Assembly: GCA_020720805.1 (NCBI GenBank) | Contig: DYNZ01000003.1 | Location: forward strand, 35,927 to 99,926 | From: Leptospira biflexa | GTDB lineage: Bacteria > Spirochaetota > DYNZ01 | Length of the DNA stretch: 64,000 nucleotides | Direction of reading: 5' to 3' | Shown: positions 1 through 64,000 of the stretch, in pieces | Position numbering within the stretch: the first letter of the stretch is position 1 | Layout of the letters: every line of letters starts with the position of its first letter | Position numbers and translations under genes: made by a program | The notes under the pieces: generated by a model | The model's input: only the letters and a program-made list of their open reading frames with translations | Told to the model about the DNA's origin: nothing | Databases searched by the model: none

Positions 1-5
1 AAAAA

Positions 6-536
6 ATGGCGAATAAAATTCTTATAGTTGGACTTGGCAATCCAGATAAAAAATATCTTGATACTCCGCATAACGCCGGCTTTCTGCTTCTTGATTATTT
101 GGCAAGCGCATGGAACGTTTCTTTGGTTGAAAAAAAATTTCAAGGCCTTTGGGGGCAGGCAGAGGTAAATCAGGCAAAAGTTTTTTTAATGAAACCTTTA
201 ACCTATATGAATTTGAGCGGACAGGCCGTAATGCCTTTTATGCAGTTTCTTGAATTGTCTTCTGCGCGAATTTGGGTGGCTCATGATGAAGTGGATATCG
301 AACTAGGCCTTTGGAATCTAAAATCCGGGGGCGGGCATCGCGGCCATAACGGTATTCGGGATATTATTGCGAAAACTGGCAGCGCAGATTTTGTACGGTT
401 TAGAATTGGAGTTGGTAGGCCAGAACACCCTGATCTGGCAGGATACCTTTTGACTCGAATGTCAGAAAATTTAAAACAAAAAATGTCTGGCGTTTTTTTT
501 GAGATTCAAAAAAAAATGGAAGAGATGCTTTTATAG
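6..536 (+). CDS. pth: peptidyl-tRNA hydrolase
   Basis: 176 aa. N-terminal LIVGLGNPxxKYxxTPHNAGF motif and overall Pth architecture. Confidence 0.9.
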   Translation: MANKILIVGLGNPDKKYLDTPHNAGFLLLDYLASAWNVSLVEKKFQGLWGQAEVNQAKVFLMKPLTYMNLSGQAVMPFMQFLELSSARIWVAHDEVDIELGLWNLKSGGGHRGHNGIRDIIAKTGSADFVRFRIGVGRPEHPDLAGYLLTRMSENLKQKMSGVFFEIQKKMEEMLL

Positions 537-642
537 CCCACATAAATTGGAAAATTCGACAATTATTATTAATGCAGATAGTGCAGAGCTGTGCCGGAAG
601 CATCAGAAAGTGATAAGAGCACAACCAATGCAATTTAACAGG

Positions 643-3600
643 TTAGGGTAAAAGGGGAGGATTTTGGAAGAGTAAAAGAGATGACCAGTTTGAAGGATGG
701 TCATTTCTCTGCTTCAAGCGCAATTGTGTCTGGTGCATAGATGCAAGAACTGTCTGCCGTCTCAATTTTCGATAAAAAGCAGAGACAAATATTGCCATAT
801 TTTTATCAGAGTTTTTCAAACTGATAATGTACTGACCGAACCCTGTCTGATGCATTAAATTGGAAAGATAACATCTCATCAAAACTGAGGAAGTGGCCTG
901 GGTAGGCCAATTGACGTTGGAAAAGAATGCCATGCTTCGTTCGGCTCTCCTGGTGTTCCAGATATCTCGGAAATATAATTTATCGTTTTGAGGCTCTTCA
1001 TCACTAAGCCAAAAGAAAGAGTCCTCAGGTTGTTGATAACGAATCTCCCCAGGTAGGGCAATATGCCATATCTTTCCGGAGAGCAGAATATCAGTCAGAC
1101 TTGCTTTTGTTATATCATCGTCGGTAAGAATGGTTTTATTTTGGAATAGGTTTTGTATTAAATCCACTTCGGTCGCTGTGTGGCTTTGGTTGGTGATGAT
1201 TTTACTATTGCTAGGTGCGAAGGCAGCACTTAGATTCCATTCTAAGGGATATTGCAGGTTTTGCATAGATATGAAATGGAATAAGCTGTGAATATGGTAG
1301 ATTACATATTCGTCTATTAAATATTTTTCTTGGCTGAGCATCAATGATGCGAAAGGGAAAAAGGTAAGATCAGAAGATGATAGGAAACCGATATTTTTTA
1401 TTTTTTCTTTTTGAAGCGTTTCCTGGATCCCTGTAAGTAAAATTTTTGTTAACTCCTGCATCTCTTTATCTGCAAAGGTTTTTGTGGAATCCTTAATAGC
1501 GGGCAATACAGAATTAATTTTGGAAAGAATAATCGCATACTCTTCTTTTATAGGGAAAAAGGAAATTTGTTCATGGCTTAGATAAACACCAAACAATTTG
1601 TTTTCAACTTTTTGAAAATAAACGACAGCGTGGTCCGGATTCATGGACTTAAAAGCATTACTAAAATTTTTTTCCTGAAGTAGCATGGCTATAGGAGAGG
1701 AGGTGGTATTTATTTCGTTCTGTTTCTTCATCTCCTGAATATAGCGATGTCGGGTGACAAACTGCTGCGATAAATCTGTGGCCGTATTTTGATAGTAGTA
1801 GGTATCATTGGCAAGATTTGTGACTTTAACAGAGCTTCGTATTTGACTGAAACTGATATTGTGGAATTGGGCAATAAATTCAGATTTCAGTTTGATGGCA
1901 AAATCGGATTCCTGTGATTGTGTCTTTTGGGCAGTAACTGGGTAAGGTAACATCTGCAATCGTTTCAGTGATTCGGAAAAGAGCACAAACTGGACAGGTT
2001 TCTTGTGTTTTTCAAAAATATGTGATGCAAATGTAACTGTTTTTTCCATGAAATGGGGTGGAAAGGGAAAGAAAAGAACCGAATACCAGTGCATGGTGTC
2101 TTTATCGTGAGCATAGACCTGAAAAACATCGATGAGGTTTTTCCAGAAGGTGGGGAAATTATAAGAAAACAATCTTGCTTCTGCGATTTTGTCTACCCAT
2201 TGTAGGTATTGAAATTGGGGAGCATGGTTGTGATAGTAGCGATTCAAATTAAGATCTCTCTGCATCATGGCATTTTTACCAGATTTGAGAGATTGCAGTA
2301 GTTGTATTTTATAGGATATCAATTGAAGATGTTCCAAACTGTTTTTTTGTGCCTCTGTTGATGCCTGGAGTAGATAAGCTTTGGATTCAAGTTCGTTTCC
2401 CTGGTAGAGTAGGATTAATGCCATCAATAGTTTGGCGCGAATGCGTATATCGGAAATTATTTTTTTGTCTGTCTCGATAATTTCTTTTAGATAGGCTATG
2501 GTTTTCTCATGATCTTTTTGGAAAAAAGATGTCATGCTCAAAAGATAATAGATGTACTCCTTGGAAAAGGTATAGGGAAACAGAGGATCAAAATGGGTTG
2601 AGCCAAAGGATATATTCGCTTTTAATATGTTTTTTAGTAAATTTTGATACACGGATTCGGCTTTTTCATACTTGCCGGCTAAAAAATAGGAGTGACCAAT
2701 AAGCGCTTCATTTACCAGAAAAGGGAATTGGCTTTCTTCAAGAATTTTTTTGTTTTTATGTAAGGCAACAAATGCCTGGTCGTATAACCCGTTATCGAGA
2801 TACAATCGTGCCTGCTGATTGTAAAAAATAGTGGCAATTTCTCTGTTGTCCTGAAGTAATTTTTCGTGATGGGATTCCATTTGCGATAGGATTTTGTAGA
2901 GTTGGTGGAATCCGCCAAGATGCACATACACCTGTATCAGGCTGGCAATGCTGCTTTGAAGTAAATGCTGCTTTTTATTGGAAAAAACAAGTTCAACATA
3001 TTTTTTACTAATGTCAGAATAAAGATTCATTAACTGCGGTGTACGGTTTGTGCTATGAATTAGAGCATAAAATTTGCCAATTCTCTGAAATCTTTGAAGT
3101 TGATCATCAAGGTCATCGAGGAGATTGTATTTTTGCAAATGATCCTGAATTTTGACTTCCGTAAAAATTAAATCGTGATATGCAGTCTGAGTTTGAGCCT
3201 TTTCATAAAAATCTGAGTAATCAAGTAGGATGTAGAGTTGAAATAGGGCGAATTTTTTCTGATCAAGTTTGGAAAAATAGGAATTAGAAAGCTGATATAG
3301 GCGAATGGCCTCTCTGAATTGCAGATGCTTTTTGGAGTGTTGTGCTGCAAAAAAATAGAAAAGAAAAAAATCTTCTGCCATTAAGCTATCAGATTTAGCA
3401 TATTTCAGGCTGAAGCCAAGCTTTTGGTAAATTGATGGGGGCAGATTTTGATCACCTTGTACTTCGGCAATCCGTGCTTTTAGCAGCAGGAGGTGAAAAG
3501 AGATTCGCTGTTCTTTGCTTGTTCCAGAGTTTACGTTGAATCTTTGTAGGGTTGCATTAGTTAATAGCTCTTGGATCTGCCTGGGAAGCTGCTGGGGGTT

Positions 3601-3795
3601 TGAAACTTCAATCTGATGGTTCAGAGATTTTAGTGTAGTAAAAAGGTCAAATCCCTGTTGCTGAGCGAGCGCACTTTGGGAAAAATTTAAAAATAGTAGT
3701 GCAAGAGTTATTTGCCAAATGAGCCATCGGTTTTTGTGTATGCCTGGATTAATTACTCTTTTTCTGAATTCATTCATGCTTGCTCTCAGGCACAT
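643..3795 (-). CDS. large secreted TPR-repeat protein with C-terminal CHAT-like (caspase-fold) domain, probably catalytically inactive
   Basis: 1050 aa. Hydrophobic signal-like segment after MNEFRKR (start more likely ~3777). Long run of TPR-like helical repeats. The C-terminal ~250 aa match the CHAT pattern (IWHIALPGE ... FGQYIISLKNSDKNMAIFVSAFYRKL ... HPSNWSSLLLFQNP), but the HG and SAC catalytic positions read LPG and FSN. Confidence 0.7.
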   Translation of the reverse strand: MCLRASMNEFRKRVINPGIHKNRWLIWQITLALLFLNFSQSALAQQQGFDLFTTLKSLNHQIEVSNPQQLPRQIQELLTNATLQRFNVNSGTSKEQRISFHLLLLKARIAEVQGDQNLPPSIYQKLGFSLKYAKSDSLMAEDFFLFYFFAAQHSKKHLQFREAIRLYQLSNSYFSKLDQKKFALFQLYILLDYSDFYEKAQTQTAYHDLIFTEVKIQDHLQKYNLLDDLDDQLQRFQRIGKFYALIHSTNRTPQLMNLYSDISKKYVELVFSNKKQHLLQSSIASLIQVYVHLGGFHQLYKILSQMESHHEKLLQDNREIATIFYNQQARLYLDNGLYDQAFVALHKNKKILEESQFPFLVNEALIGHSYFLAGKYEKAESVYQNLLKNILKANISFGSTHFDPLFPYTFSKEYIYYLLSMTSFFQKDHEKTIAYLKEIIETDKKIISDIRIRAKLLMALILLYQGNELESKAYLLQASTEAQKNSLEHLQLISYKIQLLQSLKSGKNAMMQRDLNLNRYYHNHAPQFQYLQWVDKIAEARLFSYNFPTFWKNLIDVFQVYAHDKDTMHWYSVLFFPFPPHFMEKTVTFASHIFEKHKKPVQFVLFSESLKRLQMLPYPVTAQKTQSQESDFAIKLKSEFIAQFHNISFSQIRSSVKVTNLANDTYYYQNTATDLSQQFVTRHRYIQEMKKQNEINTTSSPIAMLLQEKNFSNAFKSMNPDHAVVYFQKVENKLFGVYLSHEQISFFPIKEEYAIILSKINSVLPAIKDSTKTFADKEMQELTKILLTGIQETLQKEKIKNIGFLSSSDLTFFPFASLMLSQEKYLIDEYVIYHIHSLFHFISMQNLQYPLEWNLSAAFAPSNSKIITNQSHTATEVDLIQNLFQNKTILTDDDITKASLTDILLSGKIWHIALPGEIRYQQPEDSFFWLSDEEPQNDKLYFRDIWNTRRAERSMAFFSNVNWPTQATSSVLMRCYLSNLMHQTGFGQYIISLKNSDKNMAIFVSAFYRKLRRQTVLASMHQTQLRLKQRNDHPSNWSSLLLFQNPPLLP

Positions 3796-3917
3796 TATCC
3801 TTGATTCTCAGCAATCTCTGTCTCTTTTCAGAAAATGAAGAAATTATCCATTTTGCAATCTAATTTTTTATTTTAAGCCGGAATAGGGAGATTTTTCCTG
3901 GATTCCAGAAAGGTCTT

Positions 3918-4625
3918 TTGATGAATCGAGATTTTTTTATTGCGTTAGACTTTTCCACCAGCGCAGAGGCGATATCTCTTGTAAAGATGCTTCCGACGGA
4001 GCATCTTTATTATAAAATTGGTATGGAGTTATTTTTTCGTGAAGGCGAACGTATTTTGTATACTTTGGCTGAAGCAGGGAAGAGAGTATTTCTTGATCTA
4101 AAGCTTTATGATATTCCAAATACTGTTTCCAGAGCCATCGCATCCCTGGCGGCCTACCCTTTTTATATGGTAAATGTTCATCTACTGGGAGGCGAGATGA
4201 TGGTCAGGGAGGCGCTTGTTGCCGCTCACCATTTGTCCTTTCAACCTAGAGTCATAGGTGTAACGATATTGACTTCCTATGATATAGATGCGCTAGCTGC
4301 GATATTCCCGGGAAATGAAAGAATTTTACCTGAAGAGTGGGCGCGCTATCTTGCCGTTCAGGGCAAACAATGGGGAATTGAGGGCGTTGTATGTTCACCC
4401 CATGAGGCTGCTTTAATTAAAGAAAGCTGTGGTAATGATTTTCTAACCGTAACTCCGGGAATCCGGTTTAGCGATGAGAAAGCTCATGATCAGAAGAGAG
4501 TCGCGACACCGGAGCGTGCGCGTAGAGAGGGGTGTGATTTCCCTGTGGTGGGTCGCGCTATAACCGAGGATTTCTCCAAGGCGGAGTCCAATTACGAGAG
4601 ATTTCTTTTTGCCTGGAATGTATGA
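3918..4625 (+). CDS. pyrF: orotidine 5'-phosphate decarboxylase
   Basis: 235 aa. DLKLYDIPNT (DxKxxDIxxT) active-site motif and IALDFST N-terminus. Confidence 0.9.
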   Translation: MMNRDFFIALDFSTSAEAISLVKMLPTEHLYYKIGMELFFREGERILYTLAEAGKRVFLDLKLYDIPNTVSRAIASLAAYPFYMVNVHLLGGEMMVREALVAAHHLSFQPRVIGVTILTSYDIDALAAIFPGNERILPEEWARYLAVQGKQWGIEGVVCSPHEAALIKESCGNDFLTVTPGIRFSDEKAHDQKRVATPERARREGCDFPVVGRAITEDFSKAESNYERFLFAWNV

Positions 4626-5944
4626 TGTACTCCTTCTATACTATCTTATTTGCCTGTTTGCTTTTCGCTCTACGATTGATAGCCCTTTTTCATAGGAACG
4701 TCGGCCTGATTTTCTGCATGCGGAGAAATGTATTCGAAAAAAGTCAAGCGCTGCGAATTCAATTTCCAAACCATAAGCTAATGATTTTTCATGGGGCGTC
4801 AGTCGGCGAATTGATGCAGCTCCTGCCTGTTGCGCAGGCCTGGAGTAAGGAAAAGCCTCGCCAGGAAAAGATCCTATTTTTGTTTACCTTTTTTTCGCCC
4901 TCGGCGTTGCCGTTCACGGCCAAATGGGAGGAGGAGGGGTTATATCATTTCTTGCCTCTTCCCCTGGATTGCCCCAAAACGATAAAGAGGTGGCTTTCAA
5001 TACTAAAGCCAACCCTTTTTTTGACAGCGAGTTATGAGATATGGCCTAATCTGTTTCGCTCCCTGAGGCAAGCGAGGGTGCCAAGTGGGATTATCTCCGC
5101 TTTGCATCGCGAAAACTCAGGACAGTTTACCGGGTGGTACTCCTGGTTTTTTCGAGAGGTTTTACGGGAATTGTCCTTTGTGGATGCTGTAGATTCCCAG
5201 CATCAGCGCCGTTTTCAGGATTTTATCAATTCAACTATTCCCGTCTTTGCATCGGGAGATTCTCGTTGTGATTATATTGCGCAGCAGATGAAAATGCAAA
5301 AAACAAAAAATCAATCTGAGGATAGGTTGTTGCTGCAGGAGCAATTTCACTCCTGGTACAGAAAGATAAAAACAAAGAGGCGCATATTAATATTGGCCAG
5401 CACCTATGCTTCCTGTGAGCAGGTTATTTTCCCCCAGCTTCCTGAGTTGCTGGTAAAGTTTCCACAGTTAAATGTTATCGTTGTTCCCCATAAAATCGAC
5501 AGGCCGCGAATCGATGAGGTTCGTCAATCCCTGAACCAGCTTCAGATCTCTTTTTGTAGTTTGCATCAACCTGAATCCGGGTTTACTCGTGTATTTATTG
5601 TCGATGCACTTGGGATTTTGCTGCATCTGTATCGGTATGCTCACCTTGTTTTTGTTGGCGGGAGTTTTCACTATCGCATCCATAATGTGTATGAACCAGC
5701 CGCACACGGTGCAGCGCTGGCGTTTGGACCCAAAAATAAAAATTCTCCGGAGGCGCAACGGCTTATCCAGGCGGGCGGAGCCAGAGAGGTGGGCTCTGGA
5801 GAAGAATTTTTTCAGTGGGTACATGATCTGATGCGGGATTCCCAAATGGTTCGTTCCTTAGGGCAAAAAAATCAATTGGAGTTTCGGAAAAATCTGGGAG
5901 CATCAGAAAAAATGGTTCGGAATATAAAAAGTTTACAGATTTAA
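4622..5944 (+). CDS. waaA: 3-deoxy-D-manno-octulosonic acid (Kdo) transferase
   Basis: 440 aa. N-terminal membrane anchor, conserved FHGASVGE motif and glycosyltransferase C-terminal half. Overlaps pyrF by 4 bp. Confidence 0.85.
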   Translation: MMYSFYTILFACLLFALRLIALFHRNVGLIFCMRRNVFEKSQALRIQFPNHKLMIFHGASVGELMQLLPVAQAWSKEKPRQEKILFLFTFFSPSALPFTAKWEEEGLYHFLPLPLDCPKTIKRWLSILKPTLFLTASYEIWPNLFRSLRQARVPSGIISALHRENSGQFTGWYSWFFREVLRELSFVDAVDSQHQRRFQDFINSTIPVFASGDSRCDYIAQQMKMQKTKNQSEDRLLLQEQFHSWYRKIKTKRRILILASTYASCEQVIFPQLPELLVKFPQLNVIVVPHKIDRPRIDEVRQSLNQLQISFCSLHQPESGFTRVFIVDALGILLHLYRYAHLVFVGGSFHYRIHNVYEPAAHGAALAFGPKNKNSPEAQRLIQAGGAREVGSGEEFFQWVHDLMRDSQMVRSLGQKNQLEFRKNLGASEKMVRNIKSLQI

Positions 5945-6969
5945 TGCAAATTATCATGAACTATCCTAATCTGCCACTCAAAGCACGGATTCGCCAATTG
6001 GCTTTCCAATTTGGTTTTTCGGCCATGGGGGTTTCAGATATCGCAGAAGTTCCACGTTTGCCTGAATTTGACCAATGGCTGGATAGGAAATTGTATGGAG
6101 ATATGACATGGCTGCTTCGGCATCGGCAGCTTCGCCGCGATCCGCGTCATCTGTTTGCAGATGTTAAGAGCGTGATTAGCTTTGCATTGCCTTATGCGAA
6201 ATTGGCGAGCTCGTCTTCGTATTCTATTGCCGCGTATGCCCGGTATTATAGCTACCATGAGGCCATTTTTTCTGCACTAACAGAGATTCTGACCCAACTA
6301 AAGGGAGAATTTCCCGAAATTCACGGACGTGTCATAGTGGATTCTGCACCTCTTGATGAGAGAGCGTGGGCCGCAAAGTCAGGATTGGGTTTTATTGGTA
6401 AAAATAATCTTTTAATAACAGAACGGAACGGTTCTTATGTTTTATTAGGCGAATTGCTGATCAATCAAGAGCTGGAATCAGATTCGCAACAGAACCCCAT
6501 GCAGGTAAATTGTGCCAACTGCGATGCCTGCATCCGCGCTTGTCCGACAGGCGCTCTCCAAGCCTATGAATTGAATGCCGCACTTTGCATCTCCCATAGG
6601 ACGATCGAAAGGAAGCAAAAGAGGCTTGAGGGCGATGAACCGCAGGTATATGGTTGGGTTTTTGGCTGTGATCAATGTCTGCTTGCTTGCCCCTATAACC
6701 ACATGGCTCACCACACATCACTGGAAATTCATCCACTATTTCAAAACATCCAGGATGAGGGATCCAGTTTTGCAGACTATTTTAATGATGTCTCAGAAGT
6801 GGATTTTCATCAAAAATTCGAACATTCGGAACTATTGCGCAGCGGTTATCGAAAAATTTTGGAAAATATCCAGATTGTAAAGAGGCAATCCATAGGGCAA
6901 CAGGCTGACAGTTCCGGCTTTTTCCTAGCAAAAGGAGAGAAAAGCGGCTTTTGGGCCTCTTTGAATTAA
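5944..6969 (+). CDS. queG: epoxyqueuosine reductase (tRNA queuosine biosynthesis)
   Basis: 341 aa. Two 4Fe-4S ferredoxin-type Cys clusters (CANCDACIRACP ... GCDQCLLACP) and a QueG-like N-terminal half. Confidence 0.8.
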   Translation: MQIIMNYPNLPLKARIRQLAFQFGFSAMGVSDIAEVPRLPEFDQWLDRKLYGDMTWLLRHRQLRRDPRHLFADVKSVISFALPYAKLASSSSYSIAAYARYYSYHEAIFSALTEILTQLKGEFPEIHGRVIVDSAPLDERAWAAKSGLGFIGKNNLLITERNGSYVLLGELLINQELESDSQQNPMQVNCANCDACIRACPTGALQAYELNAALCISHRTIERKQKRLEGDEPQVYGWVFGCDQCLLACPYNHMAHHTSLEIHPLFQNIQDEGSSFADYFNDVSEVDFHQKFEHSELLRSGYRKILENIQIVKRQSIGQQADSSGFFLAKGEKSGFWASLN

Positions 6970-7066
6970 TTCTTGACATCGACCTTACCGAAAATGTTTT
7001 TGTTACCTTTTCAGATACCCTAAGGGCAGGAAATCAACAACAAGAGCGCGTTAGATCGCAGCTGAT

Positions 7067-7095
7067 TTGATTGTTATAACAATGATATTTATAAT
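7067..7095 (+). promoter_or_regulatory. sigma70-type promoter of rpmH (TTGATT-17 nt-TATAAT)
   Basis: TTGATT at 7067-7072, a 17-nt spacer, then TATAAT at 7090-7095. It lies ~25 nt upstream of a GGGAG Shine-Dalgarno and the GTG start of rpmH. Confidence 0.6.
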
Positions 7096-7120
7096 TATAG
7101 ATTAATCGGGAGTATTTAAG

Positions 7121-7285
7121 GTGAAACGTACATTTCAACCGAGTAAGTTAAAACGGAAAAAAACTCATGGATTCCGCAGCCGGATGGCTACAGCCAATGG
7201 TCGATTGGTTTTATCTCGTCGTAGAGCAAAAGGCCGTTACAAATTAACCGTTTCTGATGAAAAGAGTTACAAAAGAATTGGATAA
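7121..7285 (+). CDS. rpmH: 50S ribosomal protein L34
   Basis: 54 aa with a GTG start. Missed by the ORF track because it is under 60 aa. The translation [44 protein letters not shown] is near-identical to the L34 consensus, followed by an 8-aa C-terminal extension. A GGGAG Shine-Dalgarno sits 8 nt upstream. Confidence 0.9.
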
Positions 7286-7459
7286 ATATTGATTTTAGGA
7301 AGATTACACCAATATTGAGATTATTGGACAGAGAAAGGAAAGAAGCAGAAGAGTAGGAATCATTCGCCAGCGGGTAAACTGGAATCTGTTCTTGCGTAAG
7401 AGCTGGCTATAACGGTAATATTAGAATCCGTTAGATTTGGATCGGATTAAATTGATAAA

Positions 7460-7993
7460 GTGGCAAAAACTAGAACCTACTCTATACTTAAAAGTAAAAA
7501 GCAAATTCAAAATCTTTTTCAGGATGGGGAACAGTTATTTCATCAGGGTATTTTTTGTAAATTTCATGTACGTCAGGCTCCATTGGATACGCCTCTGCAA
7601 GGCATCATACATCAGCAAAAATACCAAAATAGCATAGTTAGAACAGAAACAGATCGGTTTGACCAAGATTCCCATGAGAATACGAGCCAGAAAAGGGTGT
7701 TGGATGTATCCTATTTTGTTTCTGTTTCTAAAAAGATTCCGACAAAGGTTTTGCGAAACCGCCTGAAAAGAGTGATACGGGCTCATCTTGATGTTGTGCA
7801 TGAGCCATTTTTTAAGGATTTGGAAAGCCGGGGATACAGTGCCCCTGCTTTGGATATAGCCTGGATTGCGAATGGTAAATTTTTGGATTTTTCATATCCG
7901 GAAAGAAATGCGATCATGCAGAATTTGTTGAAAAGAGTTTTGCGTATGTTGGCGCAAAACTCCTCAAGCAAATACCAGCATCCAATAGTATAG
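7460..7993 (+). CDS. rnpA: ribonuclease P protein component
   Basis: GTG start. Conserved RNR-box region [19 protein letters not shown]. Immediately downstream of rpmH as in the canonical cluster. Longer than usual (177 aa), with an insertion. Confidence 0.8.
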
Positions 7994-8006
7994 AGACGAT
8001 TCGTTT

Positions 8007-8312
8007 ATGTTAAAAAAAATGGGGAAAGGGTTTCTGTGCGGATTGTTGTATCTGCTTTCCCTTTTTTTTATCAGTTTAGTAAAATTTTACTCTGTATTCA
8101 TCTCACCTCTCTTACCTGCTTCTTGTCGCTACACTCCAAGCTGTTCTCAGTATATGATCGAGGCTATACGCAAATGGGGTCCTTTTTATGGGATTTTTTT
8201 GGGTAGCCGACGCATTCTGAGCTGCAACCCCTGGGGCGGGAGTGGGCATGACCCAGTTCCGGAACCGCCGGGGCGTCATTGGTATTCCATGTTGCATCAG
8301 GATCGTAATTGA
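8007..8312 (+). CDS. yidD: membrane protein insertion efficiency factor YidD
   Basis: Conserved YSPSCSQY-like motif ([17 protein letters not shown]) and CNPWGGxGxDPVP C-terminus. Confidence 0.85.
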
Positions 8313-8414
8313 TTTTGCTCCTTCTCCGTCTTGATCTCTTTGAAGTGTATTCAATCGCAAGGTAGCGTTATCATTAGAATTATGAAAAATTTCAGGAAGG
8401 AAGCGTAATACGCT

Positions 8415-10241
8415 ATGGATAAAAAAATAGTCATTGCAATCGTTCTATCCGTCATCATCTGGCTGGGTTATTTTTGGATTTTTCCGCCGCCAAAACAGGA
8501 AAATATCGATAAGGGGAAAGCAGACGCTAAGGAGCAGGTAAAAACCAAAGAGGTAAATTCAAAAATAACTGATACGCAGCAAGTAAAGAAAAATATAAAA
8601 AATGTAGAGGCTTTGCTGCAAAAGCAGGGAAGAAAAAAAGCCGGATTGACCGGTTTTGAGATTGATGAGATCTGGCTAAAAAAGAACCAAATTCCTGGTC
8701 AATCTGCCATTACGATGGAGACAGATATGTATCAGGTTCGTTTCCTCTCGGCTGGTGCTCAGGTTGATAGTTTTCGGTATAAAAAATATAAGGAAAAGGA
8801 TGGAAAACCTGTTGAGCTGGTAATACAAAGCAAACACTACCACGCTCCGAAAAGTTGGCCTTTTGCTTTTGATCTAAAAACAACCGATGACTCTTTTCTC
8901 TCAGAAGCAAAATTTATGGATTCGCTCCCTTTTGTCTTAAAGAGGTCAGAAGAAAAGAATAGCACAGTAATGACAGCTGCAATTCAGGGGCGATTGGATG
9001 GAAGCCTGGTTTTGCTGGAGAAGATTTTTCGTTTTCAAAAAGATAAGAATTATTTTGAGTTAGAGCTGCGCATTTCCAATCTCGACAAGAAAAACTTTGT
9101 GGGTCCATTCGAAAACGCCACTCTACAAATTGGTCACCTGGTTGGTCCCGATATTGACCTTGAGGATCCCTATAATCCAATGAAATTTGGGTACCAGGCT
9201 GCTGGTAATTTTCATACTTTGGATAAGCAAGGAGGGTTTTTTTCTGATAAACCACCAGCCCTAACCAAAGCCCCTGAAACAAATATTCAAATGGCCGCTC
9301 TCCACTCTCGCTATTTTTTACTAAGCGTGGTACCAATGCAACCTTTCCGGAAAATTTGGGGCGATACACGTCCTGCAACCGCTTTTCAATTGGGAGGTTT
9401 CCTGTCAAAGGTAGAACTGTCGCCAGGTGAGGTTTATCAAAACCGCTTCTTTGTTTATGCCGGGGAGAAAGAAAAGGATATTTTACAAAGCTTTGTAGCG
9501 GATATTTCCAAAGCAGGGTATAAAGGCGAAGGATTAGCTGATGCTCTAAAGGAAACTATTGATGTTCACTGGTCCATTGAGATTGTTCGGGATTTACTGG
9601 TTAAGCTCCTGCTACTTTTAAACTCGCTTTTTCACAATTATGGACTTTCGATCATTGCTTTTGCGATTATAACTAAGTTAATTTTTTGGCCTTTAAACCA
9701 AAAAAGCGCAGATTCCATGAAAAAAATGTCTGATCTTGCACCTCAGATGAAGGATCTCCGTGAAAAATATAAGGATAATCCTGCTGAAATGAATAAGCGC
9801 ACCATGGAGCTCTACCGGAAGAATAAGGTGAATCCTGCATCAGGATGTTTGCCGATTTTGATTCAGCTTCCGTTTTTTATAGCCCTTTATAGCGCTCTTT
9901 CCAATAGCGCAATATTGTGGAATGCTCCATTTTATGGATGGATTCAGGATTTGTCGATTCCAGATACTGTGGGGCATTTGCCGCAACAGTTGGGAGGAAT
10001 TTCGATCAATATTTTGCCAATAATCATGATCATTACCCAATTTTTTCAGCAAAAACTGACAACCCCTACGACTGCGGATCCAAACCAGAAGCGGATGATG
10101 TACCTGATGCCTGTACTTCTCATTTTCATTTTTTGGCAAATGCCCTCTGGATTGGTTTTGTACTGGAGCGTTCAGAACGTGCTCGCGATTGGACAGCAGG
10201 TATACACGAACCATAAAGGGAAAAAATTGGCAAATGCCTGA
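8415..10241 (+). CDS. yidC: membrane protein insertase YidC
   Basis: 608 aa. N-terminal TM, large periplasmic domain, and a C-terminal 5-TM core carrying the conserved KMxxLxPxxxxLxEKYKDxP ... LPILIQxPxF motifs. Confidence 0.9.
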   Translation: MDKKIVIAIVLSVIIWLGYFWIFPPPKQENIDKGKADAKEQVKTKEVNSKITDTQQVKKNIKNVEALLQKQGRKKAGLTGFEIDEIWLKKNQIPGQSAITMETDMYQVRFLSAGAQVDSFRYKKYKEKDGKPVELVIQSKHYHAPKSWPFAFDLKTTDDSFLSEAKFMDSLPFVLKRSEEKNSTVMTAAIQGRLDGSLVLLEKIFRFQKDKNYFELELRISNLDKKNFVGPFENATLQIGHLVGPDIDLEDPYNPMKFGYQAAGNFHTLDKQGGFFSDKPPALTKAPETNIQMAALHSRYFLLSVVPMQPFRKIWGDTRPATAFQLGGFLSKVELSPGEVYQNRFFVYAGEKEKDILQSFVADISKAGYKGEGLADALKETIDVHWSIEIVRDLLVKLLLLLNSLFHNYGLSIIAFAIITKLIFWPLNQKSADSMKKMSDLAPQMKDLREKYKDNPAEMNKRTMELYRKNKVNPASGCLPILIQLPFFIALYSALSNSAILWNAPFYGWIQDLSIPDTVGHLPQQLGGISINILPIIMIITQFFQQKLTTPTTADPNQKRMMYLMPVLLIFIFWQMPSGLVLYWSVQNVLAIGQQVYTNHKGKKLANA

Positions 10242-10267
10242 GGCAAACATCCAAGGGAGGATAGTTT

Positions 10268-10909
10268 ATGAAAGTTGTAGAAATTGAAGGTAAGACAATT
10301 GAGATAGCCAAGAAAAAGGCTGTTGAACTTTTTAACCTGGATCTCAATGAGATGCGGGTTGAGATTATTGATGAAGGGAAAAGCGGAATTTTCGGTCTGG
10401 GAACTTCCCGTCCAGCCAAAATCAGGGTTTTTTATAATGACCTGACATCAAATGTAACAGAATCGTTAAAGGAGTTTCTTGATACCCTTTTAAAAAAGAT
10501 GGACTTTGATGGATCGGTTTATGAAATCAAGGAAGGAAAGAATAAGGTCTATATTGAATTGCGCAGTAAAAATTCTGCTTTGATTATTGGTAAACGCGGA
10601 AAAACCCTTGAGGCTATCCAGTTGCTCTGTAATATGTACATTTCCCATATAAATAGCGCATTAGCCAGCAAGAGAATTATTATTGATATCGAAAATTACC
10701 GACGCAAGCGCGAGAGTGCCTTATCTCGGCTCGCAAAAATTTCAGCTCAAAGTGTAATTAAGTCCGGAAAACCAAAGTTATTGGAACCCATGAATCCATT
10801 TGAACGTAGGTTGATTCATCTGTCTCTTCAAAATGATAATCGAGTAGCAACTGTAAGCGAAGGCAATGGTATTTATAAAAGGGTCCGTATCGAACCACGT
10901 CAAAAGTAA
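10268..10909 (+). CDS. jag: Jag/KhpB RNA-binding protein (Jag_N, KH and R3H domains)
   Basis: 213 aa. R3H motif NPFERRLIHLSLQ near the C-terminus. Position between yidC and mnmE is conserved. Confidence 0.85.
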   Translation: MKVVEIEGKTIEIAKKKAVELFNLDLNEMRVEIIDEGKSGIFGLGTSRPAKIRVFYNDLTSNVTESLKEFLDTLLKKMDFDGSVYEIKEGKNKVYIELRSKNSALIIGKRGKTLEAIQLLCNMYISHINSALASKRIIIDIENYRRKRESALSRLAKISAQSVIKSGKPKLLEPMNPFERRLIHLSLQNDNRVATVSEGNGIYKRVRIEPRQK

Positions 10910-10915
10910 ATTTTT

Positions 10916-12298
10916 ATGAAGCCTGCATCTCGTAGCCAGGATACCATTTGCGCTCCAGCCACCCCCGCCGGGCGGGGGGCTGTTTCAATGATCCGCATCT
11001 CCGGCTCCCGTACCAGAGAAATCCTTACCCAGATTTTTTCAGTAACAAAAATTGAAATCCGAAAGGCGACCTATGGCCATATTTTAGGACCGAAAGGGAA
11101 AATTGATGATGTAATTTTGGTATTTTATGGCGCCAAGCGTAGTTTTACCACAGAGGACATGGCAGAAATTTTTTGCCATGGCAATCCGGTGATTGTCAGA
11201 GAAATTATTGATCTGTTAACCTCTCTTGGGGTCCGCCCTGCTGAAAAGGGAGAGTTTACGGAGCGGGCCTTTCTTGGTGGCAGAATCGACCTGACCCAGG
11301 CAGAAGCAGTCGACGCATTAATCCGGGCACAAAGCCGTAGCGAGTATAGAATTTGGTTAAAGCAGTCGAGCGGGTTTTTTCGGGAAAAAATTTACTCACT
11401 AAGAGAGCGGATGATCGATTTATTGGCTGATATAGAAGCGGAAATTGATTTTGCCGATGCTGAGGAGGTTTTCGTCAGACTGGAAGAGAAGGTTGATTAT
11501 GCTGGTGAGATAAACGAATTCGTTCAAAAAATTTTACGGTATGGGCGATTGGGAGATAAAATTCGGGAAGGGGTACAGGTTGTGATAGCTGGAGAGCCGA
11601 ATGTTGGCAAATCCAGCATTATGAATCTTTTGTTAAATGAGGAGCGATCTATTGTAACAGATATTCCGGGTACGACACGCGATATTGTGTCGGGATCTAT
11701 CGAGATTGGTGCCCATATTTTTTTTCTTATGGATACAGCTGGATTGCGCGAAAGCTTAGAACCTGTAGAAAAAATTGGTATCGAGCGAACCTTCAGCGCT
11801 CTGGAGCGCGCAGACGTTGTCCTTTATGTTGTTGATGGATCTCAAGTTATTGATTCTAGCCTGAATCGAATGAGTGCCAACTTTCATCAGAAAAGGCATA
11901 TCATTTTAATAAACAAAATGGATCTGGTACTTGAAGATCAGCATTCTTCTATTCGGGATACCTTTCAAACTATGTTTCCTGGAACCACATTTATCTTTTT
12001 TTCTGCGACATCCGGAATGGGTATTCCCGAATTGGAGAGATTTTTATCTGAAACTGCTGAATTACCGGAAGAGGATAGAGAAGAAATCGTAATGGTTCAG
12101 GAACGTGTTAAAAATTTACTACTGCTTATCCAGGAAAAGGTCGATGAATTTATCAACCTAAGCCAGAATCAATCTCCTCAGGAGATCCAGGCAATTCCTC
12201 TTCGAGAAGCAATCCAGTATCTCGGGGAAATAAGCGGTAGAATCGGCAATGAGGAAATATTAGGTTCCATTTTTCGTCGGTTTTGCATTGGTAAATAG
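10916..12298 (+). CDS. mnmE: tRNA modification GTPase MnmE
   Basis: 460 aa. G-domain motifs GEPNVGKSS, DTAG and NKMD, and the C-terminal CIGK tetrapeptide typical of MnmE/TrmE. Confidence 0.9.
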   Translation: MKPASRSQDTICAPATPAGRGAVSMIRISGSRTREILTQIFSVTKIEIRKATYGHILGPKGKIDDVILVFYGAKRSFTTEDMAEIFCHGNPVIVREIIDLLTSLGVRPAEKGEFTERAFLGGRIDLTQAEAVDALIRAQSRSEYRIWLKQSSGFFREKIYSLRERMIDLLADIEAEIDFADAEEVFVRLEEKVDYAGEINEFVQKILRYGRLGDKIREGVQVVIAGEPNVGKSSIMNLLLNEERSIVTDIPGTTRDIVSGSIEIGAHIFFLMDTAGLRESLEPVEKIGIERTFSALERADVVLYVVDGSQVIDSSLNRMSANFHQKRHIILINKMDLVLEDQHSSIRDTFQTMFPGTTFIFFSATSGMGIPELERFLSETAELPEEDREEIVMVQERVKNLLLLIQEKVDEFINLSQNQSPQEIQAIPLREAIQYLGEISGRIGNEEILGSIFRRFCIGK

Positions 12299-12330
12299 AT
12301 TTCATCCAGCAGAGGTGGGGATGGTTTATT

Positions 12331-12480
12331 ATGGCGAATAATCATGTGGTAGAAAAGGGCAGCGGCTTTTTCCTAAAGGATGAAACAAGGAAAGTGGTTC
12401 TCTGGAAGCTCATTGGTGGTATAACTGCATTTTGGATGATAATGCAGATCATTGATTATACTTACTGGCTGCTCTATTAA
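12331..12480 (+). CDS. candidate 49-aa single-TM membrane micro-protein
   Basis: ATG is preceded by a strong Shine-Dalgarno (AGAGGTGGGG, ~9 nt spacing). The hydrophobic C-terminal half is LWKLIGGITAFWMIMQIIDYTYWLLY. It lies in the 227-bp gap between mnmE and the PilZ-like gene and is below the 60-aa ORF-track cutoff. Confidence 0.3.
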   Translation: MANNHVVEKGSGFFLKDETRKVVLWKLIGGITAFWMIMQIIDYTYWLLY

Positions 12481-12525
12481 TGACTACGTGAGATCCTTTG
12501 CCGCCGTAGAAGGAAAAAACAAATT

Positions 12526-13713
12526 ATGGCTAATCATCAGCAAGGTGCAGATTCTCCGGAAAGAGCAATCGTTAAGCATAGATCACAGAGAAAATTTCAG
12601 AATATTTTGGATATTGCTCAGGTTCTTTATATAATACGGAATCATCTGAAGGGAAAGAATCTGTTTTTTAAAGGATACCCTCAGGATTATACAACAAATA
12701 TCTATAATATTATTGATGACTCCGTAATTGAGATCGAGGTTCCGGCTATTATAAAAATCGAACCTCAAATGACCATCTATGCAATTCTTAATAAATTTGT
12801 GGAGATTGATCTATCCTATAAAGAGCGGCTAAGCAACGATCGCTATCTCTTTTTGATTGTCGGGTCGAATATCGCCAAATCAAGCCGGGAAAATACCCGC
12901 ATTCCGATGGAACCGGGCGATGCTTTTATAAACCATATAACGGCAAGTAAAAATATTATTAAAGCGGATAAATACAATATCCCCACCTCTGTGAAAGTCA
13001 TCATGCATCAATTTCAGGCAGTTCTGGAAAGGAGGGCAGATGAGGTTTATATCTCTACTTTTGATGAGAAAGATCCCAAGCACCGTTTAATCCAGCGAAG
13101 CAACAAGATCTACTATATTCGAGATGCTCAGGATATCTCCTCCTTTGACCCGCTCAATGAAGATTTTATTGATATACGCGCCTATTTGCAAAATAATTTT
13201 GAGCAGGCTCAGCGTTACTATAAAAACCATGGGATTGTGTCAGAGATTCTATCATCCATTTTGTATGTTGATCTAAATCAGGATGCTATTCCCTTGGGAG
13301 TCATTCATTTGATTTCAAAGAGCAAACCCCTGGAAATTGAGCATGTCCTTGAAGCAAAAGAACTCTCATTTGAAATCGTCGATAGAATTCGAACAGCCAA
13401 TACCATGGTAATCAACAAGCGGCAACCTGTCCTGGATATCGGACGCGGCGGTGCGAAGATCCTGATAACAGATTTTGAATTAGCTCAGGTTTTAGTACAC
13501 CAGAGTGGATTTAGCTTTGATCTCTACTTTCGGTTTCAGGCGCCAATCACCCTATATGTAGAGATTCGATCACTACACTGGAATGAACAGAAGCATCTAA
13601 CCCTTGGTGTGGTTTTTTCAGGACGCTCTTCACGTACAGAAGATATAAAAAGACTGCATGAATTTCTGGAACCTTTAGAAAAGGATGCCAAAAAAAGATT
13701 GCTTCAGGAGTAG
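12526..13713 (+). CDS. PilZ-like domain protein (putative c-di-GMP receptor), degenerate motifs
   Basis: 395 aa. The C-terminal segment KRQPVLDIGRGGAKI resembles PilZ motif II (DxSxGG). An N-terminal HRSQRKF ... IIDDSVIEIEV segment resembles a second, YcgR-N-like PilZ module. No other recognisable domain. Confidence 0.4.
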   Translation: MANHQQGADSPERAIVKHRSQRKFQNILDIAQVLYIIRNHLKGKNLFFKGYPQDYTTNIYNIIDDSVIEIEVPAIIKIEPQMTIYAILNKFVEIDLSYKERLSNDRYLFLIVGSNIAKSSRENTRIPMEPGDAFINHITASKNIIKADKYNIPTSVKVIMHQFQAVLERRADEVYISTFDEKDPKHRLIQRSNKIYYIRDAQDISSFDPLNEDFIDIRAYLQNNFEQAQRYYKNHGIVSEILSSILYVDLNQDAIPLGVIHLISKSKPLEIEHVLEAKELSFEIVDRIRTANTMVINKRQPVLDIGRGGAKILITDFELAQVLVHQSGFSFDLYFRFQAPITLYVEIRSLHWNEQKHLTLGVVFSGRSSRTEDIKRLHEFLEPLEKDAKKRLLQE

Positions 13714-13764
13714 CTGGCCGCGATTTAGTCGCTAGGGTTCAATACATTCATTACTGAGGAATCT

Positions 13765-15021
13765 ATGAGCTATTCCCTTGATTTTCAACCAGGAAGTTAT
13801 CTTTTACCTCAAGGTTTTATCAGCGCGGGTATCTCCGCTGGGATAAAAAAAAAGGCATCCCTGGATTTAGGTATTCTCCTCTCTGTCCCTAAAGCTGCAA
13901 CTGCGGGCATGTTTACCAGCTCTCGGTTTCGGGGACATTGTATCGATATCTGTCGTGATCAATTGACCTCGAATCGCTACTCCTATGGATGCATTGTGAA
14001 TTCTGGTAACTCGAATACCGCCACCGGGGCTTTAGGGCGCTCTCACTCGGAAAGAATGCGCCAGGCCTTAGCAGAGCAAATGCAACAATCGCCCGCTTGG
14101 AATGCAACGATTCAAGGAGCAGACCTGCTGATTTCCCATACGGGAGTCATCGGTTTTCCGCTGCCCATCGATAAGATCGAAGAAAGTATTCCTAATTTTT
14201 ATCAATTTATGAACAGTACGAGCGCTGTTCAGGATTGCAATCAGGAATCCTTTGCACGGGCTATCATGACTACGGACACAAGACCAAAATCGGCCAGTGT
14301 TCTGGTAACAACAACCAAGGGACATTTTCGCCTTTCTGGGGTTGCCAAAGGCGCAGGGATGATTGCACCAAATATGGCTACAATGCTTTGCTATCTGAGT
14401 ACGGATGCAAATTTAGCTCCTGAACTCCTGCAAGAGCTCCTGGAAAAGTCGGTGCAAAGGTCATTTAATAGCATCACGATTGACGGAGATATGAGTCCAG
14501 ATGATTCGATCCTCCTCTTTGCCAATGGGGCCTCCCAGGTTAACATTATAGCTGGATCAGAGGAAGCGGAAGCTTTTGACAATGGGTTGCAGGAGTTAAC
14601 TATGTATTTGGCAAAGGAGATTGTTCGGGATGGAGAGGGAGCCAATAAATTGGTGACAATTTCCGTATCTGGAGCTGCAACAGTCCAGCAAGCAAAGCAG
14701 GCTGCATTGACCATAGCAAATTCTATGTTGGTAAAGACAGCTTTTTTTGGCGAAGATGCAAATTGGGGGAGAATTTTAACTGCATTGGGTTATAGCGGAG
14801 TCCCTTACCAACAGGAGGATGTGCAGCTGTTTTTTGGCTCGTTTCAGCTCTGTCGCGACGGTCAAGGTCTCGCTTTTGACGAAGATGATCTTAAAAAATA
14901 TCTATCCCAGGCCGAATTCGCAATCTTATTGAAAATAGGTAAGGGAGATGGTCAGGCTACGGTCTTTACTTCTGATCTTTCTTACGATTATGTAAAAATA
15001 AATGCAGATTACAGAAGTTGA
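13765..15021 (+). CDS. argJ: bifunctional glutamate N-acetyltransferase / amino-acid acetyltransferase ArgJ
   Basis: 418 aa. Autoproteolytic ATML site (MATMLCYLSTDA) and conserved ArgJ N- and C-terminal blocks. Confidence 0.85.
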   Translation: MSYSLDFQPGSYLLPQGFISAGISAGIKKKASLDLGILLSVPKAATAGMFTSSRFRGHCIDICRDQLTSNRYSYGCIVNSGNSNTATGALGRSHSERMRQALAEQMQQSPAWNATIQGADLLISHTGVIGFPLPIDKIEESIPNFYQFMNSTSAVQDCNQESFARAIMTTDTRPKSASVLVTTTKGHFRLSGVAKGAGMIAPNMATMLCYLSTDANLAPELLQELLEKSVQRSFNSITIDGDMSPDDSILLFANGASQVNIIAGSEEAEAFDNGLQELTMYLAKEIVRDGEGANKLVTISVSGAATVQQAKQAALTIANSMLVKTAFFGEDANWGRILTALGYSGVPYQQEDVQLFFGSFQLCRDGQGLAFDEDDLKKYLSQAEFAILLKIGKGDGQATVFTSDLSYDYVKINADYRS

Positions 15022-15098
15022 TTACTTTTTTGACTGGATCATGCCAGTTTCCAAAGCCTGATCCAGTAGATTGACATGGAAATCATCTTCATGATTTT

Positions 15099-15614
15099 TT
15101 AATAGAGTCCCCCTGTTCCCTTTTTTTTTTCCTCTTTTGGTTCATCCAGATTCTCAAAAATTTTTCTTCTTGCTTCATCGAATTTTCTGTCAATCATATC
15201 CTGCGTTAGCATAGATCCGCCAAGAAAGTCATCGTTTGCTGCCTTGTCTGTTTGTACTGAGTTCTCTTTATCAAGGGGCAAAGTAGTATCTTCTTCTCTT
15301 TTTTTTGTGAAATCTGGGGAAGCCTCTTTTTTCCGTGTCTTCAGACGAGATGGCCGTTCTGGCTCTGGCCTTTTTATTGCTGACCGAACATCATCTTCAA
15401 TGTCAGTTTGCATCATCGATTCAGGAGGATTTTCGATGCGGAGTTCAAGAAATTTAATTCTTTCAGCCAGCATTATGTTAATTTGCTTTTCAATGGAAAT
15501 CATGATAGGCGTAGAGTAGCTTTTCCCCTTTTTAAGCTGGGTTTCCAGCTTTTTTAGCTGTTTGATGTCATCATCGATCATCTCAATTCTTTTAACTACG
15601 TGGGCTACCTTCAT
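15099..15614 (-). CDS. hypothetical K/E-rich protein
   Basis: 171 aa with a charged, coiled-coil-like composition and no recognisable domain. A 10-A homopolymer (plus-strand T run, 15121-15130) encodes KKK, 8 codons before the stop. Confidence 0.5.
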   Translation of the reverse strand: MKVAHVVKRIEMIDDDIKQLKKLETQLKKGKSYSTPIMISIEKQINIMLAERIKFLELRIENPPESMMQTDIEDDVRSAIKRPEPERPSRLKTRKKEASPDFTKKREEDTTLPLDKENSVQTDKAANDDFLGGSMLTQDMIDRKFDEARRKIFENLDEPKEEKKKGTGGLY

Positions 15615-15726
15615 CTGATTCTGCCTTTTAATTATAGATTAGACAAATAAATTTCTGCTACACTGCTGTAGTATTCTCCGTGTCAGAAAATGCAATAAAA
15701 AAAATGCAATGACTTTCGGGAAAAAA

Positions 15727-16437
15727 CTACTTACGCAGGCTAATTTTATATTGCCCGTTATTCTTTTCAAGAGTAACACTCTCAAGGATAACAGGATCCA
15801 ATGGTCGGGATTTCTCTCTAGTAAATGAGTAGGTCACCGCAACCTCTTCGATCTTGGCAAGGGTTTCAAATCCTTCAACGATTTCCCCAAATACGGTATA
15901 TTTTCCATCAAGAAAACTGTGATTACCCAACATAATAAAAAACTGACTGCCTGCGCTGTTTATATCCTGCGCCCTTGCCATGGAAATAATTCCTCGTACA
16001 TGGGGGATTTTGCTAAACTCTGCATCAATTTGGTAACCTGGGCCGCCTGTTCCATCATTGCCTGGATCGTTATCTCTTGTGAACAGATCGCCACCCTGTA
16101 TCATAAAACCTTTGATAATACGGTGAAACTGGGTTCCATCAAAAAATCCGTTCACAGCCAATCTCTTGAAGTTCGCTGCATGTCTTGGAGCGATGTCAGG
16201 GTATAGCATGGCCTTCAAAATACCGTGATTTGTCTTTAAGACAAAGATGTCCTCTTCGGCAACAGCGGGAACAGGGCTTTTTTCAATTTTTTCAAGAATT
16301 GCTTTGATTTCTGGATGTTTTAGGGATCTGTCTGCCCATAAAGGAGCGCCGTTTTTTAACTTTCCTGTGAAAAGAAATGCGATGACGCCAATGGATAAAA
16401 TAACGGCAATCATGATGATTATTTTTTTCTGCTTCAT
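15727..16437 (-). CDS. secreted cyclophilin-type peptidyl-prolyl cis-trans isomerase
   Basis: 236 aa. N-terminal signal or TM segment. Cyclophilin signature HRIIKGFMIQGGD and FFIMLG block. Confidence 0.85.
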   Translation of the reverse strand: MKQKKIIIMIAVILSIGVIAFLFTGKLKNGAPLWADRSLKHPEIKAILEKIEKSPVPAVAEEDIFVLKTNHGILKAMLYPDIAPRHAANFKRLAVNGFFDGTQFHRIIKGFMIQGGDLFTRDNDPGNDGTGGPGYQIDAEFSKIPHVRGIISMARAQDINSAGSQFFIMLGNHSFLDGKYTVFGEIVEGFETLAKIEEVAVTYSFTREKSRPLDPVILESVTLEKNNGQYKISLRK

Positions 16438-16553
16438 GGATTTATTCCTGGAAAAAGGTTATGGATCTATATCCTTCATAGAAATGGTTGGGTTTTTTTT
16501 CAACTAATCCAAATTCTCCTTGAAAATTATCAGGAGTATCAAAATTTTTTTTT

Positions 16554-17840
16554 ATGCGTCTACTATTGTCTCCCCTTCATCAGATCTCTCTACGTGTTGA
16601 GCTATTGGCTGGTTTAAGTACCTTTCTGGCTTCGATGTATATTATTGTTGTGAATCCAGCGATTTTGCAGGAGGGCGGATTGCCCTTTTCGGCAGTCTTA
16701 ACCGCAACAGTCATGGTAAGCAGTATCAGTACTATTTTAATGGGCATTCTGGCGAATAATCCTATCCTAATCGCTCCGGGAATGGGTTTGAATGCATTTT
16801 TTACCTACTCGGTGGTCATAGGAATGAAAATTCCAGCTGAGATTGCTTTGGGAATCGTATTCTGGTCAGGAATTCTTTTTGTTCTGTTGTCTCTCTTACC
16901 CGTGCGTCAATGGATTACGTCGGCAATTCCGGCCACTGTTCGCTACGGTGTTGCCGTCGGCATAGGGTTGTTTATTACATTGATAGGGTTTAGCAAGGCA
17001 GGCTTGTTGGTTTCTGACCCTGTTACATTTTTAAAAGCAGCTCCTTTGGGTATGCAACAATTGCATTTTTTCCTCGGTCTTTTTCTAATAGCATACCTTA
17101 TTTTAAAGAAGATTCCAGGAGCGCTGGTGCTAGGAATTGGATTTACAACCTTAATTTCTTCTCTGAGGGATTTTAGCTATGAGAAATTTGCTGTCCAATC
17201 GATTTTTTCTATGCCAGACTTCTCGCTGATGGGGCATATAAATCTGGTCGATTCACTTCAATGGAGCTTGATTCCTGTGATGTTTACCTTTTTTTTCACA
17301 GATCTTTTTGATAGTATCTCCACTTTTATGGGAGTTGCTGAAGCTGGTAATCTTGTCGATGAACAGGGAGATCCCCGAAATCTGCGCCACTCACTTTTGG
17401 CAGATGCAGTTGCCACAGTTTTATCTGGTTTTTTTGGTACAAGTTCGGCTACAAGTTTTATTGAATCTGCGGCAGGCATCCATGAAGGGGGGCGTTCAGG
17501 CTGGACAGCAATTTTTGCTGGGCTTTTATTCCTTCCTTTTATGTTTTTATCTCCCCTGTTGGCCTTGATTCCACCCCATGCGACAGCAACAGCCTTGATC
17601 ATCGTTGGTCTATTTATGATGCAGCCTACCCGCCTCATTCAATGGCACAATACACGGGAAGCCTTTCCGGCCTTTCTGGCTATTGTCTTGATTCCTTTCA
17701 CCTACTCCATAACGAAGGGAATTATTTTTAGTCTTCTGGCATTTTCGGTGATGCAGTTGCTGCAGCGTGAAAAAATAGCTCCTATGCTTTTGGTTGTGGA
17801 TCTGTTAGCGGTAGTGGCTTTAGCATTTGGGCTTATTTGA
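16554..17840 (+). CDS. NCS2-family purine (guanine/hypoxanthine/adenine) permease, AzgA/PbuG-like
   Basis: 428 aa, polytopic. N-terminal LLAGLSTFLASMYIIVVNPAILQ block typical of AzgA-like permeases. Confidence 0.75.
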   Translation: MRLLLSPLHQISLRVELLAGLSTFLASMYIIVVNPAILQEGGLPFSAVLTATVMVSSISTILMGILANNPILIAPGMGLNAFFTYSVVIGMKIPAEIALGIVFWSGILFVLLSLLPVRQWITSAIPATVRYGVAVGIGLFITLIGFSKAGLLVSDPVTFLKAAPLGMQQLHFFLGLFLIAYLILKKIPGALVLGIGFTTLISSLRDFSYEKFAVQSIFSMPDFSLMGHINLVDSLQWSLIPVMFTFFFTDLFDSISTFMGVAEAGNLVDEQGDPRNLRHSLLADAVATVLSGFFGTSSATSFIESAAGIHEGGRSGWTAIFAGLLFLPFMFLSPLLALIPPHATATALIIVGLFMMQPTRLIQWHNTREAFPAFLAIVLIPFTYSITKGIIFSLLAFSVMQLLQREKIAPMLLVVDLLAVVALAFGLI

Positions 17841-18621
17841 CACTATCAACTCTTTGGCTAAGCCGTTCAATTTGCAGCATCATGTGGTTGTGCAGATGAG
17901 CTTTGGCCTGTTCTTCATCAAAGTCGGTTGAAATGATGATGGGTTCACCATATTCAACGAAAACTTTGGCAAAAAATTTTGGTACGATAAATCTATCCCA
18001 GGAAGAAAAAATCCATTTGCGACGGCAATCATAAGCAATGGGGATGACCGGAAGTTTACTTAACCTGGCAAGAGTGATCAGACCGTCATGCATTGTGTAC
18101 ATGGGACCTCGCGGACCATCAGGTGTTATGAGCGGATGAAAGTGCAGGGAAACATAACGTAATAATTTTTTTAGCGCGCGCGTGCCTCCGCGACTTGACG
18201 AACCTCTTGAGGTAAAACCGCCCCAGAGCTCTGTTGTTCTGGCAATTAATTCTCCATCATCGGATTCAGAAATGATGGCAAGAATATCATGCCCTTTGGT
18301 GGCTATATGCTGCCGGAGTGAGAATACACTATAAAGCAGCCGATTGTGCCAGATCCCTATGATAAATTGACCTGTTGGGTCATTGATAAGTTTGTTTGCC
18401 TCGGGATGAATGGATAGCTCCTCTTTGCTGGAGAAATAGATGAGCTCAACGAGAATTTTTAGCAATCGAGAGCCAAGGAAAAAGAAAATATTTTTTTTAA
18501 GGCTGACTTTTTTCCGGTTGATGGGATCTAAAAGCTCAGCCCGGGCTTGAATTTTTTCCCCTTTCGGCACGTGCGGAGGTATTGGGAATTTTCCCTTATA
18601 TTTCCCTGTTTGTGATTGCAT
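17833..18621 (-). CDS. lysophospholipid acyltransferase family protein (DUF374-like, Kdo-lipid A associated type)
   Basis: 262 aa. Motifs IWHNRLL, SESDDGELIAR and ITPDGPRGP are characteristic of the DUF374 acyltransferase family. Confidence 0.6.
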   Translation of the reverse strand: MQSQTGKYKGKFPIPPHVPKGEKIQARAELLDPINRKKVSLKKNIFFFLGSRLLKILVELIYFSSKEELSIHPEANKLINDPTGQFIIGIWHNRLLYSVFSLRQHIATKGHDILAIISESDDGELIARTTELWGGFTSRGSSSRGGTRALKKLLRYVSLHFHPLITPDGPRGPMYTMHDGLITLARLSKLPVIPIAYDCRRKWIFSSWDRFIVPKFFAKVFVEYGEPIIISTDFDEEQAKAHLHNHMMLQIERLSQRVDSVK

Positions 18622-18638
18622 TCTAATTGCCTCTCCTG

Positions 18639-20483
18639 TTAGGATTCTGCATCAGGGGCGTCCTCTTCTCCGGAAGAGTCTGAGGATTTTACTGAGCGTT
18701 TTGGCTGGTTGTCTGAGAGAGTTGGGGGATTTTGTTCTATAGTGATTTTACTGTAGATGTATCTCTGCTTTTTTCTCTCCTTTATTTTTTCCATCTCTAC
18801 CATGATGAGGCCATCTATGCAGTTGCCAAAGGATTCATCCACGCCAAAGTCAAAAAAACTGACCCCTTCATCTTCGCACAATTCTGTATATTGTTTGTAA
18901 AGGGTGGGAACGGTTGCTCCAAAATGCTTCAGGTTTTGTTTCAGATGTTTAAAGTCATCTTTATAGGATTCACCCGGAAAAATAGAATCGAAGTAGCTGG
19001 TTTTTTTGGGTGATAGGTAAAAACTATTTTTTGATTTTGCTAAGCTTTCTTTGGCGGAAAACCATTTTTTATAAAAATAGACCAGCATATCCTTGGCCTC
19101 CGGTATATAAGAAGGGCTTATTGTGACAGGACCGATCATAAATTTTATTTCAGGATGATGGGCTAAAAATGCGCCGATTCCGTGCCAAAGATAATCTAGA
19201 GCCGAGCTATTCCAGTATCTCTGCTGAACAAAACTTCTACCGAGCTCAATCGTTTCTGGAAGATATTTTTCAAATTGAGGGGTCAGGTCGAAAAGGCTAC
19301 TGATATATAAACCATTTGTGCCTTTGGTCTCTAAAATTTCCTTGCAAATTCCCAATCTATAGGCGCCGACGATCTCTAGGGCTGATTCATCCCAAAGGAC
19401 AAGATGCTTATAGTATTTGTCATACTCGTCCAGATCTCTTTTGTTTCCGGTCCCCTCTTCCATTTTGCGGAAGGTAATTTCGCGCAATCGAGAAATTTCG
19501 CGCATTGTTATGGGAAATTTAGGAAAATCGAGAAAAAAAATCATTTTTCCGTTCTCTGTCTTTCCCAATAAATTGCCTTGCAAAATCTCCTCTCGTAATT
19601 CTTTTCTGTTGACGGGATGTATGACGGTTTTCTCGGTTCGAAAGGGACCTTTGCGATTTGCGCTGATAGCCTCGATGTGACTTTTCAGTAATTTTATTGC
19701 GTAATCAGATTTGATTGCATGGAAATGTTGATTGGGAATGGGGTCACCAATTTTAATTAAAATAGTCTTTTTCCGCTTATTCAATATTTCCGAGGGCAGT
19801 AGTAACATGGCAATTCGGTTGCTAAATATCGATAGAATATAAAAAAGAATAGAATTTGAGGCGCGAATAAAAACAGGCAAAATAGGGGTTTCGGTCAGTT
19901 TGGCAAAACTGATAATCTCTTTACGCCAAGTTTTTGCTGTCCATTCTGCAATCGTTAATCGGGTGACGTCAGATGCTGGAAAAATAATTACTGCCTCTTC
20001 CTTTTTTAGTGCGAGTGATATTGCCTGCACGTCTTCGGGTGAAAAATTTTTTGTAAAAGAGGAGTCGTTCGGCAAAAATAGTTCGCGCAGATTGACGATT
20101 TGCCAAAGAATATCATTAACGACTATGCGGACATCGGATCGAACTTCTTTTATAACTTTTAGCAATGCCAGTCCGTCGAGGGCTCCCTGGGGGTGGTTGG
20201 CAACGATTAATAGTTTTCCTTCGGCTGGAATTTTTTCCTTATCGCGTGCTGCCAATGTGTATGAAAAATCTAAAAATTCAAATAGTTCATCGATAAACTC
20301 ATACCCTTTTTTGTCGAAATTTTTTTCAAGGAAATCGTTAATCTCTCTTTCTTTTAATATTTCCGGAAAATATTTTAAAATCCAGGATCGCAGGAAAAAA
20401 GGGTAATGAGCGAATTTTCGAGAGAGAATCGCTGAAAAATCTATTTTGGTGCTTGTTGTGTTATCCAGGGATTTCTGTTCCAT
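18639..20483 (-). CDS. olsF: bifunctional two-domain acyltransferase, OlsF-like (candidate ornithine-lipid synthase)
   Basis: 614 aa. N-terminal PlsC-type O-acyltransferase domain (IVANHPQGALDG; FPASDVTR resembling the FPEGTR motif). C-terminal OlsB/hemolysin-like N-acyltransferase domain (DEYDKYYKHLVLWDESALEIVGAYRLGI). Acidic S/E/D-rich tail. Confidence 0.65.
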   Translation of the reverse strand: MEQKSLDNTTSTKIDFSAILSRKFAHYPFFLRSWILKYFPEILKEREINDFLEKNFDKKGYEFIDELFEFLDFSYTLAARDKEKIPAEGKLLIVANHPQGALDGLALLKVIKEVRSDVRIVVNDILWQIVNLRELFLPNDSSFTKNFSPEDVQAISLALKKEEAVIIFPASDVTRLTIAEWTAKTWRKEIISFAKLTETPILPVFIRASNSILFYILSIFSNRIAMLLLPSEILNKRKKTILIKIGDPIPNQHFHAIKSDYAIKLLKSHIEAISANRKGPFRTEKTVIHPVNRKELREEILQGNLLGKTENGKMIFFLDFPKFPITMREISRLREITFRKMEEGTGNKRDLDEYDKYYKHLVLWDESALEIVGAYRLGICKEILETKGTNGLYISSLFDLTPQFEKYLPETIELGRSFVQQRYWNSSALDYLWHGIGAFLAHHPEIKFMIGPVTISPSYIPEAKDMLVYFYKKWFSAKESLAKSKNSFYLSPKKTSYFDSIFPGESYKDDFKHLKQNLKHFGATVPTLYKQYTELCEDEGVSFFDFGVDESFGNCIDGLIMVEMEKIKERKKQRYIYSKITIEQNPPTLSDNQPKRSVKSSDSSGEEDAPDAES

Positions 20484-20517
20484 CCTGCTTTCCTCATGAT
20501 TGAAAATTTGAAAAGAA

Positions 20518-21915
20518 TCAGACTACTCTGTTTAGACCGTTCAATGCGGCAACACGATAAGCTTCAGCCATGGTGGGATAGTTAAAGGTAGTATCAACAA
20601 AGTAATTCAAATTATTTCCGGAACCTCGCTGGCTCATGATTGCCTGGCCAATGTGGATGATTTCAGCCGCCTGGCTGCCGAAACAGTGGATGCCGAGGAT
20701 TTCCAGGGTCTCTCTATGAAATAGAATTTTTAAAACCCCTACCGTAACACCAATGATTTGAGCCCGCGCCAGGTTTCGAAAGTGAGCATGTCCCACTTCA
20801 TAAGGAATTTTTGCGTCCGTTAACTCTTTTTCAGTTTTCCCTAAGGAGCTAATTTCGGGACTTGTGTAAATACCTGTCGGAAAATCGTGCTGGCTTCGCC
20901 GACCATGCTCCTGGTAGAGGATATGTCTTGAAGCAAATCGTCCCTGGTCATAGGCAGAACTGGCTAAACTGGGATATCCGATAACATCGCCAACGGCATA
21001 AATATGGGGAATTGTCGTCTGGTAATCATCATTGACATCAAGCTGGCTCCTCTGGTTTACGGGAATACCGATCTCTTCTAGTCCCATACCTGAGGTATTT
21101 CCGGTACGTCCATTGGCCCATAGTAAAATATCTGATTTCAGTTTTTTCCCACTTTGGAGATGTAGGACAACTCCATCTTCCACTGCTTCTACCTTCTCGT
21201 AAGTTTCATTGTGACGTAACAAAACACCCTCATCCCGGAAGTGGTAGCTCAGGGCGTCTGTAATTTCATCATCTAAAAATTCCAATAAACGCGGTCTCGT
21301 ATTGACAAGATTGACCTTGATTCCCATATTTCGAAAAATTGAGGCGTATTCGCATCCAATGACACCAGCGCCGTAAATTGAAATGGATCGAGGGGTCTGT
21401 TTCAGCTCTAAAATAGTATCGCTGTCGCAAATGCGCGGATGGGAAAAATCGACATCGCTAGGATGATATGGTCGTGAACCTGTTGCGATGACGATTGCAT
21501 CACCGTGGCAGGTAATTTGGCTACCATCGCTCTGTTCCATAACGATAGTATGTGGATCCTGAAATCGGGCAAAGCCATGGATCACTTCAACGTGGTTTCT
21601 TTCATAAAAAGAGGTGCGCATCTTTACTTGACTATGAATAACAGCCGCGGCATCAGCTAGGTAGTCCTGGTATTTAACTTCTGAGAGATTTTGTACTCCC
21701 TGAAAATAGGCTTTTCCTTTGATGCTGGTTGCAAGATATAAAGAGTAGCGCAGCGCCTTGCTGGGAATGGTACCCTTATGGGTACAGGCACCGCCGAGCA
21801 GGGGGAATCGCTCCACTAGAAGAACGTTTTTTTGCCCTTTTACTGCCTGCATAGCGGCCCCTTCACCTCCTGGGCCACTGCCGATTATGATGATATCAAA
21901 CTTTTTTTTGTCCAT
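20518..21915 (-). CDS. sthA: soluble pyridine nucleotide transhydrogenase
   Basis: 465 aa. [11 protein letters not shown] ... [16 protein letters not shown] matches the SthA-type single-Cys redox motif rather than the LpdA two-Cys CxxxxC motif. Confidence 0.85.
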
Positions 21916-21921
21916 TTTGAT

Positions 21922-22287
21922 CTATCTGCCTTTTTCGCCAATATAGTACAATCGTAGATTTGGTTTATGGATTCTGTAATATAGTGTTGCATATCTTCCA
22001 TTAAAGGAATACTTGAACACCTTTCCAGATTTTACGACATCAAGTGATTTTGAGAAAAGAGTAGACGCAACTCCCTGGGCATTGAGCAGGGCTGCCTCTT
22101 TTGCGGTGATTCTTTTCTTTATACCCTCTGCGTCTGTGGCAGGATAGCCGCGTGCTACGATCTGGTAGGTGTTATTATTTAAAAATTTTTTAGATAGAAT
22201 CACTTTGCGCTCGGATGCCCTTGCCGGACCCATGATAGTAATGCTTACAACGAGAAAGAGGGTTGAAATAGATATTTTTGTTAACAT
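21922..22287 (-). CDS. small secreted protein or lipoprotein, unknown function
   Basis: 121 aa. N-terminal hydrophobic signal (LFLVVSITIMGPARA). No recognisable domain. Confidence 0.5.
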   Translation of the reverse strand: MLTKISISTLFLVVSITIMGPARASERKVILSKKFLNNNTYQIVARGYPATDAEGIKKRITAKEAALLNAQGVASTLFSKSLDVVKSGKVFKYSFNGRYATLYYRIHKPNLRLYYIGEKGR

Positions 22288-22326
22288 ATTTTTTAGGAAT
22301 TTTCTTCAGATAAAATTTTCTACTAA

Positions 22327-22351
22327 TAGAAAGTGTTTTTAACACTTTCTA
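22327..22351. promoter_or_regulatory. perfect 11-bp inverted repeat (TAGAAAGTGTT-ttt-AACACTTTCTA), candidate operator
   Basis: Read directly. Arms at 22327-22337 and 22341-22351, 40-65 bp upstream of the lipoprotein start (22287, minus strand). No flanking U-tract on either strand, so a terminator is unlikely. Confidence 0.5.
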
Positions 22352-22403
22352 TTTTGTGTATAGCTATAAAACGGAGAATAAGATTATGCGATTATTCTTC
22401 AAT

Positions 22404-22438
22404 AAAAAAAAACCTTACCATGATAGGTAAGGTTTTTT
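22404..22438. terminator. bidirectional Rho-independent terminator downstream of the nfnAB-like gene
   Basis: A9 run (22404-22412), stem CCTTACC / GGTAAGG (22413-22419 and 22426-22432), then a T6 run (22433-22438). Hairpin plus U-tract on both strands. Confidence 0.7.
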
Positions 22439-22463
22439 GGAATTGTAGAATTTGGAAGAGAGA

Positions 22464-24731
22464 TTAGTATTTAGAAGCAATAAAGTCTATCATGCCCCTT
22501 GCAGCGACTTTTCCAGCTCCCATAGCCTCAATAACCGTTGCAGCGCCTGTGACAATGTCCCCACCAGCAAAGACACCAGGTATGGATGTCATACCTGTTT
22601 TTTCGTCTATGGTGATGTTGCCCCATTTGTTGGTTTCTAAACCAGGGGTAGTCGAAGAGATAATGGGATTGGCATTGGTTCCAAGTGCGTAAATGACCGT
22701 ATCGCAATCCAGGATAAAGTTGCTACCTTCAATGGTGATTGGTCTTCTGCGGCCTGAAGAGTCAGGTTCTCCCAGCTCCATCCGAACGCATTCCATACCC
22801 ACAACCCAGTTATCTTTGTCTCCCAGAATCCGAACAGGGTTGGTAAGCCAATTGAAGTCCACGCCCTCCTCTTGAGCATGATGCAGCTCTTCGATCCTTG
22901 CAGGAGACTCTTTTTCGCTGCGGCGGTAGACACAATAGACCTTTTCTGCTCCCATGCGTAGAGCTACCCGGCAGGCATCCATTGCGGTGTTGCCAGCGCC
23001 GATAACAGCAACTTTTTTCCCCATTCCCACTGGGGTATCATGATTTGGAAAGTCAGATCCTACCATCAAATTGACGCGTGTCAAAAACTCGTTTGCAGAG
23101 CTGACTCCGTTTAAGCCCTCTCCTTCAATCCCCATGAAGGATGGAAAACCTGCACCAACCGCAACAAACACAGCCTTATAATTTTTATCCTTCATGAGTT
23201 GCTCTATCGTAAAGACTTTGCCAATAATTCTGTTCAGCTCAATTTTTACACCAAGCTGCTTCAATGTTTTAATCTCCCGGTCAATGATGGGATTGGGCAG
23301 ACGAAATTCGGGGATACCATACTTGAGAACGCCGCCGGCAACATGGAGGGCTTCATAGATTGTGACATCAAATCCATTTAAGGCCAGCTCGCCAGCGCAG
23401 GCTAATCCTCCTGGACCGGCACCGACAATGGCAACCTTATGGCCATTGCTAGCGATTTCCGGAACTTCTTCCATGTCATGCGCCATGGCATAATCGGCAA
23501 CAAATCGCTCCAAACGTCCAATTGCCACAGGTTCGAGTTTCCGGCCAACAATACATTTCTCTTCACATTGGTTCTCCTGGGGACAGACACGGCCGCAAAC
23601 AGCAGGCAAGGCATTGTATTTTTTTAGGATTTCAAAAGATTTTTTGAGATCTTTGTTCTGAATCTCTCGAATAAACCCTGGAATATCGATGCCAACGGGG
23701 CATCCCTGCACGCAAAGGGGATTTTTGCAATCCAGGCAACGGTCTGCCTCTGTAAGAGCCATTTCCATGGTGTAGCCAAGGGCAACTTCGGCAAAGTTTT
23801 TTACGCGATGTTTAGGCTCCTGTTCTGGCATTTTTGTACGGTCAGGATTGATTGTTTTGACAGTTTTCCTGATAGAACGGCGCGCCTCCTGGAGTTTACA
23901 ATTTTCTTCATAGCCGCTCTGGGAAGTCTTTTCCTCACGCTCAAATCTGCGTTGCCGATGCATCAACTCTTTGAAATCGACGAGATGAGCATCAAAGTCT
24001 GGACCATCCACACAGGCAAACTTTAATTTTCCGTCTAATGTAACCCTGCAGGAACCGCACATTCCTGTACCGTCTACCATGATGGAGTTCAAAGATACCA
24101 TTGTTTTAATGTTGTAAGGGCGGGTAAGCTCTGCTGTTGCGTTCATCATTGGCAGAGGGCCGATCGCAATGATCTCTTCTACATCCTTATTTTTCGGATC
24201 ATCCAGGACTTTTTTAAGAACATCGGTTACAAAACCTTTCTCTCCGTACGATCCATCGTTTGTGGCGATCAATAGCTCGTCAGAATATAGGCGAAATTTA
24301 TCCTCCCAGAAAACCAGCTCCTTGCTCCGAAAACCAATAATCGAGATGGTATGCGCTCCCATCTCCTTGAACTTGCGCAATTGGGGGAATACGGGAGCGA
24401 TGCCCAAGCCTCCGCCTACCAAAACAACTTTGGTTTTCTTTTTGATGTCACTTTTCACTCCAAGCGGGCCGGTAAAATCCGGGAAGTAATCGCCCTCTTT
24501 GAAGTTGTCGCGCATCTCTTGGGTCGATTTGCCAACTACTTGTACCACGATTGTAATGGTCCCTTTTTCTCTATCAAAATCGGCGACAGTAAGTGGAATC
24601 CGCTCGCCACGCTCCGATAACTTGACCATAACAAAGTGACCAGGCTCGGCCGCTTTTGCCATATCAGGATCTTCCACTTCCCATAAGAATGTAACTGGTG
24701 AGAACTCTTCTCTTTTCGCAATCTTAAACAT
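22464..24731 (-). CDS. fused NfnA-NfnB-like NAD(P)H/ferredoxin oxidoreductase (PyrK-like FAD/2Fe-2S module fused to a GltD-like 2x[4Fe-4S]/FAD/NADPH module)
   Basis: 755 aa. N-terminal ferredoxin-reductase fold with C-terminal CGSCRV...C cluster motif. C-terminal half carries CLDCKNPLCVQGCP and CGRVCPQENQCEEKC clusters and dinucleotide-binding VAIVGAGPGG. Confidence 0.8.
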   Translation of the reverse strand: MFKIAKREEFSPVTFLWEVEDPDMAKAAEPGHFVMVKLSERGERIPLTVADFDREKGTITIVVQVVGKSTQEMRDNFKEGDYFPDFTGPLGVKSDIKKKTKVVLVGGGLGIAPVFPQLRKFKEMGAHTISIIGFRSKELVFWEDKFRLYSDELLIATNDGSYGEKGFVTDVLKKVLDDPKNKDVEEIIAIGPLPMMNATAELTRPYNIKTMVSLNSIMVDGTGMCGSCRVTLDGKLKFACVDGPDFDAHLVDFKELMHRQRRFEREEKTSQSGYEENCKLQEARRSIRKTVKTINPDRTKMPEQEPKHRVKNFAEVALGYTMEMALTEADRCLDCKNPLCVQGCPVGIDIPGFIREIQNKDLKKSFEILKKYNALPAVCGRVCPQENQCEEKCIVGRKLEPVAIGRLERFVADYAMAHDMEEVPEIASNGHKVAIVGAGPGGLACAGELALNGFDVTIYEALHVAGGVLKYGIPEFRLPNPIIDREIKTLKQLGVKIELNRIIGKVFTIEQLMKDKNYKAVFVAVGAGFPSFMGIEGEGLNGVSSANEFLTRVNLMVGSDFPNHDTPVGMGKKVAVIGAGNTAMDACRVALRMGAEKVYCVYRRSEKESPARIEELHHAQEEGVDFNWLTNPVRILGDKDNWVVGMECVRMELGEPDSSGRRRPITIEGSNFILDCDTVIYALGTNANPIISSTTPGLETNKWGNITIDEKTGMTSIPGVFAGGDIVTGAATVIEAMGAGKVAARGMIDFIASKY

Positions 24732-25400
24732 ATAGACTTTTTCCCCTTTTCCTGATCTCTTTTCTAATTTGACTACTAAACTGCCAAAGCGACATTGCTG
24801 GCATCCTTATGGCTGGCGCCGGAAACCAAAATTTGGTACATCAACAGGCAGCCATCTGAAGGTAGGTAGATTTACCCAATCGAATTAGGTTTTCTCCTTG
24901 GCATCGCTTCCATTATGATTTCATAAAAAGAAGCGAAACAAAGACGCATCGCCTCGGAAACCAATTCTGTATTGCAAACAAAGAAATTTTAGCAAGGAGA
25001 AGTTGTCTACTTTTTTTATTATTAATTTGACAATTCAGTTTGACTTTTTTGTTATTTGACTTATATTATATGATCATATATTTATATAAATATTTGTTTT
25101 TTTGAATGTTTTTCCTCCATAGCCAGTAAGGCTTCCTCTTGAAAAGCTATTAATCCTTTACAAATAAACAAGAAAGTATAAAATTGGTCTGTTTGAGGTG
25201 CTGTGATTTTCTGCAACTGTTATCAAGAACAGGAAAACTCACAGTTTTATCCGCTCTCCACGACCGCTACAAGGGCTGGCATGTCTCTTTGCAGGCTTGC
25301 TACTGGATCTGGGTATTGTAACACACAATTCGCTGAATTACAAATCCGCAGACGTGAGCCTGAGCAGTCTTGTCAGGTGAGTCTGGCTATTCTATGAACA

Positions 25401-28400
25401 ATGTATGAGGTGATCATGATGAGCAATCCATTACGACCTGTGGCTGAAGGGCTATATCTCCCCCAATTTGAGCATGATGCGTGCGGAGTCGGGATGATAT
25501 GCCACTTGAAAGGTGAGAAATCTCACGAGATCATAAAAAATGGACTGCAAATCCTCATGAACCTGGAACACAGGGGTGCCGCTGGTAGTGATGATCGAAC
25601 CGGTGATGGCGCAGGAATATTGATGCAGATTCCCCACGATTTTATGAAAAGAGTTTCCCTTGAAGCGGGTTGGCAACTACCAGACGAAGCGAATTACGGT
25701 GTAGGTTTGGTGTTTCTGCCTCAGGACAGCAAAGAGAGAGAGTATTGCAAACTCACATTTGAGCAGATTGTAAAGGGAGAAGAGCAGGAGTTTATTGGTT
25801 GGCGTAGGGTGCCAACTGTTTCCGATGCCATTGGCCGAACAGCGAGAACGACCGAGCCCTATGTGGAGCAAATCTTTATCGGAAAAGGCAAATCGATCAA
25901 AGATAACAAGAAATTTGAACGCAAGCTGTTTGTGATCCGCAAGGTAATGGCCAGAACCATTCGGGAATCCAATCTTAAACAAAAACAGTTCTTTTACATT
26001 CCCAGTTTATCCTGCAATACAATCGTATATAAAGGTATGCTTCTTGCTGACCAGGTGGATGCTTTTTATCCGGACTTAAAAGAGACGGATATGCGCAGCG
26101 GGCTTGCTATCGTACACCAGCGTTATAGTACGAATACCTTTCCAAGTTGGGATCTGGCGCAGCCATTTCGTTTTTTAGCGCACAATGGCGAAATTAATAC
26201 ACTCAGAGGAAATATGAACTGGCTGACTGCACGCCAGCATCTTTTCCAGTCACCATTATTTGGAGATGATATCAAGAAAATTTTGCCAATTCTTACTCAG
26301 AATGCAAGCGATTCGGCGATTTTGGATAATGCGCTTGAGCTTTTATACCATACTGGTCGCTCGCTACCGCACGCGGTAATGATGCTGATTCCGGAAGCCT
26401 GGCAGAATCATAATACTATGCCGGATGAAAGAAAGGCCTTTTACGAATATCACTCCTGCATGATGGAGCCGTGGGATGGACCTGCATCCATTCCTTTTAC
26501 AGATGGACATGTAATAGGCGCGGTTTTAGATCGGAATGGATTGCGCCCCTCTCGTTATCTGGTTACGAAAGATGATTTTGTGATCATGGGTTCTGAAACC
26601 GGAGCCTTGCAGATCAATCCTGCGAATATAAGCTATAAAGGTCGGCTTGAACCTGGAAAAATGTTTTTGATCGACACGGATCAGGGAAGAATTATCGATA
26701 ATGAAGAGATAAAAACAGAGATGAGTTGGCGCAAACCTTATCGTTCCTGGCTCAAGGACAATATGGTCAAGTTGGATAAGCTGCCAAAGCCGGAAAAAAT
26801 TAAGGTTTCCAATCTCGAAACTCTGGTTCTCAGGCAGCGTCTGTTTGGTTTTACAGTCGAAGATTTGAAGTTTATTCTATCCCCTATGGCCGAAAAAGGT
26901 CAGGAACCTGTTGGTTCGATGGGAAGTGATATCCCGTTGGCTATTTTGTCCAGCAGGCCGCAGCTTCTATTCAACTATTTCAAACAGCTGTTTGCCCAGG
27001 TTACTAACCCCCCATTAGATGCGATACGGGAAAAACTGGTTACCTCCATGGTTACCAATCTTGGTGCTGAAAAAGATCTTTTTCAGGAGACTCCGGAACA
27101 TGCAGCGCAATTAAAACTGGATCAGCCTATTCTCACAAATGAGGCTCTGGAGAAAATTCGGGAGTTAAATAAACCTCACTTGTCTGCCCGTACCCTGCAT
27201 ACTTTATTCAAAATTAAGCAGGGAGGAGATGGCCTACGTAATGGTATCGATGATCTGTGCCAAAAAGCGGAACAGGCGATCCGTGACGGTGGCACTCTTT
27301 TAATCCTTTCAGATCGTAAGTTAGATCAGGAAAATGCGCCCATTCCCATTTTGTTGGCAGCATCTGGAGTTCACCACTACTTAATCCGTAAAGGATTGCG
27401 TACAAAATGCGGAATCATTGTAGAGAGCGGAGAACCTAGAGAGGTGCACCATTTCTCCGTGCTTTTCGGTTACGGAGTCGGAGCAGTAAATCCCTACCTT
27501 GCCTTTGAAACCATTGAACAGATGGTTCGCAAGGAGATGATTGCTGACATTGATCTGGATAAAGCGATCGTTAATTATATTAAGGCTATTAATAATGGTA
27601 TTTTGAAAGTAATGTCGAAAATGGGAATCTCGACACTGCATAGCTACCGAGGAGCGCAGATCTTTGAATCCATTGGATTGCAAAAAAGTGTAATCGACGA
27701 ATACTTCACCTGGACTGCATCCCGAATTGGTGGTCTGGATTTGGGCGGGATTGCGAAAGAGGTTGAAATGCGTCATAACCGCGCCTACGTGATGGGGAAC
27801 AATCCTGAATTTATGGACCTTGATCAGGGCGGTGTCTACCAGTGGCGTCGCAATGGCGAGCATCATTTATTCAACCCATTAACTGTAGCAAAATTGCAGC
27901 AATCAACACGTGAAAACAATCGTAAAATTTATGACGAGTATGCTCAGTTGATCAATGATCAGAGTCAGAAACTGTCGACGCTCCGTGGTATGCTTGAGTT
28001 TAATTTACAGGGTAATGAGCCGGTTCCCATTGAAGAGGTGGAATCGATAGAATCGATAGTAAAACGGTTTAAAACCGGCGCGATGTCCTATGGGTCCCTT
28101 AGTAAAGAGGTGCATGAAACTTTGGCAATTGCCATGAATCGACTTGGAGGCAGGAGCAATAGCGGTGAGGGTGGTGAGGACAGTGATCGCTATATTCGTA
28201 TGAACAATGGAGATTTACGCCGTAGCGCGATCAAGCAGGTAGCGTCAGGGCGGTTTGGGGTAACCAGCAATTATTTAGTCAATGCCAATGAACTCCAGAT
28301 CAAAATAAGCCAGGGAGCCAAACCTGGTGAGGGTGGTCAGCTTCCCAGTGAGAAAGTATATCCCTGGATTGCCAAAGTGCGTAATTCCACCCCTTACGTG

Positions 28401-29963
28401 AGTCTAATCTCGCCTCCTCCGCACCATGACATCTATTCCATTGAAGATATTGCGCAGTTGATTCATGACCTGAAAAACGCGAATGATAAGGCTCGTATCA
28501 ATGTGAAGCTTGTATCTGAGGTCGGGGTTGGTACTGTTGCTGCGGGTGTGGTAAAAGGCAAAGCGGATGTTGTTCTCATCAGCGGCTGGGATGGCGGAAC
28601 TGGAGCATCTCCGCAGACATCTTTGAAGCATGCTGGTTTGCCCTGGGAGCTGGGTCTTTCGGAGACGCATCAGACACTGATCAAGAATGATCTGCGCAGC
28701 CGTGTTGTTGTGGAGGTGGATGGTCAATTAAAAACAGGTAGAGATGTAGCGATAGCTTGTCTTCTAGGAGCAGAGGAGTTCGGGTTTGCTACGGCTCCTC
28801 TTGTTGTGTGTGGTTGTGTCATGATGCGGGTATGCCATCTGAACACCTGCTCTACGGGAGTAGCAACCCAGGATCCGGAGTTAAGGAAAAAATTTTCCGG
28901 AAAACCGGAGTATGTAATCAATTTTTTCCATTTTATCGCTCAGGATTTAAGGGAAATTATGGCGAGTCTTGGCTACAGAACTATCAATGAGATGGTTGGC
29001 CAGAGCCAAAGGTTGCGACCTAGAGCGGATATCGAAAACTGGAAAGCAAAGCAGATCGATTTTTCCAGGATTTTACATAAACCAGAGACTTCACCGGAGG
29101 TCGGTATTTTCTGTACCCAGGGTCAATATCATGGATTAGACAAAGCTCTGGACAATCAGTTAATCAACTTGGTGCAGCCCGCCTTAAAGAAACGGGAAAA
29201 GGTTGTAATAGATCAAATCATTAAAAACACGAATCGAACCGTAGGAACCATGCTCAGTGCGGAAATCACTCGTCTGCATGGCGAAGAGGGTCTGGATGAG
29301 GATACAATTATTATCAACTGCAAAGGATCTGCTGGCCAGAGCTTTGGTGCTTTTGCTGCCCATGGATTAACCTTAAAAGTGGAAGGGGATGCGAACGACT
29401 ACCTGGGTAAAGGATTGTCGGGAGGGAAGTTGATTGTCTATCCACCCAAGCAGTCCTCTTTTAACGCCGAAGAGAATATCTTGATTGGGAACGTTGCATT
29501 GTATGGAGCAACATCGGGTCAATTATTTGTGCGCGGAAAGGCTGGGGAGCGTTTTTGTGTCCGTAATAGCGGAGCCACTGCTGTCGTAGAGGGAGTTGGT
29601 GATCATGGTTGTGAATATATGACAGGCGGTATAGCGGTCATTCTCGGTGCCACTGGCAGAAATTTTGCAGCAGGTATGAGCGGCGGTATTGCTTATGTGC
29701 TGGATGAATCAGGTCTTTTTGCAAGACACAATTGCAATATGGAGATGGTAGAGCTCGAGGGTTTGGTGAAGCCGGATGAGGTATCTTTAGTTCATGAGCT
29801 GGTGGAGCGCCATTTTCAATATACAGGGAGTGATGTAGCTAGACGTATATTGAATAAATGGAGCGAATCTCTGCACCATTTTGTCAAAGTAATGCCTATC
29901 GAGTATAAGAGAGCTCTGTTGCGTTTAGCAGAGGAGAACAAAGAACCGTTATCGGTTGCCTGA
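25401..29963 (+). CDS. gltB: glutamate synthase large subunit
   Basis: 1520 aa. N-terminal amidotransferase with catalytic Cys in [11 protein letters not shown] domain and C-terminal GXGXG domain. Confidence 0.95.
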
Positions 29964-30000
29964 TACGTTTGAAACAACAGGAAGAACGAGGAGTCATACC

Positions 30001-31449
30001 ATGGGAAAACCAACTGGATTCAAAGAGTTTACACGAGAGTTGCCGGGCAAAAAGACGGTTGAAGAGCGTCTCCAGGATTATAAAGAGTTTATAAAAAGCT
30101 TTCCAGAAGAAAAATTAATCAACCAGGCAGCACGATGTATGGATTGCGGTATTCCATTTTGCCATAGTGGTTGTCCGTTGGGTAATTTAATTCCTGACTG
30201 GAATGATATGGTTTACCGTGAAAACTGGGCCGAGGCTGCTCGCCGTCTGCATGCTACCAATAATTTTCCTGAGTTTACGGGAAGAATCTGCCCTGCGCCC
30301 TGTGAAGAGGCTTGTGTCCTCGGTATCAATGAGCCGCCTGTGACAATTGAAAATATTGAGTATAGTATTATCGAATATGCATTTGATCATGGGATGATTT
30401 TGCCTCAACCTCCAAAACAGAGGACTGGCCGTAAAGTAGCGGTCATTGGGTCTGGACCGGCAGGTTTAGCAGCAGCCCAGCAGTTGAATCGTGCCGGACA
30501 CAACGTAACTGTTTATGAGAGATCGGATAAAATTGGCGGGCTGCTGCGTTACGGCATTCCGGATTTTAAGTTAGAAAAATGGATTGTTGATCGGCGCATC
30601 AATCAAATGACCAAAGAGGGCGTTGTCTTTGAAACCGGTGTTCATGTCGGTGTAAATTTTTCTGTAGAGAGGCTAGAAGTTTTTGATGCTATAGTTTTAG
30701 CCGGAGGAAGTACCATTCCCAGGGATTTGTCGATTCCGGGTCGGGAGATGAATGGAATTCATTTTGCAATGGATTTCTTAACCCAGCAAAATCGAAAAAA
30801 CTCAGGATTGGATCTTGGCGAAACCCAAATCAAGGCAAAAAATAAAAGGGTTATTGTGATCGGTGGCGGCGATACAGGTAGCGATTGTGTTGGTACTGCC
30901 AATCGGCAGGGGGCAAAATCGGTGCTCAATTTTGAGCTATTTTCGAAACCTTCTCCCGATAGACCAGCTAATCAACCCTGGCCCTATTTTCCTGTCAGGC
31001 TAAAAAATACATCCTCTCATGAAGAGGGATGCCAGCGCGAATGGTCTATTATGACCAAAGAGTTTATCGGCAACCATGGTAAGCTGGAAAAACTGAAAAC
31101 GGTTTCTGTGGCTTTTGACCCTAAGAAGGGAATGGTTGAAGTTCCGGGCTCTGAGAAAGAGTGGCCAGTAGATCTGGTGCTTCTAGCGCTTGGCTTTTTA
31201 GGGCCAGCAAAAGAGGGGATGATCGCCCAACTGGAAATTGAGTTGGATGAACGCGGAAATGTAAAATCGAATGCTCAGTATCGAACCAGTAAAGAGAAGA
31301 TTTTTACTACAGGTGATATGCGACGCGGCCAATCACTTGTTGTCTGGGCGATTTCTGAAGGTCGGGAAGTTGCCTACCATGTTGATCAATTTCTCATGGG
31401 ATCTTCATTGTTGCCTCGTAAAGGCGATGTTGATCTACCCCGCATTTAA
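30001..31449 (+). CDS. gltD: glutamate synthase small subunit
   Basis: The ORF opens at 29956, but the likely start is ATG 30001 ([10 protein letters not shown], with an AGGAG Shine-Dalgarno 7 nt upstream). 4Fe-4S Cys clusters and [17 protein letters not shown]-binding motif. Confidence 0.9.
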
Positions 31450-31461
31450 TGCACTTAGGAT

Positions 31462-31499
31462 TCTTCGGACTAGCGAGTGATGCCCGTCTGGTCCGAAGA
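31462..31499 (+). terminator. 9-bp perfect inverted repeat (TCTTCGGAC ... GTCCGAAGA) downstream of gltD; weak terminator candidate
   Basis: Stem 31462-31470 and 31491-31499 with a 20-nt loop. The downstream T-rich stretch is not immediately adjacent, so this is tentative. Confidence 0.3.
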
Positions 31500-31639
31500 T
31501 CACCTGTCAATTTTGTAAATATACCTTTTTCAAAAAAATACAGAATAACTCTTGCTTATCTTAGTTTGTCGTACTACATTTTAAAATGCAGTTCATATTA
31601 TAATGGATAATGGTTCCTGCATGTTAGAAGAGGTATGCA

Positions 31640-33511
31640 ATGATATCCTTTGGTAAGTTTCAGACGAACAATGAATTTTTTATGGCTCCCGTAAAAACAG
31701 CCATGGCAACTCCTGGCGAAGGGGTGCTGACAACGGATCAGATCGAGTACTATACTACCCGAGCCAGGGGAGGAGTGGGTACTATTATTCTGGAACCTAT
31801 CGCTGTCTTGAAAAGCGGCAAAGAGCATCCCAAACAGCTCATGATGACTACCCTTCAACATCAGGATCAACTGAAACGACTTGTGGAATTGCTTCATAGC
31901 CACAACACAAAGGTGATTGTTCATTTGAATCATGCTGGTCGCGGGGCAAATCCTACAGTGACGGGGGAAGCCCCGGTATCGGCCTCTGCGGTAAGTTGTC
32001 CGGCATCTGGAGCACAGGCGCGTGCTCTATCCAAGTCAGAAATAGTCGAAATCATCGCAGCGTTCAGCCAACATGCCGTTGCTGCTGAAAAATTAGGCGT
32101 AGATGGCATCGAAATTCAGTTTGGACATGGCTATCTGGTAAGTCAATTTCAATCTGCTGGTATCAACCAAAGGGAAGATGAGTACGGACAAGATCGTCTT
32201 TTGTTCGCGCGTCAACTACTTGAGTCTATCCAGGCTGATACATCTCTGCCGATTTTTTTGCGCATTTCAGGCAGCGATTTTACTGCTAACGGAGTGACTG
32301 ATGAAGATATAAAAAATTTACTTTTGTATGCTGAAACTAGAAAGGTGAGCGCTATTCATGTTGGCTGGGGAAATGTTTGCGAAACACCACCCTGGTATTA
32401 CAACCATATGTCCTTGCCTACGAATGTTATGGATCAGAAGCTCAGGATGATTCGTAGCTGGACCAGTTTGCCGATGATTGCTGCAGGAAGAATGCAGTCG
32501 CAAAATCGATTTCATTCTTTGCTATCGGATAACACGATTCAAGGCGTTGCTCTTGGACGGCAATTGATTATTGATCCCGATTATCCGTCAAAAATATTAC
32601 AGCAGCAAAAAGATATCATTCGTTGCGGGGGATGTCTGCAGGGTTGTTTGAGTAACGTAAAAAAGAGATTGCCGATTGGATGTATAGCAAATCCGCGTGT
32701 AGCCAGCAAAAATATTTTGCCTCCCATAAAAAAGAAAAATGTGGCGATTGTCGGCGGAGGCGTGGCCGGAATGTTTGCCGGACTGTTTTTAAAAGAGAGG
32801 GGTGCAAATGTCACTCTCTATGAAAAGGAGACAGAGTTGGGAGGTCAGTGGCACCACATTTATCGATCCCCTGGGAAGAATATGATGAAAGATACATTGG
32901 AGGATATCATTGCCCTGACAGAAAAAAGTATCAATGTGCATAAGGAACGGGAGATCGAAGCTGGTTTTATAAAAGAGCAGAAATTTGACTCTGTTCTCAT
33001 TGCAACCGGCGCAGAGGCCATCATTCCGAATATTCCGGGTCTGTCCTCATTTTATACCGGTTTTGATCTATATTTGCAGCCATCTCTTCCTGGTATCTCT
33101 TATGTGGTGATAGGAGGGGGCCTAATTGGAATGGAGGCTGCCGAACATCTGGTCCAGTTAGGTAAAAAAGTGACTGTCGTTGAGCTGCTTGAAGAGACGG
33201 GAAAGGGAATGGAGGCCATTTCGCAGAAGTTATTAATGAAAGAGCTTCAGGGAAGAGCATCTATCCTCACAAAGACCAGGGTAAATCGAATTGTGAATCA
33301 GGAAGTTTTTATAAACTCAGATTCTGGAGAAACCTCTTTAGGGTATTTTGATGGAATCGTTCTGGCTGTAGGAACTAAGTCCGTGAGTTCACTTTACAGC
33401 CAACTCAAGGGGATCCTGCCAGATGTGTATCTCCTGGGTGATGCGAGGTCCCCTGGGCAGGTAATGGAAGCAACGCGAGATGCTTTGGAGATTGTTTCTA
33501 ACATAGAATAG
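31640..33511 (+). CDS. two-domain flavin oxidoreductase: OYE-like FMN TIM barrel plus FAD/NAD(P)-binding domain (2,4-dienoyl-CoA reductase / NADH oxidase family)
   Basis: 623 aa. N-terminal old-yellow-enzyme-like region (MAPVKT..., HLNHAGR). A Cys-rich linker, then C-terminal VAIVGGGVAGMFAG dinucleotide-binding domain. Confidence 0.75.
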   Translation: MISFGKFQTNNEFFMAPVKTAMATPGEGVLTTDQIEYYTTRARGGVGTIILEPIAVLKSGKEHPKQLMMTTLQHQDQLKRLVELLHSHNTKVIVHLNHAGRGANPTVTGEAPVSASAVSCPASGAQARALSKSEIVEIIAAFSQHAVAAEKLGVDGIEIQFGHGYLVSQFQSAGINQREDEYGQDRLLFARQLLESIQADTSLPIFLRISGSDFTANGVTDEDIKNLLLYAETRKVSAIHVGWGNVCETPPWYYNHMSLPTNVMDQKLRMIRSWTSLPMIAAGRMQSQNRFHSLLSDNTIQGVALGRQLIIDPDYPSKILQQQKDIIRCGGCLQGCLSNVKKRLPIGCIANPRVASKNILPPIKKKNVAIVGGGVAGMFAGLFLKERGANVTLYEKETELGGQWHHIYRSPGKNMMKDTLEDIIALTEKSINVHKEREIEAGFIKEQKFDSVLIATGAEAIIPNIPGLSSFYTGFDLYLQPSLPGISYVVIGGGLIGMEAAEHLVQLGKKVTVVELLEETGKGMEAISQKLLMKELQGRASILTKTRVNRIVNQEVFINSDSGETSLGYFDGIVLAVGTKSVSSLYSQLKGILPDVYLLGDARSPGQVMEATRDALEIVSNIE

Positions 33512-33530
33512 AAGGGATTCTTGCCCCTTT

Positions 33531-34715
33531 TTAAGGAACAGGGGTTATGGGAAAGCGTAACTCATCGAATAGAGAGAGATCGCACTTGGCTGGTAACCGT
33601 AACGGATACTTTGAGAATTCATGGCGATGATTGTATTCTTTCCTGATTTTATCAAAATGAGCAGGGTTTGAAGTAAATTCCTGTTGTATCTCCTGTAGGG
33701 GAAGAATTGTATTCAGAATCAGGGAAAGCTCTTGGATTCCTCTGGCCGAGTCATTCCAGTCTAAAAATGGAGAATAACCAGACTTTTGCTCCCAAAAAAG
33801 ATGATCAGGATTCCAATGTTGTTGCATAACTTCGTTTGAGAAGTGGTATCGTGCCTGTTCGGGAATGTTAAGAAAATTTTGTACATCTTCTAAAACCATC
33901 GCATAGCCAAGCCACCTTCCTTCAAGGGAGTAACCGGCTATATGGGGAGTAGCAATGTTTGGAAAAGAGCCCGCCCTTTTCAGGATTTGTGTTGAGGGTG
34001 TCGGTTCATTTTCAAATACATCCAGGCAGATTGATGCTGGATGGTTTTGTATCAAATACTCCTCAGAAATAATCCCCCCTCTGGATGTGTTGATCAGGAG
34101 GGCATCCTTTCTCGGTTTGAACATTTGAGGAATATAATGAAAAGTAGGGTAGTATGATGTTTTTGTTAGCGGCACATGAAATGTAATCATTTTTGCCTTG
34201 GTTAAGCTATCAGGGCTTTTGAGAATGACAGTCCCCTTGCATCTCTGCTGTAATTCTGTAGTAGATAGAAATGGATCAAAGACCAGAATATGGGAAAATC
34301 CTAATTTGCCGAGCCAGGAACTGATTTTACTGCCGATATGACCGCAGCCAACCACAGCGATCAAATCTTCCTTTTGAACCATTCCCAGATGGAGCCAGTC
34401 GATACAGACCTTGAAAACATATTCTGCGACCGAATGGCTATTGGCTCCAGATGCATGGTAGATGCGTATGTTGGGAAATTTTGCCTGGTCTATCACAATA
34501 TGGTCTATGCCGGTTGTAGCGCTGCCAATATATGCCAGGTTTGGCATGCACGAAAGCGCTGCTTTATCAATTGCGGTTGTGCTGCGAATCAATAAAAGAT
34601 TTGCCCGGTGTGTCTCCGTCATATGGAGTAAATTTCGTCCATCGGCAAATATAACTTCATCCCATTGGCTCAGGATAGATTCGAGAAAACGATAGGAGGA
34701 TTCTGCCAGGATCAA
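33531..34715 (-). CDS. pdxB: erythronate-4-phosphate dehydrogenase (PLP biosynthesis), PdxB-like
   Basis: 394 aa. D-2-hydroxyacid dehydrogenase core (IRSTTAIDKAAL, YIGSATTGIDHI, VVGCGHIG, HIAGYS) plus a PdxB-type C-terminal dimerisation extension (FDKIRKEYNHRHEFS). Confidence 0.75.
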   Translation of the reverse strand: MILAESSYRFLESILSQWDEVIFADGRNLLHMTETHRANLLLIRSTTAIDKAALSCMPNLAYIGSATTGIDHIVIDQAKFPNIRIYHASGANSHSVAEYVFKVCIDWLHLGMVQKEDLIAVVGCGHIGSKISSWLGKLGFSHILVFDPFLSTTELQQRCKGTVILKSPDSLTKAKMITFHVPLTKTSYYPTFHYIPQMFKPRKDALLINTSRGGIISEEYLIQNHPASICLDVFENEPTPSTQILKRAGSFPNIATPHIAGYSLEGRWLGYAMVLEDVQNFLNIPEQARYHFSNEVMQQHWNPDHLFWEQKSGYSPFLDWNDSARGIQELSLILNTILPLQEIQQEFTSNPAHFDKIRKEYNHRHEFSKYPLRLPAKCDLSLFDELRFPITPVP

Positions 34716-34721
34716 GATTGA

Positions 34722-36305
34722 TTATCTCTTTCGCCAGAATGGGCCATAGTGCTTTCCTGGATAGAAGGAGAAGTAGCGTTCCTCCTTTGGCATCTCTCTT
34801 ATAAAGATATTCGCAGAGCTGCGCTCAAACGGGGGTGTGGTCGGTGATTTTCCATAAAACTGCAGAGGTAACCATTGCAGATGAAAAAAAGGATCTTTTC
34901 CTGTTCGGCCATGAAATCCCTGGTAGTAGGTTTTTTCTGATTGTAAAGGATCTTTGCCTTCATCGCTTTTCACCAAACCAGGTTCCTGCCACCTTACTAT
35001 TTTTTTCCATTCTAGAGCCCGATGTTCGGAGAAATCGAGTAAGAAATTTTGGTCGGCTCCTAAGGCAACACTGGCCAGCAACTGACCTGGTAAATTCCAG
35101 TTTTGCGGTGGGGTGATCACCTTAAATTTCCCCTTTTTCATCAGAGGAAACCTATCCTTGGCAAAACCTAAAGCATTGATCATAGACGATTCGGTTTTTA
35201 CAGGAATACTTATAGCTTGAAGATCTTTTTGGTTTAGGGGAATATTGGGGATAGTCACATTCGAACCGTCAGACCAGAATCCCTTGGCCACATAGAGGAT
35301 AGGATGCCCATTCACCGAGTTGATGTTGTCCCAATGTGTATCGACCAAAATGGAGTTGTGTCCGATTGTAGCAATTCGAATTGGCTGAAATTGAGGATCC
35401 AGAAGAACGCTATATCCCTGCCAGCCTCCTTGATGCTGGTTTCCAAGATACGATGGGCCTGAGGTGGAATCATACCAAAACCAGTAGGATAAAACATAGC
35501 CCTTGGAATTTTTATTATCATACCAGTAATAGTCCGGTTGGAAATCCTCCAATCGACCGGTCTGCTCGCCAGTATAGTGAGTGGCCATGGGGCGTATATG
35601 ATAATAGAGAAAGGGTGAGCTCAACTCCTTTAATTTGGCGTGCTTGCTTGAATCTCCAAGCCGTAGATAGGATCCCTGATGGGGTGGGGCTCCGGCACGG
35701 TTTTTCTTTGCCACCTGATAGATTTCTTTACTGTGATAAAAGAAATATTTTTCAATATTGGATGGCAAGAACTCCTTGTCCTTTGCAAAAACCAATATCG
35801 GCGCATATTTAACAGCCACAGCCTCCGCAGTACTTGATGAAATGGGGTTTTCCATGGGTAAGAGGCGAATATCGCGAACGGTTTCCACCGGAATAGAGGG
35901 AAGAGCATTTTTGTGGTTGAGATACTCTTTGGTAAACTCCCAGAAAGGGTTATATCCTGGCGAGTACCGCAGATACTTATTTTGAAATTGCTGTTGGTAA
36001 TTGATCCAGGCTATTTGTGTGGCCACTATTTTTTCGGGAGCAATATCGAGAATTATATTAAAAAAATAGAGACCATGGTCGTTAGAGCTTGTTTGGTAAA
36101 TTTTATAATCGATTTTTCCCTGAATATCCTTAAAGAAAATACGAAGCTGCAACAGTGCTCCGTCTACCTTCCCTCCGCGTTCGTCATAAATAAATCCTTC
36201 TCTGCGAAATTGGTATGGCTGTAGCGCTTGTACAGCTGATAGAGTGCAAAAAAGAAATAGGAGTGTGTACCATAATTTTACATAGATTTTATTGGATTTC
36301 ACCAT
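34722..36305 (-). CDS. secreted hypothetical protein with Vps62/DUF946-like N-terminal region
   Basis: 527 aa. Signal peptide. VKYAPILVFAKDKEFLPSNIEKYFF resembles the DUF946 (Vps62) signature. Trp/Tyr-rich. Ends 7 bp before the pdxB start, so it is likely co-transcribed. Confidence 0.55.
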   Translation of the reverse strand: MVKSNKIYVKLWYTLLFLFCTLSAVQALQPYQFRREGFIYDERGGKVDGALLQLRIFFKDIQGKIDYKIYQTSSNDHGLYFFNIILDIAPEKIVATQIAWINYQQQFQNKYLRYSPGYNPFWEFTKEYLNHKNALPSIPVETVRDIRLLPMENPISSSTAEAVAVKYAPILVFAKDKEFLPSNIEKYFFYHSKEIYQVAKKNRAGAPPHQGSYLRLGDSSKHAKLKELSSPFLYYHIRPMATHYTGEQTGRLEDFQPDYYWYDNKNSKGYVLSYWFWYDSTSGPSYLGNQHQGGWQGYSVLLDPQFQPIRIATIGHNSILVDTHWDNINSVNGHPILYVAKGFWSDGSNVTIPNIPLNQKDLQAISIPVKTESSMINALGFAKDRFPLMKKGKFKVITPPQNWNLPGQLLASVALGADQNFLLDFSEHRALEWKKIVRWQEPGLVKSDEGKDPLQSEKTYYQGFHGRTGKDPFFHLQWLPLQFYGKSPTTPPFERSSANIFIREMPKEERYFSFYPGKHYGPFWRKR

Positions 36306-36517
36306 GTGAAAGCATCTCCTTGTTCCAGGTTTTCATCAAATTATCATAATTTTTTCATAAACACATTGCTTGCATTATACTGCGAAAAATGGTATCATTA
36401 TCTATATAAAATTGGCTTTCCGAAGCGAGGCCATTCGAAAAACCATAACTTTTATAGGTAGCAATTCTGGTCAGAATCCTATTTTGTTACGATTTCTCAG
36501 CTAGTAGAAAGAGCAAC

Positions 36518-36590
36518 CAATTGCAAAAAAAATCGCAACTTAAAATTGTGGTGTTTCGGTAAAATAATCATTGCAAAAATCTGCAATTGG
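36518..36590 (+). promoter_or_regulatory. two ~22-bp direct repeats (CAATTGCAAAAAAAATCGCAAC / CATTGCAAAAATCTGCAATTGG) upstream of the dksA-like gene
   Basis: Read directly at 36518-36539 and 36569-36590, 50-120 bp upstream of the probable ATG at 36637. Confidence 0.4.
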
Positions 36591-36636
36591 AAAAGGCTTT
36601 GATCCCATTTTTGTCGTAAGACCCGGAGTAATATCA

Positions 36637-36984
36637 ATGGATAAAAAGAAACTCGAAAAATTTCATAAATTGCTTATGCAGGAGAAAGAGACCCTGCTGA
36701 AAGGGATTTTAACGGAGGATGTTCTCGAAAAGATTGGCGTGGAAGGGTCAGGGGATATTGTGGATGTGGCCAGCAATCTGTATGATACAGAATTTTTTCT
36801 ACAACTAGCGAGCCATGATCAGGAGACGATTCATCTCATCGATAGAGCTCTCGAGAAGATTGATGAGGGAACCTACGGTATTTGTGAAGGGACTGGCAAA
36901 CCAATCAAAGAGGCTCGCCTTGAAGCAATTCCTTGGACACCCTACAGTATCGAATACGCTCAGGAGCTAGCAAAGAAAAAATAG
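36637..36984 (+). CDS. DksA/TraR-family RNA polymerase-binding factor, zinc-finger Cys mostly absent
   Basis: The ORF-track start 36571 is a TTG. ATG 36637 has a GGAG Shine-Dalgarno and is more plausible (115 aa). Coiled-coil tip motif DIVDVAS (DxxDxA). The C-terminal region aligns with the DksA zinc ribbon but keeps only 1 of 4 Cys (YGICEGTGKPI ... SIEYA). Confidence 0.65.
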   Translation: MDKKKLEKFHKLLMQEKETLLKGILTEDVLEKIGVEGSGDIVDVASNLYDTEFFLQLASHDQETIHLIDRALEKIDEGTYGICEGTGKPIKEARLEAIPWTPYSIEYAQELAKKK

Positions 36985-36988
36985 TTGT

Positions 36989-37447
36989 TTAGTTAAAATA
37001 TTTTTTTAACAAGGCAATAAAATCTGGATCAGATCTTAAATAATTTAAGTCTCTGTCATTTTCTATCGCCTCTCTGTGTTGAAAGCCGTAACGTAATGCC
37101 AGCTCCAGATGGCGCAAAGCTTGTCCCTTCTCTTTTTTTAATGCCAAGGCGCAAGCAAGGTTATAATGTACAGCCTTAAATTCTGGATAAATTTCTAAGG
37201 TCTTTTTGTAATATTCAACCTCTTTGTCTAAAGATCCCTGTGAGCCATATAGATATCCAAGCTGCGCCAGGGAGTTGACATCTGTCGGTTTGGTTTTGAT
37301 ATGATTTTCCAGCTCCTGGATTTTTTTCGCAATTTGCGAATCCATTCCTGCCGGATTCTGATGGTCCACTTTTTTTAGCTCTCCGCTTGAACATCCTCCC
37401 AAAGCAGTAAACACAATGATAAGGAAAAGCCATCTGGTGTTTTGCAT
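36989..37447 (-). CDS. TPR-repeat lipoprotein
   Basis: 152 aa. Lipobox LGGCSS. TPR-like repeats (LAQLGYLYGSQGSLDKEVEYYKKTLEIYPEF...). Confidence 0.65.
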   Translation of the reverse strand: MQNTRWLFLIIVFTALGGCSSGELKKVDHQNPAGMDSQIAKKIQELENHIKTKPTDVNSLAQLGYLYGSQGSLDKEVEYYKKTLEIYPEFKAVHYNLACALALKKEKGQALRHLELALRYGFQHREAIENDRDLNYLRSDPDFIALLKKYFN

Positions 37448-37468
37448 GATTAGCTCCTTGGTTATAGT

Positions 37469-38170
37469 TTATTGTTCCATTTCCTGCAGCAGGCGCGCTG
37501 GAATTTTCAGACCTAAACGCTGTGACCAGAAAATCAGTCTGATCCGAATGGATTTCATGTTCATGCGCCTGTCCCAAAGGGCACCAATACCAGAAAGTTT
37601 GGAATTTGGCTGAAGAATTCTCAGGAGCATTTTTTGAACTGTTTCCCCCTCTTTAGCCTTGCATTGCCAAAGTTGTTCGCCAATACTGAGAATGGTTTGA
37701 TTGGTGTTATAATTTTCGCGTATAATGAGGTCAATATCATGTTGAATCTGCTCTTCATCGGTACGCAACATAGCAGAGATGGTTTCCAGACGAAAAAAAA
37801 GGAATGATTCAATAAATTTTAGCATGAATTCTGCGTTTTCTTTTTTGGCTATCTGGTAAGTTTTGATCAAGCCATCGACCATCTGTAGGGTCAGAAAAGA
37901 GTATCTGGTTTTTCGTTCAACTTTGGCATGCCGGATATCGTTTAAAAAAGAGTTATGCTCGGATTTTCCATTTCGAATATAGAAAAATCTTAAATTGGTG
38001 ACGCAGTATCCCCTTGGCGTTTTGCTAAAATCGCTAAGTCCCATGTAGGAGTTGTCAGAAAAAAAAAGTAAAATCGTTTCTCCTCGCGAAAGAATTTCCT
38101 GTTTTTCTAGAAATTCCCGTATGGCCAATGGTATGTCGCTTTTTTTGCGAATAGAACCGGCTTTGATCAT
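37469..38170 (-). CDS. hypothetical protein, possible bacterial PH-like N-terminal domain
   Basis: 233 aa, no confident domain. Residues ~30-110 resemble a bPH/GRAM-like beta sandwich. Overlaps the upstream gene by 4 bp (ATGA). Confidence 0.5.
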   Translation of the reverse strand: MIKAGSIRKKSDIPLAIREFLEKQEILSRGETILLFFSDNSYMGLSDFSKTPRGYCVTNLRFFYIRNGKSEHNSFLNDIRHAKVERKTRYSFLTLQMVDGLIKTYQIAKKENAEFMLKFIESFLFFRLETISAMLRTDEEQIQHDIDLIIRENYNTNQTILSIGEQLWQCKAKEGETVQKMLLRILQPNSKLSGIGALWDRRMNMKSIRIRLIFWSQRLGLKIPARLLQEMEQ

Positions 38171-38859
38171 ACTGTTTTATTGTATTGCAGGGCTAAGGGT
38201 AAAAAACGGTTATGGGTCGTCTTGATGACCCGTTCTTCGCTGTTGATAAGATTGGAAATTTTTTGAAAGCCGCTTTCGATTTGGAAGGCCCAGATCTCTG
38301 CTGAAGCGTTTATCTCCTGAATTGGTATGGCAGGGTTATAACTCCAGGTAAAAGTTGGCTGGCTCTCAAGCCAAAGAGAAAGTGCCTTCCTTTCAGCTTC
38401 TAAGGTAAGCCCTGTATCGCATACCTTAATGTGGTTGCTATCAATTAATAATATGGCAAATCCGGCCATTTTATCAACATTTCCATTCTTGATGTAAATG
38501 ACACCATCTAATTTCTTGTCTCGGGCGATCTGAAAAGCCATCCAGTCTATATATTTTTCCCAGTCGCGGGGATTAATTTTTTTTGCTCTTTTTTCCAGCC
38601 GTTCCGTGTCGAGAAGAATGATAGATTTATCAAGAGGTTGAATTGTATCGGACAAAAAATTTATTAATGGATTATTGTCGAAAACGGTGGTTTGGAAAAT
38701 ATTTTCTGTTTCGGAGCCCTTCCAGTTTTGTGTCGCCGTAAAATTTTTTTGCGACTTTGGGGTGAATCGAAACGGAAAAAAGGGAGCCTGGTTTAATCTA
38801 TCGGAAAAAAGAGCATAGAATACCGGCTGGGTGATGGCTCGGGCGAGATAATCATCCAT
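38167..38859 (-). CDS. hypothetical protein
   Basis: 230 aa, no recognisable motif. First gene of a 3-gene minus-strand operon, downstream of a 430-bp AT-rich divergent promoter region. Confidence 0.5.
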   Translation of the reverse strand: MDDYLARAITQPVFYALFSDRLNQAPFFPFRFTPKSQKNFTATQNWKGSETENIFQTTVFDNNPLINFLSDTIQPLDKSIILLDTERLEKRAKKINPRDWEKYIDWMAFQIARDKKLDGVIYIKNGNVDKMAGFAILLIDSNHIKVCDTGLTLEAERKALSLWLESQPTFTWSYNPAIPIQEINASAEIWAFQIESGFQKISNLINSEERVIKTTHNRFLPLALQYNKTV

Positions 38860-39289
38860 AACATGACCTTATAAAACCTTTCGTATCGTTGCCAGAAACT
38901 TGACCGTCTATATTTTATACTTTTAGGCATTGTGTTTGCCGGCTTTGCCGGTACAGAAGAACTGTTATGTTTTTGTGAGGCAGTGAGAAAGGAACAGCTC
39001 TTTCTGAACGACCGTTATGCCTGAAAGTTGGTCAATTAATTATCATATAATGCGACATAAATTTGATTTTTTGTCAATCAATAAGAATAAAATTATGCAT
39101 TTTTTTAGAATTTTTTATCCGAAGTGATTTTTTTTGCGATTTACGCTTTTTGTATAATTTTCGCCTTGCCAGGGCGTTCATTTTCGATAAAATTTTTTAA
39201 ATGAATTGCACGTGCGTTAAATTTTGCATTACAGATAAGCTGTTGTAATGAACTCTTTTAAATAGGAACGCTTCAAGCAGGAACTGTTC

Positions 39290-40936
39290 ATGAAAATTTC
39301 AGAACCAGAGCCAATTATCTCTGCACTCGGGCAGGAGACCCGTGTTGCCGGGATTACCTTTCCGCACAGGGTAGGAATCATCGATATTGGCTCTAACTCG
39401 ATAAAGCTGAGAATCTATGAGATCATATCAGCGGATACCCAAAAGGTATTGTATGAGGATCGGGATATGATCCGCTTGGGTGAGGAGGTTTTTGTAACAC
39501 AGCATCTGCCGGCCTCAGCTTTTGCGAAAACGGTCGAAACGCTGGAATCCTACAAGAGAATATTGGAGAAGTTCGATACCTCAGAGATTGTCGTAAAGGC
39601 CACTTCCGCTGTGCGGGAAGCAAAAAATGTCAACTTATTCCTTTCCTATATAAAAAAGTACACAGGTATTTCCATTCAGGTTTTATCCGGCCTGGAAGAG
39701 GCTCAATATGTTTATCTGGCTGCTCTGAGCTCACTTGAGTTTCACAATCGGACGATTTTACTGATCGATATTGGTGGCGGTAGTACTGAGGTTTGTATTG
39801 CTACACAGCAGGCTTTGATTTTTTCTGAGAGCCTACCATTGGGAACAGTCCGGCTTACACAGACCTTTTTTGCCGACCACAATCCTTTGGAAAACTATCC
39901 AAGGGAAAAGGTAAGAACCATGGAGGTGTACTGCCAGAAGCAGGTAAAGCCGTTGCAGGTAATTTTTTCCCGGTACCAACCTGAATTCATTCTGGCGTTT
40001 GGAGGCACTCCTCATCACCTCGCCTTCGTTGCCCAGAAGCATAATATCGGTATCGAGAAGGAAGGTTGTCTTGGGATTCCATACAGGCATAATCGAGATC
40101 TGTTCGATACCTTTCTTCGTTCTAGTCCAGAAAAGATAGCCAGGATAAAAGGGTTAGAGCCCAAGCGAGCGGATATTGTACTTTCCGGAAGCCTTATCCT
40201 GAAAACGATAGCAGATCTCTCTGGAAATCTTGATATCCTTACTTCGCCAAAGGGTTTGCGAGAGGGAATCATGATGGAATATATCTTTAGCAGGATAAAT
40301 CCAAATATTTACGAAGAGAGGCAGAATGATTTTCGTTTGAAATCAGCCTATATTCTTGGGGAAAAGTTTTCTGTGAATCGAAATCATGCTCGCCAGGTCG
40401 AGCATCTTGCAACTAAACTATTTCATCAGCTCAAACCCCTCCATCATCTGGATCAGAGTAGCTTAATATTGCTCAGAGCAGCAGCCTATCTGCATGATAT
40501 TGGAATGATCATTAACTATAAGGATCACCATAAGCATTCTCAATATATCATTTCTCAGGCTATGCTCTCTGGTTTTACCCAGGAAGAGAAGGAGGTCATT
40601 GGATTAATCTCCCGCTATCATAGAAAATCGAACCCTAAAAATAGCCATACGAGTTATAAAAATCTACCTGAAATCCGAAAACAGGAGGTCGCGCAGTTGG
40701 CTGCAATTATTCGACTTGCCGATGCTTTGGATCAGAGCTACCAGGAAAATATCCAGGATGTCTCTTGCGTATTTGGAAAGGAGACCATTACCATGACCCT
40801 GCAATCGAAACCAGGGGCTGATTTGACGTTAGAAAAATGGGGAATTCAGCGCAAAAAAGCATTTGCCGAGTCTCTATGGGATCATGTGATTCATATACAA
40901 GATGAAAGTAATAAAGACAGCACAAGAAATGATTAA
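39290..40936 (+). CDS. ppx: exopolyphosphatase / guanosine pentaphosphate phosphohydrolase with C-terminal HD domain
   Basis: 548 aa. N-terminal actin-like ATPase fold motif IDIGSNSIKLRIYE. C-terminal HD motif (AAYLHDIGMII ... H). Confidence 0.85.
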   Translation: MKISEPEPIISALGQETRVAGITFPHRVGIIDIGSNSIKLRIYEIISADTQKVLYEDRDMIRLGEEVFVTQHLPASAFAKTVETLESYKRILEKFDTSEIVVKATSAVREAKNVNLFLSYIKKYTGISIQVLSGLEEAQYVYLAALSSLEFHNRTILLIDIGGGSTEVCIATQQALIFSESLPLGTVRLTQTFFADHNPLENYPREKVRTMEVYCQKQVKPLQVIFSRYQPEFILAFGGTPHHLAFVAQKHNIGIEKEGCLGIPYRHNRDLFDTFLRSSPEKIARIKGLEPKRADIVLSGSLILKTIADLSGNLDILTSPKGLREGIMMEYIFSRINPNIYEERQNDFRLKSAYILGEKFSVNRNHARQVEHLATKLFHQLKPLHHLDQSSLILLRAAAYLHDIGMIINYKDHHKHSQYIISQAMLSGFTQEEKEVIGLISRYHRKSNPKNSHTSYKNLPEIRKQEVAQLAAIIRLADALDQSYQENIQDVSCVFGKETITMTLQSKPGADLTLEKWGIQRKKAFAESLWDHVIHIQDESNKDSTRND

Positions 40937-42071
40937 TCCGACTGAACAGCCATTAAGCGCTTATACTCAGATAAGAAATGTTCTTCCTCCTGGTGAATTT
41001 TTTACGGTAGAGCAGGGAAAAGAGTTTTCTACTTTAGAAATTGCTTATGAAACCTACGGAGAATTGAACGAAAAGCGAGATAATGCGATTTTACTTCTCC
41101 ATGCCTTGAGCGGTGATGCTCATGTGAAGAGCCACGGGCCTGATGATCTCATGGGATGGTGGGAATATTTTGTAGGGCCTGGAGCGGCCATTGATACCGA
41201 CCGGTTTTTTGTGATCTGTTCGAATGTCATCGGAGGGTGTCGGGGTTCTCTGGGACCCGCATCTATTGATCCGCAAACGGGAAAACCGTATGGCCTGAAA
41301 TTTCCAGTAATTACCATTCAGGATATGGTTCGAGCCCAGAGGCTATTGGTGAACTCTCTGGGTATTGAAAAACTATATGCTGTTGTCGGCGGTTCAATGG
41401 GGGGAATGCAGGCTCTGGAATGGAGTCTGACCTTTCCAGATTTGGTTGAAAAGGTAGTTCCCATTGCAACTACAGCGCGCCTCTCCTCTCAAAGCATGGC
41501 CTTCGATGTCGTCGGCAGGCATGCGATCATGTCAGATCCTCTATTCAATGACGGGAACTACTATGACAGTAAGGATACCAGGATTTCAGGGCTTTCGCTG
41601 GCTCGTATGATAGCGCACATTACTTATCTTAGCGAGGATTCCATGAATTACAAGTTTGGGCGCAAACTGCAAAAAAGCGATCGCCTTAAATTTAATTTTG
41701 ATACGGAATTTCAGGTTGAGAGTTATCTGCACTACCAGGGTCAAAAATTTGTGAGCCGTTTTGACGCCAACAGTTATTTATATATCACAAAAGCTATGTC
41801 TTATTTTGATCTGCATAGCAGGGCGAATGATGACCTTGCTAAGGTTTTTGCAAATGCCAGATCTCAGTTTTTTATTGTGACTTACCTTTCCGATTGGCTT
41901 TTTCCTCCAGAACAGGGGAGAGAGATCGTGAACGCAATTCGCAATAACGGGCTGCATGTCTCTTATGTAAATATTCCCATGATGTTTGGCCACGATTCAT
42001 TTCTTTTGGATGAAGAGTATTTGCCACAGGTAGTTAAAGAATTTTTATACGAGGGACGGGATGACATCTGA
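40902..42071 (+). CDS. metX: homoserine O-acetyltransferase
   Basis: Alpha/beta hydrolase with GGSMGGMQALEW nucleophile elbow and conserved MetX N-terminal region. The start may be ATG 40929. Overlaps the ppx end. Confidence 0.85.
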   Translation: MKVIKTAQEMINPTEQPLSAYTQIRNVLPPGEFFTVEQGKEFSTLEIAYETYGELNEKRDNAILLLHALSGDAHVKSHGPDDLMGWWEYFVGPGAAIDTDRFFVICSNVIGGCRGSLGPASIDPQTGKPYGLKFPVITIQDMVRAQRLLVNSLGIEKLYAVVGGSMGGMQALEWSLTFPDLVEKVVPIATTARLSSQSMAFDVVGRHAIMSDPLFNDGNYYDSKDTRISGLSLARMIAHITYLSEDSMNYKFGRKLQKSDRLKFNFDTEFQVESYLHYQGQKFVSRFDANSYLYITKAMSYFDLHSRANDDLAKVFANARSQFFIVTYLSDWLFPPEQGREIVNAIRNNGLHVSYVNIPMMFGHDSFLLDEEYLPQVVKEFLYEGRDDI

Positions 42072-42678
42072 TTTTCAAAAATTAAACCGCGGGCTCCAGA
42101 TGATTGCAGAGCTGATTCCCGCCAAGAGTCGGGTTCTGGATCTTGGTTGTGGCGATGGATCGCTTCTGTATGTACTAAAAAAGGAAAAAAATGTCCAAGG
42201 ATGGGGAGTCGATATTAGCTATGAGAATGTCATCAGCTGTATCCAAAAAGGAATTCCAGTCTTTCAGGGGGATATCGAGAGCGGGTTGAAGGATTTCCGG
42301 AATGATCTTTATGATTTTGTGATTATTAGCCAAACCCTTCAAGAAATCAGAGCGCTGGAAAGTCTATTAATTGAGGCCTTACGCATCGGGAAAAAGGTTA
42401 TCGTTACATTTCCCAATTTTGGATATTTCAACAATCGTATGCAGCTTTTTTTCTCTGGAACCTCACCCGTCTCCAGCAACCTCCCCTTCACCTGGTACAA
42501 ATCTCCAAATGTACATTTTTTTACAAACCGCGATTTTCGTGTTTACTGCCGCGCTAACCAGATAGAGATACTTCGTGAAATTCCCTATTGCGAGGGTTCG
42601 TGGTTTTGCCGACGTATAGCACAGTCGTTGCCAAATCTGTTTGCCCAGCATAACTTAGCAGTAATCCAGAAAAAATAG
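42061..42678 (+). CDS. metW: methionine biosynthesis protein MetW
   Basis: 205 aa. SAM-methyltransferase-like VLDLGCGDG motif. Overlaps metX by 11 bp, giving a typical metXW pair. Confidence 0.85.
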   Translation: MTSDFQKLNRGLQMIAELIPAKSRVLDLGCGDGSLLYVLKKEKNVQGWGVDISYENVISCIQKGIPVFQGDIESGLKDFRNDLYDFVIISQTLQEIRALESLLIEALRIGKKVIVTFPNFGYFNNRMQLFFSGTSPVSSNLPFTWYKSPNVHFFTNRDFRVYCRANQIEILREIPYCEGSWFCRRIAQSLPNLFAQHNLAVIQKK

Positions 42679-42770
42679 ATGGATAAGTACAAAAAAAATA
42701 GATTGTCTTGAAATTCGTCTCATTTTTTTATAGCTGACTTCACCTTTCAACGAAGAAAAAGGAAAATCGA

Positions 42771-43775
42771 ATGAACCATATTACGAAAAGATCAACCCTG
42801 ATTCTGGTGTTGATCTCTCTGCTGCTCTTTTTTTCACTTTCCGCTTGCAGTAAAGATTTTGCATCTTTTGATGGCGGCAAAATTAGCCAGGAAGAGGTTG
42901 ATAAAATCGCTAAAGAACAGTTAGGCCAGTTAGCAGAACAGGTACGTTTTGTCAAAAAGCAGGCTGGATTCCAGCTGTTATTCAAGCAACTTCTTGATAA
43001 AGAGGCTGCAGGAAAACCCATTGAAACCTATTTCTCTACATTTGTGAATAAACAGAAGGATATGATTCCACAGCTTTGGGTAGAGCTTTACACAAAATTA
43101 AATTACCCCGCAGAAAAGATGACACCCGAAGTGGCCAATCGTATTCGCAATGAACTTGCTTCAAGAAATATGAGGTTGTACCGCGATATCCTCTATCTGG
43201 ATCTAGTAAAAAAGTACAATGTTCGTTTTCAGGAAAGCAAAGAGACTAACAAAGAGAGGAAAAATTTTGATTCGTCGAAGCTTCCTGTTCTGGGTCCAGA
43301 TAAAGCCTCCATTACCATTGTAGCCTTTACAGATTTTCAATGTCCCTATTGCAAACAGGCCTTTTTTACCATTCATGAACTAATCAAGAGATATCCCAAT
43401 CAAATTCGATATGTTTATGCAGATTTTCCCTTGGATTTTCATAAACAGGGAAAAGCGGCTGCGCACGGATTTCGTTGTGCCGGAGAGCAGAAAAAGTTTT
43501 GGGAGTATCATGACGCCCTCTTTTTGTTAAAGTCGGTAAAAACCAACTCTGACCTGGACTCTATCGCAAAAGCGATCCAACTCAATATGGTTGAATACGC
43601 AGCTTGCATGAAAAGTAATAAATACATGAAAACCATCGATGAGTATCTGGAAAAAGGACAGAAATTGGGAGTTTCAGGCACCCCAGCTTTCTTTATAAAT
43701 GGCAAATCCCTATCCGGAGCTCTGCCTCTATCGGAGTTTTTGGATCATCTAAAGGCAGAAGGCCTCAATCCATAA
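42771..43775 (+). CDS. DsbA-family thiol:disulfide oxidoreductase lipoprotein
   Basis: 334 aa. Lipobox LSAC. Thioredoxin-fold CPYC active site (FQCPYCKQ). Confidence 0.75.
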   Translation: MNHITKRSTLILVLISLLLFFSLSACSKDFASFDGGKISQEEVDKIAKEQLGQLAEQVRFVKKQAGFQLLFKQLLDKEAAGKPIETYFSTFVNKQKDMIPQLWVELYTKLNYPAEKMTPEVANRIRNELASRNMRLYRDILYLDLVKKYNVRFQESKETNKERKNFDSSKLPVLGPDKASITIVAFTDFQCPYCKQAFFTIHELIKRYPNQIRYVYADFPLDFHKQGKAAAHGFRCAGEQKKFWEYHDALFLLKSVKTNSDLDSIAKAIQLNMVEYAACMKSNKYMKTIDEYLEKGQKLGVSGTPAFFINGKSLSGALPLSEFLDHLKAEGLNP

Positions 43776-43779
43776 CCTC

Positions 43780-44526
43780 ATGTCCTCCGACCTTAACAAC
43801 TGGCTTGCCGAGTTAAATCTGGGCAGGCCAGAGCTGCTTCATAAACTGGTTCAGTTTCAGACCCTTTTTTTGCATCATAACAGCCAGATTAATTTAAGCG
43901 CGATTCGCGACCGTGAAGGTTTCGAGCGCTATCACCTTCTGGATTCACTTTGCGCCTACCCATTTTTATCTAGCAGTTCGGGATACCGAACGATACTGGA
44001 TATGGGAACCGGTGGTGGTTTGCCAGGGTTGCCTTTAGCTTTGGCCTTACCGGATCGTAATTTTGTTTTACTGGACGCGACAGAAAAAAAAATTCTGCGG
44101 GTCAAGGCAATGATTCACGAGTTGCAGGTCGAAAATGCCGTGGCTGAATATGCTAGAGTAGAATCATGGCGGCAAAAGGCTTCCAGGCACAATCAATTTG
44201 ATCTATTGGTTAGCAGGGCCATGTCAGAAATGGATCTACTCTTTGAGTTGGGATATCCTTTGCTGAAAGAGGGAGGGGCATTTTTATTTTATCAGACAGC
44301 AGATCATTTGCAACGGCTTTCGATATTGGAAGCCGTTGCCGGAAAATATTCGGATTATAAATTGGAGAATATCCCATATCCCGCCTCTTTTCAACATTTT
44401 CTTGGCAACCGAACTCTGATCCTCCTTCATGTGATCAAGAAGAAGGCATTTACTGAGCGTACCTATGCCGCTATGGCAAAAGATTCTCAGGTCAGGCATC
44501 TTATTTTTAAAAAAGCAAAGAAATAA
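43780..44526 (+). CDS. rsmG: 16S rRNA (guanine527-N7)-methyltransferase
   Basis: 248 aa. ILDMGTGGGLPGLPLALALPD SAM-binding motif. Position directly upstream of parA-parB. Confidence 0.85.
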   Translation: MSSDLNNWLAELNLGRPELLHKLVQFQTLFLHHNSQINLSAIRDREGFERYHLLDSLCAYPFLSSSSGYRTILDMGTGGGLPGLPLALALPDRNFVLLDATEKKILRVKAMIHELQVENAVAEYARVESWRQKASRHNQFDLLVSRAMSEMDLLFELGYPLLKEGGAFLFYQTADHLQRLSILEAVAGKYSDYKLENIPYPASFQHFLGNRTLILLHVIKKKAFTERTYAAMAKDSQVRHLIFKKAKK

Positions 44527-44639
44527 CAATTCCTCCTTTGAATAAGAAATTATGTTGCCAATGATAGGGCAAAAATAAGGTTTTTTACTCTATCTATTAA
44601 TTTTTGGATAGCAACTTTATCCGGAAAAAGAGTATTCCT

Positions 44640-45410
44640 ATGGGGCGAGCCATATCTATCAGCAATCAAAAAGGCGGAGTGGGAAAGACCACGACTGCCA
44701 TTAATTTAGCTTCGTATCTAGCAGAGTTGGGGAAAAAAGTCCTCCTTATCGACATCGACCCACAGGGCAACGCGGGCAGTGGTTTAGGGGTTGATAAGGA
44801 TTCGCTCAAGAAGACCATATACAATGTGATTATCGATAATTTGCCGATGGAAGAGGTGATTCAGCGCACCACGATTGAGAATCTTGATATGGTACCCGCG
44901 AATATTCATCTTTCAGGTGCCCAGATTGAACTTTTGGATGAAGAGGATCGAGAGTACCGACTTAAAAGCGCACTGGCTCCGATTAAGGATAAATATGATT
45001 TTATATTAATGGATAATCCGCCCGCGCTCGGCATTTTAACTTTAAATAGCCTGACCGCTTCTGATTCGATATTAATTCCTTTGCAATGCGAATACTATGC
45101 CTTAGAGGGGTTGGGGCAATTGCTAAAAATCGTGCAGATGGTGCAAAAAAAATTAAATCAAAAATTGGTCATTGATGGCGTTTTGCTGACGATGTATGAC
45201 AGCCGGACAAATCTTGCGAATCAGGTTGTCCAGGATGTAAAAGAGTATTTTAAGGATAAGGTTTTTGAGGCAATTGTTCCAAGAAATGTTCGACTTTCAG
45301 AAGCACCATCCTTTGGTAAACCCATTAATCTTTATGATCGTTCCTCTTTAGGTGCATTAAGCTATGAAAAACTCGCGCGAGAGGTAATTGAGCGTGCCGG
45401 CAGTATTTAA
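44640..45410 (+). CDS. parA: chromosome partitioning ATPase ParA/Soj
   Basis: Deviant Walker A NQKGGVGKTT. The ORF-track start 44604 probably over-extends; ATG 44640 (MGRAISISNQKGG) is typical. Confidence 0.9.
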   Translation: MGRAISISNQKGGVGKTTTAINLASYLAELGKKVLLIDIDPQGNAGSGLGVDKDSLKKTIYNVIIDNLPMEEVIQRTTIENLDMVPANIHLSGAQIELLDEEDREYRLKSALAPIKDKYDFILMDNPPALGILTLNSLTASDSILIPLQCEYYALEGLGQLLKIVQMVQKKLNQKLVIDGVLLTMYDSRTNLANQVVQDVKEYFKDKVFEAIVPRNVRLSEAPSFGKPINLYDRSSLGALSYEKLAREVIERAGSI

Positions 45411-46290
45411 GAAAAAAGGGCTAGGTAAGGGTATCGGAGCCATCATCGGCTCAGATCCTGTGGATAAAATCCTTGAAGGGAGTGGATCGGAAGCGAAAAA
45501 TGAACCGCTGGATATTCCTTTGAATAGTATTGAACCAAATCCACATCAGCCGAGGGAGAATTTCGATGAAGAATCTTTGCGTGGCCTAGCTGACTCCATT
45601 AAAAGCGTAGGGATCATTAACCCGATCACTGTAGAGCAACATGGAAATCGTTTTCACATTATCACAGGCGAACGTCGTTTTCGTGCTGCTCGAATTGCCG
45701 GTTTGTTGACCATTCCCGCATTAATCCGGAATGTGGATGAACTACAGAACCGTTCTATGGCACTGATTGAGAATATCCAGCGGGAGGAGCTTAATGCCAT
45801 TGAAGAGGCTAAGGCTTATAAAATACTCATAGAGCGTTTTCAGCTGAAGCAGCAGGATGTTGCTGCCAAAGTGGGTAAAGATCGAAGTACCATTACCAAT
45901 ATCATGCGTCTTTTGCAACTACCACAGCAGATTCAAAATGAATTGGTACACAAAGAGATTAGTCATGGTCATGCACGGGCGCTTCTTGCCCTGGAACACG
46001 AATCTGCCCAACTTTCTGCGCTAAAGGATGTGATGGAGAATGGTCTTTCGGTTCGCCAACTGGAAAAGAATATCCGCGAAAATCGTTACCAGGAGCGAGC
46101 TGCCAGGGAGAAAAAGGAGTCGAGAGCAAAATCAAAAGACGCGCAGATAAAACATCTCGAAGAGGAGTTGCGCTCCGTGCTTGGTACCAAAGTAGAGATT
46201 CAGCATAAAGGGAAGAAGGGTACGATTGCGATTCACTACTATTCTCTGGAGGATTTTGATAGGATTCGAGAATTATTAATACCGGACTGA
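45388..46290 (+). CDS. parB: chromosome partitioning protein ParB/Spo0J
   Basis: 300 aa. [14 protein letters not shown]-terminus, GERRFRAA ParB box and an HTH region. Confidence 0.9.
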
Positions 46291-46327
46291 AGATAATCTT
46301 ATCTTAAATGGAAACGTAGTTGGTGCT

Positions 46328-48040
46328 GTGAAAATCATTCAATTTTTGTACTCAGAGGGTGGCCTGGCATTTTTGCATTTTACGCAAACGATCATGTTTG
46401 CCACCATGATATATATTCTCCTTGCTGAGTATTTGCGTACCAAGCGTTCCGAACTTGTTTTTAAGTTAATCGCTGCACTCAGTATCACCGCAATCAATAT
46501 TGCCACAACCACAGTATTGATTTTAAGGGTTTTTTACGAGATCCATGTATCAGAAAAATATGTACCCCTAATTTTTAACGCCCTTTTTGCGGTCATCGTT
46601 CTTGCATTGGCTCGCGCATTTGTTTACGACTTCATTCATAATAAACAGCGCTTTGATCTAGTAATTCGCATAGGTATGGGATTCGTACTCATAGGCTATG
46701 TTTCGATTCAATTGTACTGGATTGCAATTTTTACCCCTGGAATGATTTTTGGAAAATCAATTTTTCAGCTCACCTTCTCCATGTTTTTTATTTTTATGAT
46801 CGGTTTCTCGATCTACTATATATTGAGTTTTCGCCGGAAATATCAATTCCGTCTCATTCTTGCATTTGGGTCGATTGCTGTTGCTCAGTTTGTCAATATT
46901 TATGCAGTAGTTTCTGTTGATTTTCCTCCTGAGCTTCTTATTCTGCGCGCCTCAGCTCCGTTACTTGTTCCGATTATGTTTGCTAGCGTTGTTTTTAAGG
47001 AGTTAATCGAGGCGGTGGTAACTATGGCGGATCACCTGAGGGAGGTGTTCGAGAGTGAGCGTTCTTTGGTTCTGGATCTTATGAAAATGAGCGGTGAATT
47101 ATCCAGCTATTCCGATTCTCTGGTGAAAATGTCCGTTGAAGGTTGGCAAAAACTTTCCGGAGTTGTTGAAAATATCTATGCTCAGGAGAAGGATAGAGAT
47201 GATATTTTATCGATGACATCCGCAACCTCGAATCTTGTGGAGACTATGGTGGAGTCCGCGCGCACTACAGGAGTCAATCCATCCTCAAAAAAGTCAAATG
47301 GCATCACCAATGAATTTGGCTTAAGGGATGACCAGAAGGCGATAGAACAAACACTACAGGGGGTGCAGAAAGCTTTTCAAAATGCGGATGAAATTTTTGA
47401 AAATATGCACAAGTTGTTGCAGAATTTGCTTGCGAGTTCCTCGCGCATTTCGCAGGCGTTGGACATAACCAATGAGGTTTCCGATCAGACCAATATGCTT
47501 GCCCTGAATGCGGCTATTGAAGCGGCACGAGCTGGTGAAGCAGGAAAAGGATTTTCCATTGTTGCTGATGAGATTGCAAAGCTGGCGGAGCGATCCATGC
47601 ATAGTTCAAAAAGTATCGATACATTTGCCATAGATATTGTAGCAGGTGTAAACCGTTCTCATGCCATCCTGGAGGATGGTCGCCACAAATTAACGGAGAG
47701 TCTGAAAGAGATGCGGAAAATTCAGAGTTTTTTTGATGATGTTACGTTTACATCCGATCTGTTTGAAGCTATGATCATAACTCGGAATGAACTTTTCTAT
47801 AACCAGAAATTAAAAAGCGAAAACGTTTACCGCAATATGATTGCAACGGATAAATTGATTAAAAAAAATCAAGAAAATGCAAATGTCATGAAAGATGCCA
47901 TTAGCAAACATATACGCGATATAGAATCCATTGCAGGCGTTAGCGATGAGATAAACGATATGATTAAAAAATTGAATCGAACAATTAATGAGATCATTAA
48001 AACAACTGAAAAACTGGAAATAATTACAGGTTCAAAATGA
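46328..48040 (+). CDS. methyl-accepting chemotaxis protein-like transducer with 6-7 TM N-terminal domain
   Basis: 570 aa. Multiple N-terminal TM helices. The C-terminal region contains the highly conserved MCP signalling motif [34 protein letters not shown]. No HAMP or periplasmic sensor recognised. Confidence 0.7.
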
Positions 48041-49101
48041 TCGTGAGAAGAAAGACTAGACCAGTACAGGTAGGCGCTCTTACTGTTGGCGGCGGCGCCC
48101 CTGTTTCTATTCAATCAATGACCAAGACAAAAACAGAAGATATTGATGCCACTGTAGAACAGATTTTAAGTTTGGAAAAAGCTGGTTGTGATATTATCCG
48201 TTCTACCGTCAATACCAGGGCTGCAGCTGATGCGATAAAAGAGATCCGAAAATCCATTCATATTCCTCTGGTAGCGGATATCCATTTTGATTACAGACTT
48301 GCCTTGAGATCGATTCATAACGGTATCGATAAAATCAGGATAAACCCAGGTAATATAGGTGAGTCCAGAAAGATTCGTATGGTATTAGACGCCTGTAAGG
48401 AGGCTCGAATACCTATTCGTATTGGCGTGAATGCAGGTTCTTTAGAGAAAGATATCCAGGAGAAATATGGCTATCCGACAGCGCAGGGGATGGTGGATAG
48501 CGCTTTACGTCATATTCGCATTTGCGAGGAGAACGGTTTTGAGGATATTATTCTCTCCTTGAAATCTTCTCATACAAGTATGATGATTGAAGCGTATCGC
48601 AAACTGACTGAATTGGTGAATTATCCTCTCCATTTGGGTGTAACCGAGGCAGGCACGCGCTTCAGTGGCACAATAAAATCTTCTGTAGGAATAGGTACCC
48701 TTCTGGCGGAAGGAATTGGGGATACCATACGGGTATCTTTGACGGATGAGCCAGAGGAGGAGGTTCGGGTTGGTAAAGAGATCCTGAAAGCTCTGGAGAT
48801 GCGACAGAGTGGTGTAACCATCGTATCCTGTCCGACCTGTGGCAGGCTAGAGGTTGATATGTTGCCGATTGCCCGGGAGATAGAGCAAAGGGTGGCTTCC
48901 CTATCGAAAAATATACGCGTTGCTGTTATGGGATGTGTCGTCAATGGTCCTGGCGAGGCACAGGATTCTGACCTTGGAGTGGCATGTACCAAAGGCAAAG
49001 CAATTCTATACCGCAAAGGGGAAAAAGTGGCCACAATTAGTGAAGAAGAGATAATACCCAGGCTTCTCGAAGAGATCGAGAACTTTAAAACAACAGACTA
49101 A
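48037..49101 (+). CDS. ispG: 4-hydroxy-3-methylbut-2-enyl diphosphate synthase
   Basis: 354 aa. GcpE fold with C-terminal CPTCGR...C 4Fe-4S ligands. Overlaps the upstream gene by 4 bp. Confidence 0.9.
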
Positions 49102-49110
49102 AGAGCGTTT

Positions 49111-49635
49111 ATGGAAAGACTTTATACCCCTTGGAGACGAAACTACATTGTCGGTGCCGAGGCAAAAATTAATGATGAGAAAGAGGACAAGAGTTGTGTT
49201 TTCTGCGATATTTTTACAGATACACCGGATAATGATTCTGCCAATTTACTTTTACTAAGAAACGTTAACAGTTGCATATTGTTAAATAAATTTCCATATA
49301 ATAGTGGTCATTTAATGGTTATACCTCTGCTTCATGAAGGAGACCTTACAATGTTGTCTGCGGAGATACAGAGTGAACTGATGTATGTAACCTCTTATGC
49401 TGTTTCGATTCTGCAACAGACCTACCGACCGAAAGCATTCAATATCGGGATTAATATGGGGAAAACGGCAGGAGGAAGTATCTCAGAGCATATCCATATT
49501 CATATTGTTCCTCGCTGGGATGGCGATACCAATTTTATGCCAGTAATCGGTCAAACTAAAACCTTGCCGGAAGAGCTGCCCCAGACTTATGAGCGTCTGG
49601 CGGCAATGATAAAAAATAGACCTCTTCTGGCCTGA
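49111..49635 (+). CDS. HIT-family (histidine triad) nucleotide hydrolase/transferase
   Basis: 174 aa. HIHIHIVPRW histidine triad. N-terminal CVFCDI zinc-binding-like motif. Confidence 0.8.
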   Translation: MERLYTPWRRNYIVGAEAKINDEKEDKSCVFCDIFTDTPDNDSANLLLLRNVNSCILLNKFPYNSGHLMVIPLLHEGDLTMLSAEIQSELMYVTSYAVSILQQTYRPKAFNIGINMGKTAGGSISEHIHIHIVPRWDGDTNFMPVIGQTKTLPEELPQTYERLAAMIKNRPLLA

Positions 49636-49646
49636 AAGTAAAGGAA

Positions 49647-49997
49647 TCAGGACTCCTTTTTCTTGTCAGTCTCCCCTGTTTTAGGTTTTTCATCGGATTG
49701 AAAAATTTTCTTTACATGATCGAAAATATTTGAAAAGCTTTTTGCTAATTCATCACCGAGCCTTTCAAGCTCCTTTTGGATATCTTCAAGCGCGCCGCTG
49801 CTACGGTCTTGCCATTGCTTCATTTTTGCCTGGAGATCCTCCCGTTTTTGCTTGAGTTCGTCAATTTTTTTTCTAGCCTCTTCTTTCGCGCTCTCTTTTG
49901 TCTTGTCAAATTGAGATTCCAGGTCGCCTAATTTGGCGTCCCACTCTTTTAATAACTCACTCGCCTTTAATAGCAGGCTATCGCGATCTTCTGCCAT
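49647..49997 (-). CDS. small coiled-coil protein, unknown function
   Basis: 116 aa, K/E-rich heptad-like sequence. Last gene of the minus-strand NfeD/sigma/SPFH cluster (30 bp downstream of the SPFH gene). Confidence 0.5.
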   Translation of the reverse strand: MAEDRDSLLLKASELLKEWDAKLGDLESQFDKTKESAKEEARKKIDELKQKREDLQAKMKQWQDRSSGALEDIQKELERLGDELAKSFSNIFDHVKKIFQSDEKPKTGETDKKKES

Positions 49998-50027
49998 CTT
50001 TTCCTCCCAAAAAATGAATAAAATAAT

Positions 50028-50777
50028 TTACTTAACTGAGAATTTTTTAAAAGCTTCCAGGAATTCAATGGGCAACGGAATAATCGTATGAGTAGATTTT
50101 TCGGAAGCGATCTCATTGATTGTCTGTAAGTAACGAAGTTGAATTCCATTGGGGTGCTGCCCTATGGTAATCGCAGCAGCAGCCAGTTTTTCGGCGGCCT
50201 GAAGCTCTCCTTCTGCGTTAATTATTTTAGCTCGGCGATCGCGTTCCGCTTCTGCCTGTCTTGCCATAGCTCTTTGCATCTCCACTGGAAGGTCAATATG
50301 CTTTAGCTCAACACCTGAAACCTTGACGCCCCAAGGGTCGGTATGAAGGTCAAGGATAGATTGCAAATCTTCGTTTATTTTTTCGCGATCCTGTAAAAGC
50401 TCATCCAACTCCCGATTTCCGCAAACAGAGCGCAGGGTAGTTTGAGCCAATTGGCTGGTCGCGTAAAGATAGTTTTCAATCTCGATAATAGCCTTAACTG
50501 GGTCAATCACTCGAAAATATAAAACGGCATTTACCTTGATCGAGATATTGTCCTTGGTTATCACATCCTGAGCTGGAACATCCATCGTAACAGTTCGCAA
50601 ATCCATTTTTTGCATTCTATCGACCAGGGGGATAATCCAGATGATGCCAGGACCTTTCGCGCCAACGATGCGTCCCAATCGAAAAACCACTCCTCTTTCA
50701 TATTCGGTTAAAATACGAAACCCAGAAATGATGATCAAAAGGAGAAAAAGAACCGGACTCAGAAAAATGAGATCCAT
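50028..50777 (-). CDS. SPFH/band-7 (stomatin-like) membrane protein
   Basis: 249 aa. N-terminal TM, then SPFH core ([11 protein letters not shown] ... [35 protein letters not shown]). Confidence 0.85.
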
Positions 50778-50804
50778 AAGGTCGCTCCTATATTCTTGGT
50801 TGAA

Positions 50805-51254
50805 TTATAAATGACGTAATAGAAATTTTTCGTACTTTTGCACCCAGGATGGAGAACCATTCTGGGATAGTTGTATCGAAAAAGCTACCGCTAGTAAGGC
50901 TGCTCCTATGCCAAAAAAAACACTGATGAGGGCATAATATCCAACAGGCATCGATAAAACGTCCTTTGGGAAATAGATCCTCATGACCAAAGGTACAACC
51001 ATTAGGGTAAAAAAACCAATCAAAAAAAACAACGACCAGATTAAGGGCTGCATCGCTTTATGATGAATTGGTGCAAAAAGGCGTACATAGAGAGATTCCG
51101 GTACATTTTTCTGCGGTATGGCGCGCAATCCCCTGATGATGCTCTCCATGATCACTTTTTCATTACGGCATTCGGAACAGATTAAAATGTGATCGATGGC
51201 CTCTGATGAAAGATTTTCCGGATCTTGATATATCTCTTTTCTATAATGTTTCAT
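50805..51254 (-). CDS. membrane-anchored zinc-binding anti-sigma factor (ZAS-like)
   Basis: 149 aa. HxxxCxxC motif (HILICSEC) in the N-terminal cytoplasmic part. Two predicted TM helices. Overlaps the sigma gene by 4 bp. Confidence 0.7.
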   Translation of the reverse strand: MKHYRKEIYQDPENLSSEAIDHILICSECRNEKVIMESIIRGLRAIPQKNVPESLYVRLFAPIHHKAMQPLIWSLFFLIGFFTLMVVPLVMRIYFPKDVLSMPVGYYALISVFFGIGAALLAVAFSIQLSQNGSPSWVQKYEKFLLRHL

Positions 51255-51781
51255 ATAAACTCCTGATCTTCTAATTTTTTTCGTAGAATCTGTTTTCCTC
51301 TGTGAATATTTGCTTTTAGCGTACCTTCATTGATCGAAAGTTTTACGGCGATATTGGCATAGCTGAGCTCTTCATAATAGTAGAGTAATAACGGTAGCCG
51401 GTACTTTTCAGGTAGGCTTTCTAATGCCTTTGCCACAACCTCATTTTGATCCCGTGCAGACAGAGCCTGGAAGGGATCGCTGCCAATGCCTGAAATCGCC
51501 ATTGTTTCGATTTCATCATCCGAGCTGAAGAACCACTCAGTTTTTTTTTTCCTGAGACGGTTTAACCCCTCGTTCAAAGCAAGCGAATAGAGCCAGGTCG
51601 AGAATTTTGCTCTTCCGGCAAATTGATCAAGGCGGCTGAAGGCCTTCTCGTACACATCCTGCGAAAAATCGAGCGCATCCTCTTCATTTCGAAAGAGCCT
51701 GAGCCCAAGGTTATAAATCATTTTCGATGTATCGAAAAATAGCTGCTCCTTGTCGAAAATATCTACATCACTCCTGTTCAC
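51251..51781 (-). CDS. ECF-subfamily RNA polymerase sigma-70 factor
   Basis: 176 aa with a GTG start. Region 2 (ALDFSQDVYEKAF) and region 4 HTH (LSYANIAVKLSINEGTLKANIHRG). Contains a 10-A homopolymer (plus-strand T run, 51541-51550) encoding KKK. Confidence 0.85.
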   Translation of the reverse strand: MNRSDVDIFDKEQLFFDTSKMIYNLGLRLFRNEEDALDFSQDVYEKAFSRLDQFAGRAKFSTWLYSLALNEGLNRLRKKKTEWFFSSDDEIETMAISGIGSDPFQALSARDQNEVVAKALESLPEKYRLPLLLYYYEELSYANIAVKLSINEGTLKANIHRGKQILRKKLEDQEFI

Positions 51782-51799
51782 TCGAAAGCCAGCACCGAA

Positions 51800-52135
51800 T
51801 CATAGCTCATTTTTTTGCATCAAGAAGAAAAAAAGCAAAAACCCCAAACCGACAGAAAAAGGAATTAGACCACCAAAAGAGGCGTAGCTTACTCCATCGA
51901 TAATGATAAAAAAGATGGTCATGGGCAAACCTAACGCTGTCGCTACTGTTCCAATCAGTAAAGACCAGGATCGGATGTTTTTCCAGAACTGCGGTTCATA
52001 ATGGCCGCTTTTGATGATCTCTCTCTGGATGCGATAGCGCCAGAGTAGGAAGAAAAATAGCAGGATGGATCCTGCTACAATGCCTACAAGGGGGACTATG
52101 GCTAATATAATTTGTGCAGTGGTACTCTCGTGCAT
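51800..52135 (-). CDS. small 3-TM membrane protein, unknown function
   Basis: The ORF opens at 52177, but ATG 52135 has an AGGAAG Shine-Dalgarno 4 nt upstream (111 aa). Three hydrophobic helices. Ends 18 bp upstream of the sigma factor gene. Confidence 0.55.
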   Translation of the reverse strand: MHESTTAQIILAIVPLVGIVAGSILLFFFLLWRYRIQREIIKSGHYEPQFWKNIRSWSLLIGTVATALGLPMTIFFIIIDGVSYASFGGLIPFSVGLGFLLFFFLMQKNEL

Positions 52136-52280
52136 ATTGCTTCCTGAATCAATTTGAATAGGAAAACCAATTTCCATACGAATAACATCCCATTGGACAG
52201 ATTTTTATCTTTGAAAGTTGCAAAAAATCAGTTTTCTCTATAGGAATTGGCATTTTTTAAACGGTTAGTATTACCATCTT

Positions 52281-53627
52281 CTAAGAGGATTCATCGATAG
52301 GTTCAACAATCATCTCCATCCCTTGTACGGCAACGACACGAACTTTATTCCCAGGGTATAGGTTCTCTTTTGACGTGGAAGAAGAGGATGCGTTCCATGT
52401 CTCTCCGTGCAGGAAGATCTTTCCGGATTTTTCCGGTAGTATCTCCTTGGTTACCTTTGCCTTTTGGCCGACTAACCCCTCAAGACCTGTAATTGGTCTG
52501 CGCAGGGCTGTTTTTCCAATAAAATAAAGAATAAAGCCAAGAAAAGCAGAGAGGGTGATGGCTAGAGAGACAACCAGCAGCCACGAAACATTCAGGTCTG
52601 ACTCCGGAGTGTCAAACAGGAATAGGGCCCCTAAAACAAAACTGATGATTCCTCCTGAACCGAGTATGCCAAAACTAGGAACCATAAATTCCGCTGAGAG
52701 TAGTAAAATTGCCAGGATAATTAGAGCCAACCCACCATAGTTTATGGGAAGAATCTGCAGGCTTACTAAACCGAGTAAGAAGGAGATACCGCCCAAAACT
52801 CCCGGGAAATAGGTTCCGGGATGGTAGATCTCGGCAATGATGCCAATAGAACCCAATGATAACAGCAAGAGTGCGATATTGGGGATGCTAAGGATATTGA
52901 GAATTTTTTGTACCAGGGTCATCTCCTTTGGCACCTGGATAAGATTTTCTGTGTGCAATTGACGGGTTTTTCCGAGAACTGTAACTGTACGACCATGAAC
53001 CTGTTTTAATAGCGATTGGTAATCGGTGGCGATGAGATCGACAACACCCCTCTCTTTGGCCTTTTCGGCTGTTAAAGAGTGGCTATATTTTACAGCCTCA
53101 ATGGCCCATTTCGCGTTTCGCCCGGTTTTATTGGCAATGGCTTCAATAAATGAGGAGGCATAGTTTTCTACTTTTTTGGCCATATCCTTACCCCCTTCCT
53201 CTTGAATATCTTTGCCGGAGCCAGAAACGGGGTGGGCAGAACCAATACTGGTGCCTGGAGCCATCGCGGCCACATGTGCAGCCATGGTTATAAAAACACC
53301 TGCAGATGTGGCACTTGCACCCGCAGGGGCAATTAGAATGAGTACAGGGATAGGGGAATTCAGGATGGTCTGGACAATCTCTTTTGTGGAAGAGAGTAAC
53401 CCACCTGGCGTGTCCAGTTCGATCAGTATAAGTTCATGATGGCTTGCTGTTGCAAATCGGATGCCTTTCTGGATGTAATCTGCTGAAGCGGGATTGATTC
53501 CTCCTTTTATTTGAAGGTAGGTATATGTCCTTACCTGGTTGGCAGCAGGCAAGAGGGCGACAAAGAGAATCAGTTGCATCATAAATATCCAGAATACAGG
53601 TAAAAATTTTCTCATTTTTATTCCCAT
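52281..53627 (-). CDS. NfeD-family membrane-bound ClpP-class serine protease (stomatin-operon partner protein)
   Basis: 448 aa. N-terminal signal/TM. ClpP-like protease domain (TPGGLLSSTKEIV ... catalytic Ser region). Central multi-TM segment. C-terminal OB-fold-like domain. Confidence 0.8.
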   Translation of the reverse strand: MGIKMRKFLPVFWIFMMQLILFVALLPAANQVRTYTYLQIKGGINPASADYIQKGIRFATASHHELILIELDTPGGLLSSTKEIVQTILNSPIPVLILIAPAGASATSAGVFITMAAHVAAMAPGTSIGSAHPVSGSGKDIQEEGGKDMAKKVENYASSFIEAIANKTGRNAKWAIEAVKYSHSLTAEKAKERGVVDLIATDYQSLLKQVHGRTVTVLGKTRQLHTENLIQVPKEMTLVQKILNILSIPNIALLLLSLGSIGIIAEIYHPGTYFPGVLGGISFLLGLVSLQILPINYGGLALIILAILLLSAEFMVPSFGILGSGGIISFVLGALFLFDTPESDLNVSWLLVVSLAITLSAFLGFILYFIGKTALRRPITGLEGLVGQKAKVTKEILPEKSGKIFLHGETWNASSSSTSKENLYPGNKVRVVAVQGMEMIVEPIDESS

Positions 53628-53815
53628 CGCTTCTCTTCTATGTTGTTAGTTTCCAATTTGACAGATTTTTTTGCCTTTTAAATCATTTTTATTAATTTAT
53701 TTGAATAATAACTGATTTTTTTCGTTTTTATTATAAGCAGCTAACCTAATGGTTTTTTATGTGAATGAGGATCTTACAAAAAATTTTCCATATATACCGA
53801 AAAAAATTCGGTCGA

Positions 53816-53844
53816 CTCACACGATGTGAGGAGTGCGAAGAGCA
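53816..53844. repeat. copy A of a ~29-bp conserved element containing the palindrome CTCACA-cga-TGTGAG
   Basis: 26 of 29 positions identical to copy B (62730-62758). Lies ~300 bp upstream of the HD-GYP regulator gene. A related second half-element, GCACTTTCTTCGCAGTATAAATC, sits at 54082-54104. Confidence 0.6.
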
Positions 53845-54120
53845 GGATTGCTCAAGTGTCGATTTTGCTAGGGCAGCAAAAAATCGACCCGGATTTGACA
53901 GGGCAGCTTTTTGTGACGTCCTGTCACAGCTGCATAAGTTACATCCTGTAACTCAGATGTCAAAAATCCGATCCCATGGCATCGCCTTGGGAGACCAAAG
54001 CTTTTTGGATAATGAAACTTTTGCTTAACTTAGTTTATCCCGAGCGTTGTCGAGGGATCGAAGCACTAGAAAGGGCGAAAAGCACTTTCTTCGCAGTATA
54101 AATCAAGGTCAGAACAAGAT

Positions 54121-55205
54121 ATGATTCGAAAGCCAATACAAACCCTTATCAAGCAGGCATCCATTCTCATCGTTGACGATCAGATGACAAATATTGTGTT
54201 GTTAGAGAAGATTCTGCGCTCGGACGGTTACCAGAATATTACCTCCACAACGCAACCCATAGATGTTCTGGAACTATATATGGCAAATCAGTTTGATATT
54301 GTTTTACTTGATCTGGAAATGCCCCGGTTGAATGGCTTTGAGGTTTTGGAACAACTTCAGAATTTTGAGAGAGACAATTATGTTCCTGTCCTTGTGGTAA
54401 CTGCCCAGAGCGAAGAGGACATTCGCCTTCAGGCACTGCAGCAGGGAGCCAAGGATTTTATCACCAAACCCTACAATAGTCTGGAGGTTTTAAACCGGAC
54501 CCGAAATATGATCGAGGTGCGCATTCTCAATAAGCAGCTTTTGAATCAAAATCGTATCCTGGAAGAGCGGGTTCTGGCGAGAACCCAGGAGCTGGAGAAT
54601 ACCCGTTTTGAGGTGATTCAGCGTTTAGCCAGAGCCGCGGAATACCGTGATCAGGAGACCGGCAACCATATTTTGAGGATGAGCCACGTAAGCAGGCTTT
54701 TGGCAGAGAAGTTGGGATGGCAGCAATATGATCTGGAGGTTATTTAAATGCGAGTTCACTTCATGATATAGGTAAAATTGGGATTCCTGACAAAATCCTA
54801 CTGAAATCAGGTCCGCTTGATCCGCAGGAATGGGAGATTATGAAGACTCATGTTATCATTGGAGCGGAAATTATGGAAAATGCAAGCCATACACTGCTGC
54901 AGATGGCAAAGACCATTGCCTTAACCCATCATGAAAAGTGGGATGGTAGCGGGTATCCCTTTGGACTCAAGGGAGAAGAAATTCCTATGGCAGGCAGGAT
55001 TGCTGCGCTTGCGGATGTGTTTGATGCTCTCTTATCTGTAAGACCATATAAGAGATCCTGGTCTCTTGACGAAGCGGTGACGGAGATAAAAAACCAGAGC
55101 GGGCGGCATTTTGATCCTCGCTTGGTGGATATCTTTTTGGAAAACCAGGTGGCTATTCTTGCTATTTATCAGAAATTTCGTGATAGTAGTTTAGAAAATG
55201 GATAG
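54121..55205 (+). pseudogene. REC-HD-GYP response regulator (RpfG-like c-di-GMP phosphodiesterase) interrupted by a single-nucleotide frameshift
   Basis: ORF 54121-54747 (frame 1) encodes the REC domain and the start of HD-GYP, then hits TAA at 54745. The HD-GYP signature LHDIGKIGIPDKILLK is readable in frame 3 from 54747 and continues into ORF 54840-55205 (HHEKWDGSGYP). The frames join with a 1-nt indel in TATTTAAAT (54741-54749). Confidence 0.8.
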
Positions 55206-55235
55206 TCTAAGTTAGTGCCTGGCAGGTTATTTTAA

Positions 55236-55276
55236 TAAAAAAAGCTGCACCTAGGAACGTTTCCACAGAGTGCAGC
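55236..55276 (-). terminator. Rho-independent terminator of fba
   Basis: On the minus strand, stem GCTGCAC / GTGCAGC (55244-55250 and 55270-55276) is followed by a U-tract from the plus-strand A8 run (55236-55243). Confidence 0.7.
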
Positions 55277-55287
55277 CATCAAACATC

Positions 55288-56268
55288 TTAAGCGCGTCCT
55301 GCGCTGCCAAGCACCGCTTCGTTTTTATGCCGAATAATTTTTACCAGCTCTTCTCGGGCCGGCCCTAGGTATTTGCGCGGATCGAATTCGTCGAGTTTTT
55401 CTGCCAGAACCTTTCGGATCAGAGCTGTAAATGCTAATCGTCCATCGCTGTCGATGTTGATTTTACATACTGCTGATTTTGCTGCCCGGCGCAACTGCTC
55501 TTCGGGTACTCCCGCTGCGTTTTCAATGCGTCCCCCATATTGATTAATCATGGCTACATATTCAGGTAAGACAGATGAGGCTCCATGTAGAACTATAGGA
55601 AATCCGGGTATCCTTTTTTCTACCTCATCAAGGATATCAAAACGTAGAGGAGGTGGATTTTCGCCTGGTTTGACCTTGAATTTATAGGCGCCATGCGATG
55701 TTCCTATGGAAATGGCGAGGCTATCCACGCCAGTCCTTTTTACAAACTCTTCGACCTCTTCGGGCTTAGTGTAGTGGCTTACTTCCGAGGATACCTCATC
55801 TTCAATGCCAGCCAGAACTCCCAATTCAGCCTCGACGGTCACATCATGGGCATGGGCGTACTCAACCACCTTTTTGGTAAGAGCAATATTTTCATCAAAG
55901 GAGTGGTGAGAAGCATCAATCATAACAGAAGAGAAGCCGGTATCCACACATGACTTGCAAAGTTCGTAGCTGTCGCCATGATCAAGATGCAGGGCTATAG
56001 GAATATTTCCACCCATCTCCCGCATCATTGCCACAGCTCCCATAGCCATATATTGGAGGAGGGTCTGGTTAGCATAATCGCGCGCCCCCTTGGAAACCTG
56101 CAGTATGACAGGGGAACGAGATTCAGTACATGCTCTGACAATTGCCTGCAATTGCTCCATGTTATTAAAGTTGTAAGCCGGTATGGCATATCCGCCGGCC
56201 ATGGCCTTTTGAAACATCTCTTTGGTATTTACCAGACCTAACTCAGAATAATGCGTGGTCTTGGACAT
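55288..56268 (-). CDS. fba: class II fructose-bisphosphate aldolase
   Basis: 326 aa. GGYAIPAYNFNNMEQ and PVILQVSKGA motifs. Zn-binding His residues. Confidence 0.9.
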   Translation of the reverse strand: MSKTTHYSELGLVNTKEMFQKAMAGGYAIPAYNFNNMEQLQAIVRACTESRSPVILQVSKGARDYANQTLLQYMAMGAVAMMREMGGNIPIALHLDHGDSYELCKSCVDTGFSSVMIDASHHSFDENIALTKKVVEYAHAHDVTVEAELGVLAGIEDEVSSEVSHYTKPEEVEEFVKRTGVDSLAISIGTSHGAYKFKVKPGENPPPLRFDILDEVEKRIPGFPIVLHGASSVLPEYVAMINQYGGRIENAAGVPEEQLRRAAKSAVCKINIDSDGRLAFTALIRKVLAEKLDEFDPRKYLGPAREELVKIIRHKNEAVLGSAGRA

Positions 56269-56379
56269 GAAAGCCTCCTGATATAAAGTGCAGATTTATT
56301 TCATCTACATATTTGGATCAGGAGGCAGGGGGTGACAAGGATTTTTTTAGCAATTTTAAGTGGGCTTTGGCAAGATTTC

Positions 56380-57174
56380 CTAACTGAATTTTCCGGTTAA
56401 ATATTCATTGGTTTTTGGATGTTTGGGGTTGAGAAAAATTGTCTCTGTATCACCAAATTCGATTAAATCACCAAGCAAAAAGAAAACGGAGTAATCGGAG
56501 ATTCGCGAAGCCTGCTGCATGTTGTGGGTAACAATGACAATGGTATATTCCGTTTTCAATTCGTAGATAAGCTGTTCTATGCGCGAGGTGGCAATAGGAT
56601 CCAGAGCGGATGTCGGTTCGTCAAAAAGAATAATTTCCGGTTTGACAGCGATGGTTCTGGCAATGCACAGGCGCTGCTGCTGACCGCCCGACAAACTGGT
56701 TCCAGGGTGACGAAGCTTATCCTTGACCTCATCCCAAAGCCCCACTTTCAATAAATTTTCTTCTACAAGTTCGTCCAACTCTACCTTTCTCTTTTTTTCA
56801 TTCACCAAACGGTATCCGGCAGTGACGTTTTCATATATCGACATTGTGGGAAAGGGATTGGGCTTTTGAAACACCATACCGATTTTACGTCGGATAACTC
56901 GCGGATCCATAGCAAAGAAGTCCTTATCATGAAACATGATATCCCCTTCGATACTGGCCTCGTCGATTAACTCGTGCATGAGATTGAGGCATCTGATAAA
57001 TGTGGATTTTCCGCAACCAGATGGCCCCATGATTGCGGTTACCTGCTTTTCAGGAATATCAACATTGATGCTATGCAGCGCTTTATGAGAACCATAATAG
57101 GCGTTTAGATTTCTGATTTTGAGGATTGGCTGAAAGGCAAATCCGTGAAATGTGGTCTTTGTTGCTGTTTCCAT
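56380..57174 (-). CDS. pstB: phosphate ABC transporter ATP-binding protein
   Basis: Walker A GPSGCGKST, ABC signature LSGGQQQR. The ORF track extends to 57291, but ATG 57174 (METATKTT) is more plausible: the extended start would overlap pstA by 109 bp, whereas ATG 57174 gives the typical PstB length (~264 aa) and abuts the pstA stop. Confidence 0.85.
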   Translation of the reverse strand: METATKTTFHGFAFQPILKIRNLNAYYGSHKALHSINVDIPEKQVTAIMGPSGCGKSTFIRCLNLMHELIDEASIEGDIMFHDKDFFAMDPRVIRRKIGMVFQKPNPFPTMSIYENVTAGYRLVNEKKRKVELDELVEENLLKVGLWDEVKDKLRHPGTSLSGGQQQRLCIARTIAVKPEIILFDEPTSALDPIATSRIEQLIYELKTEYTIVIVTHNMQQASRISDYSVFFLLGDLIEFGDTETIFLNPKHPKTNEYLTGKFS

Positions 57175-57182
57175 GTTATTTA

Positions 57183-58019
57183 TTAGCCTCTTTTGTTGGA
57201 TAGACGATGTACAATCATTTTTGAAATAATATTGAGTACAATAACAATCGCTACAAGAATAATCGATGCAGCCCAGGCTAATTTGTGCCATGAGGGATAG
57301 GGGCTCATGGCAAAATTGTAAATCTGAAGTGGCATAGCTGCCATTGGGCTGGCAATATTCATCGAAAAGAATTGATTGCCAAAGGTAGTAAATAGTAAGG
57401 GAGCAGTCTCCCCTGCTATACGTGCTATGGCGATAATGATACCTGTTATGACTCCACTTATGGCCGATCGTAAAACAACAAAAATAGTGGTGCGCCAGTG
57501 ACTTGTTCCCAACGCTAAGGCTGCTTCTTTCAAAGAGGGGTGGATGAGATTCATCATCTCTTCTGTAGTCCGGGAAATATAGGGGAGCATCATTATTGAG
57601 AGGGCGATTCCTGCTGAGATGGCTGAGTACTGACCCAAAGGACGTACAATAAGAGCATAGGCGAAAATACCTATAACGATTGAAGGAATGCCCTGTAATA
57701 CCTCTGCTGCGAGACGAACCATGTCAGCAAAACGACTATGTTTGTTCTCGTACAAGAAAATTCCTACAGCAATCCCGATAGGAATACCTAAAATTGATGC
57801 AATCAGAATGAGATTGAGAGTGCCCACGATTCCGTTGGCAATTCCGCCACCGCTCTCCCCGACCGCTTTTGGTATTTCCGTAAATAGATCCAGACTAAGG
57901 CTAGAGGCTCCCTCGACAAGTAGATAGAAAACGAGAAAAAGAAGGGGTAGAATAGAAAAAATTGTAAATAAAATTACAGAAGCCAGGAAAAGATTATCTT
58001 TTACTTTTCGTATCAGCAT
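57183..58019 (-). CDS. pstA: phosphate ABC transporter permease PstA
   Basis: 278 aa. 6-TM permease with EAA-like loop. Gene order pstS-pstC-pstA-pstB. Confidence 0.85.
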   Translation of the reverse strand: MLIRKVKDNLFLASVILFTIFSILPLLFLVFYLLVEGASSLSLDLFTEIPKAVGESGGGIANGIVGTLNLILIASILGIPIGIAVGIFLYENKHSRFADMVRLAAEVLQGIPSIVIGIFAYALIVRPLGQYSAISAGIALSIMMLPYISRTTEEMMNLIHPSLKEAALALGTSHWRTTIFVVLRSAISGVITGIIIAIARIAGETAPLLFTTFGNQFFSMNIASPMAAMPLQIYNFAMSPYPSWHKLAWAASIILVAIVIVLNIISKMIVHRLSNKRG

Positions 58020-58996
58020 TATCTGCCCACCCCTCTTTGGATTTTCTTTATGATAATTCGAGCTGCAAAGTTGATCACAGTGGTAATGATAAAAAGAATC
58101 AAACCGATTTCAATTAGAGCGGACCTATAGAGATCCCCCGCTTCTGCAAATTCATTAGCGATAACGGAGGCAAGGGTATTGGCCGGGTCATAGAGAGATG
58201 TTGGAATGGAAAATTTATTTCCAATCACCATTGTTACAGCCATGGTCTCTCCAATTGCTCGGCCTAGTGCCAGAATGAGTCCGGCGCCGATTCCAATGCG
58301 GGCGTAAGGGAGAATGACATAGCGAATGACCTCAAATTTCGTTGCGCCCAGACTATAGCCAGCCTCTTTAATGTCAGCCGGAACCTGTTTCAAGGTGTCC
58401 TTTGCAATAGCTGTAGCGTACGGTAATATCATGATAACAAGGACATTGATTGCTGCAAATAGACCAATTCCTGTAGGCTCTCCATCCAGAAAGGGGATCC
58501 AGGAAAAATAGGTTGCTAAAAAGGCTTCGATTTTTCTTAGGAAAGGAACAAAGATAAGAATCCCCCAAAACCCATAAATAATAGAAGGAATGGAGGCAAG
58601 AGTCTCCACCAGGAACTCGATAACTCTCCCGAAGCGGTTATCCGCATATTCACTGACAAAGATAGCCACGGATAGCGCATGGGGAATCGCTATAAGAAGA
58701 GCTGCAAATGAGGTCAACAAGGTTCCAACAATAAAAGGGAGAGCACCATACTGTTCCTTCACGGGGTTCCACTGCGACGAGAACAAAAAAGAGAATCCAA
58801 ATTGCTTCATCGAAGGGAACGAGTCTACAATAAGCTGAAGTAAAATAAGCACAATAATGGATATTAGTATTGCAGCACTGACCATGAGCACAGATCGGTA
58901 GATTTTATCCGATCTGGAAATGGTCTTTATTATCCTCTTTTTGCTTTTTGGCGAGTCAGGGGATGGCTGCATAATGTTGCTGGTTGTTTCTGCCAT
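58019..58996 (-). CDS. pstC: phosphate ABC transporter permease PstC
   Basis: 325 aa. Polytopic permease following pstS. Confidence 0.85.
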   Translation of the reverse strand: MAETTSNIMQPSPDSPKSKKRIIKTISRSDKIYRSVLMVSAAILISIIVLILLQLIVDSFPSMKQFGFSFLFSSQWNPVKEQYGALPFIVGTLLTSFAALLIAIPHALSVAIFVSEYADNRFGRVIEFLVETLASIPSIIYGFWGILIFVPFLRKIEAFLATYFSWIPFLDGEPTGIGLFAAINVLVIMILPYATAIAKDTLKQVPADIKEAGYSLGATKFEVIRYVILPYARIGIGAGLILALGRAIGETMAVTMVIGNKFSIPTSLYDPANTLASVIANEFAEAGDLYRSALIEIGLILFIITTVINFAARIIIKKIQRGVGR

Positions 58997-59007
58997 TTTT
59001 TCTAACC

Positions 59008-60057
59008 TTATAATAATTTTTTACCTTTATAGTGTAAGGATTTTAACAGCGCATCCGCTTTGATTGCGGCGGAAGGGGAGAGACGACCGTATGTTAGCAC
59101 TTCATTAAATTTCTGACCGTCATATATCATCCAATACAACATTTCTGCAAGAGCTTTTGCAGTATTGATGTTTTTTACAGAAACAGAAAGATCTTTATAT
59201 AACAAAATCCAAGTAAAGGTGGTGATGGGATAGCTGTTCGGTAAATCAGTGTAAATGAGGGAATCCCAGATTCCATTTGGCAAAACAGATTCTGCTGCTG
59301 CCAGCAGGGATTGTACAGATGGAGTTATCCATTTATCTTGTCTGTTTTGAATTTTTGCAAAGGCAATATTATTCTGTTTGGCATAGGTCAATTCTGTATA
59401 GCCAATAGAGTATGGAATCTGCTTTACCAGAATGGTGACTCCAGGATTGCCTTTGGCGCCAATTCCCTGGGGCCAGGTGAGATTTTTTCCAGCACCGATG
59501 CTATTTTTCCATGCGGTGCTTGTTATGCTAAGAAACGTGGAAAATGCAAAAGTGGTTCCAGATCCCTCCGCTCTTCGGATTATGGCAATTTTTTTGTGGG
59601 GCAGATTCGCGTCTGGGTTTACTTTTTTTATATCTGCATGATCCCAGAAGCCAATTTCACCCAAAAAAATACGGGCAATAAGATCGCCTGACAAGTTGAG
59701 TTGCTGTTTTGTATCCGGCAGATTGTACACAACAACAACAGCACCCAGAGCTATTGGAACATGCAATATGGGTGAGTCTGGATTGTGTAGCTCCTTTTCA
59801 GAAAAAAGAAGATCGCTAGCGCCAAAATGAACTGTTTTATCGAGAAGCTGGCGTAGGCCTGCTGAAGATCCAATTGGCAAGAAATTTACTTCAATGTTAT
59901 GAATTTGCTTGTAGGCTAGAAACATTTTGGAATAGAGCGGATAGGGAAATGTGGCTCCAGCACCGATGATAAGATCCGGTTTTTTACTCTGCTGGCACCC
60001 CAGACCGATGGAGAGAACCAACAGAAGGATCATTGCAGAGGGTCGTTGCTTTTTCAA
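59008..60057 (-). CDS. pstS: phosphate ABC transporter substrate-binding protein
   Basis: 349 aa. Lipoprotein signal (LGC). PBP fold with GSSAGLRQL and GSGTT phosphate-binding motifs. Confidence 0.85.
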   Translation of the reverse strand: MKKQRPSAMILLLVLSIGLGCQQSKKPDLIIGAGATFPYPLYSKMFLAYKQIHNIEVNFLPIGSSAGLRQLLDKTVHFGASDLLFSEKELHNPDSPILHVPIALGAVVVVYNLPDTKQQLNLSGDLIARIFLGEIGFWDHADIKKVNPDANLPHKKIAIIRRAEGSGTTFAFSTFLSITSTAWKNSIGAGKNLTWPQGIGAKGNPGVTILVKQIPYSIGYTELTYAKQNNIAFAKIQNRQDKWITPSVQSLLAAAESVLPNGIWDSLIYTDLPNSYPITTFTWILLYKDLSVSVKNINTAKALAEMLYWMIYDGQKFNEVLTYGRLSPSAAIKADALLKSLHYKGKKLL

Positions 60058-60122
60058 AGGGATTCTCCGTTACTATGGAAATTGTTTTGTTCCTAACATT
60101 ATCATAACCCGAAAAAAAAGAG

Positions 60123-60153
60123 AACAAAAAAAAGGCTACCCTCTCGAGTAGCC
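60123..60153 (-). terminator. Rho-independent terminator of icd
   Basis: Stem GGCTAC / GTAGCC (60134-60139 and 60148-60153) with an 8-nt loop. On the minus strand it is followed by U11 (plus-strand A run 60123-60133). Confidence 0.7.
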
Positions 60154-60172
60154 TTTTGTGCTGCGTTGTGAT

Positions 60173-62404
60173 TTACATCGCGTCTATGATCGCGTTCAAG
60201 GTTGGACTTGGACGCATCGCCTTGGTGACTTTGGCATGGTCGACATGGTAATAGCCTCCCATATCAACGGGTTTGCCTTGCGCAGCGAGAAGCTCTGTAT
60301 TAATCTTTGCTTCATTCTCTTCTAGCTGTTTGGCCACCTTGGCAAAACGCTCTTTCATCTGCTGATCCTTGGTTTGAGCAGCCAGAGCCTGAGCCCAATA
60401 CAATGCCAGATAGAAATGACTTCCCCGGTTATCGATCTCTCCCACTTTTCTAGCTGGAGATTTTTCGTTTTCGAGAAATTTTCCAATGGCTTCATCAAGG
60501 GTGTCAGCCAACAACTGAGCCTTATCATTCTTATAGTTTGCAGCTACCAGTTCCAGAGAGGGAACAAGTGCGCAGAATTCACCCAGTGAATCCCAACGCA
60601 GATATCCCTCTTTTTGGAACTGTTGGACGTGCTTAGGAGCGGAGCCGCCTGCACCAGTTTCAAAAAGACCACCACCTTCCAGTAGAGGGACAATCGATAA
60701 CATTTTCGCGCTGGTGCCAAGCTCGAGGATGGGGAAAAGGTCAGTCAGGTAGTCGCGGAGAACGTTTCCGGTCACAGAGATAGTGTCTAACCCTTTTCTG
60801 ATTCTCTCCAGGGAGTAGTGCATCGCTTCTACCGGAGCCATAATCTTAATTTCGAGGCCATTGGTATCATGGTTTTTCAGGTATTTATTTACCTTTGCGA
60901 TAACTTGGGTATCATGAGCCCTATTGGTATCCAACCAGAAAATAGCTGGCGTTTTGCTTGCTTTCGCGCGGTTGACTGCCAGTTTTACCCAATCCTGGAT
61001 CGGAATATCCTTTACACGGTAGAGTCTCCAAATATCGCCTTGCTCTACTTTGCTCTCCATGAGAATTTTTCCGGATCCATCCACTACCTTGACAACGCCA
61101 TCACCAGCCATTTCAAATGTGGTTGGATGTGAGCCGTACTCTTCTGCTTTTTGTGCCATCAAGCCGACATTGGAAACACTACCCATGGTTGCAGGGTTAA
61201 ATTGCCCATTCTTCTGAGCGTCCTTGATAATTTCACGGTAAATCGTTGCGTAGCAACGGTCTGGAATCATGGCGATGGTATCATGCAGTTTATCGTCTGG
61301 TCCCCACATCTGTCCGCCATCACGTACCACGACTGGCATGGAAGCATCGACAATGATATCATTTGGGACATGAAGGTTTGTGATGCCCTTGCTGGAATCA
61401 ACCATTGCCAGAGCTGGTCTTTCATTGTAAACAGCGTTGATATCCTTTTCGATCTCGGCTTTTTTATCAGCAGGCAGTTTGCTGAGTTTAGACAGGATAT
61501 CGCCAAGGCCAAAATTTGGGTTGGCTCCGATCTGCTTCAGGGTTTCACCATGCTTTTTGAACACATCTTCATAATAGACAGATACAGCATGGCCAAACAT
61601 GATGGGATCAGAAACCTTCATCATGGTTGCCTTGAGGTGCAGAGAAAGCAGAACGTTCTCTTTTTTTGCTTCCACGATGGTATCCGCATAAAATTTTCGC
61701 AGAGCATTTTTACTGATAAAGGAGCAAGATAAGATCTCACCTTTTTCAGCGGTTAATTTGTCAGCAAGTACTTTGGAACTGCCATCTTTCCCTGCAAACT
61801 CAATCTTGAATGCTCCCCCATTCTCCATGGTAACCGATTTTTCATTGCCATAGAAGTCGCCGCTGTTCATGTGAGCGACCTTGGTCTTCGAGTTGTCGGG
61901 ATAGGGGCGCATCATGCGGTGAGGGTTCTTTTGGCCGAATTTTTTAACAGAAGCTGCGGCGCGGCGATCAGAGTTTCCTTCCCGTAGAACAGGGTTTACG
62001 GCAGAGCCCAGAACCTTGGAATAGCGCTGCTGGATCTCTTTTTCTGCGTCTGTTTTTGCCTCTTCAGGATAGGCCGGCAGATCATAACCTTGCTCCTGCA
62101 ACTCTTTGATTGCGGCTTGAAGCTGAGGAATGGAAGCGCTGATATTCGGCAATTTTATAATGTTCGCGTCAGGTGTTTTGGCAAGCTCACCCAATTGGGT
62201 TAAAAAATCGGGAATTTGCTGGCCTGGCTTCAGCCTTTCAGGAAATGTTGCAATGATGCGACCGGATAATGAGATGTCTCGAGTTTCTACATCAACACCA
62301 GTCCCTTTTGTAAAGACCTGCACAATGGGGAGCAGAGAAAAAGTTGCCAAAGCTGGCCCTTCATCAATCTCTGTCCAGATGATTTTTGCATTTTTATTTG
62401 CCAT
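60173..62404 (-). CDS. icd: monomeric NADP-dependent isocitrate dehydrogenase
   Basis: 743 aa, the typical size and N-terminal sequence of monomeric-type IDH ([22 protein letters not shown]...). Confidence 0.9.
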
Positions 62405-62729
62405 ATCTTCTCCTTGGTTATTATAATACTGAAATTTTTTTGTATCTTTCCGGGCTTTCCTGGTAGGTCATTTCGATGCTGAGGTTCCATTTGAAACAAA
62501 GCCAATATCAGTCCGATACAAAGCAAAGACATTCCAATGATCTGAAGCCGCAGAAAAAAGGCACAGCTTCGATTTTGTGTAACATTTTTGAGGCCTAAAA
62601 TCATATTTTTCTCCATAGTGTCAAGAACTTTGAAGCAAACAGACAAATACTCATCGGATTGGAACATCAGGGCTCAGAAAATTATAAAGAGGTTGTTGTG
62701 ACCTTAAACCGAAATGAAATTGGTGGAAG

Positions 62730-62780
62730 GTCACACGATGTGAGGTGTGCGAAGGGCACTTTCCTTGCAGAATAGAAATC
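62730..62780. repeat. copy B of the conserved palindrome-containing element, with the second half-element adjacent
   Basis: GTCACACGATGTGAGGTGTGCGAAGGGCA (62730-62758) is immediately followed by GCACTTTCCTTGCAGAATAGAAATC (62756-62780). Located 80-130 bp upstream of purH. Confidence 0.6.
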
Positions 62781-62860
62781 GGTTGCAAAAAACCCTTAGT
62801 CAGAAAAAGTTGTAAAAAGGTACAAAAAAAAAGTATAATAAGGAATAATTAGAAAAGGAA

Positions 62861-64000
62861 ATGGGTATGATAAAGATTAAAAGGGCTTTGATCTCTGTTT
62901 GGGACAAGCACAACCTTGAAGAGTTGGTAAAAACTTTGGCCCACCACAATGTCGAGATTATCTCAACAGGAGGTACTCTTCAGAAGATCCGTGAAATGGG
63001 CGTAGAGGTGCATTCCATTGGGAAATTTACCCAATTTCCAGAGATGCTCGATGGGCGAGTCAAAACGTTACATCCCAAAGTTCATGGCGGCATTTTGCAT
63101 ATGCGCGATAACGAAGAGCATCTAAAGCAGATCCTGGAGCATAGTATCGTTCCCATTGATCTTGTGGTGGTAAATTTATACCCCTTTGTTCAAACTATAT
63201 CGCAGCAGGATGTAACGTTTGAGGATGCGATCGAGAATATTGATATTGGCGGCCCTACGATGTTGCGCGCAGCTGCAAAAAATCATAAATTTGTGGCTGC
63301 TTTGATGCATCCTCAGGATTATCCAAAAATTATTGAGGAATTAAATAAAAATCAGGGAGCCTTAAGCCATGAAACCAGGTTTGAATTGGCGCGAAAGGTT
63401 TTTAATTATACCGCATCCTATGATGCGGCCATTTCTGCGTACCTGAATGATCTTCAAGGAGAGGGACAACCCCGTTATCTCAATCTGGCTTTTGAGAAGA
63501 GACAGGAGTTGCGCTATGGAGAGAACCCTCACCAGAAAGCCACATTGTATGCGGATCAGCTCAGCAAAGAGGGGAGTCTTGTAAACGCCCAGCAACTCCA
63601 AGGAAAAGAGCTTTCTTTTAATAATTTGCTGGATTTTGATGCTGCCCTGAATATTGTGCAGGAGTTTGCCGAGCCTTGTGTGGTGATTATCAAACACAAT
63701 AATCCAGCAGGAGTTGCTATCGGTGAAAATAATACATCCTTGGCAGATGTGTTTGCAGATGCCTGGTCCTGTGACCCTGTTAGCGCATTTGGCTCCATTA
63801 TTGCCATCAATCGTGAGGTAGATAGGGCGACGGCAGATCTTGTGAATCAATATTTTGTCGAGGGGATCATCGCGCCCTCTTTTTCTACCCAGGCGCTAGA
63901 TGTTTTGGGCAAAAAAAAGAATATTCGGTTACTGGCTACTGGGCACCCCTTGCGGGCTGCAAAGCATTATGATGTCAAAAGGATTAACGGAGGGATCCTT
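62861..64000 (+). CDS. purH: bifunctional AICAR transformylase / IMP cyclohydrolase (5' partial, runs off the window end)
   Basis: N-terminal MGS-like domain motifs (RALISVWDK, STGGT, DGRVKTLHPKVHGGIL). The ORF has no stop within the window and so is absent from the ORF track. Confidence 0.85.
   Translation, partial: MGMIKIKRALISVWDKHNLEELVKTLAHHNVEIISTGGTLQKIREMGVEVHSIGKFTQFPEMLDGRVKTLHPKVHGGILHMRDNEEHLKQILEHSIVPIDLVVVNLYPFVQTISQQDVTFEDAIENIDIGGPTMLRAAAKNHKFVAALMHPQDYPKIIEELNKNQGALSHETRFELARKVFNYTASYDAAISAYLNDLQGEGQPRYLNLAFEKRQELRYGENPHQKATLYADQLSKEGSLVNAQQLQGKELSFNNLLDFDAALNIVQEFAEPCVVIIKHNNPAGVAIGENNTSLADVFADAWSCDPVSAFGSIIAINREVDRATADLVNQYFVEGIIAPSFSTQALDVLGKKKNIRLLATGHPLRAAKHYDVKRINGGIL

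Follow-up and report, generated by a model that had tools for sequence, protein, structure and literature searches.

A conserved three-gene unit of two orphan proteins and a predicted TPR lipoprotein beside a dksA-like gene in Leptospiraceae-like bacteria

Gene content of the locus

Do two overlapping genes of no recognisable family, followed closely by a gene for a TPR lipoprotein, form a functional unit, and if so, of what kind? The question is raised by a locus in the window (the whole stretch of 64,000 nucleotides analysed here) that the initial annotation had described as a three-gene unit without assignable function, a description that turned out to be genuine. All three open reading frames lie exactly at the coordinates first given for them, with an ATGA common to the stop codon of A and the start codon of B, and with 21 nt between B and C. 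The genes and their relevant neighbours are the following:

34722..36305, minus strand: secreted protein, 527 aa (no family match; placed by synteny)
36637..36984, plus strand: DksA/yteA-family RNA-polymerase-binding protein, 115 aa (zf-dskA_traR match and synteny)
37447-36989, minus strand: gene C, open reading frame of 152 aa
38170-37469, minus strand: gene B, open reading frame of 233 aa
38859-38167, minus strand: gene A, open reading frame of 230 aa
39290-40936, divergent from A: ppx/gppA

Codon usage and the existence of divergent orthologues establish A, B and C as real genes. Their codon-usage scores in the annotated frames (0.15-0.21 per codon) are within the range of the 27 long open reading frames of the window (mean 0.20, minimum 0.08), scores in the five alternative frames are all negative, and the annotated frame is favoured even over codons 1-75 of A, where conservation is poor. 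The few polymorphisms that separate two loci differing at strain level (L005 and L006) are mostly synonymous, with none in A, three synonymous and one non-synonymous in B, and two and one, respectively, in C. A strong ribosome-binding site (AAGGAG) precedes C; none was found for B.

Conservation and genomic context

Conservation outside the strain of origin had been proposed as a check on the unit, and the trio was indeed found again, with its order unchanged, at five other loci (L004, L005/6/7, L008, L009 and L010), representing at least four lineages other than that of the window and thus at least five in all. Identities among orthologues are 23-44% (A), 33-47% (B) and 36-58% (C). All carriers so far are uncultured Leptospiraceae-like organisms, one of them an uncultured Leptospiraceae metagenome-assembled genome. 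Where the flanks are available, the full block consists of A-B-C, a DksA-like gene oriented tail-to-tail with C, and then the gene for the secreted protein of about 530 aa, which comes next after dksA in every locus with enough flanking sequence.

The surroundings of this block are less constant. Upstream of A, the window and L005 have ppx, and L004 and L008 have a gene for a protein of 309 or 329 aa together with one that is PNP_UDP_1-like; this variation in upstream context places the block boundary at A. On the downstream side, the window, L005 and L008 have pdxB, which L004 lacks. Flanking housekeeping proteins are 57-77% identical between loci, and the block is therefore old and chromosomal.

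Such an arrangement could also be produced by three functionally unrelated genes having in common only a promoter or a chromosomal position. This seems unlikely to us, as the A-B-C order has outlasted rearrangements on both flanks (ppx against the genes for the 329-aa and PNP-like proteins, and the absence of pdxB from L004), and as unrelated neighbours are usually separated at the level of divergence observed for A. It would nevertheless be consistent with the separate compartments predicted for the proteins (A and B cytoplasmic, C exported), and with the synteny of the wider ppx-metX-metW-dsbA-gidB-parAB neighbourhood, which is likewise maintained between the window and L005. Intergenic distances point the same way: A and B overlap in two of the five lineages (by 4 nt in the window and 1 nt in L005) and are 38, 56 and 109 nt apart in the others, while B and C are separated by 24-73 nt in three lineages, leaving room for separate promoters.

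Two orphan protein families

The orphan status initially given to A and B holds in ordinary searches: neither single sequence falls in a Pfam, NCBIfam, PADLOC or PHROG family, and each retrieves only itself in a word-indexed search of 5.8 billion protein clusters. A phmmer search over 1.84 billion representatives returned three homologues of A (P0006, P0007 and P0008, E values from 1e-13 to 4e-17) and three of B (P0004, 4e-39; P0005, 7e-30; and P0009), with nothing else credible. P0010, a protein of 1389 aa matched in nine stretches (E = 1.7e-4), is a repetitive surface protein, and its score is an artefact of summed repeats. Pfam scans at E<=10, run member by member, produced no consistent match, and comparison of the A-family, B-family and 527-aa-family profiles with PDB sequences turned up no hits beyond noise at E > 0.5. 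Scans of metagenome contigs with the B-family and 527-aa-family alignments yielded pattern matches and no relatives. The two families do not appear to be paralogous to one another (BLASTP E = 0.78; hhalign probability 0.1%). Single-sequence AlphaFold2 models had a pLDDT of 35.7 for A and for B and were unusable, for which reason no fold could be confirmed for either protein; Foldseek comparison of these low-pLDDT models with the PDB returned noise (best E values 0.12 and 3.7, TM <= 0.29).

Protein A is predicted to be soluble, with no signal peptide, membrane helix or hydrophobic segment detected, and appears to belong to a previously undescribed family, as no match was obtained in Pfam, NCBIfam, PADLOC, PHROGs or the PDB even with the family profile or consensus. 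In the alignment of homologues the N-terminal 75 residues or so are variable and the core is conserved, with D84, R91, A92, I95, D105-W106-M107, Q110, G133 and E188-x-W190-A191 invariant; a conserved alpha/beta core with a variable tail forms part of what we regard as the best explanation of this protein. The A consensus does align with class IV aminotransferase and aminodeoxychorismate lyase models, over their C-terminal third only and with 12-16 bits against cut-offs of 260-277, which we treat as noise. Weak matches to protein kinase (E = 0.14) and to MecC in the family searches of the locus were put down to chance.

Protein B is a basic soluble protein of two domains, with no signal peptide or membrane helix found. 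Its pI is 9.6, pI values of 9.4-9.7 are found in all orthologues, and mean column identity in the family alignment is 52%. Its domains are:

37814..38092, minus strand: bPH_3-like domain, residues ~27-119 (family consensus compared with PF14470)
37472..37795, minus strand: helical C-terminal domain, residues ~126-233 (B-family alignment)

A PH/GRAM-like beginning had been guessed for B, and the family consensus backs this guess: its N-terminal part matches PF14470 (bPH_3, YokE-like) over model positions 1-92 of 95 (consensus residues 27-119), with an E value of 3.4e-4 and a score of 21.4 bits that falls slightly short of the gathering cut-off (23). No single B protein, neither that of the window nor those of five other members, matches bPH_3 even at E<=10. 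The domain shares with bPH_3 the whole-model alignment, the expected length (about 95 aa) and the position, and contains the motifs G-x-x-(L/V)-T-N-(L/I)-R-x-F and F-(L/I)-N-(D/E)-(I/L)-R, the first of which (as G-x-x-L-T-N-x-R-x-F) resembles motifs of PH/GRAM type. The N-terminal half of B is thus probably a bacterial PH-like domain, with a consensus match below the gathering score. To our knowledge, no function has been established for the bPH_3 family.

What distinguishes B from bPH_3 proteins is the fusion to an additional helical domain of about 105 aa, for which Pfam and PDB searches gave nothing above noise and which, judging from these comparisons, is probably new. Its invariant residues include E165, L167-W168, A172, E176, R184, L198-W199, R209, L212, G220-L221 and P224. 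PHb domains (PF08000) are reported by Xu et al. (2010, PMC2817789) to form oligomeric rings. B would resemble the PHb proteins in being small, soluble, bacterial and built around a PH-like beta sandwich (predicted in the case of B); PF08000 is a different Pfam family and does not match B.

The lipoprotein and the conserved neighbours

The initial assignment of C as a TPR lipoprotein stands. TPR_17 and TPR_8 match with 33.9 and 27.2 bits (cut-offs 24.4 and 25.7), the NCBIfam model TPR_END_plus matches with 70 bits (cut-off 32), and a hydrophobic N-terminus followed by a cysteine was seen by inspection in six of six orthologues. The lipobox-like LGGC occurs as ...ALGGC, the N-terminus in the window being, by inspection, LFLIIVFTALGG-C. 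The layout, a signal peptide and lipobox cysteine followed by two or three TPRs and a 'TPR end-of-group' C-terminus, indicates a predicted exported TPR lipoprotein. Being short and made almost only of TPRs, C is similar to the TPR lipoproteins of envelope machines (PilW, Tgl, GltE, BamD-type). It nevertheless matches the models for PilW, Tgl, GltE and MamA only weakly (17-33 bits against cut-offs of 154-225), and no partner genes of PilW/Tgl/GltE/BamD-type machines are found near it. Spirochaetal BamD proteins are small; a BamD-like identity for C was rejected, no YfiO/BamD model appearing at E<=1 among its Pfam or NCBIfam matches.

The DksA-like protein matches zf-dskA_traR with 35.5 bits (cut-off 24.9), and the yteA, dksA and DksA_like models with 57-71 bits, under their equivalog cut-offs of 105-134. 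It has only one cysteine in the zinc-finger region, where four are usual. Its gene is convergent with C in the window, L004, L005, L008 and L010, the stop codons being 4, 0, 7, 32 and 11 nt apart, respectively, and no terminator-like site was found between the two genes in the window. With stop codons this close, transcripts from the two sides would have to overlap, and mutual interference would be possible.

This proximity raises the alternative that A and B are cytoplasmic regulators working with the dksA-like gene or controlled through it, for example by the basic helical C-terminal domain of B binding nucleic acid or RNA polymerase. The tail-to-tail arrangement wherever the locus extends far enough, the short distance between stop codons and the basic character of B in all lineages are consistent with such a role, as is the position of the block, in two lineages, between dksA and ppx, which codes for an enzyme involved in (p)ppGpp and polyphosphate metabolism. 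We nonetheless find it distinctly unlikely. Pfam scans detected no helix-turn-helix or other nucleic-acid-binding family in A or B, ppx is not adjacent to the block in L004 and L008, the position next to dksA may simply reflect inherited synteny, and the lipoprotein and the secreted protein of the same block would be left unexplained.

The 527-aa secreted protein has a family with an invariant motif, SYWFWYD..GPS.LGN.QG, and no Pfam, NCBIfam, PDB, PADLOC or PHROG match. It is as unassignable as A and B and better conserved, which takes away from A-B-C the rank, claimed for it at first, of most clearly uncharacterised unit in the window.

Possible function of A-B-C

The reading that we favour, tentatively and as a possible rather than a probable one, is that A-B-C is a vertically inherited, lineage-restricted chromosomal operon of a small spirochaete clade, within a neighbourhood of five genes (A, B, C, the convergent dksA-like gene and the gene for the secreted protein of about 530 aa), in which A and B are a cytoplasmic pair and C a co-expressed periplasmic TPR lipoprotein. 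A and B would act together in the cytoplasm, the basic PH-like domain of B serving as a docking or ligand-binding module, with the membrane or a small ligand as its target, and the helical domain as an interface to A. C, co-expressed with them, would serve the same envelope-related process as a TPR scaffold in the periplasm, probably alongside the neighbouring secreted protein, and would not bind A or B physically. The analysis establishes that the genes are real and conserved in a fixed order, and gives their domain content and predicted localisation; that A and B are partners, that B docks on the membrane and that the unit is linked to the envelope is what we infer, and it is gene order alone that would tie A and B functionally to C.

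Some of the initial interpretation survives in this reading, namely the conserved three-gene unit, the TPR lipoprotein and the PH-like character of B, and some does not, including the upstream repeats discussed below. Tight translational coupling had been taken to suggest a stoichiometric complex, which is a weak argument for an overlap present in two of five lineages. The envelope-associated complex of A, B and C then envisaged is unlikely as stated, because neither A nor B has a signal peptide or membrane helix, while C is exported and none of the genes in the operon codes for a membrane-spanning partner.

A bolder version of the favoured reading would assign new folds to A, to the C-terminal domain of B and to the protein of about 530 aa, and would combine these with C and the zinc-less DksA-like protein in a system specific to a clade of Leptospirales-like spirochaetes, in which a pair of cytoplasmic PH-domain sensors is coupled to an effector that is secreted or sits in the envelope. 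We consider this doubtful; if true, the system would have no counterpart in studied bacteria.

That A and B are a pair of toxin-antitoxin or anti-phage defence type, or some other accessory module that is mobile, is disfavoured and very improbable: they do resemble type II toxin-antitoxin and two-gene defence modules in being two small overlapping genes of unassigned family, their distribution is narrow, the GC content of the block (0.38-0.42) is slightly under that of its surroundings, and the upstream sequence of L004 includes, at a distance of a few kb, vapBC and a Macro-domain gene, but A and B differ from such modules in their size (about 230 aa each), chromosomal fixation next to dksA in all lineages and vertical inheritance with housekeeping-like divergence, their codon usage is host-typical, the flanks contain no integrase, transposase or tRNA boundary, single sequences and family consensus gave no PADLOC match and, in PHROGs, nothing better than noise (best E = 0.075), and neither viral contigs nor tblastn searches of 72,556 plasmids and 50,697 phages gave a match.

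If A and B do function as a pair, A and the helical domain of B would each count as an additional protein family, bacterial PH domains, which are poorly understood, would gain a new architecture, and these families would be tied to a reproducible context of dksA, TPR lipoprotein and secreted protein. As carriers are so far restricted to uncultured Leptospiraceae-like organisms, the immediate impact is on the annotation of this clade. A-B-C has no bearing on any long-standing open question, and is a solid "conserved hypothetical" unit rather than a striking discovery.

The upstream region

The observations first made on the locus hold for the open reading frames, the overlap, the gap and the upstream region, and fail for one of the two repeat motifs reported in that region. 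The features concerned are:

38860-39289: divergent intergenic region between A and ppx/gppA, 430 bp, AT-rich as first noted (GC 0.33, against 0.426 for the window)
38935-38942 and 38944-38951: two copies of TTTGCCGG that amount to a CCGGC-AAA-GCCGG hairpin within the leader of A

The TTTGCCGG pair is present as reported and is a hairpin, with no conservation of the pair in the homologous region of L005. Across the window the repeat has five copies where 2.5 are expected, and five or more also arose in 8 of 100 shuffles. The second motif, AGGAAC-N3-4-TTC, reported three times, has no match as written; with a spacer of 2-6 nt there are three sites in the intergenic region (at 38990, 39264 and 39279), the latter two coinciding with the ribosome-binding site and start codon of ppx. 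The short repeats do not represent conserved regulatory elements. We likewise rejected a structured leader or riboswitch upstream of A, the 189-nt leader of A having no unusual folding (z = -1.6) and no Rfam match; a weak match to snoR113 was put down to chance. The intergenic region also carries a TTGACA on the A strand at 39077-39072, with a TG 14-15 nt further on. This element is conserved upstream of A in L005 and L008 and degenerate in L004, and is a putative promoter of A.

Conservation of the gene block

The three minus-strand genes A, B and C (in order of transcription) have exactly the coordinates proposed in the initial annotation, which had read them as an operon of two orphan genes and a TPR lipoprotein. 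They and the features around them in the window are:

38859-38167, minus strand: gene A, ORF of 230 aa
38170-37469, minus strand: gene B, ORF of 233 aa
37447-36989, minus strand: gene C, ORF of 152 aa
39290-40936: ppx/gppA, divergent to A
39077-39072, minus strand (that of A): TTGACA, with TG(T) 14-15 nt on, from the spacer alignment upstream of A
36637-36984, plus strand: DksA/yteA-family protein, convergent with C
34722-36305, minus strand: 527-aa protein with signal peptide

Both the ATGA overlap, in which the TGA of A and the ATG of B share bases, and the 21-nt spacing between the stop of B and the start of C are as originally described. Ribosome-binding sites precede C (a strong AAGGAG) and A (AAGG); none was seen upstream of the start of B. 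A log-odds codon score trained on 27 long ORFs of the window was positive in the annotated frames (per codon, 0.15 for both A and B and 0.21 for C) and below 0 in all five other frames, the frame signal being present also in the first 75 codons of A.

Ordinary searches agree with the description of A and B as orphans: there was no match above noise in Pfam, NCBIfam, PADLOC or PHROGs and none to PDB sequences, and when 5.8 billion protein clusters were searched by word index, both retrieved only themselves, from a pair of records that belong to one assembly and match the window exactly across 20.7 kb. Relatives were recovered by an exhaustive phmmer search of 1.84 billion representatives with concatenated A and B as query: P0004 (38 % identity, E 4e-39), P0005 (33 %, E 7e-30) and a fragment, P0009, for B; P0006, P0007 and P0008 (31-37 %, E 4e-17 to 9e-13) for A. 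The tenth match (P0010), a repetitive surface protein, was discarded as an artefact.

The contigs encoding these relatives were looked up and their gene order compared. That the pair might be confined to this strain, the case the initial annotation had set against its own reading, is not what we found: the order A-B-C is kept in the other loci, identically at each contig encoding a relative.

Loci carrying the block outside the window
L005/L006/L007, Logan ERR150877xx: A 259 aa, B 234 aa, C 155 aa (TPR)
L004, Logan SRR25425413: A 245 aa, B 228 aa, C 163 aa
L008, NCBI GCA_964501965.1 ('uncultured Leptospiraceae bacterium'): A 228 aa, B 230 aa, C 183 aa
L009, JGI 3300037424: A 213 aa, B 228 aa, C 162 aa
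L010, JGI 3300038621: fragment with B, C, dksA and the beginning of the gene after it

Spacing between A and B varies across lineages (-4, -1, +38, +56 and +109 nt), and their overlap is not a conserved trait. Pairwise identity is 23-44 % for A, 33-47 % for B, 36-58 % for C and 48-54 % for the ~530-aa protein, with 57-64 % for Ppx, 61-77 % for the DksA-like protein and 34-41 % for a PdxB-like protein. Between the strain variants L005 and L006, A is free of substitutions, B has three synonymous and one non-synonymous, and C has two synonymous and one non-synonymous. A, B and C are genuine genes under selection, inherited vertically within one clade; L008 is the one clade member labelled Leptospiraceae, and the window's organism would be placed with that family only tentatively.

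The encoded proteins

The family alignment of A has a variable N-terminus of ~75 residues and a conserved core with invariant D84, R91, A92, I95, D105-W106-M107, Q110, G133 and E188-x-W190-A191. Neither the consensus (Pfam, PADLOC, PHROGs), nor single members (Pfam), nor the profile (PDB) found a match, and A appears, from these comparisons, to lie outside any described family. A resemblance to class IV aminotransferases was dismissed as noise, the consensus scoring 12-16 bits against cut-offs of 260-277 over only the C-terminal third of the models.

B, which is not related to A, is basic (pI 9.4-9.7) and has no hydrophobic segment. Both its N-terminal half (motifs D-I-P-L, G-x-x-L-T-N-L-R-x-F and F-L-N-D-I-R) and its helical C-terminal half are conserved. 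The PH-like start suggested for B stands in part: the consensus of the N-terminal half matches bPH_3 (PF14470) over model positions 1-92 of 95 (E 3.4e-4), but its 21.4 bits fall under the cut-off of 23 and no single member matches Pfam. This is good but not conclusive support for a putative PH-like domain, a fold whose bacterial structure is established (Xu et al. 2010, PMC2817789). B differs from bPH_3, its closest family, in this sub-threshold score and in a new C-terminal domain, which has no match in Pfam or PDB. Single-sequence structure models of A and B reached a pLDDT of 35.7, too low for meaningful fold searches.

C exceeds the thresholds for TPR and for the NCBIfam 'TPR end-of-group' domain, and in six of six orthologues the signal peptide ends in Cys, which bears out its prediction as a TPR lipoprotein, an ordinary small one. 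Matches to PilW, Tgl, GltE and MamA, far under cut-offs, were rejected as generic TPR similarity.

Flanking genes

Upstream of A lies ppx in the window and L005, and a gene of 309 or 329 aa with a PNP_UDP_1-like gene in L004 and L008. In GCA_964501965.1 the ppx locus (L003) is on a separate contig from the block, without A-B-C-dksA. There is a rearrangement breakpoint directly upstream of A; since the upstream flank varies by lineage and ppx lies elsewhere in the L008 genome, the left boundary of the block stays at A through rearrangements.

In L003 a PilZ-like gene and gltB precede the ppx locus. The 329-aa gene of L008 has no Pfam match; its companion resembles futalosine hydrolase/MTA nucleosidase, and L004 is arranged alike. 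Some kilobases upstream of its block (1904-4571), L004 also carries vapBC as a pair, along with genes for a Macro-domain protein and for two radical-SAM proteins; all of these are absent from the window, L005 and L008 loci. As listed, the window's ppx/gppA ORF overlaps the next, homoserine O-acetyltransferase-like ORF by 35 nt (40902-40936); the latter has 380 rather than 389 aa in one public record, so its start is uncertain.

Downstream, the DksA-like gene is tail-to-tail with C in every contig reaching that far, with stops 0-32 nt apart. The window protein has only one cysteine at the usual C4 zinc-finger place. Beyond it, wherever the contig continues, comes a protein of 525-569 aa with a signal peptide (the partial ORF of L010 is 42 % identical to its beginning). 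The 527-aa protein has no match in Pfam, NCBIfam, PDB, PADLOC or PHROG, and is a second uncharacterised family of the block, better conserved. Its four lineages share 48-54 % identity and an invariant SYWFWYD..GPS.LGN.QG motif.

Possible function

A-B-C combines proteins of two known kinds, one with a bPH domain and one a TPR lipoprotein, with an undescribed partner family. We know of no multi-gene system of this composition, and gene content does not establish the block as a 'system'; it is a well-defined conserved-hypothetical unit of an under-sampled clade, which should not surprise a specialist. The function of bacterial PH domains is obscure. A and B are predicted to be soluble and cytoplasmic and C exported, and our tentative preference is for A and B as a working pair, with C perhaps in the same process. 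Through its basic PH-like domain B would be tethered to the membrane or would bind a ligand, through its helical domain it would touch A, and C, perhaps with the secreted neighbour, would act on the opposite side of the inner membrane.

That the three are neighbours through descent only seems unlikely beside an order kept while the upstream flank was rearranged. A regulatory role linked to DksA is somewhat less probable still; it would involve overlapping convergent transcription, and in the window, as the stops of C and dksA are 4 nt apart and no terminator-like site lies between them, the two transcripts should overlap. A and B are very improbable as a toxin-antitoxin or defence pair, the block showing no mobile-element or defence signature (PADLOC, PHROGs, plasmids, phages, viral contigs). 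The remaining weight falls to explanations other than these four.

The spacer upstream of A

The divergent spacer between A and ppx/gppA is AT-rich as claimed (430 bp, GC 0.33 against 0.426 for the window). Among its reported repeats, the two copies of TTTGCCGG are present, forming a CCGGC-AAA-GCCGG hairpin, but AGGAAC-N3-4-TTC has zero matches as written; relaxed to AGGAAC-N2-6-TTC, it has three sites, of which two lie at the ppx ribosome-binding site. The octamer occurs five times in the window against 2.5 expected, and enrichment is not clear.

The leader of A varies in length between lineages; that of the window folds no more stably than shuffled sequences (z = -1.6), and Rfam has no match to it. 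TTGACA-N14/15-TG is one conserved element in the aligned spacers, lying 218 nt upstream of the ATG of A in the window, 219 nt in L005 (~7782) and 81 nt in L008 (~7177); L004 has it in degenerate form, as TTGCAA. The conserved element resembles a -35 box joined by an extended -10 whose hexamer is weak, and may serve as promoter or operator; a simple promoter scan of the window did not call it. Just downstream lies a palindrome, AATTAATT, common to the window and L005.

Follow-up and report, generated by a model that had tools for sequence, protein, structure and literature searches.

The window, a 64,000-nucleotide stretch of the Leptospira biflexa contig DYNZ01000003.1, contains a cluster of six open reading frames on the minus strand (Table 1). 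A check of the ORF coordinates bore out the gene order of the first-pass annotation, together with its gaps of 103, 18, -4, 27 and 30 bp (as annotated, counted from the NfeD gene to the coiled-coil gene). The families it had assigned also hold, by matches to Pfam and NCBIfam models and, for the anti-sigma factor, by an invariant HxxxCxxC motif. Since the same six-gene order was present in three independent assemblies of the source organism, and the arrangement recurs in four diverged lineages (L092/L009, L095, L010 and L177), it is neither a chance juxtaposition nor an assembly artefact.

Table 1. Genes and predicted transcription signals of the cluster (window coordinates).
Feature	Position	Strand	Length or remark
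NfeD	52281-53627	minus	448 aa
DUF6249-like small multi-TM protein	51800-52177	minus	125 aa
ECF sigma factor	51251-51781	minus	176 aa
Anti-sigma	50805-51254	minus	149 aa
SPFH, stomatin-type	50028-50777	minus	249 aa
sll1863-family coiled-coil protein (predicted)	49647-49997	minus	116 aa
ECF-type promoter (predicted)	52192..52222	minus	motif conserved in orthologous lineages
Terminator-like hairpin and T-run	49618..49633	minus	after the sll1863-like gene

The first gene is predicted to encode an NfeD1b-type membrane serine protease, with the NfeD1b_N, NfeD_membrane and NfeD C-terminal domains each scoring above the Pfam cutoff and an architecture of N-terminal hydrophobic segment, ClpP-like protease domain, multi-TM domain and C-terminal OB-fold domain. 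P. horikoshii 1510-N (PDB 2deo) matches the N-domain (E = 1e-34), and the GASA(T/A)SAG and K-x-x-NY motifs align between the two. Ser108 and Lys152 are invariant across 16 homologues, and judged by its sequence the protease looks catalytically competent. The SPFH protein, identified by a Band_7 match (141 bits), has a 15-residue C-terminal segment that aligns with the cleavage segment of PH1511, KSNVIVL|MLPMEMLK; this segment is kept in SPFH proteins of loci both with and without the three intervening genes. In the archaeal pair, the PH1510-type NfeD protease cuts the C-terminus of the stomatin PH1511 at VIVL|MLPM, and the stomatin C-terminus is the only NfeD substrate known biochemically (PMC3795559). 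The last gene of the cluster encodes a predicted sll1863-family coiled-coil general-stress protein (56.2 bits to NCBIfam NF052504, cutoff 35), homologues of which lie near SPFH in L092 and L093. Sll1863 is itself among the top stress-induced proteins of Synechocystis (PMC8670252).

Between NfeD and SPFH lies a trio of genes. The first product is a small three-TM membrane protein that resembles Pfam DUF6249 below threshold (E = 2e-5; 24.9 bits, cutoff 33). As annotated, this gene is present 103 bp from NfeD; its start is, however, more probably Met15 (52135), a codon preceded at 4 nt by the Shine-Dalgarno sequence AGGAAG, and the gap would therefore be ~145 bp. The second encodes an ECF sigma factor matched by Sigma70_r2, r4_2 and TIGR02937 (94 bits, cutoff 43), and among named models SigW fits it best, although 108 bits is well under the cutoff of 209; its orthologues (38-62% identity) are confined to Leptospirales-type MAGs. 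The third ORF, which shares 4 bp with the sigma gene, encodes a two-TM, RsiW-like HxxxCxxC membrane anti-sigma. A Pfam search gave no match for this protein; it carries H22-x3-C26-x2-C29, whose His and Cys residues do not vary among 19 representatives of the family, and the family profile finds its best PDB match, spanning the motif, in RsiW from the complex with sigma-W (5wuq, E = 0.0045). Four N-terminal helices bearing HxxxCxxC are followed by two TM helices linked by a ~9-residue loop and by a short C-terminal amphipathic helix. Both this TM layout and an AF2 model (pLDDT 83.6, with residues 1-40 at 95-98) leave almost no extracytoplasmic part.

The gap between NfeD and the trio holds the sequence TGCAAC (52222-52217), an 18-nt spacer, GTC (52198-52196) and then CAAT, preceded by an A/T tract. 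The motif TTGCAAC-N15-18-GT(C/T) stands just ahead of the DUF6249-like gene in 16/17 orthologous lineages, and is the sole strict coding-strand match in the locus copies of L001, L092, L095 and L010; over the whole window, strict matches number 3 versus 2.5 expected by chance. It fits the general form of ECF promoters, with AAC at -35 and a CGT-like -10 (PMC5758882), and is predicted to be an ECF-type autoregulatory promoter of the trio. At the other end of the cluster, the hairpin listed in Table 1 is the sole intergenic terminator-like site on the minus strand (one further match lies inside the DUF6249-like coding sequence) and probably ends the transcription unit. The 27 bp from the anti-sigma stop to SPFH are terminator-free and contain just a ribosome-binding site. 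As judged from gene spacing and the absence of an intergenic terminator, SPFH and the sll1863-like gene probably join the autoregulated transcript of the sigma factor, because the promoter lies in the gap and a terminator-like site comes only after the last gene. Downstream of NfeD, relatives carry a terminator-like hairpin, and their 140-208 bp gap before SPFH appears to hold its own promoter (in L095 a scanner scored it as sigma-70-like; in L010 and L092 it was recognised by eye), so that NfeD, trio and SPFH look transcriptionally separable. SPFH may thus be only partly under ECF control, or be so in the window lineage alone. In the trio-less relatives L176 and L093, the ECF motif was not found on the coding strand upstream of NfeD/SPFH, so that SPFH cannot be shown to have belonged to the regulon ancestrally.

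Inserts of any kind between NfeD and SPFH are rare. Among 57 informative NfeD1b loci from metagenomes, SPFH lay directly downstream in 55, in agreement with the earlier statement that the two normally form an adjacent pair, and a sigma factor stood between them in 0/57. The split of the pair seen in the window is therefore unusual; four relatives share the embedded sigma and anti-sigma genes. The trio itself stands on its own and brings a conserved ECF promoter with it. A DUF6249-like orthologue is found immediately upstream of the sigma gene in 17/17 orthologous lineages, and a two-TM anti-sigma-like ORF follows it in the 15 where this could be read (excluding L019, whose sequence stops with the sigma gene, and L027, which looks degenerate). 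Neither NfeD nor SPFH was present in the examined flanks of the trio in 12/17 lineages (up to 6-8 kb each side, with one side of ~1-4 kb in four short contigs). Outside Leptospirales, the nearest sigma relatives retrieved are followed by a gene resembling a two-TM anti-sigma, and no upstream DUF6249-like gene was detected in them.

On a concatenated alignment of the DUF6249-like and sigma proteins, the five embedded lineages were monophyletic in 49/60 bootstraps (82%); the sigma-only tree did not recover this grouping (8/60). Because the embedded lineages form one clade, a single insertion accounts for them, and the insertion of the trio is clade-restricted. The same NfeD-SPFH locus lacks the trio in L176, where the gap is empty (172 bp), and in L093, where it is filled by an AbiEii-like nucleotidyltransferase and a 75-aa ORF. 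Within the clade, the spacing around the trio varies from 103 to ~700 bp on the NfeD side and from 27 to 208 bp between the anti-sigma and SPFH genes. The order was kept while the lineages diverged to 56-63% NfeD and 55-62% sigma identity, which hints at some selective tie, and a purely transcriptional model accounts for this retention weakly.

Taken together, these data favour, with a probability of roughly 0.55, a reading in which two systems have been joined and the trio, inserted once, has likely placed SPFH in the sigma factor's stress transcript. What the data show is the identity of the genes, an independent trio with its promoter, the restriction of its insertion to one clade, and how seldom anything separates NfeD from SPFH. 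One system would be an ordinary pair of NfeD1b protease and stomatin-type SPFH, in which, by homology with P. horikoshii PH1510/PH1511, NfeD would cut the C-terminal hydrophobic segment of SPFH. NfeD would act on SPFH, then, and not on the anti-sigma. The other would be a self-contained, autoregulated ECF trio (DUF6249-like protein, ECF sigma and two-TM anti-sigma), transcribed from its own TTGCAAC-N15-18-GT(C/T) promoter. Its signal would be perceived at or within the membrane, probably with the DUF6249-like partner taking part. The trio would have entered the NfeD-SPFH junction once, before one Leptospirales-like clade diversified, and would have descended vertically from then on. The consequence in the window would be transcriptional, with SPFH and the sll1863-like gene falling within a stress-induced transcript of the sigma factor. 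In one Leptospira-like group, a stress switch would have come to lie between the two members of a pair formed by a membrane protease and a stomatin; its probable effect is to subject the stomatin gene to stress control, and a new proteolytic signalling device has probably not arisen from it.

Such a device had been the central proposal of the first-pass annotation, which set NfeD/SPFH against a DegS/RseP-type site-1/site-2 pair. Spelled out, NfeD, scaffolded by SPFH, would remove the membrane anti-sigma in place of a DegS/PrsW-type site-1 step, and the six genes would work as one. The idea has some appeal, since every player is a membrane protein, the anti-sigma offers a conventional site-1 protease no extracytoplasmic domain to recognise, NfeD is apparently competent for catalysis, and SPFH cages govern a membrane protease in HflK/C-FtsH (PMC10153343). 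The NfeD-trio-SPFH order has also survived in five lineages over the divergence given above, and the inter-TM loop of the anti-sigma (VLSMPV in the window, VLVLPS in L092) loosely resembles the PH1511 site; this likeness, however, is missing in the remaining three embedded lineages. Against the proposal, the only substrate of NfeD known from biochemistry is the C-terminal end of stomatin (PMC3795559), which the SPFH protein of the cluster preserves. Proteolytic control of the anti-sigma by NfeD/SPFH is left unsupported by a trio that lacks neighbouring NfeD/SPFH in most of its lineages, and the six-gene device by an embedding that marks one clade, hence one event, with no sigma gene between the pair in any of the 57 informative loci. 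The same locus works without the trio in L176 and with an unrelated cassette in L093, and terminator- and promoter-like signals part NfeD, trio and SPFH in relatives. We therefore regard the proposal as improbable; because four relatives do share the arrangement, it is weakened and not disproved. Coupling of a non-proteolytic kind, in which the SPFH assembly and/or the NfeD OB domain would bind either the anti-sigma or its DUF6249-like partner and gate the sigma factor by sequestration, seems very improbable. An SPFH assembly would act as a sensor of membrane microdomains or fluidity, the anti-sigma and DUF6249-like protein are almost wholly intramembrane and could read membrane state, the B. 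subtilis SPFH protein YdjI recruits PspA through the small TM partners YdjG/H (PMC8581546), and retention of gene order in five lineages would suit it. Yet the trio mostly resides elsewhere, close relatives do without it, and a search for covarying or clade-specific interaction motifs yielded nothing distinguishable from ordinary phylogenetic signal.

That the junction is simply a permissive landing site, with no regulatory or physical relation between the trio and NfeD/SPFH, we consider somewhat unlikely. A single insertion explains every occurrence, the corresponding gap is empty in L176 and in L093 is occupied by an AbiEii-like cassette of no relation, intergenic distances vary widely, and the relatives have separate promoter-like and terminator-like signals. 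Against this, the gap before SPFH has shrunk in the window to 27 bp with only a ribosome-binding site, so SPFH would be transcribed from upstream, within or through the sigma operon, and the gene order has outlasted substantial divergence. Moreover, ECF control of NfeD/SPFH operons is established in B. subtilis (PMC3498285), which makes a regulatory tie biologically plausible.

Among the closest known systems is B. subtilis sigma-W/RsiW, which likewise pairs an ECF sigma with a membrane anti-sigma of HxxxCxxC type. Of the named NCBIfam models, SigW scores best for the window sigma, far below its cutoff, RsiW is the best PDB match of the anti-sigma profile, and in both systems the promoter combines AAC at -35 with a -10 of (C)GT type. 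Sigma-W transcribes all three B. subtilis SPFH operons, yqeZ(NfeD)-floA-yqfB, yuaF(NfeD)-floT-yuaI and pspA-ydjGHI(SPFH) (PMC3498285, PMC8581546), and by analogy the window cluster would parallel this control of NfeD/SPFH operons and a coiled-coil stress protein. By contrast, RsiW has one TM helix and an external domain cut by PrsW where the window anti-sigma has two TM helices and no such domain, a DUF6249-like gene is always the third component of the trio, and the regulator sits inside the NfeD-SPFH operon and not at a distance from it. The protease and stomatin resemble PH1510 and PH1511 in the N-domain match and Ser-Lys dyad of the former and in the KS...LP.E.L segment of the latter, counterpart of the VIVL|MLPM cleavage site (PMC3795559); that pair type is normally adjacent, whereas here three genes and an ECF promoter come between its members. 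DUF6249-type small membrane proteins also stand beside ECF sigma genes in Bacteroidota, in the B. fragilis clsB neighbourhood and at P. gingivalis PG1662 (bioRxiv 10.1101/2025.05.12.653583; PMC12094164), a likeness to be read with the sub-threshold DUF6249 match of the window protein. As in E. coli sigma-E/RseA, a membrane anti-sigma would hold an ECF sigma whose release presumably needs removal or inactivation of the anti-sigma; here, however, that protein lacks a periplasmic domain for a DegS-type site-1 cut, and the cluster has neither an S2P nor a DegS gene. In gene content, the trio can be likened to B. subtilis sigM-yhdL-yhdK, an autoregulated three-gene operon of ECF sigma, membrane anti-sigma and small polytopic membrane protein; the anti-sigma topology differs, and the accessory gene comes last there and first here.

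Six minus-strand ORFs were confirmed at the positions given in the first-pass annotation, with gaps of 103, 18, -4, 27 and 30 bp between them. The same gene order was found in three independent assemblies of the source organism (a Leptospirales-like MAG), so the cluster is not an assembly artefact. In profile searches, the 448-aa NfeD protein scored above cutoffs for PF25145, PF24961 and PF01957, corresponding to a ClpP-like N-domain, a membrane domain and a C-terminal OB domain. The 249-aa SPFH protein is of the stomatin type, with a PF01145 (Band_7) match of 141 bits, above cutoff, and a C-terminal hydrophobic segment, and the 116-aa coiled-coil protein is a member of the sll1863 family of stress proteins (NCBIfam NF052504; 56.2 bits against a cutoff of 35). 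The three genes between NfeD and SPFH are referred to here as the trio. The 176-aa sigma factor contains only sigma-2 and sigma-4 domains (PF04542 and PF08281, both above cutoffs) and scored 94.4 bits against a cutoff of 42.9 for TIGR02937, as an ECF (group 4) sigma-70 factor. SigW was its best named model, yet the equivalog cutoffs of NF007223 and TIGR02948 were missed (108.2 versus 209 bits and 97.5 versus 243, respectively); on these scores its likeness to SigW is no more than loose. The 125-aa membrane protein reached 24.9 bits for Pfam DUF6249, below the gathering cutoff of 33, and is for this reason best named DUF6249-like. The 149-aa putative anti-sigma factor had no Pfam match, but nonetheless carries H22-x3-C26-x2-C29. 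Rfam and tRNA scans of the entire window returned no matches.

Features of the cluster and of the neighbouring sequence discussed in the text
Feature	Position	Strand	Remark
NfeD gene	52281-53627	-	448 aa
Predicted ECF-type promoter	52222-52196	-	motif match inside the gap between NfeD and the trio
DUF6249-like gene	51800-52177	-	125 aa; three predicted TM helices
ECF sigma gene	51251-51781	-	176 aa
Putative anti-sigma gene	50805-51254	-	149 aa; two predicted TM helices
SPFH gene	50028-50777	-	249 aa
sll1863-like gene	49647-49997	-	116 aa; coiled coil
Terminator-like site	49633-49618	-	3' of the sll1863-like gene
-10-like string	53640-53665	-	upstream of NfeD
Receiver/HD-GYP (RpfG-like) gene	54121-55205	+	frameshifted
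Chemotaxis-domain gene	46328-48040	+	570 aa

The tight pairing of NfeD with SPFH, assumed as the norm in the first-pass annotation, was borne out by a census in which metagenomes were scanned with an NfeD alignment. This recovered 80 unrelated NfeD1b loci, 57 of them with at least 1 kb downstream of NfeD. SPFH lay directly downstream in 55 of the 57, at -4 to +91 bp in 50 and with a longest-ORF start overlapping the NfeD end in 5 more; in the other two, the 1.4 kb of downstream sequence contained none. At none of the 57 did a sigma factor, or another gene of any kind, separate NfeD from SPFH. Because contiguity is so general, the window, where about 1.5 kb comprising three genes and a promoter intervenes, is a real exception. 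The NfeD N-domain matched Pyrococcus horikoshii 1510-N with E = 1e-34, its GASATSAG and KKVENY motifs aligning to PH1510, and Ser108 and Lys152, invariant in 16 homologues, align to both residues of the PH1510 catalytic dyad, Ser97/Lys138 (PMC3795559). Furthermore, a 15-residue segment at the SPFH C-terminus aligns with the cleavage segment of the P. horikoshii stomatin PH1511 (KSNVIVL|MLPMEMLK) and is kept in loci with or without the trio. Conservation of this segment suggests that the known protease-substrate relationship is likely intact in the window.

Sigma orthologues (38-62% identity) were confined to MAGs of the Leptospirales, Leptospiraceae or Leptonemataceae type, and neighbourhoods annotated with phmmer were recovered for 17 distinct sigma lineages. 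Each of the 17 has a DUF6249-like gene immediately 5' of the sigma gene, and a small two-TM protein is encoded directly 3' of it, mostly with a 4-bp overlap, the exceptions being truncated or degenerate loci. In 16 of the 17 lineages the DUF6249-like gene is preceded by the motif TTGCAAC-N15-18-GT(C/T), with an A/T tract before it and often TAAT after it. This matches the ECF promoter pattern of AAC at -35 and a CGT-like -10 (PMC5758882), and we take it to be a putative autoregulatory promoter of the trio. Its position in the window bears on the start of the DUF6249-like protein, for which Met15 (ATG at 52135, AGGAAG 4 nt upstream) is a candidate: since only ~12-14 nt separate the ATG at 52177 from the -10 element, and the orthologue in the related L092 locus has 113 aa, Met15 is probably the true start. 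One orthologous sigma gene, on a Leptospiria MAG chromosome (locus L027, 7986-8533), is split into two ORFs, with no recognisable promoter motif and no two-TM anti-sigma gene after it; there the trio may be decaying.

No second ECF-type promoter was found upstream of NfeD or SPFH on the coding strand of the window or of the related loci L092, L095, L010, L093 and L176. The window's two further strict motif matches, at 9374 and 17053, are in line with the 2.5 expected by chance, and 17053, the one checked, falls inside an ORF. A string upstream of NfeD (ATCTGTCAAAT / AAAAATCTGTCAAATTGG) comes close to the -10 sequence of the trio promoter, AAAAATCTGTCCAATGGG, and is accompanied by no TGCAAC at -35; the likeness is probably coincidental.

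For the putative anti-sigma factor, a word-indexed homologue search returned the query itself as the sole match. Of 1.84 billion proteins, an exhaustive HMMER search retrieved only 19 representatives, and H22, C26, C29, E32, P52, W73 and P88 are invariant in all of them. Nine of 14 locus-derived orthologues retain the HxxxCxxC motif, and a profile of the locus-derived orthologues gave as its best PDB match the RsiW-sigma-W complex (5wuq, E = 0.0045), across HxxxCxxC and the next helix. Fold searches gave nothing informative. The AF2 model (mean pLDDT 83.6, and 95-98 at the N-terminus) has four confidently modelled N-terminal helices, within which the ZAS-type motif H-x3-C-x2-C falls, followed by a pair of long TM helices with a ~9-residue loop between them, and a short C-terminal helix. 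The protein is thus probably a ZAS-like membrane anti-sigma factor, essentially without an extracytoplasmic domain. Support for its putative partnership with the sigma factor is positional, its gene lying at +1 from the sigma gene with a 4-bp overlap.

In 12 of the 17 lineages neither NfeD nor SPFH occurs in the sequence around the trio, as judged from flanks that reach at most 6-8 kb in either direction (for four short contigs, one flank measures only ~1-4 kb); there the trio typically has NeuB and NusG at one end and a SIS-CBS isomerase at the other. In the other five, namely the window, L092/L009, L095, L010 and L177, it lies between NfeD and SPFH. L092 and the window share a wider synteny of PstB, FBA, NfeD, trio, SPFH, coiled-coil gene, HIT, GcpE, MCP and ParB. 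The five embedded lineages were monophyletic in 49 of 60 bootstraps of a concatenated DUF6249-like and sigma alignment; the sigma alignment alone did not resolve this. The simplest reading of these trees and gene orders would be a single ancestral insertion of the trio, followed by vertical inheritance. Two trio-less loci, L176 and L093, are among the closest NfeD relatives (57-63% identity) and group inside or beside the embedded clade in an NJ tree without support values. In L176 NfeD and SPFH are separated by an empty gap of 172 bp. L093 shares the FBA...HIT-GcpE synteny, and its corresponding gap (4112-4881) is occupied by an AbiEii-like nucleotidyltransferase (181 aa) and a 75-aa ORF, which look like a toxin-antitoxin-type cassette in the trio's place. 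The ECF motif is absent from the coding strand of both loci. The empty gap and the cassette imply that NfeD and SPFH evidently work as a pair when the trio is missing, and that the junction accepts other cargo.

Within the window, the terminator-like site after the sll1863-like gene is the sole one on the minus strand of the cluster, apart from one inside the DUF6249-like coding sequence, and the 27-bp gap before SPFH holds a ribosome-binding site and nothing more. With no intergenic terminator intervening, transcription of the trio most likely runs on through the SPFH and sll1863-like genes. Relatives are less tightly organised: in L092 and L095 the NfeD stop is overlapped or followed by a hairpin with a T-run, and the relatives' gaps before SPFH, of 140-208 bp, carry sigma-70-like hexamers, such as TTGACT-16-TATATT in L095, matching at 10 of 12 positions. 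These hairpins and hexamers make NfeD, trio and SPFH look separable in the relatives, and the window lineage looks to have tightened the link between trio and SPFH.

Taken together, these data best support a model, to which we give a probability of about 0.55, in which an autoregulated, independent ECF trio was inserted once into the NfeD-SPFH junction and would in the window place SPFH and the sll1863-like stress gene under an ECF promoter. The first-pass annotation had proposed that the cluster is one functional unit, with NfeD/SPFH as proteolytic controller of the anti-sigma factor. That proposal is upheld only in part. The main rival is neutral adjacency of the trio and NfeD/SPFH, which the separable arrangement in relatives and the trio-less junctions would fit and the RBS-only gap of the window would fit less readily; we regard it as unlikely.

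A regulated-intramembrane-proteolysis cascade would act on the anti-sigma factor by signal-dependent site-1 cleavage and then site-2 cleavage. Only the ~9-residue loop of the anti-sigma factor lies outside the membrane, no dedicated site-1 or site-2 protease gene occurs within the six-gene cluster, and the 64-kb window has no second copy of NfeD, SPFH or the sigma factor. NfeD-driven proteolysis of the anti-sigma factor is improbable. The comparative evidence is currently against the idea, as the trio mostly occurs away from the pair. No paper linking NfeD with anti-sigma turnover was found. The loop was also considered as a PH1511-like cleavage site and rejected, the resemblance being present in just two of the five embedded lineages. 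Gating of the sigma factor by SPFH without proteolysis, to which the same genomic distribution applies, is the least probable of the readings. We likewise think it improbable that, in the embedded clade, the sensor-less anti-sigma factor has become a client of the NfeD/SPFH assembly, through NfeD cleavage or through sequestration in a stomatin cage with the DUF6249-like protein. A proteolytic device, if real, would matter much more than transcriptional coupling. Such a client would allow the membrane state read by an SPFH microdomain to act directly on ECF sigma activity, a new ECF input route, and would be the first non-stomatin substrate or partner of an NfeD protease.

In Bacillus subtilis, the regulon of the ECF factor sigma-W includes yqeZ(NfeD)-floA-yqfB, yuaF(NfeD)-floT-yuaI and pspA-ydjGHI(SPFH) (PMC3498285), and YdjI connects PspA with the membrane (PMC8581546), so that ECF control of NfeD/SPFH together with a coiled-coil stress protein is established biology. 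Compared with sigma-W, the window looks like the same logic reached by physical insertion of the regulator. If the transcriptional model holds, a spirochaete lineage would have brought stomatin/NfeD membrane maintenance under an ECF envelope-stress sigma factor by a route apparently separate from that of sigma-W, which would suggest that membrane-stress regulons repeatedly recruit SPFH proteins as an output. As an ECF system the trio is itself uncharacterised and lineage-restricted; it combines the sigma factor with a DUF6249-like protein and a putative two-TM anti-sigma factor that has no extracytoplasmic sensor, and its conserved promoter motif offers a direct handle for regulon prediction in any complete genome of the group. 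DUF6249 proteins also occur beside sigma factors in Bacteroidota (bioRxiv 10.1101/2025.05.12.653583; PMC12094164); a DUF6249-like neighbour was not detectable at the nearest non-Leptospirales sigma relatives fetched. A Poribacteria MAG locus (L089, 7884-10245) encodes an unrelated ECF sigma factor, a 177-aa HxxxCxxC anti-sigma factor and, 447 bp on, a stomatin-type SPFH protein, with no NfeD; as one of ~64 distant ECF loci, it is compatible with chance.

Two plus-strand genes near the cluster were also noted. The first frame of the RpfG-like gene, which encodes a response-regulator receiver and an HD-GYP domain, stops at 54745-54747, the gene being split by a frameshift near 54735-54750, and the HD-GYP motif LHDIGKIGIPDKILLK lies in another frame, leading into an ORF at 54840-55205. 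The split recurs in three independent assemblies, so it reflects a true frameshift or a pseudogene, not an error of sequencing. The 570-aa protein encoded between parB and ispG, a position conserved in L092, has a long polytopic membrane region at its N-terminus and a methyl-accepting chemotaxis signalling domain at its C-terminus.

Follow-up and report, generated by a model that had tools for sequence, protein, structure and literature searches.

The closest described counterparts of the element reported here are the interspersed repeats BOX, BIME and ERIC and, for its central part, the RNA motif Bacillaceae-1 and the sponge RNAs CsrB, RsmY and RsmZ. BOX is modular, with A1C1 forms devoid of boxB, a variable number of boxB units and spurious open reading frames (ORFs) called across it, and prefers convergent gene gaps, as do RUP and SPRITE (PMC3049150). 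Bacillaceae-1 (Rfam RF01690), present in 8 copies in B. subtilis (PMC8208703), is multi-copy, 'found in many gene contexts' and flanked by sequences conserved between copies; Weinberg et al. proposed that it is bound by a homodimeric protein (PMC2864571 supplement), and Gardner and Eldai suggested CsrA as the protein bound by its reverse complement, noting uncertainty about the strand (PMC4333381).

The DNA under study is a stretch of 64,000 nucleotides (hereafter, the window) from an uncultured Spirochaetota-like bacterium. The original prediction pointed to a 29-nt segment at 53816-53844, upstream of an HD-GYP regulator gene, that recurs near 62730, upstream of purH. Both sites were found in place, the core being a perfect inverted repeat. 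The sequence TCACACGATGTGAGGWGTGCGAAG occurs on the + strand at 53817 and again at 62731 and nowhere else in the window, and a matching repeat pair was observed in 0 of 100 dinucleotide shuffles. Between 53817-53844 and 62731-62758, 26 of 28 bases are equal (93% over 28 nt), and the similarity reaches upstream to about 53796 and 62708, respectively. A second shared half-element had also been described, and is indeed present; it is longer than described (54073-54104 versus 62747-62780, the indels of the degenerate pattern given for it being absent), and is recovered by gapped alignment, that pattern having no match at up to three mismatches. The 230 bp regarded as intervening DNA apart from the element turned out to be the body of its long form. 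We conclude with high confidence that the HD-GYP and purH sites belong to a family of modular intergenic repeats, about 310 nt in full length and with the shared half-elements as end modules, which is a lineage-specific mosaic interspersed repeat of the BOX/BIME-like type. The repeat family is previously undescribed.

By using a family HMM (an nhmmer profile built from the three long copies A, C and D), nine copies were detected in about 105 kb of DNA of this organism, next to unrelated genes, and a small dispersed repeat family, one of the candidates named at the outset, is thus the one borne out. Six of the nine were found without being selected for, which gives about one copy per 17 kb. The sample amounts to about 3% of one genome, and every copy comes from one population, to which copies D and F (contig L007) were assigned by sample and composition only. 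All nine copies are intergenic, only the left edge of copy H touching a start codon; five lie in divergent gene gaps, and some of the others in convergent or co-directional ones. Their neighbours include exbB/tonB, thi4, the genes for EF-G and PNP oxidase, and genes of unknown function. The presence of TonB/ExbBD and a TonB-dependent receptor on contig L006 indicates a diderm host, for which the closest named relatives by ValRS are Spirochaetota metagenome-assembled genomes (MAGs; 52-55% identity).

For the nearest relative (63% identity in NfeD, 70% in ValRS), no copy was found in 40 kb, at purH or elsewhere. A marginal nhmmer match on L005 (E about 0.1) was a different hairpin. Scanning of a genome collection for TCACANNNTGTGAGGNGTGCGAAG gave one chance match, in a GC-rich Oribacterium coding region, and metagenome and viral scans with the P pattern (the palindrome) and the core pattern gave no match, the source contig evidently lying outside those collections. 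In an independent Logan assembly (SRR1560848), contigs end inside the repeat at copies A (window 53838 and 54068), G and I. The break at 53838 is accounted for by a 36-mer common to A and G, exactly as k=31 predicts.

Copy A, the long form at 53784-54100 (nhmmer E 1e-111, self match), is placed on the + strand by a family orientation convention only, and has the module order L-P-V-K-Y-R. It occupies most of the divergent gap between nfeD and the RR-HD-GYP gene, and ends about 20 nt upstream of the regulator ATG at 54121. Copies C and D align with it over its full length (nhmmer E 3e-104 and 9e-86, respectively), and the identity between long copies is at random level outside its limits. The left limit is accurate to about 10 nt, TTTTCCATATAT being common to copy H. 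The left-end module L (53784-53812, + strand; end sequence TATWCCRAAAAGAAATTGG) is aligned in A, B, C, D and G and is also present in H and I. Its local hairpin (53797-53813; ACCGAA-aaaaa-TTCGGT) is not kept in G or D, so that conservation of this structure is improbable. The adjoining P module (53813-53844, + strand), corresponding to the 29-nt segment, shows 78-93% identity between long copies and carries the perfect inverted repeat CTCACA-cga-TGTGAG at 53816-53830 and the first unit of an imperfect direct repeat, GTGCGAAGAGCA (53833-53844).

Two variable hairpins form the V module (53845-53889, + strand), GAGCA-ggat-TGCTC at 53840-53853, overlapping the P end, and GTCGATTTT...AAAATCGAC at 53858-53888; V is present in A and C, missing in D and partly deleted in H. 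The core module K (53890-53970, not assigned to a strand) consists of an outer stem around two hairpins, and is the best conserved module among the long copies (81-94% identity). It is followed by the Y module (53971-54060, + strand; GGCATCGCC...ACCAAA...GGATAAYGA...), at whose start other copies carry extra hairpins or one to two units of a 56-nt X module. The right-end module R (54061-54100, + strand) is kept in eight of the nine copies, with 63-78% identity between long copies. It carries the second direct-repeat unit, GGGCGAAAAGCA (54073-54084), and a hairpin AGAAAGGGC-gaaaa-GCACTTTCT at 54068-54090, and terminates in GCAGTATA (end sequence GCACTTTCTTCGCAGTATA). The 12-nt direct repeat is internal to the family and matches at 10 of 12 positions in copy A. 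In addition, TCTTCGCA of the R module (54088-54095) pairs over 8 bp with TGCGAAGA of the P module (53834-53841), and the MFE fold of copy A is closed by this long-range P-R stem. The region was expected to be structured, and RNA-structure analysis agreed: folding z of the 336-nt copy A region was -5.1 and -5.3 for the two strands against shuffles. The values were -2.5 to -4.1 for copies G, E and F, and for copy B -1.1 to -1.6 within 62708-62782 and -3.6 to -4.1 within the wider 62695-62800.

The other copies are built of the same modules. Copy B (window 62706-62775, + strand; nhmmer E 1.4e-5) is a short form with modules L-P-R only, and so is copy G (L008 7010-7085, - strand), located 1.3 kb past the window end. 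Copy C (L006, about 6090-6450) has the complete order L-P-V-K-Y-R, and copy D (L007, about 6055-6368) is a long form with one X unit, L-P-K-X-Y-R. Copy E (L006 7600-7730, - strand) is a 3' half, Y-R, and copy F (L007 9087-9160) an R module only; copy H (L013 3134-3324, - strand) is truncated, L-P-K-X, and copy I (L013, about 5905-6203) is core-less, L-X-X-Y-R. The copies differ mainly by deletion or duplication between short internal direct repeats, and this process would generate the short L-P-R forms B and G as well as the core-less and truncated forms. The relation between A and G is the clearest case: a 36-mer (53809-53844) and a 20-mer are identical, and G equals A minus 53845-54084 (240 nt), and the 12-nt direct repeat marks the junction. 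This pair is better explained by deletion between internal direct repeats than by insertion, the direction of the event not being proven. The opposite event, insertion of 228 nt into a short element with duplication of a 12-bp target, was rejected, since the two 12-mers differ at two positions although the ends of A and G are identical, and since the second 12-mer belongs to the R module in all copies.

The likeness to BOX, BIME and ERIC thus lies in the intergenic location, the multiple copies and the fixed end modules with a variable interior. With BOX in particular, the repeat shares short forms reduced to the end modules (L-P-R, corresponding to A1C1), a tandem module of the interior in zero to several copies (X, with 0-2 units, corresponding to boxB), end modules that pair together, strong predicted RNA folding, spurious ORFs called across it, and a narrow distribution, BOX being nearly absent from related genera (PMC3049150). 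In contrast, there is no sequence similarity to BOX, the host belongs to another phylum, the repeat is about twice as long, and its ends are less clear as inverted repeats than those of BOX. BOX prefers convergent gaps, whereas more than half of the copies here (five of nine) lie in divergent ones, and the highly conserved interior double hairpin has no BOX counterpart.

The palindrome TCACA-N3-TGTGA of the P module had been considered a shared operator, that is, the binding site of a dimeric transcription factor co-regulating purH, the HD-GYP regulator and others, with the rest of the similarity incidental. In favour of this, the palindrome is perfect and kept in six copies, and in copies B and G it is located 30-70 nt upstream of a sigma-70-like promoter. 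The similarity, however, is not that of a short site in unrelated DNA but covers more than 300 nt in which the modules follow the same order, and P is an end module of the 310-nt element, which occurs in long, short and truncated forms. The loop of the palindrome varies (CGA, GGA, AGGAG) while its stem is kept, a pattern of hairpins and not of a half-site spacer. Furthermore, the neighbouring genes are functionally unrelated, the distance to the downstream start codon varies from about 290 to more than 700 nt in the long copies, and the palindrome is missing upstream of purH in the orthologous region of the relative L005. We therefore regard the operator as very improbable, and the shared palindrome implies no co-regulation of purH and the HD-GYP regulator.

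Other regulatory signals were also considered for this region. Copy B is located upstream of the purH sigma-70-like promoter (62810-62839), and the repeat lies upstream of separate promoters in copies B, D and G. A riboswitch or leader of purH was dropped for this reason and also because no sub-threshold Rfam match was detected in 62600-62900 for the ZTP, purine and c-di-GMP classes. A sigma-54 promoter was rejected, as only copy B reads GGGCAC-N5-TTGCA, which is at chance level in the window; the corresponding position reads AGCAC-N5-TCGCA in A and G and AACAC-N5-TTGCA in D. By inspection, the B. subtilis PurBox and a CRP-like TGTGA-N6-TCACA site fit neither in spacing nor in sequence. A scan for tRNA and tmRNA gave no match.

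An open frame of 87 codons (53765-54028, + strand) runs across copy A, and it was through its translation, matching two 'proteins' in databases (E 1.5e-10 and 1.3e-6), that the family first surfaced. The open frame and these matches could be taken for a small CxxC protein, with the DNA similarity reflecting a paralogous gene family. The matches look like conservation at the protein level, for which the original prediction had proposed a test, but both are ORFs called across other, paralogous copies of the repeat, one mapping to L006 (same MAG, other contig) and the other to L007 (same sample, other contig). Profile search with the three ORF translations detected the same two ORFs only. The frame is not kept, the P module being read as TRCEE in A and C but as SQDVR in D, and between compensating indels the translation changes from KNRPGFD in A to KSTRICQ in C where the DNA is conserved. 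The differences between A and B within the shared 29-mer are second-codon-position changes, no Pfam family was detected for the ORF, and none of the three annotations of the locus calls it as a gene. Since the modules are read in different frames in different copies, conservation is at the nucleotide level, and we give the protein virtually no credence. The claim that the HD-GYP and purH copies are read in different frames holds in so far as protein-level conservation is lacking; the purH copy can nevertheless be read in the TRCE frame, which is just not open upstream. A type I toxin-antitoxin system was rejected, as no frame contains a hydrophobic small ORF.

From the dispersal of the copies only, we infer that the repeat spread by non-autonomous mobility or recombination. 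One specific form of mobility would be that of a classical MITE, derived from an insertion sequence (IS) by deletion and moved in trans by a transposase encoded at another place in the genome, with L-P-R as the minimal mobile unit and the long forms carrying passenger modules. Consistent with a MITE, the repeat is multi-copy, intergenic, shorter than 400 nt, strongly folding and mutually complementary near its ends. The left end TATACCGAAAAGAAATTGG weakly resembles the reverse complement of the right end TATACTGCGAAGAAAGTGC, and the identity of A and G in their end modules implies that copying occurred recently. No copy, however, has a significant terminal inverted repeat: among 500 shuffles, between 36 and 156 did as well as the best end-to-end alignments (p about 0.07-0.3 per copy), and the 8-bp complementarity of P and R is internal. 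Nor was a target-site duplication detected, the flanks of A, B, C, D, G and I containing no shared or duplicated sequence, and about 105 kb (about 3% of the genome) contained no partner insertion sequence or transposase. Truncation at the 5' or 3' end and variation in tandem module number are features more usual in mosaic repeats than in cut-and-paste MITEs, and we consider a MITE origin possible but doubtful. Diversity-generating retroelements (DGRs), retrons, group II introns and IS200/605 ends were rejected: no reverse transcriptase or TnpA was found nearby, Rfam gave no match, and the two end hairpins are dissimilar.

Within the mosaic repeat, the K module deserves separate treatment. Its two hairpins GTGAC-gtcct-GTCAC (53913-53927) and GTTAC-atcct-GTAAC (53938-53952), already named in the original prediction, are real. 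The loops are GUCCU and AUCCU, or AGGAC and AGGAU on the other strand; they read GUCCU/AUCCU in A and D, AUCCU/AUCCU in C and a deviating CUCCAU in H. The 30 pairs of the module are 94-97% paired, three of them with compensatory changes, and a further compensatory pair (TGAC/GTCA to TGCC/GGCA) comes from copy H. No Rfam match reached the gathering threshold in the whole window. The only match with E of 1 or below in the window was Bacillaceae-1 at 53892-53952 of copy A (E 0.24; 29.3 bits versus the gathering score of 35), and the paralogous cores of C and D gave 21.9 and 33.3 bits, again under the gathering score. The cmscan alignments span positions 1-67 of the RF01690 model completely. The two structures share a topology of three stems, in which an outer stem encloses the first hairpin and the second hairpin comes after it; the loops are RUCCU in both hairpins, closed by identical bases (ACGUCCUGU and CAUCCUG). 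Multiple copies, many gene contexts and conservation of flanks between copies are also common to the two. They differ in that the scores here (21.9-33.3 bits) are all below 35, in that the Rfam range of Bacillaceae-1 is Bacillaceae whereas the present host is Spirochaetota-related, and in that, by inspection, the flanking modules are without obvious similarity to the Bacillus flanks. Judged from sequence and predicted fold, the K module resembles Bacillaceae-1, homology and convergence on the same binding partner being indistinguishable.

This resemblance raises another explanation, in which the long copies are paralogous genes for trans-acting sRNAs whose core titrates a dimeric RNA-binding protein, and the short copies are decayed relics. 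Read on the - strand, the AGGAY loops 25 nt apart, like CsrA/RsmA sites, would make a Csr/Rsm-type sponge; read on the + strand, the product would be a Bacillaceae-1-type sRNA with RUCCU loops. As the core is the best conserved module and shows compensatory changes, the long copies may be RNA genes with a function and not passive repeats. Of the loop features, UCC/GGA alone is retained even in the divergent copy H (CUCCAU), the motif ACAGGAYGT occurs in the window only at the two K hairpins, and all three long copies match RF01690, below its gathering score. The homodimer proposal of Weinberg et al. and the reverse-complement CsrA proposal of Gardner and Eldai both point in the same direction. 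The closest named relatives of the host are Spirochaetota, a phylum known to encode CsrA.

An sRNA or leader, also listed in the original prediction, is a candidate for the central module only. Neither a conserved promoter nor an intrinsic terminator was found on either strand at the repeat ends. The evidence on the strand is contradictory: reading the - strand turns two A.C mismatches of the core into G.U, but on the + strand G.U pairs occur in three hairpins, the second of copy H, that of R in copy C and that of L in copy B. CsrB and RsmZ have far more hairpin GGA loops than the two present here, which are also one base short of the SELEX consensus ACARGGAUGU; the GGAs outside the two - strand loops are unstructured and occur in similar numbers on both strands. 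Six of the nine copies are core-less or truncated, the estimated copy number is at least 100, unlike that of sRNA gene families, and nothing similar was found in 40 kb of the nearest relative. No csrA was detected by tblastn in about 105 kb, which is uninformative at 3% of the genome. On balance, we think that the long copies are unlikely to be sRNA genes, a reading that is compatible with the repeat family, and the two can coexist.

A further possibility is that the K module is a functional protein-titrating double hairpin spread by the mosaic repeat, for which the likeliest partner would be a CsrA dimer on the - strand GGA loops. The two GGA-loop hairpins 25 nt apart on that strand are compatible with one bridging CsrA dimer, and in this respect resemble CsrB, RsmY and RsmZ. 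In contrast to those RNAs, there are two structured GGA sites here versus 5-22 in the known sponges, there is neither a promoter with an upstream activating sequence nor a terminator, and the sites are embedded in a dispersed repeat. We put this forward as a long shot.

For the mosaic repeat as a whole, the complementarity of P and R would close each complete copy into a single folded domain, and copies co-transcribed with their neighbours may act at the RNA level as stable stem-loop domains. The leader or promoter region of the RR-HD-GYP gene would then consist almost entirely of copy A. The K module would be the binding site of a dimeric protein, to which it would present a pair of loops spaced by 25 nt, with UCC on one strand and GGA on the other.

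For annotation of this lineage, a false lead is removed, as no shared operator links purH with the HD-GYP regulator, and spurious ORFs are flagged, two of which are already in public protein databases. The repeat also explains contig breaks in assemblies of the lineage. With respect to repeat biology, the family provides a clearly modular BOX-like element from a deep, uncultured Spirochaetota-related lineage, with deletion products that can be read directly, as in G, which is A minus 240 nt at a 12-nt direct repeat. With respect to RNA biology, it offers a lead on the orphan Bacillaceae-1, since a very similar multi-copy double hairpin is found far outside Bacillaceae in a larger conserved element; the UCC/GGA loop trinucleotide survives divergence, and the idea of binding by a dimeric protein becomes testable in a second system. 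If titration of CsrA were true, a single global RNA-binding protein would meet decoy or regulatory sites on dozens to hundreds of transcripts, and Csr-type titration by dispersed repeats would be found outside Gammaproteobacteria. Bacillaceae-1 would then be the same device in a distant phylum, and the function and strand of an orphan Rfam family would be settled.

The original prediction was that a palindrome-containing sequence is shared by the upstream regions of the HD-GYP regulator gene and purH. The shared sequence was borne out: TCACACGATGTGAGGWGTGCGAAG is present at 53817 and 62731, both on the forward strand and with no third site, and gave no match in 100 shuffles. By repeat search, this pair showed 93% identity over 28 nt. 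The flanking genes are likewise those named before, an NfeD protease gene (reverse strand) and the receiver/HD-GYP regulator gene (forward) at the first site, and the genes for monomeric isocitrate dehydrogenase (reverse) and PurH (forward) at the second. By gapped alignment, the likeness begins earlier, at ACCGAAA (53796 and 62708). A second half-element is also present as claimed, but is longer than reported, GGGCGAAAAGCACTTTCTTCGCAGTATAAATC (54073-54104) being aligned with GTGCGAAGGGCACTTTCCTTGCAGAATAGAAATC (62747-62780). The two halves are separated in the HD-GYP copy by 228 nt, a block with an imperfect 12-nt direct repeat at its borders (GTGCGAAGAGCA, 53833-53844; GGGCGAAAAGCA, 54073-54084). 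The observation of shared sites is correct and far from chance; what changed is its meaning.

An 87-aa ORF at the first site was translated and compared with 1.8 billion representative proteins. Two matches were obtained, both ORFs called across intergenic DNA: one between exbB and tonB on another contig of the same MAG (L006), and one on another contig of the same sample (L007), with an unknown gene on one side and a TPP riboswitch and thi4 on the other. L007 was assigned to the organism by sample and composition only (GC 0.46; tetranucleotide r = 0.93 against the window). At the DNA level, all three loci can be aligned over about 310-390 nt, indicating that the '230 bp of intervening DNA' of the HD-GYP copy is in fact the body of a repeated element, and that the purH site is its short version. 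An HMM from this alignment detected nine copies, A to I, in about 105 kb (the window with flanks of 10 kb on the left and 8.4 kb on the right, plus L006 and L007), in agreement with the dispersed-repeat candidate of the prediction. Six of the nine copies were not selected for; the density, about one copy per 17 kb, suggests by extrapolation the order of 100-200 copies per genome. In kind, the repeat is comparable to BOX elements (PMC3049150).

The long copies are A (window 53784-54100), C (L006, about 6090-6450) and D (L007, about 6055-6368), and the short copies are B (window 62706-62775) and G, 1.3 kb past the window end (equivalent to 65320-65395). E (L006 7600-7730, reverse strand) is a 3' half and F (L007 9087-9160) a right end only. 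On L013, to the left of the window, H (3134-3324, reverse strand) comprises the left end, palindrome, core and one X module before truncation, and I (about 5905-6203) the left end, two tandem X, Y and the right end, without palindrome or core. Two small ORFs are located at copy E: a 54-aa lysine-rich, coiled-coil-like ORF (L006 7432-7596) ends exactly at its right end, and an annotated 65-aa ORF on the other strand (7669-7866), which looks spurious, passes through it.

The repetitiveness was independently indicated by the Logan assembly of SRR1560848, in which contig ends fall within the element four times. A first contig stops at window 53838, the exact end of the last 31-mer holding 53808, which is the last A-specific base before a 36-mer common with G; its far end stops in the R module of I. 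Another (SRR1560848_248233) runs from window 54068 into the P module of G. This break, 5 nt before the R-module direct repeat, is matched by none of the nine copies, and suggests another near-identical long copy, or a strain variant at the locus, in that sample.

The element is modular. Its long form runs from a left end, L, through P (the palindrome CTCACA-sga-TGTGAG followed by GGAGTGC), V (a pair of variable hairpins), the core K and Y to the right end, R, which terminates in TCGAAGCACnAGAAAGTGCGAAAAGCACTTTCTTCGCAGTATA. A 56-nt hairpin, X (GCATCGCTTCC...GGAAGCGATAC), is present in 0-2 copies. Identity among long copies was 78-93% for P, 81-94% for K and 63-78% for R, and beyond the element it was no higher than random. 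P and R can pair without mismatch through TGCGAAGA (53834-53841) and TCTTCGCA (54088-54095). This P/R stem is predicted, in the minimum-energy fold, to close the whole interior into a multi-branched domain; in short forms, the same arms would make a local hairpin with a 6-nt loop.

Copy G gave the clearest evidence of how the forms relate. The two are identical over a 36-mer (53809-53844) and a 20-mer (54081-54100), and G corresponds to A minus 53845-54084, with the junction at the 12-nt direct repeat. Other junctions look, by inspection, like products of this process: V is joined to K in H at GATTTTGC / GGATTTGC, X is flanked by GCATCGC in D and H, and X is present twice in I. From these junctions, the family was taken to evolve through deletions and duplications between short repeats within the element, which would yield the different forms. 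The opposite direction, insertion of the block into a short element, is less likely: the two 12-mers differ at 2 positions, whereas A's ends are otherwise identical to those of G. The left end of H extends as far as, and into, the start codon of an oppositely oriented gene for pyridoxamine-phosphate oxidase (L013 3308-3320), with TTTTCCATATAT common to copy A; the repeat may thus supply the ribosome-binding region and ATG of this gene.

Other readings were rejected. For a shared operator, the likeness is modular and exceeds 300 nt, the neighbouring genes are unrelated, and the motif is not kept upstream of purH in L005, the sole syntenic relative. A small protein is opposed by the lack of a Pfam match for the 87-aa ORF, whose only relatives are other repeat copies. 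Its frame shifts between copies (TRCEE in A and C versus SQDVR in D), and conserved DNA is read as KNRPGFD or KSTRICQ; conservation is, as predicted, not at the protein level. A sigma-54 promoter (GGGCAC-N5-TTGCA) occurs in copy B only and at chance level in the window. A classical MITE was dismissed with a non-significant inverted-repeat test and no target duplication, and a riboswitch with no Rfam hints.

The window comes from a 99-kb contig of a JGI metagenome (sample 3300000234) and has an identical counterpart in a 145-kb contig of NCBI MAG GCA_974334805.1. Among about 15 billion proteins, the nearest relative showed only 63% (NfeD) and 70% (ValRS) identity, and named ValRS relatives, all Spirochaetota MAGs, showed 52-55%; at such distance, between-species comparative genomics is nearly impossible. 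Within the icd-purH gap, two short blocks, GTGTCAAGAACTTTGA (62619-62634) and AAATCGGTTGC (62776-62786), are kept in L005, the relative with 63% identity, the latter abutting the right end of copy B; the remainder, copy B included, is not. These two blocks are more promising candidates for genuine regulatory sites of icd or purH. The gap is overlapped by a 126-aa ORF (62287-62667, reverse strand), which has no Pfam match, is uncalled in other annotations and is probably not a gene; with this ORF discounted, the gap is 462 nt.

Neither a sigma-70-like promoter nor an intrinsic terminator was conserved at either end of the element. A TATACT-like hexamer lies at the right boundary in most copies, without a -35 partner. 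At B, D and G, the gene downstream has a good predicted promoter of its own beyond the element, indicating that these copies are not leaders of those genes. Between copy D and the TPP riboswitch upstream of thi4 (L007 6477-6566; 73 bits, above the gathering score), promoter-like TTGACA-17-GAATAT is the riboswitch's own. Copy A ends about 20 nt before the ATG of the HD-GYP regulator, so that any promoter of this gene must lie in or upstream of the element. The regulator gene itself (54121-55205) is split by a single-base frameshift near 54735-54750, in the run ATTTAAAT: receiver and linker stop at 54747, and the frame of 54681 then carries the HD-GYP domain (ASSLHDIGKIGIPD...HHEKWDGSGYP). The split is present in all gene calls (JGI, NCBI, Logan), and may reflect a pseudogene, recoding or a sequencing error that all of them share.

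In a whole-window Rfam search, the only match with E <= 1 was the Bacillaceae-1 RNA motif (RF01690) at 53892-53952, within the core of A. The score was 29.3 bits against a gathering score of 35, and the cores of D and C scored 33.3 and 21.9 bits. The match spans the full 67-position model: an outer stem GGCAGC/GCTGC encloses GTGAC-GTCCT-GTCAC, followed by GTTAC-ATCCT-GTAAC, with loops and closing pairs as in the consensus. In a 30-pair model of the 81-nt core, 94.4% (forward strand) and 96.7% (reverse strand) of cells were paired, collapsing to 25-44% when partners were slid by 1-3 columns. Three pairs were changed on both sides, a value reached by 18-20 of 500 shuffles. A fourth compensatory pair (TGAC/GTCA to TGCC/GGCA) comes from copy H, whose first core loop is altered to CUCCAU, leaving UCC (GGA on the other strand) as the invariant loop feature. 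Bacillaceae-1 has 8 copies in B. subtilis (PMC8208703) and occurs in many gene contexts, and in its seed alignment (PMC2864571) the copies of B. subtilis and of B. licheniformis likewise have conserved flanks. Weinberg et al. proposed that it is bound by a homodimeric protein; Gardner and Eldai (PMC4333381) suggested CsrA as the partner of its reverse complement, and noted that the strand is uncertain. Two things are thus alike, the motif and its lifestyle as the core of a multi-copy element. The curated score is not reached here, and the host is far from Bacillaceae; the core is described here as Bacillaceae-1-like, a putative member at most.

As to the functional strand, the evidence conflicts. 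On the reverse strand, two A.C mismatches of the core turn into G.U, a tendency shared by the long-range P/R stem of C, whereas G.U falls on the forward strand in the hairpins of L in copy B and R in copy C, and in the second hairpin of the core in copy H. Both strands carry GGA motifs at about the same frequency, and the P loop of D and H itself reads GGA or AGGAG on the forward strand.

These observations altogether indicate that the palindrome site belongs to the P/R end of a mosaic interspersed repeat that is new and specific to this lineage, and which makes no regulatory link between purH and the HD-GYP regulator. The conserved Bacillaceae-1-like double hairpin of the long copies is its one feature above the ordinary. 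It may serve as a putative protein-binding module, whose most concrete candidate partner would be CsrA, acting on the reverse strand, if an unlikely one.

Follow-up and report, generated by a model that had tools for sequence, protein, structure and literature searches.

Among solved structures, the closest counterpart of the protein described here is PmGH from Persephonella marina (PDB 4MCW/4MDZ/4ME4; E=1.6e-64 over query residues 132-356), which is an active HD-GYP c-di-GMP phosphodiesterase (4MCW). The HD dyad and the HHExxDGxGYP loop are common to PmGH and to the protein obtained here after a one-base repair of the gene. PmGH is, however, no response regulator and its gene is intact, whereas in the present case the domain is split across two reading frames after the first two metal ligands. 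Furthermore, the N-terminal domain of PmGH is GAF-like and not a REC domain.

The architecture found here, REC plus HD-GYP, is shared with RpfG from Xanthomonas and PA4781 from Pseudomonas aeruginosa (PDB 4R8Z). The HD-GYP domain of the latter is matched with E=7e-36, and the gene described here differs from it by the frameshift. V-cGAP3 from Vibrio cholerae (PDB 5Z7C), a 3'3'-cGAMP-specific HD-GYP protein, also matches in fold and motifs (E=9e-37), although its HD-GYP architecture is a tandem one and its substrate is not the same. Due to this difference, the ancestral substrate of the present protein cannot be fixed by sequence alone; the ancestral output was that of a cyclic-dinucleotide phosphodiesterase, most likely with c-di-GMP as substrate. 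As to the lesion itself, the comparison is with ordinary bacterial frameshift pseudogenes, which likewise display a single 1-nt indel, a premature stop and recognisable halves, lack recoding signals and have intact homologues elsewhere. No feature distinguishes the gene described here from these pseudogenes, and it appears to be very young, being free of secondary lesions.

The disrupted REC-HD-GYP gene lies on the plus strand at 54121-55205 of the 64-kb stretch of DNA that was analysed as a whole (the window), and occupies two reading frames with a 1-nt frame change between them (Table 1). The upstream open reading frame, ORF1, contains the REC domain (aa 15-125, nt 54163-54495), followed by a helical linker and the first HD-GYP helices with E179 and H183, and ends with ...GWQQYDLEVI directly before the stop codon. 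Frame 3 is open from 54732 onwards and reads YLNASSLHDIGKIGIPD...THHEKWDGSGYP...DVFDAL... until the stop codon TAG at 55203-55205, while frame 2 contains many stops across the locus. The end of the frame-1 ORF with its coordinates and the frame-3 motifs, as given in the initial annotation, are all present in the sequence, and so is TATTTAAAT, which had been placed at 54741-54749.

Table 1. Coordinates of the disrupted regulator gene, its parts, its neighbours and the DUF1577 gene within the window.
Feature	Position	Strand	Remarks
DUF1577 protein	12526-13713	+	395 aa; full-length Pfam match, E=1.4e-40
NfeD	52281-53627	-	neighbour
Divergent intergenic region NfeD / regulator	53628..54120		493 bp; AT-rich, 38% GC
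Upstream ORF (ORF1)	54121..54747	+	frame 1; ATG 54121; 208 aa; TAA 54745-54747
Frameshift junction ATTTA	54742..54746	+	gap-free alignment and contiguous HD_5 match only upon one-base repair
Rest of HD-GYP domain	54744..55205	+	frame 3; 153 codons, then TAG
HD dyad	54762-54767	+	frame 3; LHDIGK at 54759-54776
Longest start-initiated frame-3 ORF	54840..55205	+	121 aa; without H215/D216
HHEKWDGSGYP motif	54927-54959	+	frame 3; Asp of DVFDAL (D299) further downstream
Class II fructose-bisphosphate aldolase	55288-56268	-	neighbour; followed by pstBACS

The Pfam matches divide in the same way as the reading frames. In ORF1, Response_reg (PF00072) is found at residues 15-125 with E=3.5e-27 (95.2 bits, cut-off 30.2). 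The frame-3 part matches HD_5 (PF13487) with E=2.6e-30 (105.8 bits), but only at profile positions 45-170 of 170. When one base is inserted, a single HD_5 match covering positions 4-170 of 170 is obtained in addition to REC (E=1.5e-33, 116.4 bits, cut-off 27.2), so that the profile, divided into 1-44 and 45-170 by the frame change, is rejoined. Thus, a single domain is divided by the frame change, and this cannot be chance, since a 106-bit match in an open frame of 154 codons continues the truncated domain of ORF1.

The functional residues are found on both sides of the break. In the alignment of homologues, the REC residues D19, D20, D64, T94 and K116 occupy invariant columns, E179 and H183 occupy invariant or nearly invariant ones, and the residues of the HD dyad and of the HHEKWDGSGYP motif are all located in invariant columns. 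We take the metal ligands of PmGH to correspond to E179, H183, H215, D216, H244, H270, H271 and D299. All eight of these positions are kept in the repaired protein according to the alignment to 4MCW. Since the break lies between H183 and H215, two of the ligands fall into ORF1, while six ligands together with the GYP loop belong to the part that is out of frame.

A continuous coding sequence for an active enzyme is not found at this locus. ORF1 is terminated at its TAA codon, and in frame 3 no start codon (ATG, GTG or TTG) is present upstream of the HD dyad; the first one is located at 54840, past the dyad. Without such a start, no catalytically competent protein can be produced from the locus, and the phosphodiesterase activity would have been lost through the lesion. 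The downstream fragment was annotated as a gene of its own, with 121 aa by JGI and 110 aa by NCBI and Logan. However, the 121-aa fragment lacks H215 and D216 and cannot form the metal centre alone, and an independently translated functional C-terminal half was therefore rejected.

The initial annotation described the regulator as RpfG-like, which is true of the domain architecture only, since it is an orphan regulator without a histidine kinase near. Within 5 kb on either side, no gene of the rpfC/rpfF type and no histidine-kinase gene was found, nor was one found among the scanned ORFs of the window. The best NCBIfam model, NF053512 for the NosR-family REC c-di-GMP phosphodiesterase, scores 161.2 bits and stays below its cut-off of 400. 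Among 5.8 billion protein clusters searched, even the nearest homologues of full length reach no more than about 60% identity. The best homologues, at 50-60% identity, are scattered over Gamma- and Betaproteobacteria, Nitrospinota and Nitrospirota, and this scatter does not allow an origin to be inferred.

The position of the lesion can be confined to a few nucleotides. Here, the Ile codon ATT of frame 1 (54742-54744) and the Leu codon TTA of frame 3 (54744-54746) overlap at T54744, and this overlap of one T means that exactly one base is absent within 54742-54746. Inserting one base within this interval yields a continuous protein of 361 aa, and in the alignment of this protein with 12 full-length homologues (351-372 aa) the junction is free of gaps. 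The repaired junction EVILNASSLHDIGK is co-linear with the homologue consensus E.LLNASPMHDIGK, and the predicted junction peptide of the restored frame is DLEVILNASSLHDIGK (...DLEVILNASS...). The Pfam matches and the alignment of the 12 homologues hence bear out the earlier description of a REC plus HD-GYP regulator that is broken by a -1 frame change and mended by one base. That description had also placed the indel in a T/A run. A T3/A3 run is indeed present; however, a loss from the T run is not required, because any base within 54742-54746 is equivalent.

The ancestral junction, which was deduced from distant homologues only, as an intact allele or an orthologue above about 60% identity was not found, could for example have read ATT-TTA, ATG-TTA or ATT-CTA. 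The missing base may be a fourth T, but the third base of ATG, ATC or ATA and the first base of CTA would fit equally well. A homopolymer slip is a possible origin of such a deletion. A 13-nt near-repeat was also observed, with AGGTTATTTAAAT at the frameshift site (54737-54749) and AGGTTATTTTAAT at 55224-55236, 20 nt beyond the stop codon. This second copy bears the four-T version that would mend the gene. However, chance alone should produce about one match of this kind in 1.9 kb of AT-rich sequence, and the near-repeat is treated as a coincidence.

Whether the missing base is a sequencing or assembly error or a genuine mutation had been left open in the initial annotation. The 208-aa product is recorded in three assemblies, namely in the JGI metagenome 3300000234 (99 kb contig), in the NCBI MAG GCA_974334805.1 (145 kb contig) and in the Logan assembly of SRR1560848 (11 kb contig). 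All three contigs are identical to the window, including the frameshift site, with 0 mismatches over 5.2-10.6 kb. IMG 3300000234 corresponds to sample GS09-5, which is sulfidic biofilm collected at Grotta Sulfurea (Frasassi caves). Its reads were generated on Illumina HiSeq 2000, and the JGI assembly was built with SOAPdenovo, Newbler and minimus2 (PMC4288042). The three assemblies represent one Frasassi cave population and probably have the read set in common. Their concordance across three pipelines excludes an artefact of an assembler, but with common reads a systematic error of the reads would still be possible.

A consensus error of this kind, behind which the real gene would be intact and encode 361 aa, would fit the short T3/A3 run at the site, the fully preserved downstream frame with its catalytic residues kept and no surplus of substitutions, and the possible descent of all three assemblies from a single library. 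Against this stands not only the identical sequence obtained through the three pipelines, but also the type of reads, since Illumina HiSeq 2000 has a low indel rate at 3-base runs and seldom gives systematic indels there. In addition, about 50 other genes of the window were surveyed by a Pfam scan of the ORFs together with the contig records, and no second broken gene was seen. Where these other genes gave a Pfam match, it covered the profile largely or completely, as in GltB (1-420 of 420) and IspG (1-343 of 343). The absence of any other frameshift among these genes indicates that the assembly is not prone to indels. A sequencing error, the principal competing explanation, is therefore considered unlikely. 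We regard a genuine and recent 1-nt deletion, which inactivates an orphan REC-HD-GYP phosphodiesterase gene, as the probable explanation, and the question has moved in this direction due to the three assemblies, the Illumina reads and the lack of another broken gene. The deletion is presumably supported at the level of the reads.

A comparison with homologues leads to the same reading. Using tblastn, 160 homologous loci taken from GTDB genomes and JGI metagenomes were inspected, and 158 of them gave single in-frame, full-length matches. None of these is frameshifted. The two remaining loci are incomplete and do not give full-length single matches (one stops at a contig end), and they are not frameshifted either. 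Since none of the 158 homologues carries the frame change and no other broken gene was seen in the window, the lesion is private to this population and is neither a feature of the family nor the result of a poor assembly. An intact allele, or an orthologue more than about 60% identical, was searched for in 5.8 billion protein clusters, the GTDB species genomes and the JGI metagenome collection, and none was returned. In the latter collection, a protein-based scan reached a maximum of 57% identity, and a DNA pattern that spanned the site and allowed a gap gave 0 matches, in a collection that apparently does not contain this sample.

The deletion might also be polymorphic, with intact and frameshifted alleles coexisting in the biofilm and the assemblers reporting the allele of the majority. 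The metagenome stems from a natural biofilm and the mutation appears to be very young, both of which would suit such a mixture. Nevertheless, the Logan contig passes through the site unbroken, and an exact-sequence cluster look-up among 15 billion predicted proteins returned no intact 361-aa variant. Coexisting alleles are thus quite improbable, and they would represent a sub-case of the genuine deletion instead of a true alternative to it. The Logan contig ends at window position 54068, beside a hairpin at 54075-54094 (GCGAAGAAAGTGCTTTTCGC) and about 30 nt upstream of the start codon of the regulator. This contig end may reflect strain variation or a break in coverage.

A functional role of the split gene was considered as well. 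The two frames could be joined by -1 ribosomal frameshifting or by transcriptional slippage, or the truncated REC-plus-linker product could have acquired a separate role, such as that of a phosphate sink, be it alone or together with the 121-aa fragment. It is in line with such an arrangement that the REC domain of ORF1 is complete with all phospho-acceptor residues kept, that the frame is restored exactly when the ribosome shifts by -1 on reaching the stop, and that GGGAG is present just upstream of the ATG at 54840, although this GGGAG belongs to the conserved coding motif EWEIM. The initial annotation had judged programmed frameshifting to be unlikely, and this judgement holds. The zero frame reads G_GTT_ATT_TAA and contains no X_XXY_YYZ heptamer, and the tRNA-Ile in the P-site, having slipped by -1 from AUU to UAU, would re-pair at one of three positions only. 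The T3/A3 run is below the length needed for transcriptional slippage. Furthermore, the RNA of 54730-54850 folds with -23.8 kcal/mol, shuffled sequences averaging -26.5 (z=+0.75), and displays no extra stability, and the frame shift is not conserved, as seen from the 0 of 158 complete homologous loci. Programmed -1 frameshifting and transcriptional slippage were rejected on these grounds, within the reach of sequence analysis. The fragments themselves argue against a function too, as the HD dyad is missing from the 121-aa fragment and no more than two of the eight metal ligands are present in ORF1. Taken together, a functional arrangement is extremely improbable.

It is conceivable that the cell still produces and phosphorylates the 208-aa product, which would consist of REC, the helical linker and two HD-GYP helices. 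That it would act as a stand-alone receiver competing for phosphoryl groups, or that a leaky -1 shift at ATT-TAA would supply a trace of phosphodiesterase, is a remote prospect; if either were true, the locus would represent a newly made regulatory variant and not dead DNA.

The age of the genuine deletion, which we prefer, was approached through those columns of a 119-sequence alignment in which conservation is 93% or higher. Deviations from these columns occur at 4 of 59 positions before the break and at 6 of 64 after it. All of them are conservative and none is catalytic (V/L, Y/F, A/G, Q/N, S/P, L/M, M/L, H/S, L/T and S/A), and relaxed selection downstream of the break is not detectable in this comparison. 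The downstream half carries no further disabling change, and its 153 codons are still open. Since the catalytic and phospho-acceptor residues are intact, the downstream frame is open and no other lesion is seen, a genuine deletion would have to be very recent, while the same pattern would also be expected from a sequencing error. The history proposed from this would begin with the loss of one nucleotide within 54742-54746 of an orphan REC-HD-GYP gene. Translation from the ATG at 54121 would then stop at the TAA codon and yield only the receiver, the linker and two of the eight metal ligands. The six ligands H215, D216, H244, H270, H271 and D299 and the GYP loop would be left stranded in the -1 frame.

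The surroundings of the gene suggest that it occupies a variable slot. The nearest relative found is the 112-kb Logan contig ERR15087767_1454, on which the aldolase is 86% identical. Here, the order IDH-pstSCAB-aldolase-[slot]-NfeD-sigma70-Band_7-HIT is kept throughout the neighbourhood. However, the slot of the relative (positions 6976-7975 of our locus L086) contains a gene for a 188-aa Cupin_5 protein, in contrast to the REC-HD-GYP gene in the corresponding region of the window (53628-55287). Neither a Cupin_5 remnant in the window, including the intergenic region between NfeD and the regulator, nor a REC-HD-GYP remnant in the relative was found. It is this exchange, Cupin_5 in the relative and the regulator here, that defines the slot as variable.

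The intergenic region presumably holds the promoters of both NfeD and the regulator. At the NfeD end, T-rich direct repeats of 16-20 nt are present at 53600-53735, three of them TTTTCTCATTTTTATT-like and two ACAGATTTTTTTGCCTTTTA-like, which could be promoter or regulator sites or mere AT-rich sequence. A recent horizontal transfer of the regulator gene was considered and rejected, since there is no compositional signal (GC of the gene 0.45/0.43 compared to 0.43 in the window) and no convincing flanking repeats are present. For the adjacent aldolase, no relative above 86% identity was found. Its best named matches belong to Nitrospirota (Thermodesulfovibrionia or Magnetobacterium-like, 80-83%), with Desulfobacterota-type sequences being nearly equal, and three further aldolase relatives show no synteny with the window. 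Judged by its aldolase, the bacterium is probably Nitrospirota-like.

The loss of a phosphodiesterase had been linked in the initial annotation to raised c-di-GMP levels and to a PilZ-like protein encoded at 12526-13713. This protein, a full-length DUF1577 match, gives no match to PilZ (PF07238) even at E<=5. Nevertheless, the earlier designation has a basis, since DUF1577 was described as a PilZN domain plus a GAF-like ('GAZ') domain inserted in PilZ, constituting a c-di-GMP-binding YcgR family in Leptospira (PMC11800159, 2025). According to the same study, such DUF1577-type YcgR receptors were not found outside Spirochaetota (PMC11800159). The genome that encodes the present DUF1577 protein does not look like that of a spirochaete. 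Homologues of the DUF1577 protein are few, with 9 clusters at 32-58% identity, one of which is named Candidatus Hydrogenedentota. Its gene is located 41 kb away from the regulator, without linkage. That the lesion raises c-di-GMP and is thereby connected to this protein is speculation. Nothing firm can be said on the cellular c-di-GMP levels, because the other GGDEF, EAL and HD-GYP genes of the genome count as well.

Several further features of the window were observed. The gene sets rnpA-yidD-yidC-jag-mnmE (7460-12298) and gidB-parA-parB (43780-46290) are present, both of which are usually located near the replication origin. On the minus strand, 643-3795 encodes a protein of 1050 aa that ends in a caspase-like CHAT domain and also matches TPR_8, though below the threshold (21 bits, threshold 25.7). 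Also on the minus strand, a 527-aa ORF (34722-36305) and two neighbouring ORFs, each some 230 aa long (37469-38859), have no Pfam match. Past the isocitrate dehydrogenase gene, a region of about 950 bp (62405-63361) contains no convincing ORF, and Rfam and tRNA scans of the 64-kb window yielded no hits.

The importance of the locus hardly extends beyond its correct annotation. The 208-aa and 110/121-aa ORFs, which were called separately by JGI, NCBI and Logan, belong together and should be recorded as a single, disrupted REC-HD-GYP gene. Reconstructions of the metabolism or signalling of the uncultured Frasassi bacterium should not include this locus among the functional c-di-GMP phosphodiesterases. 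If the deletion is genuine, it would represent a small case of a redundant signalling gene that is being lost in a natural population.
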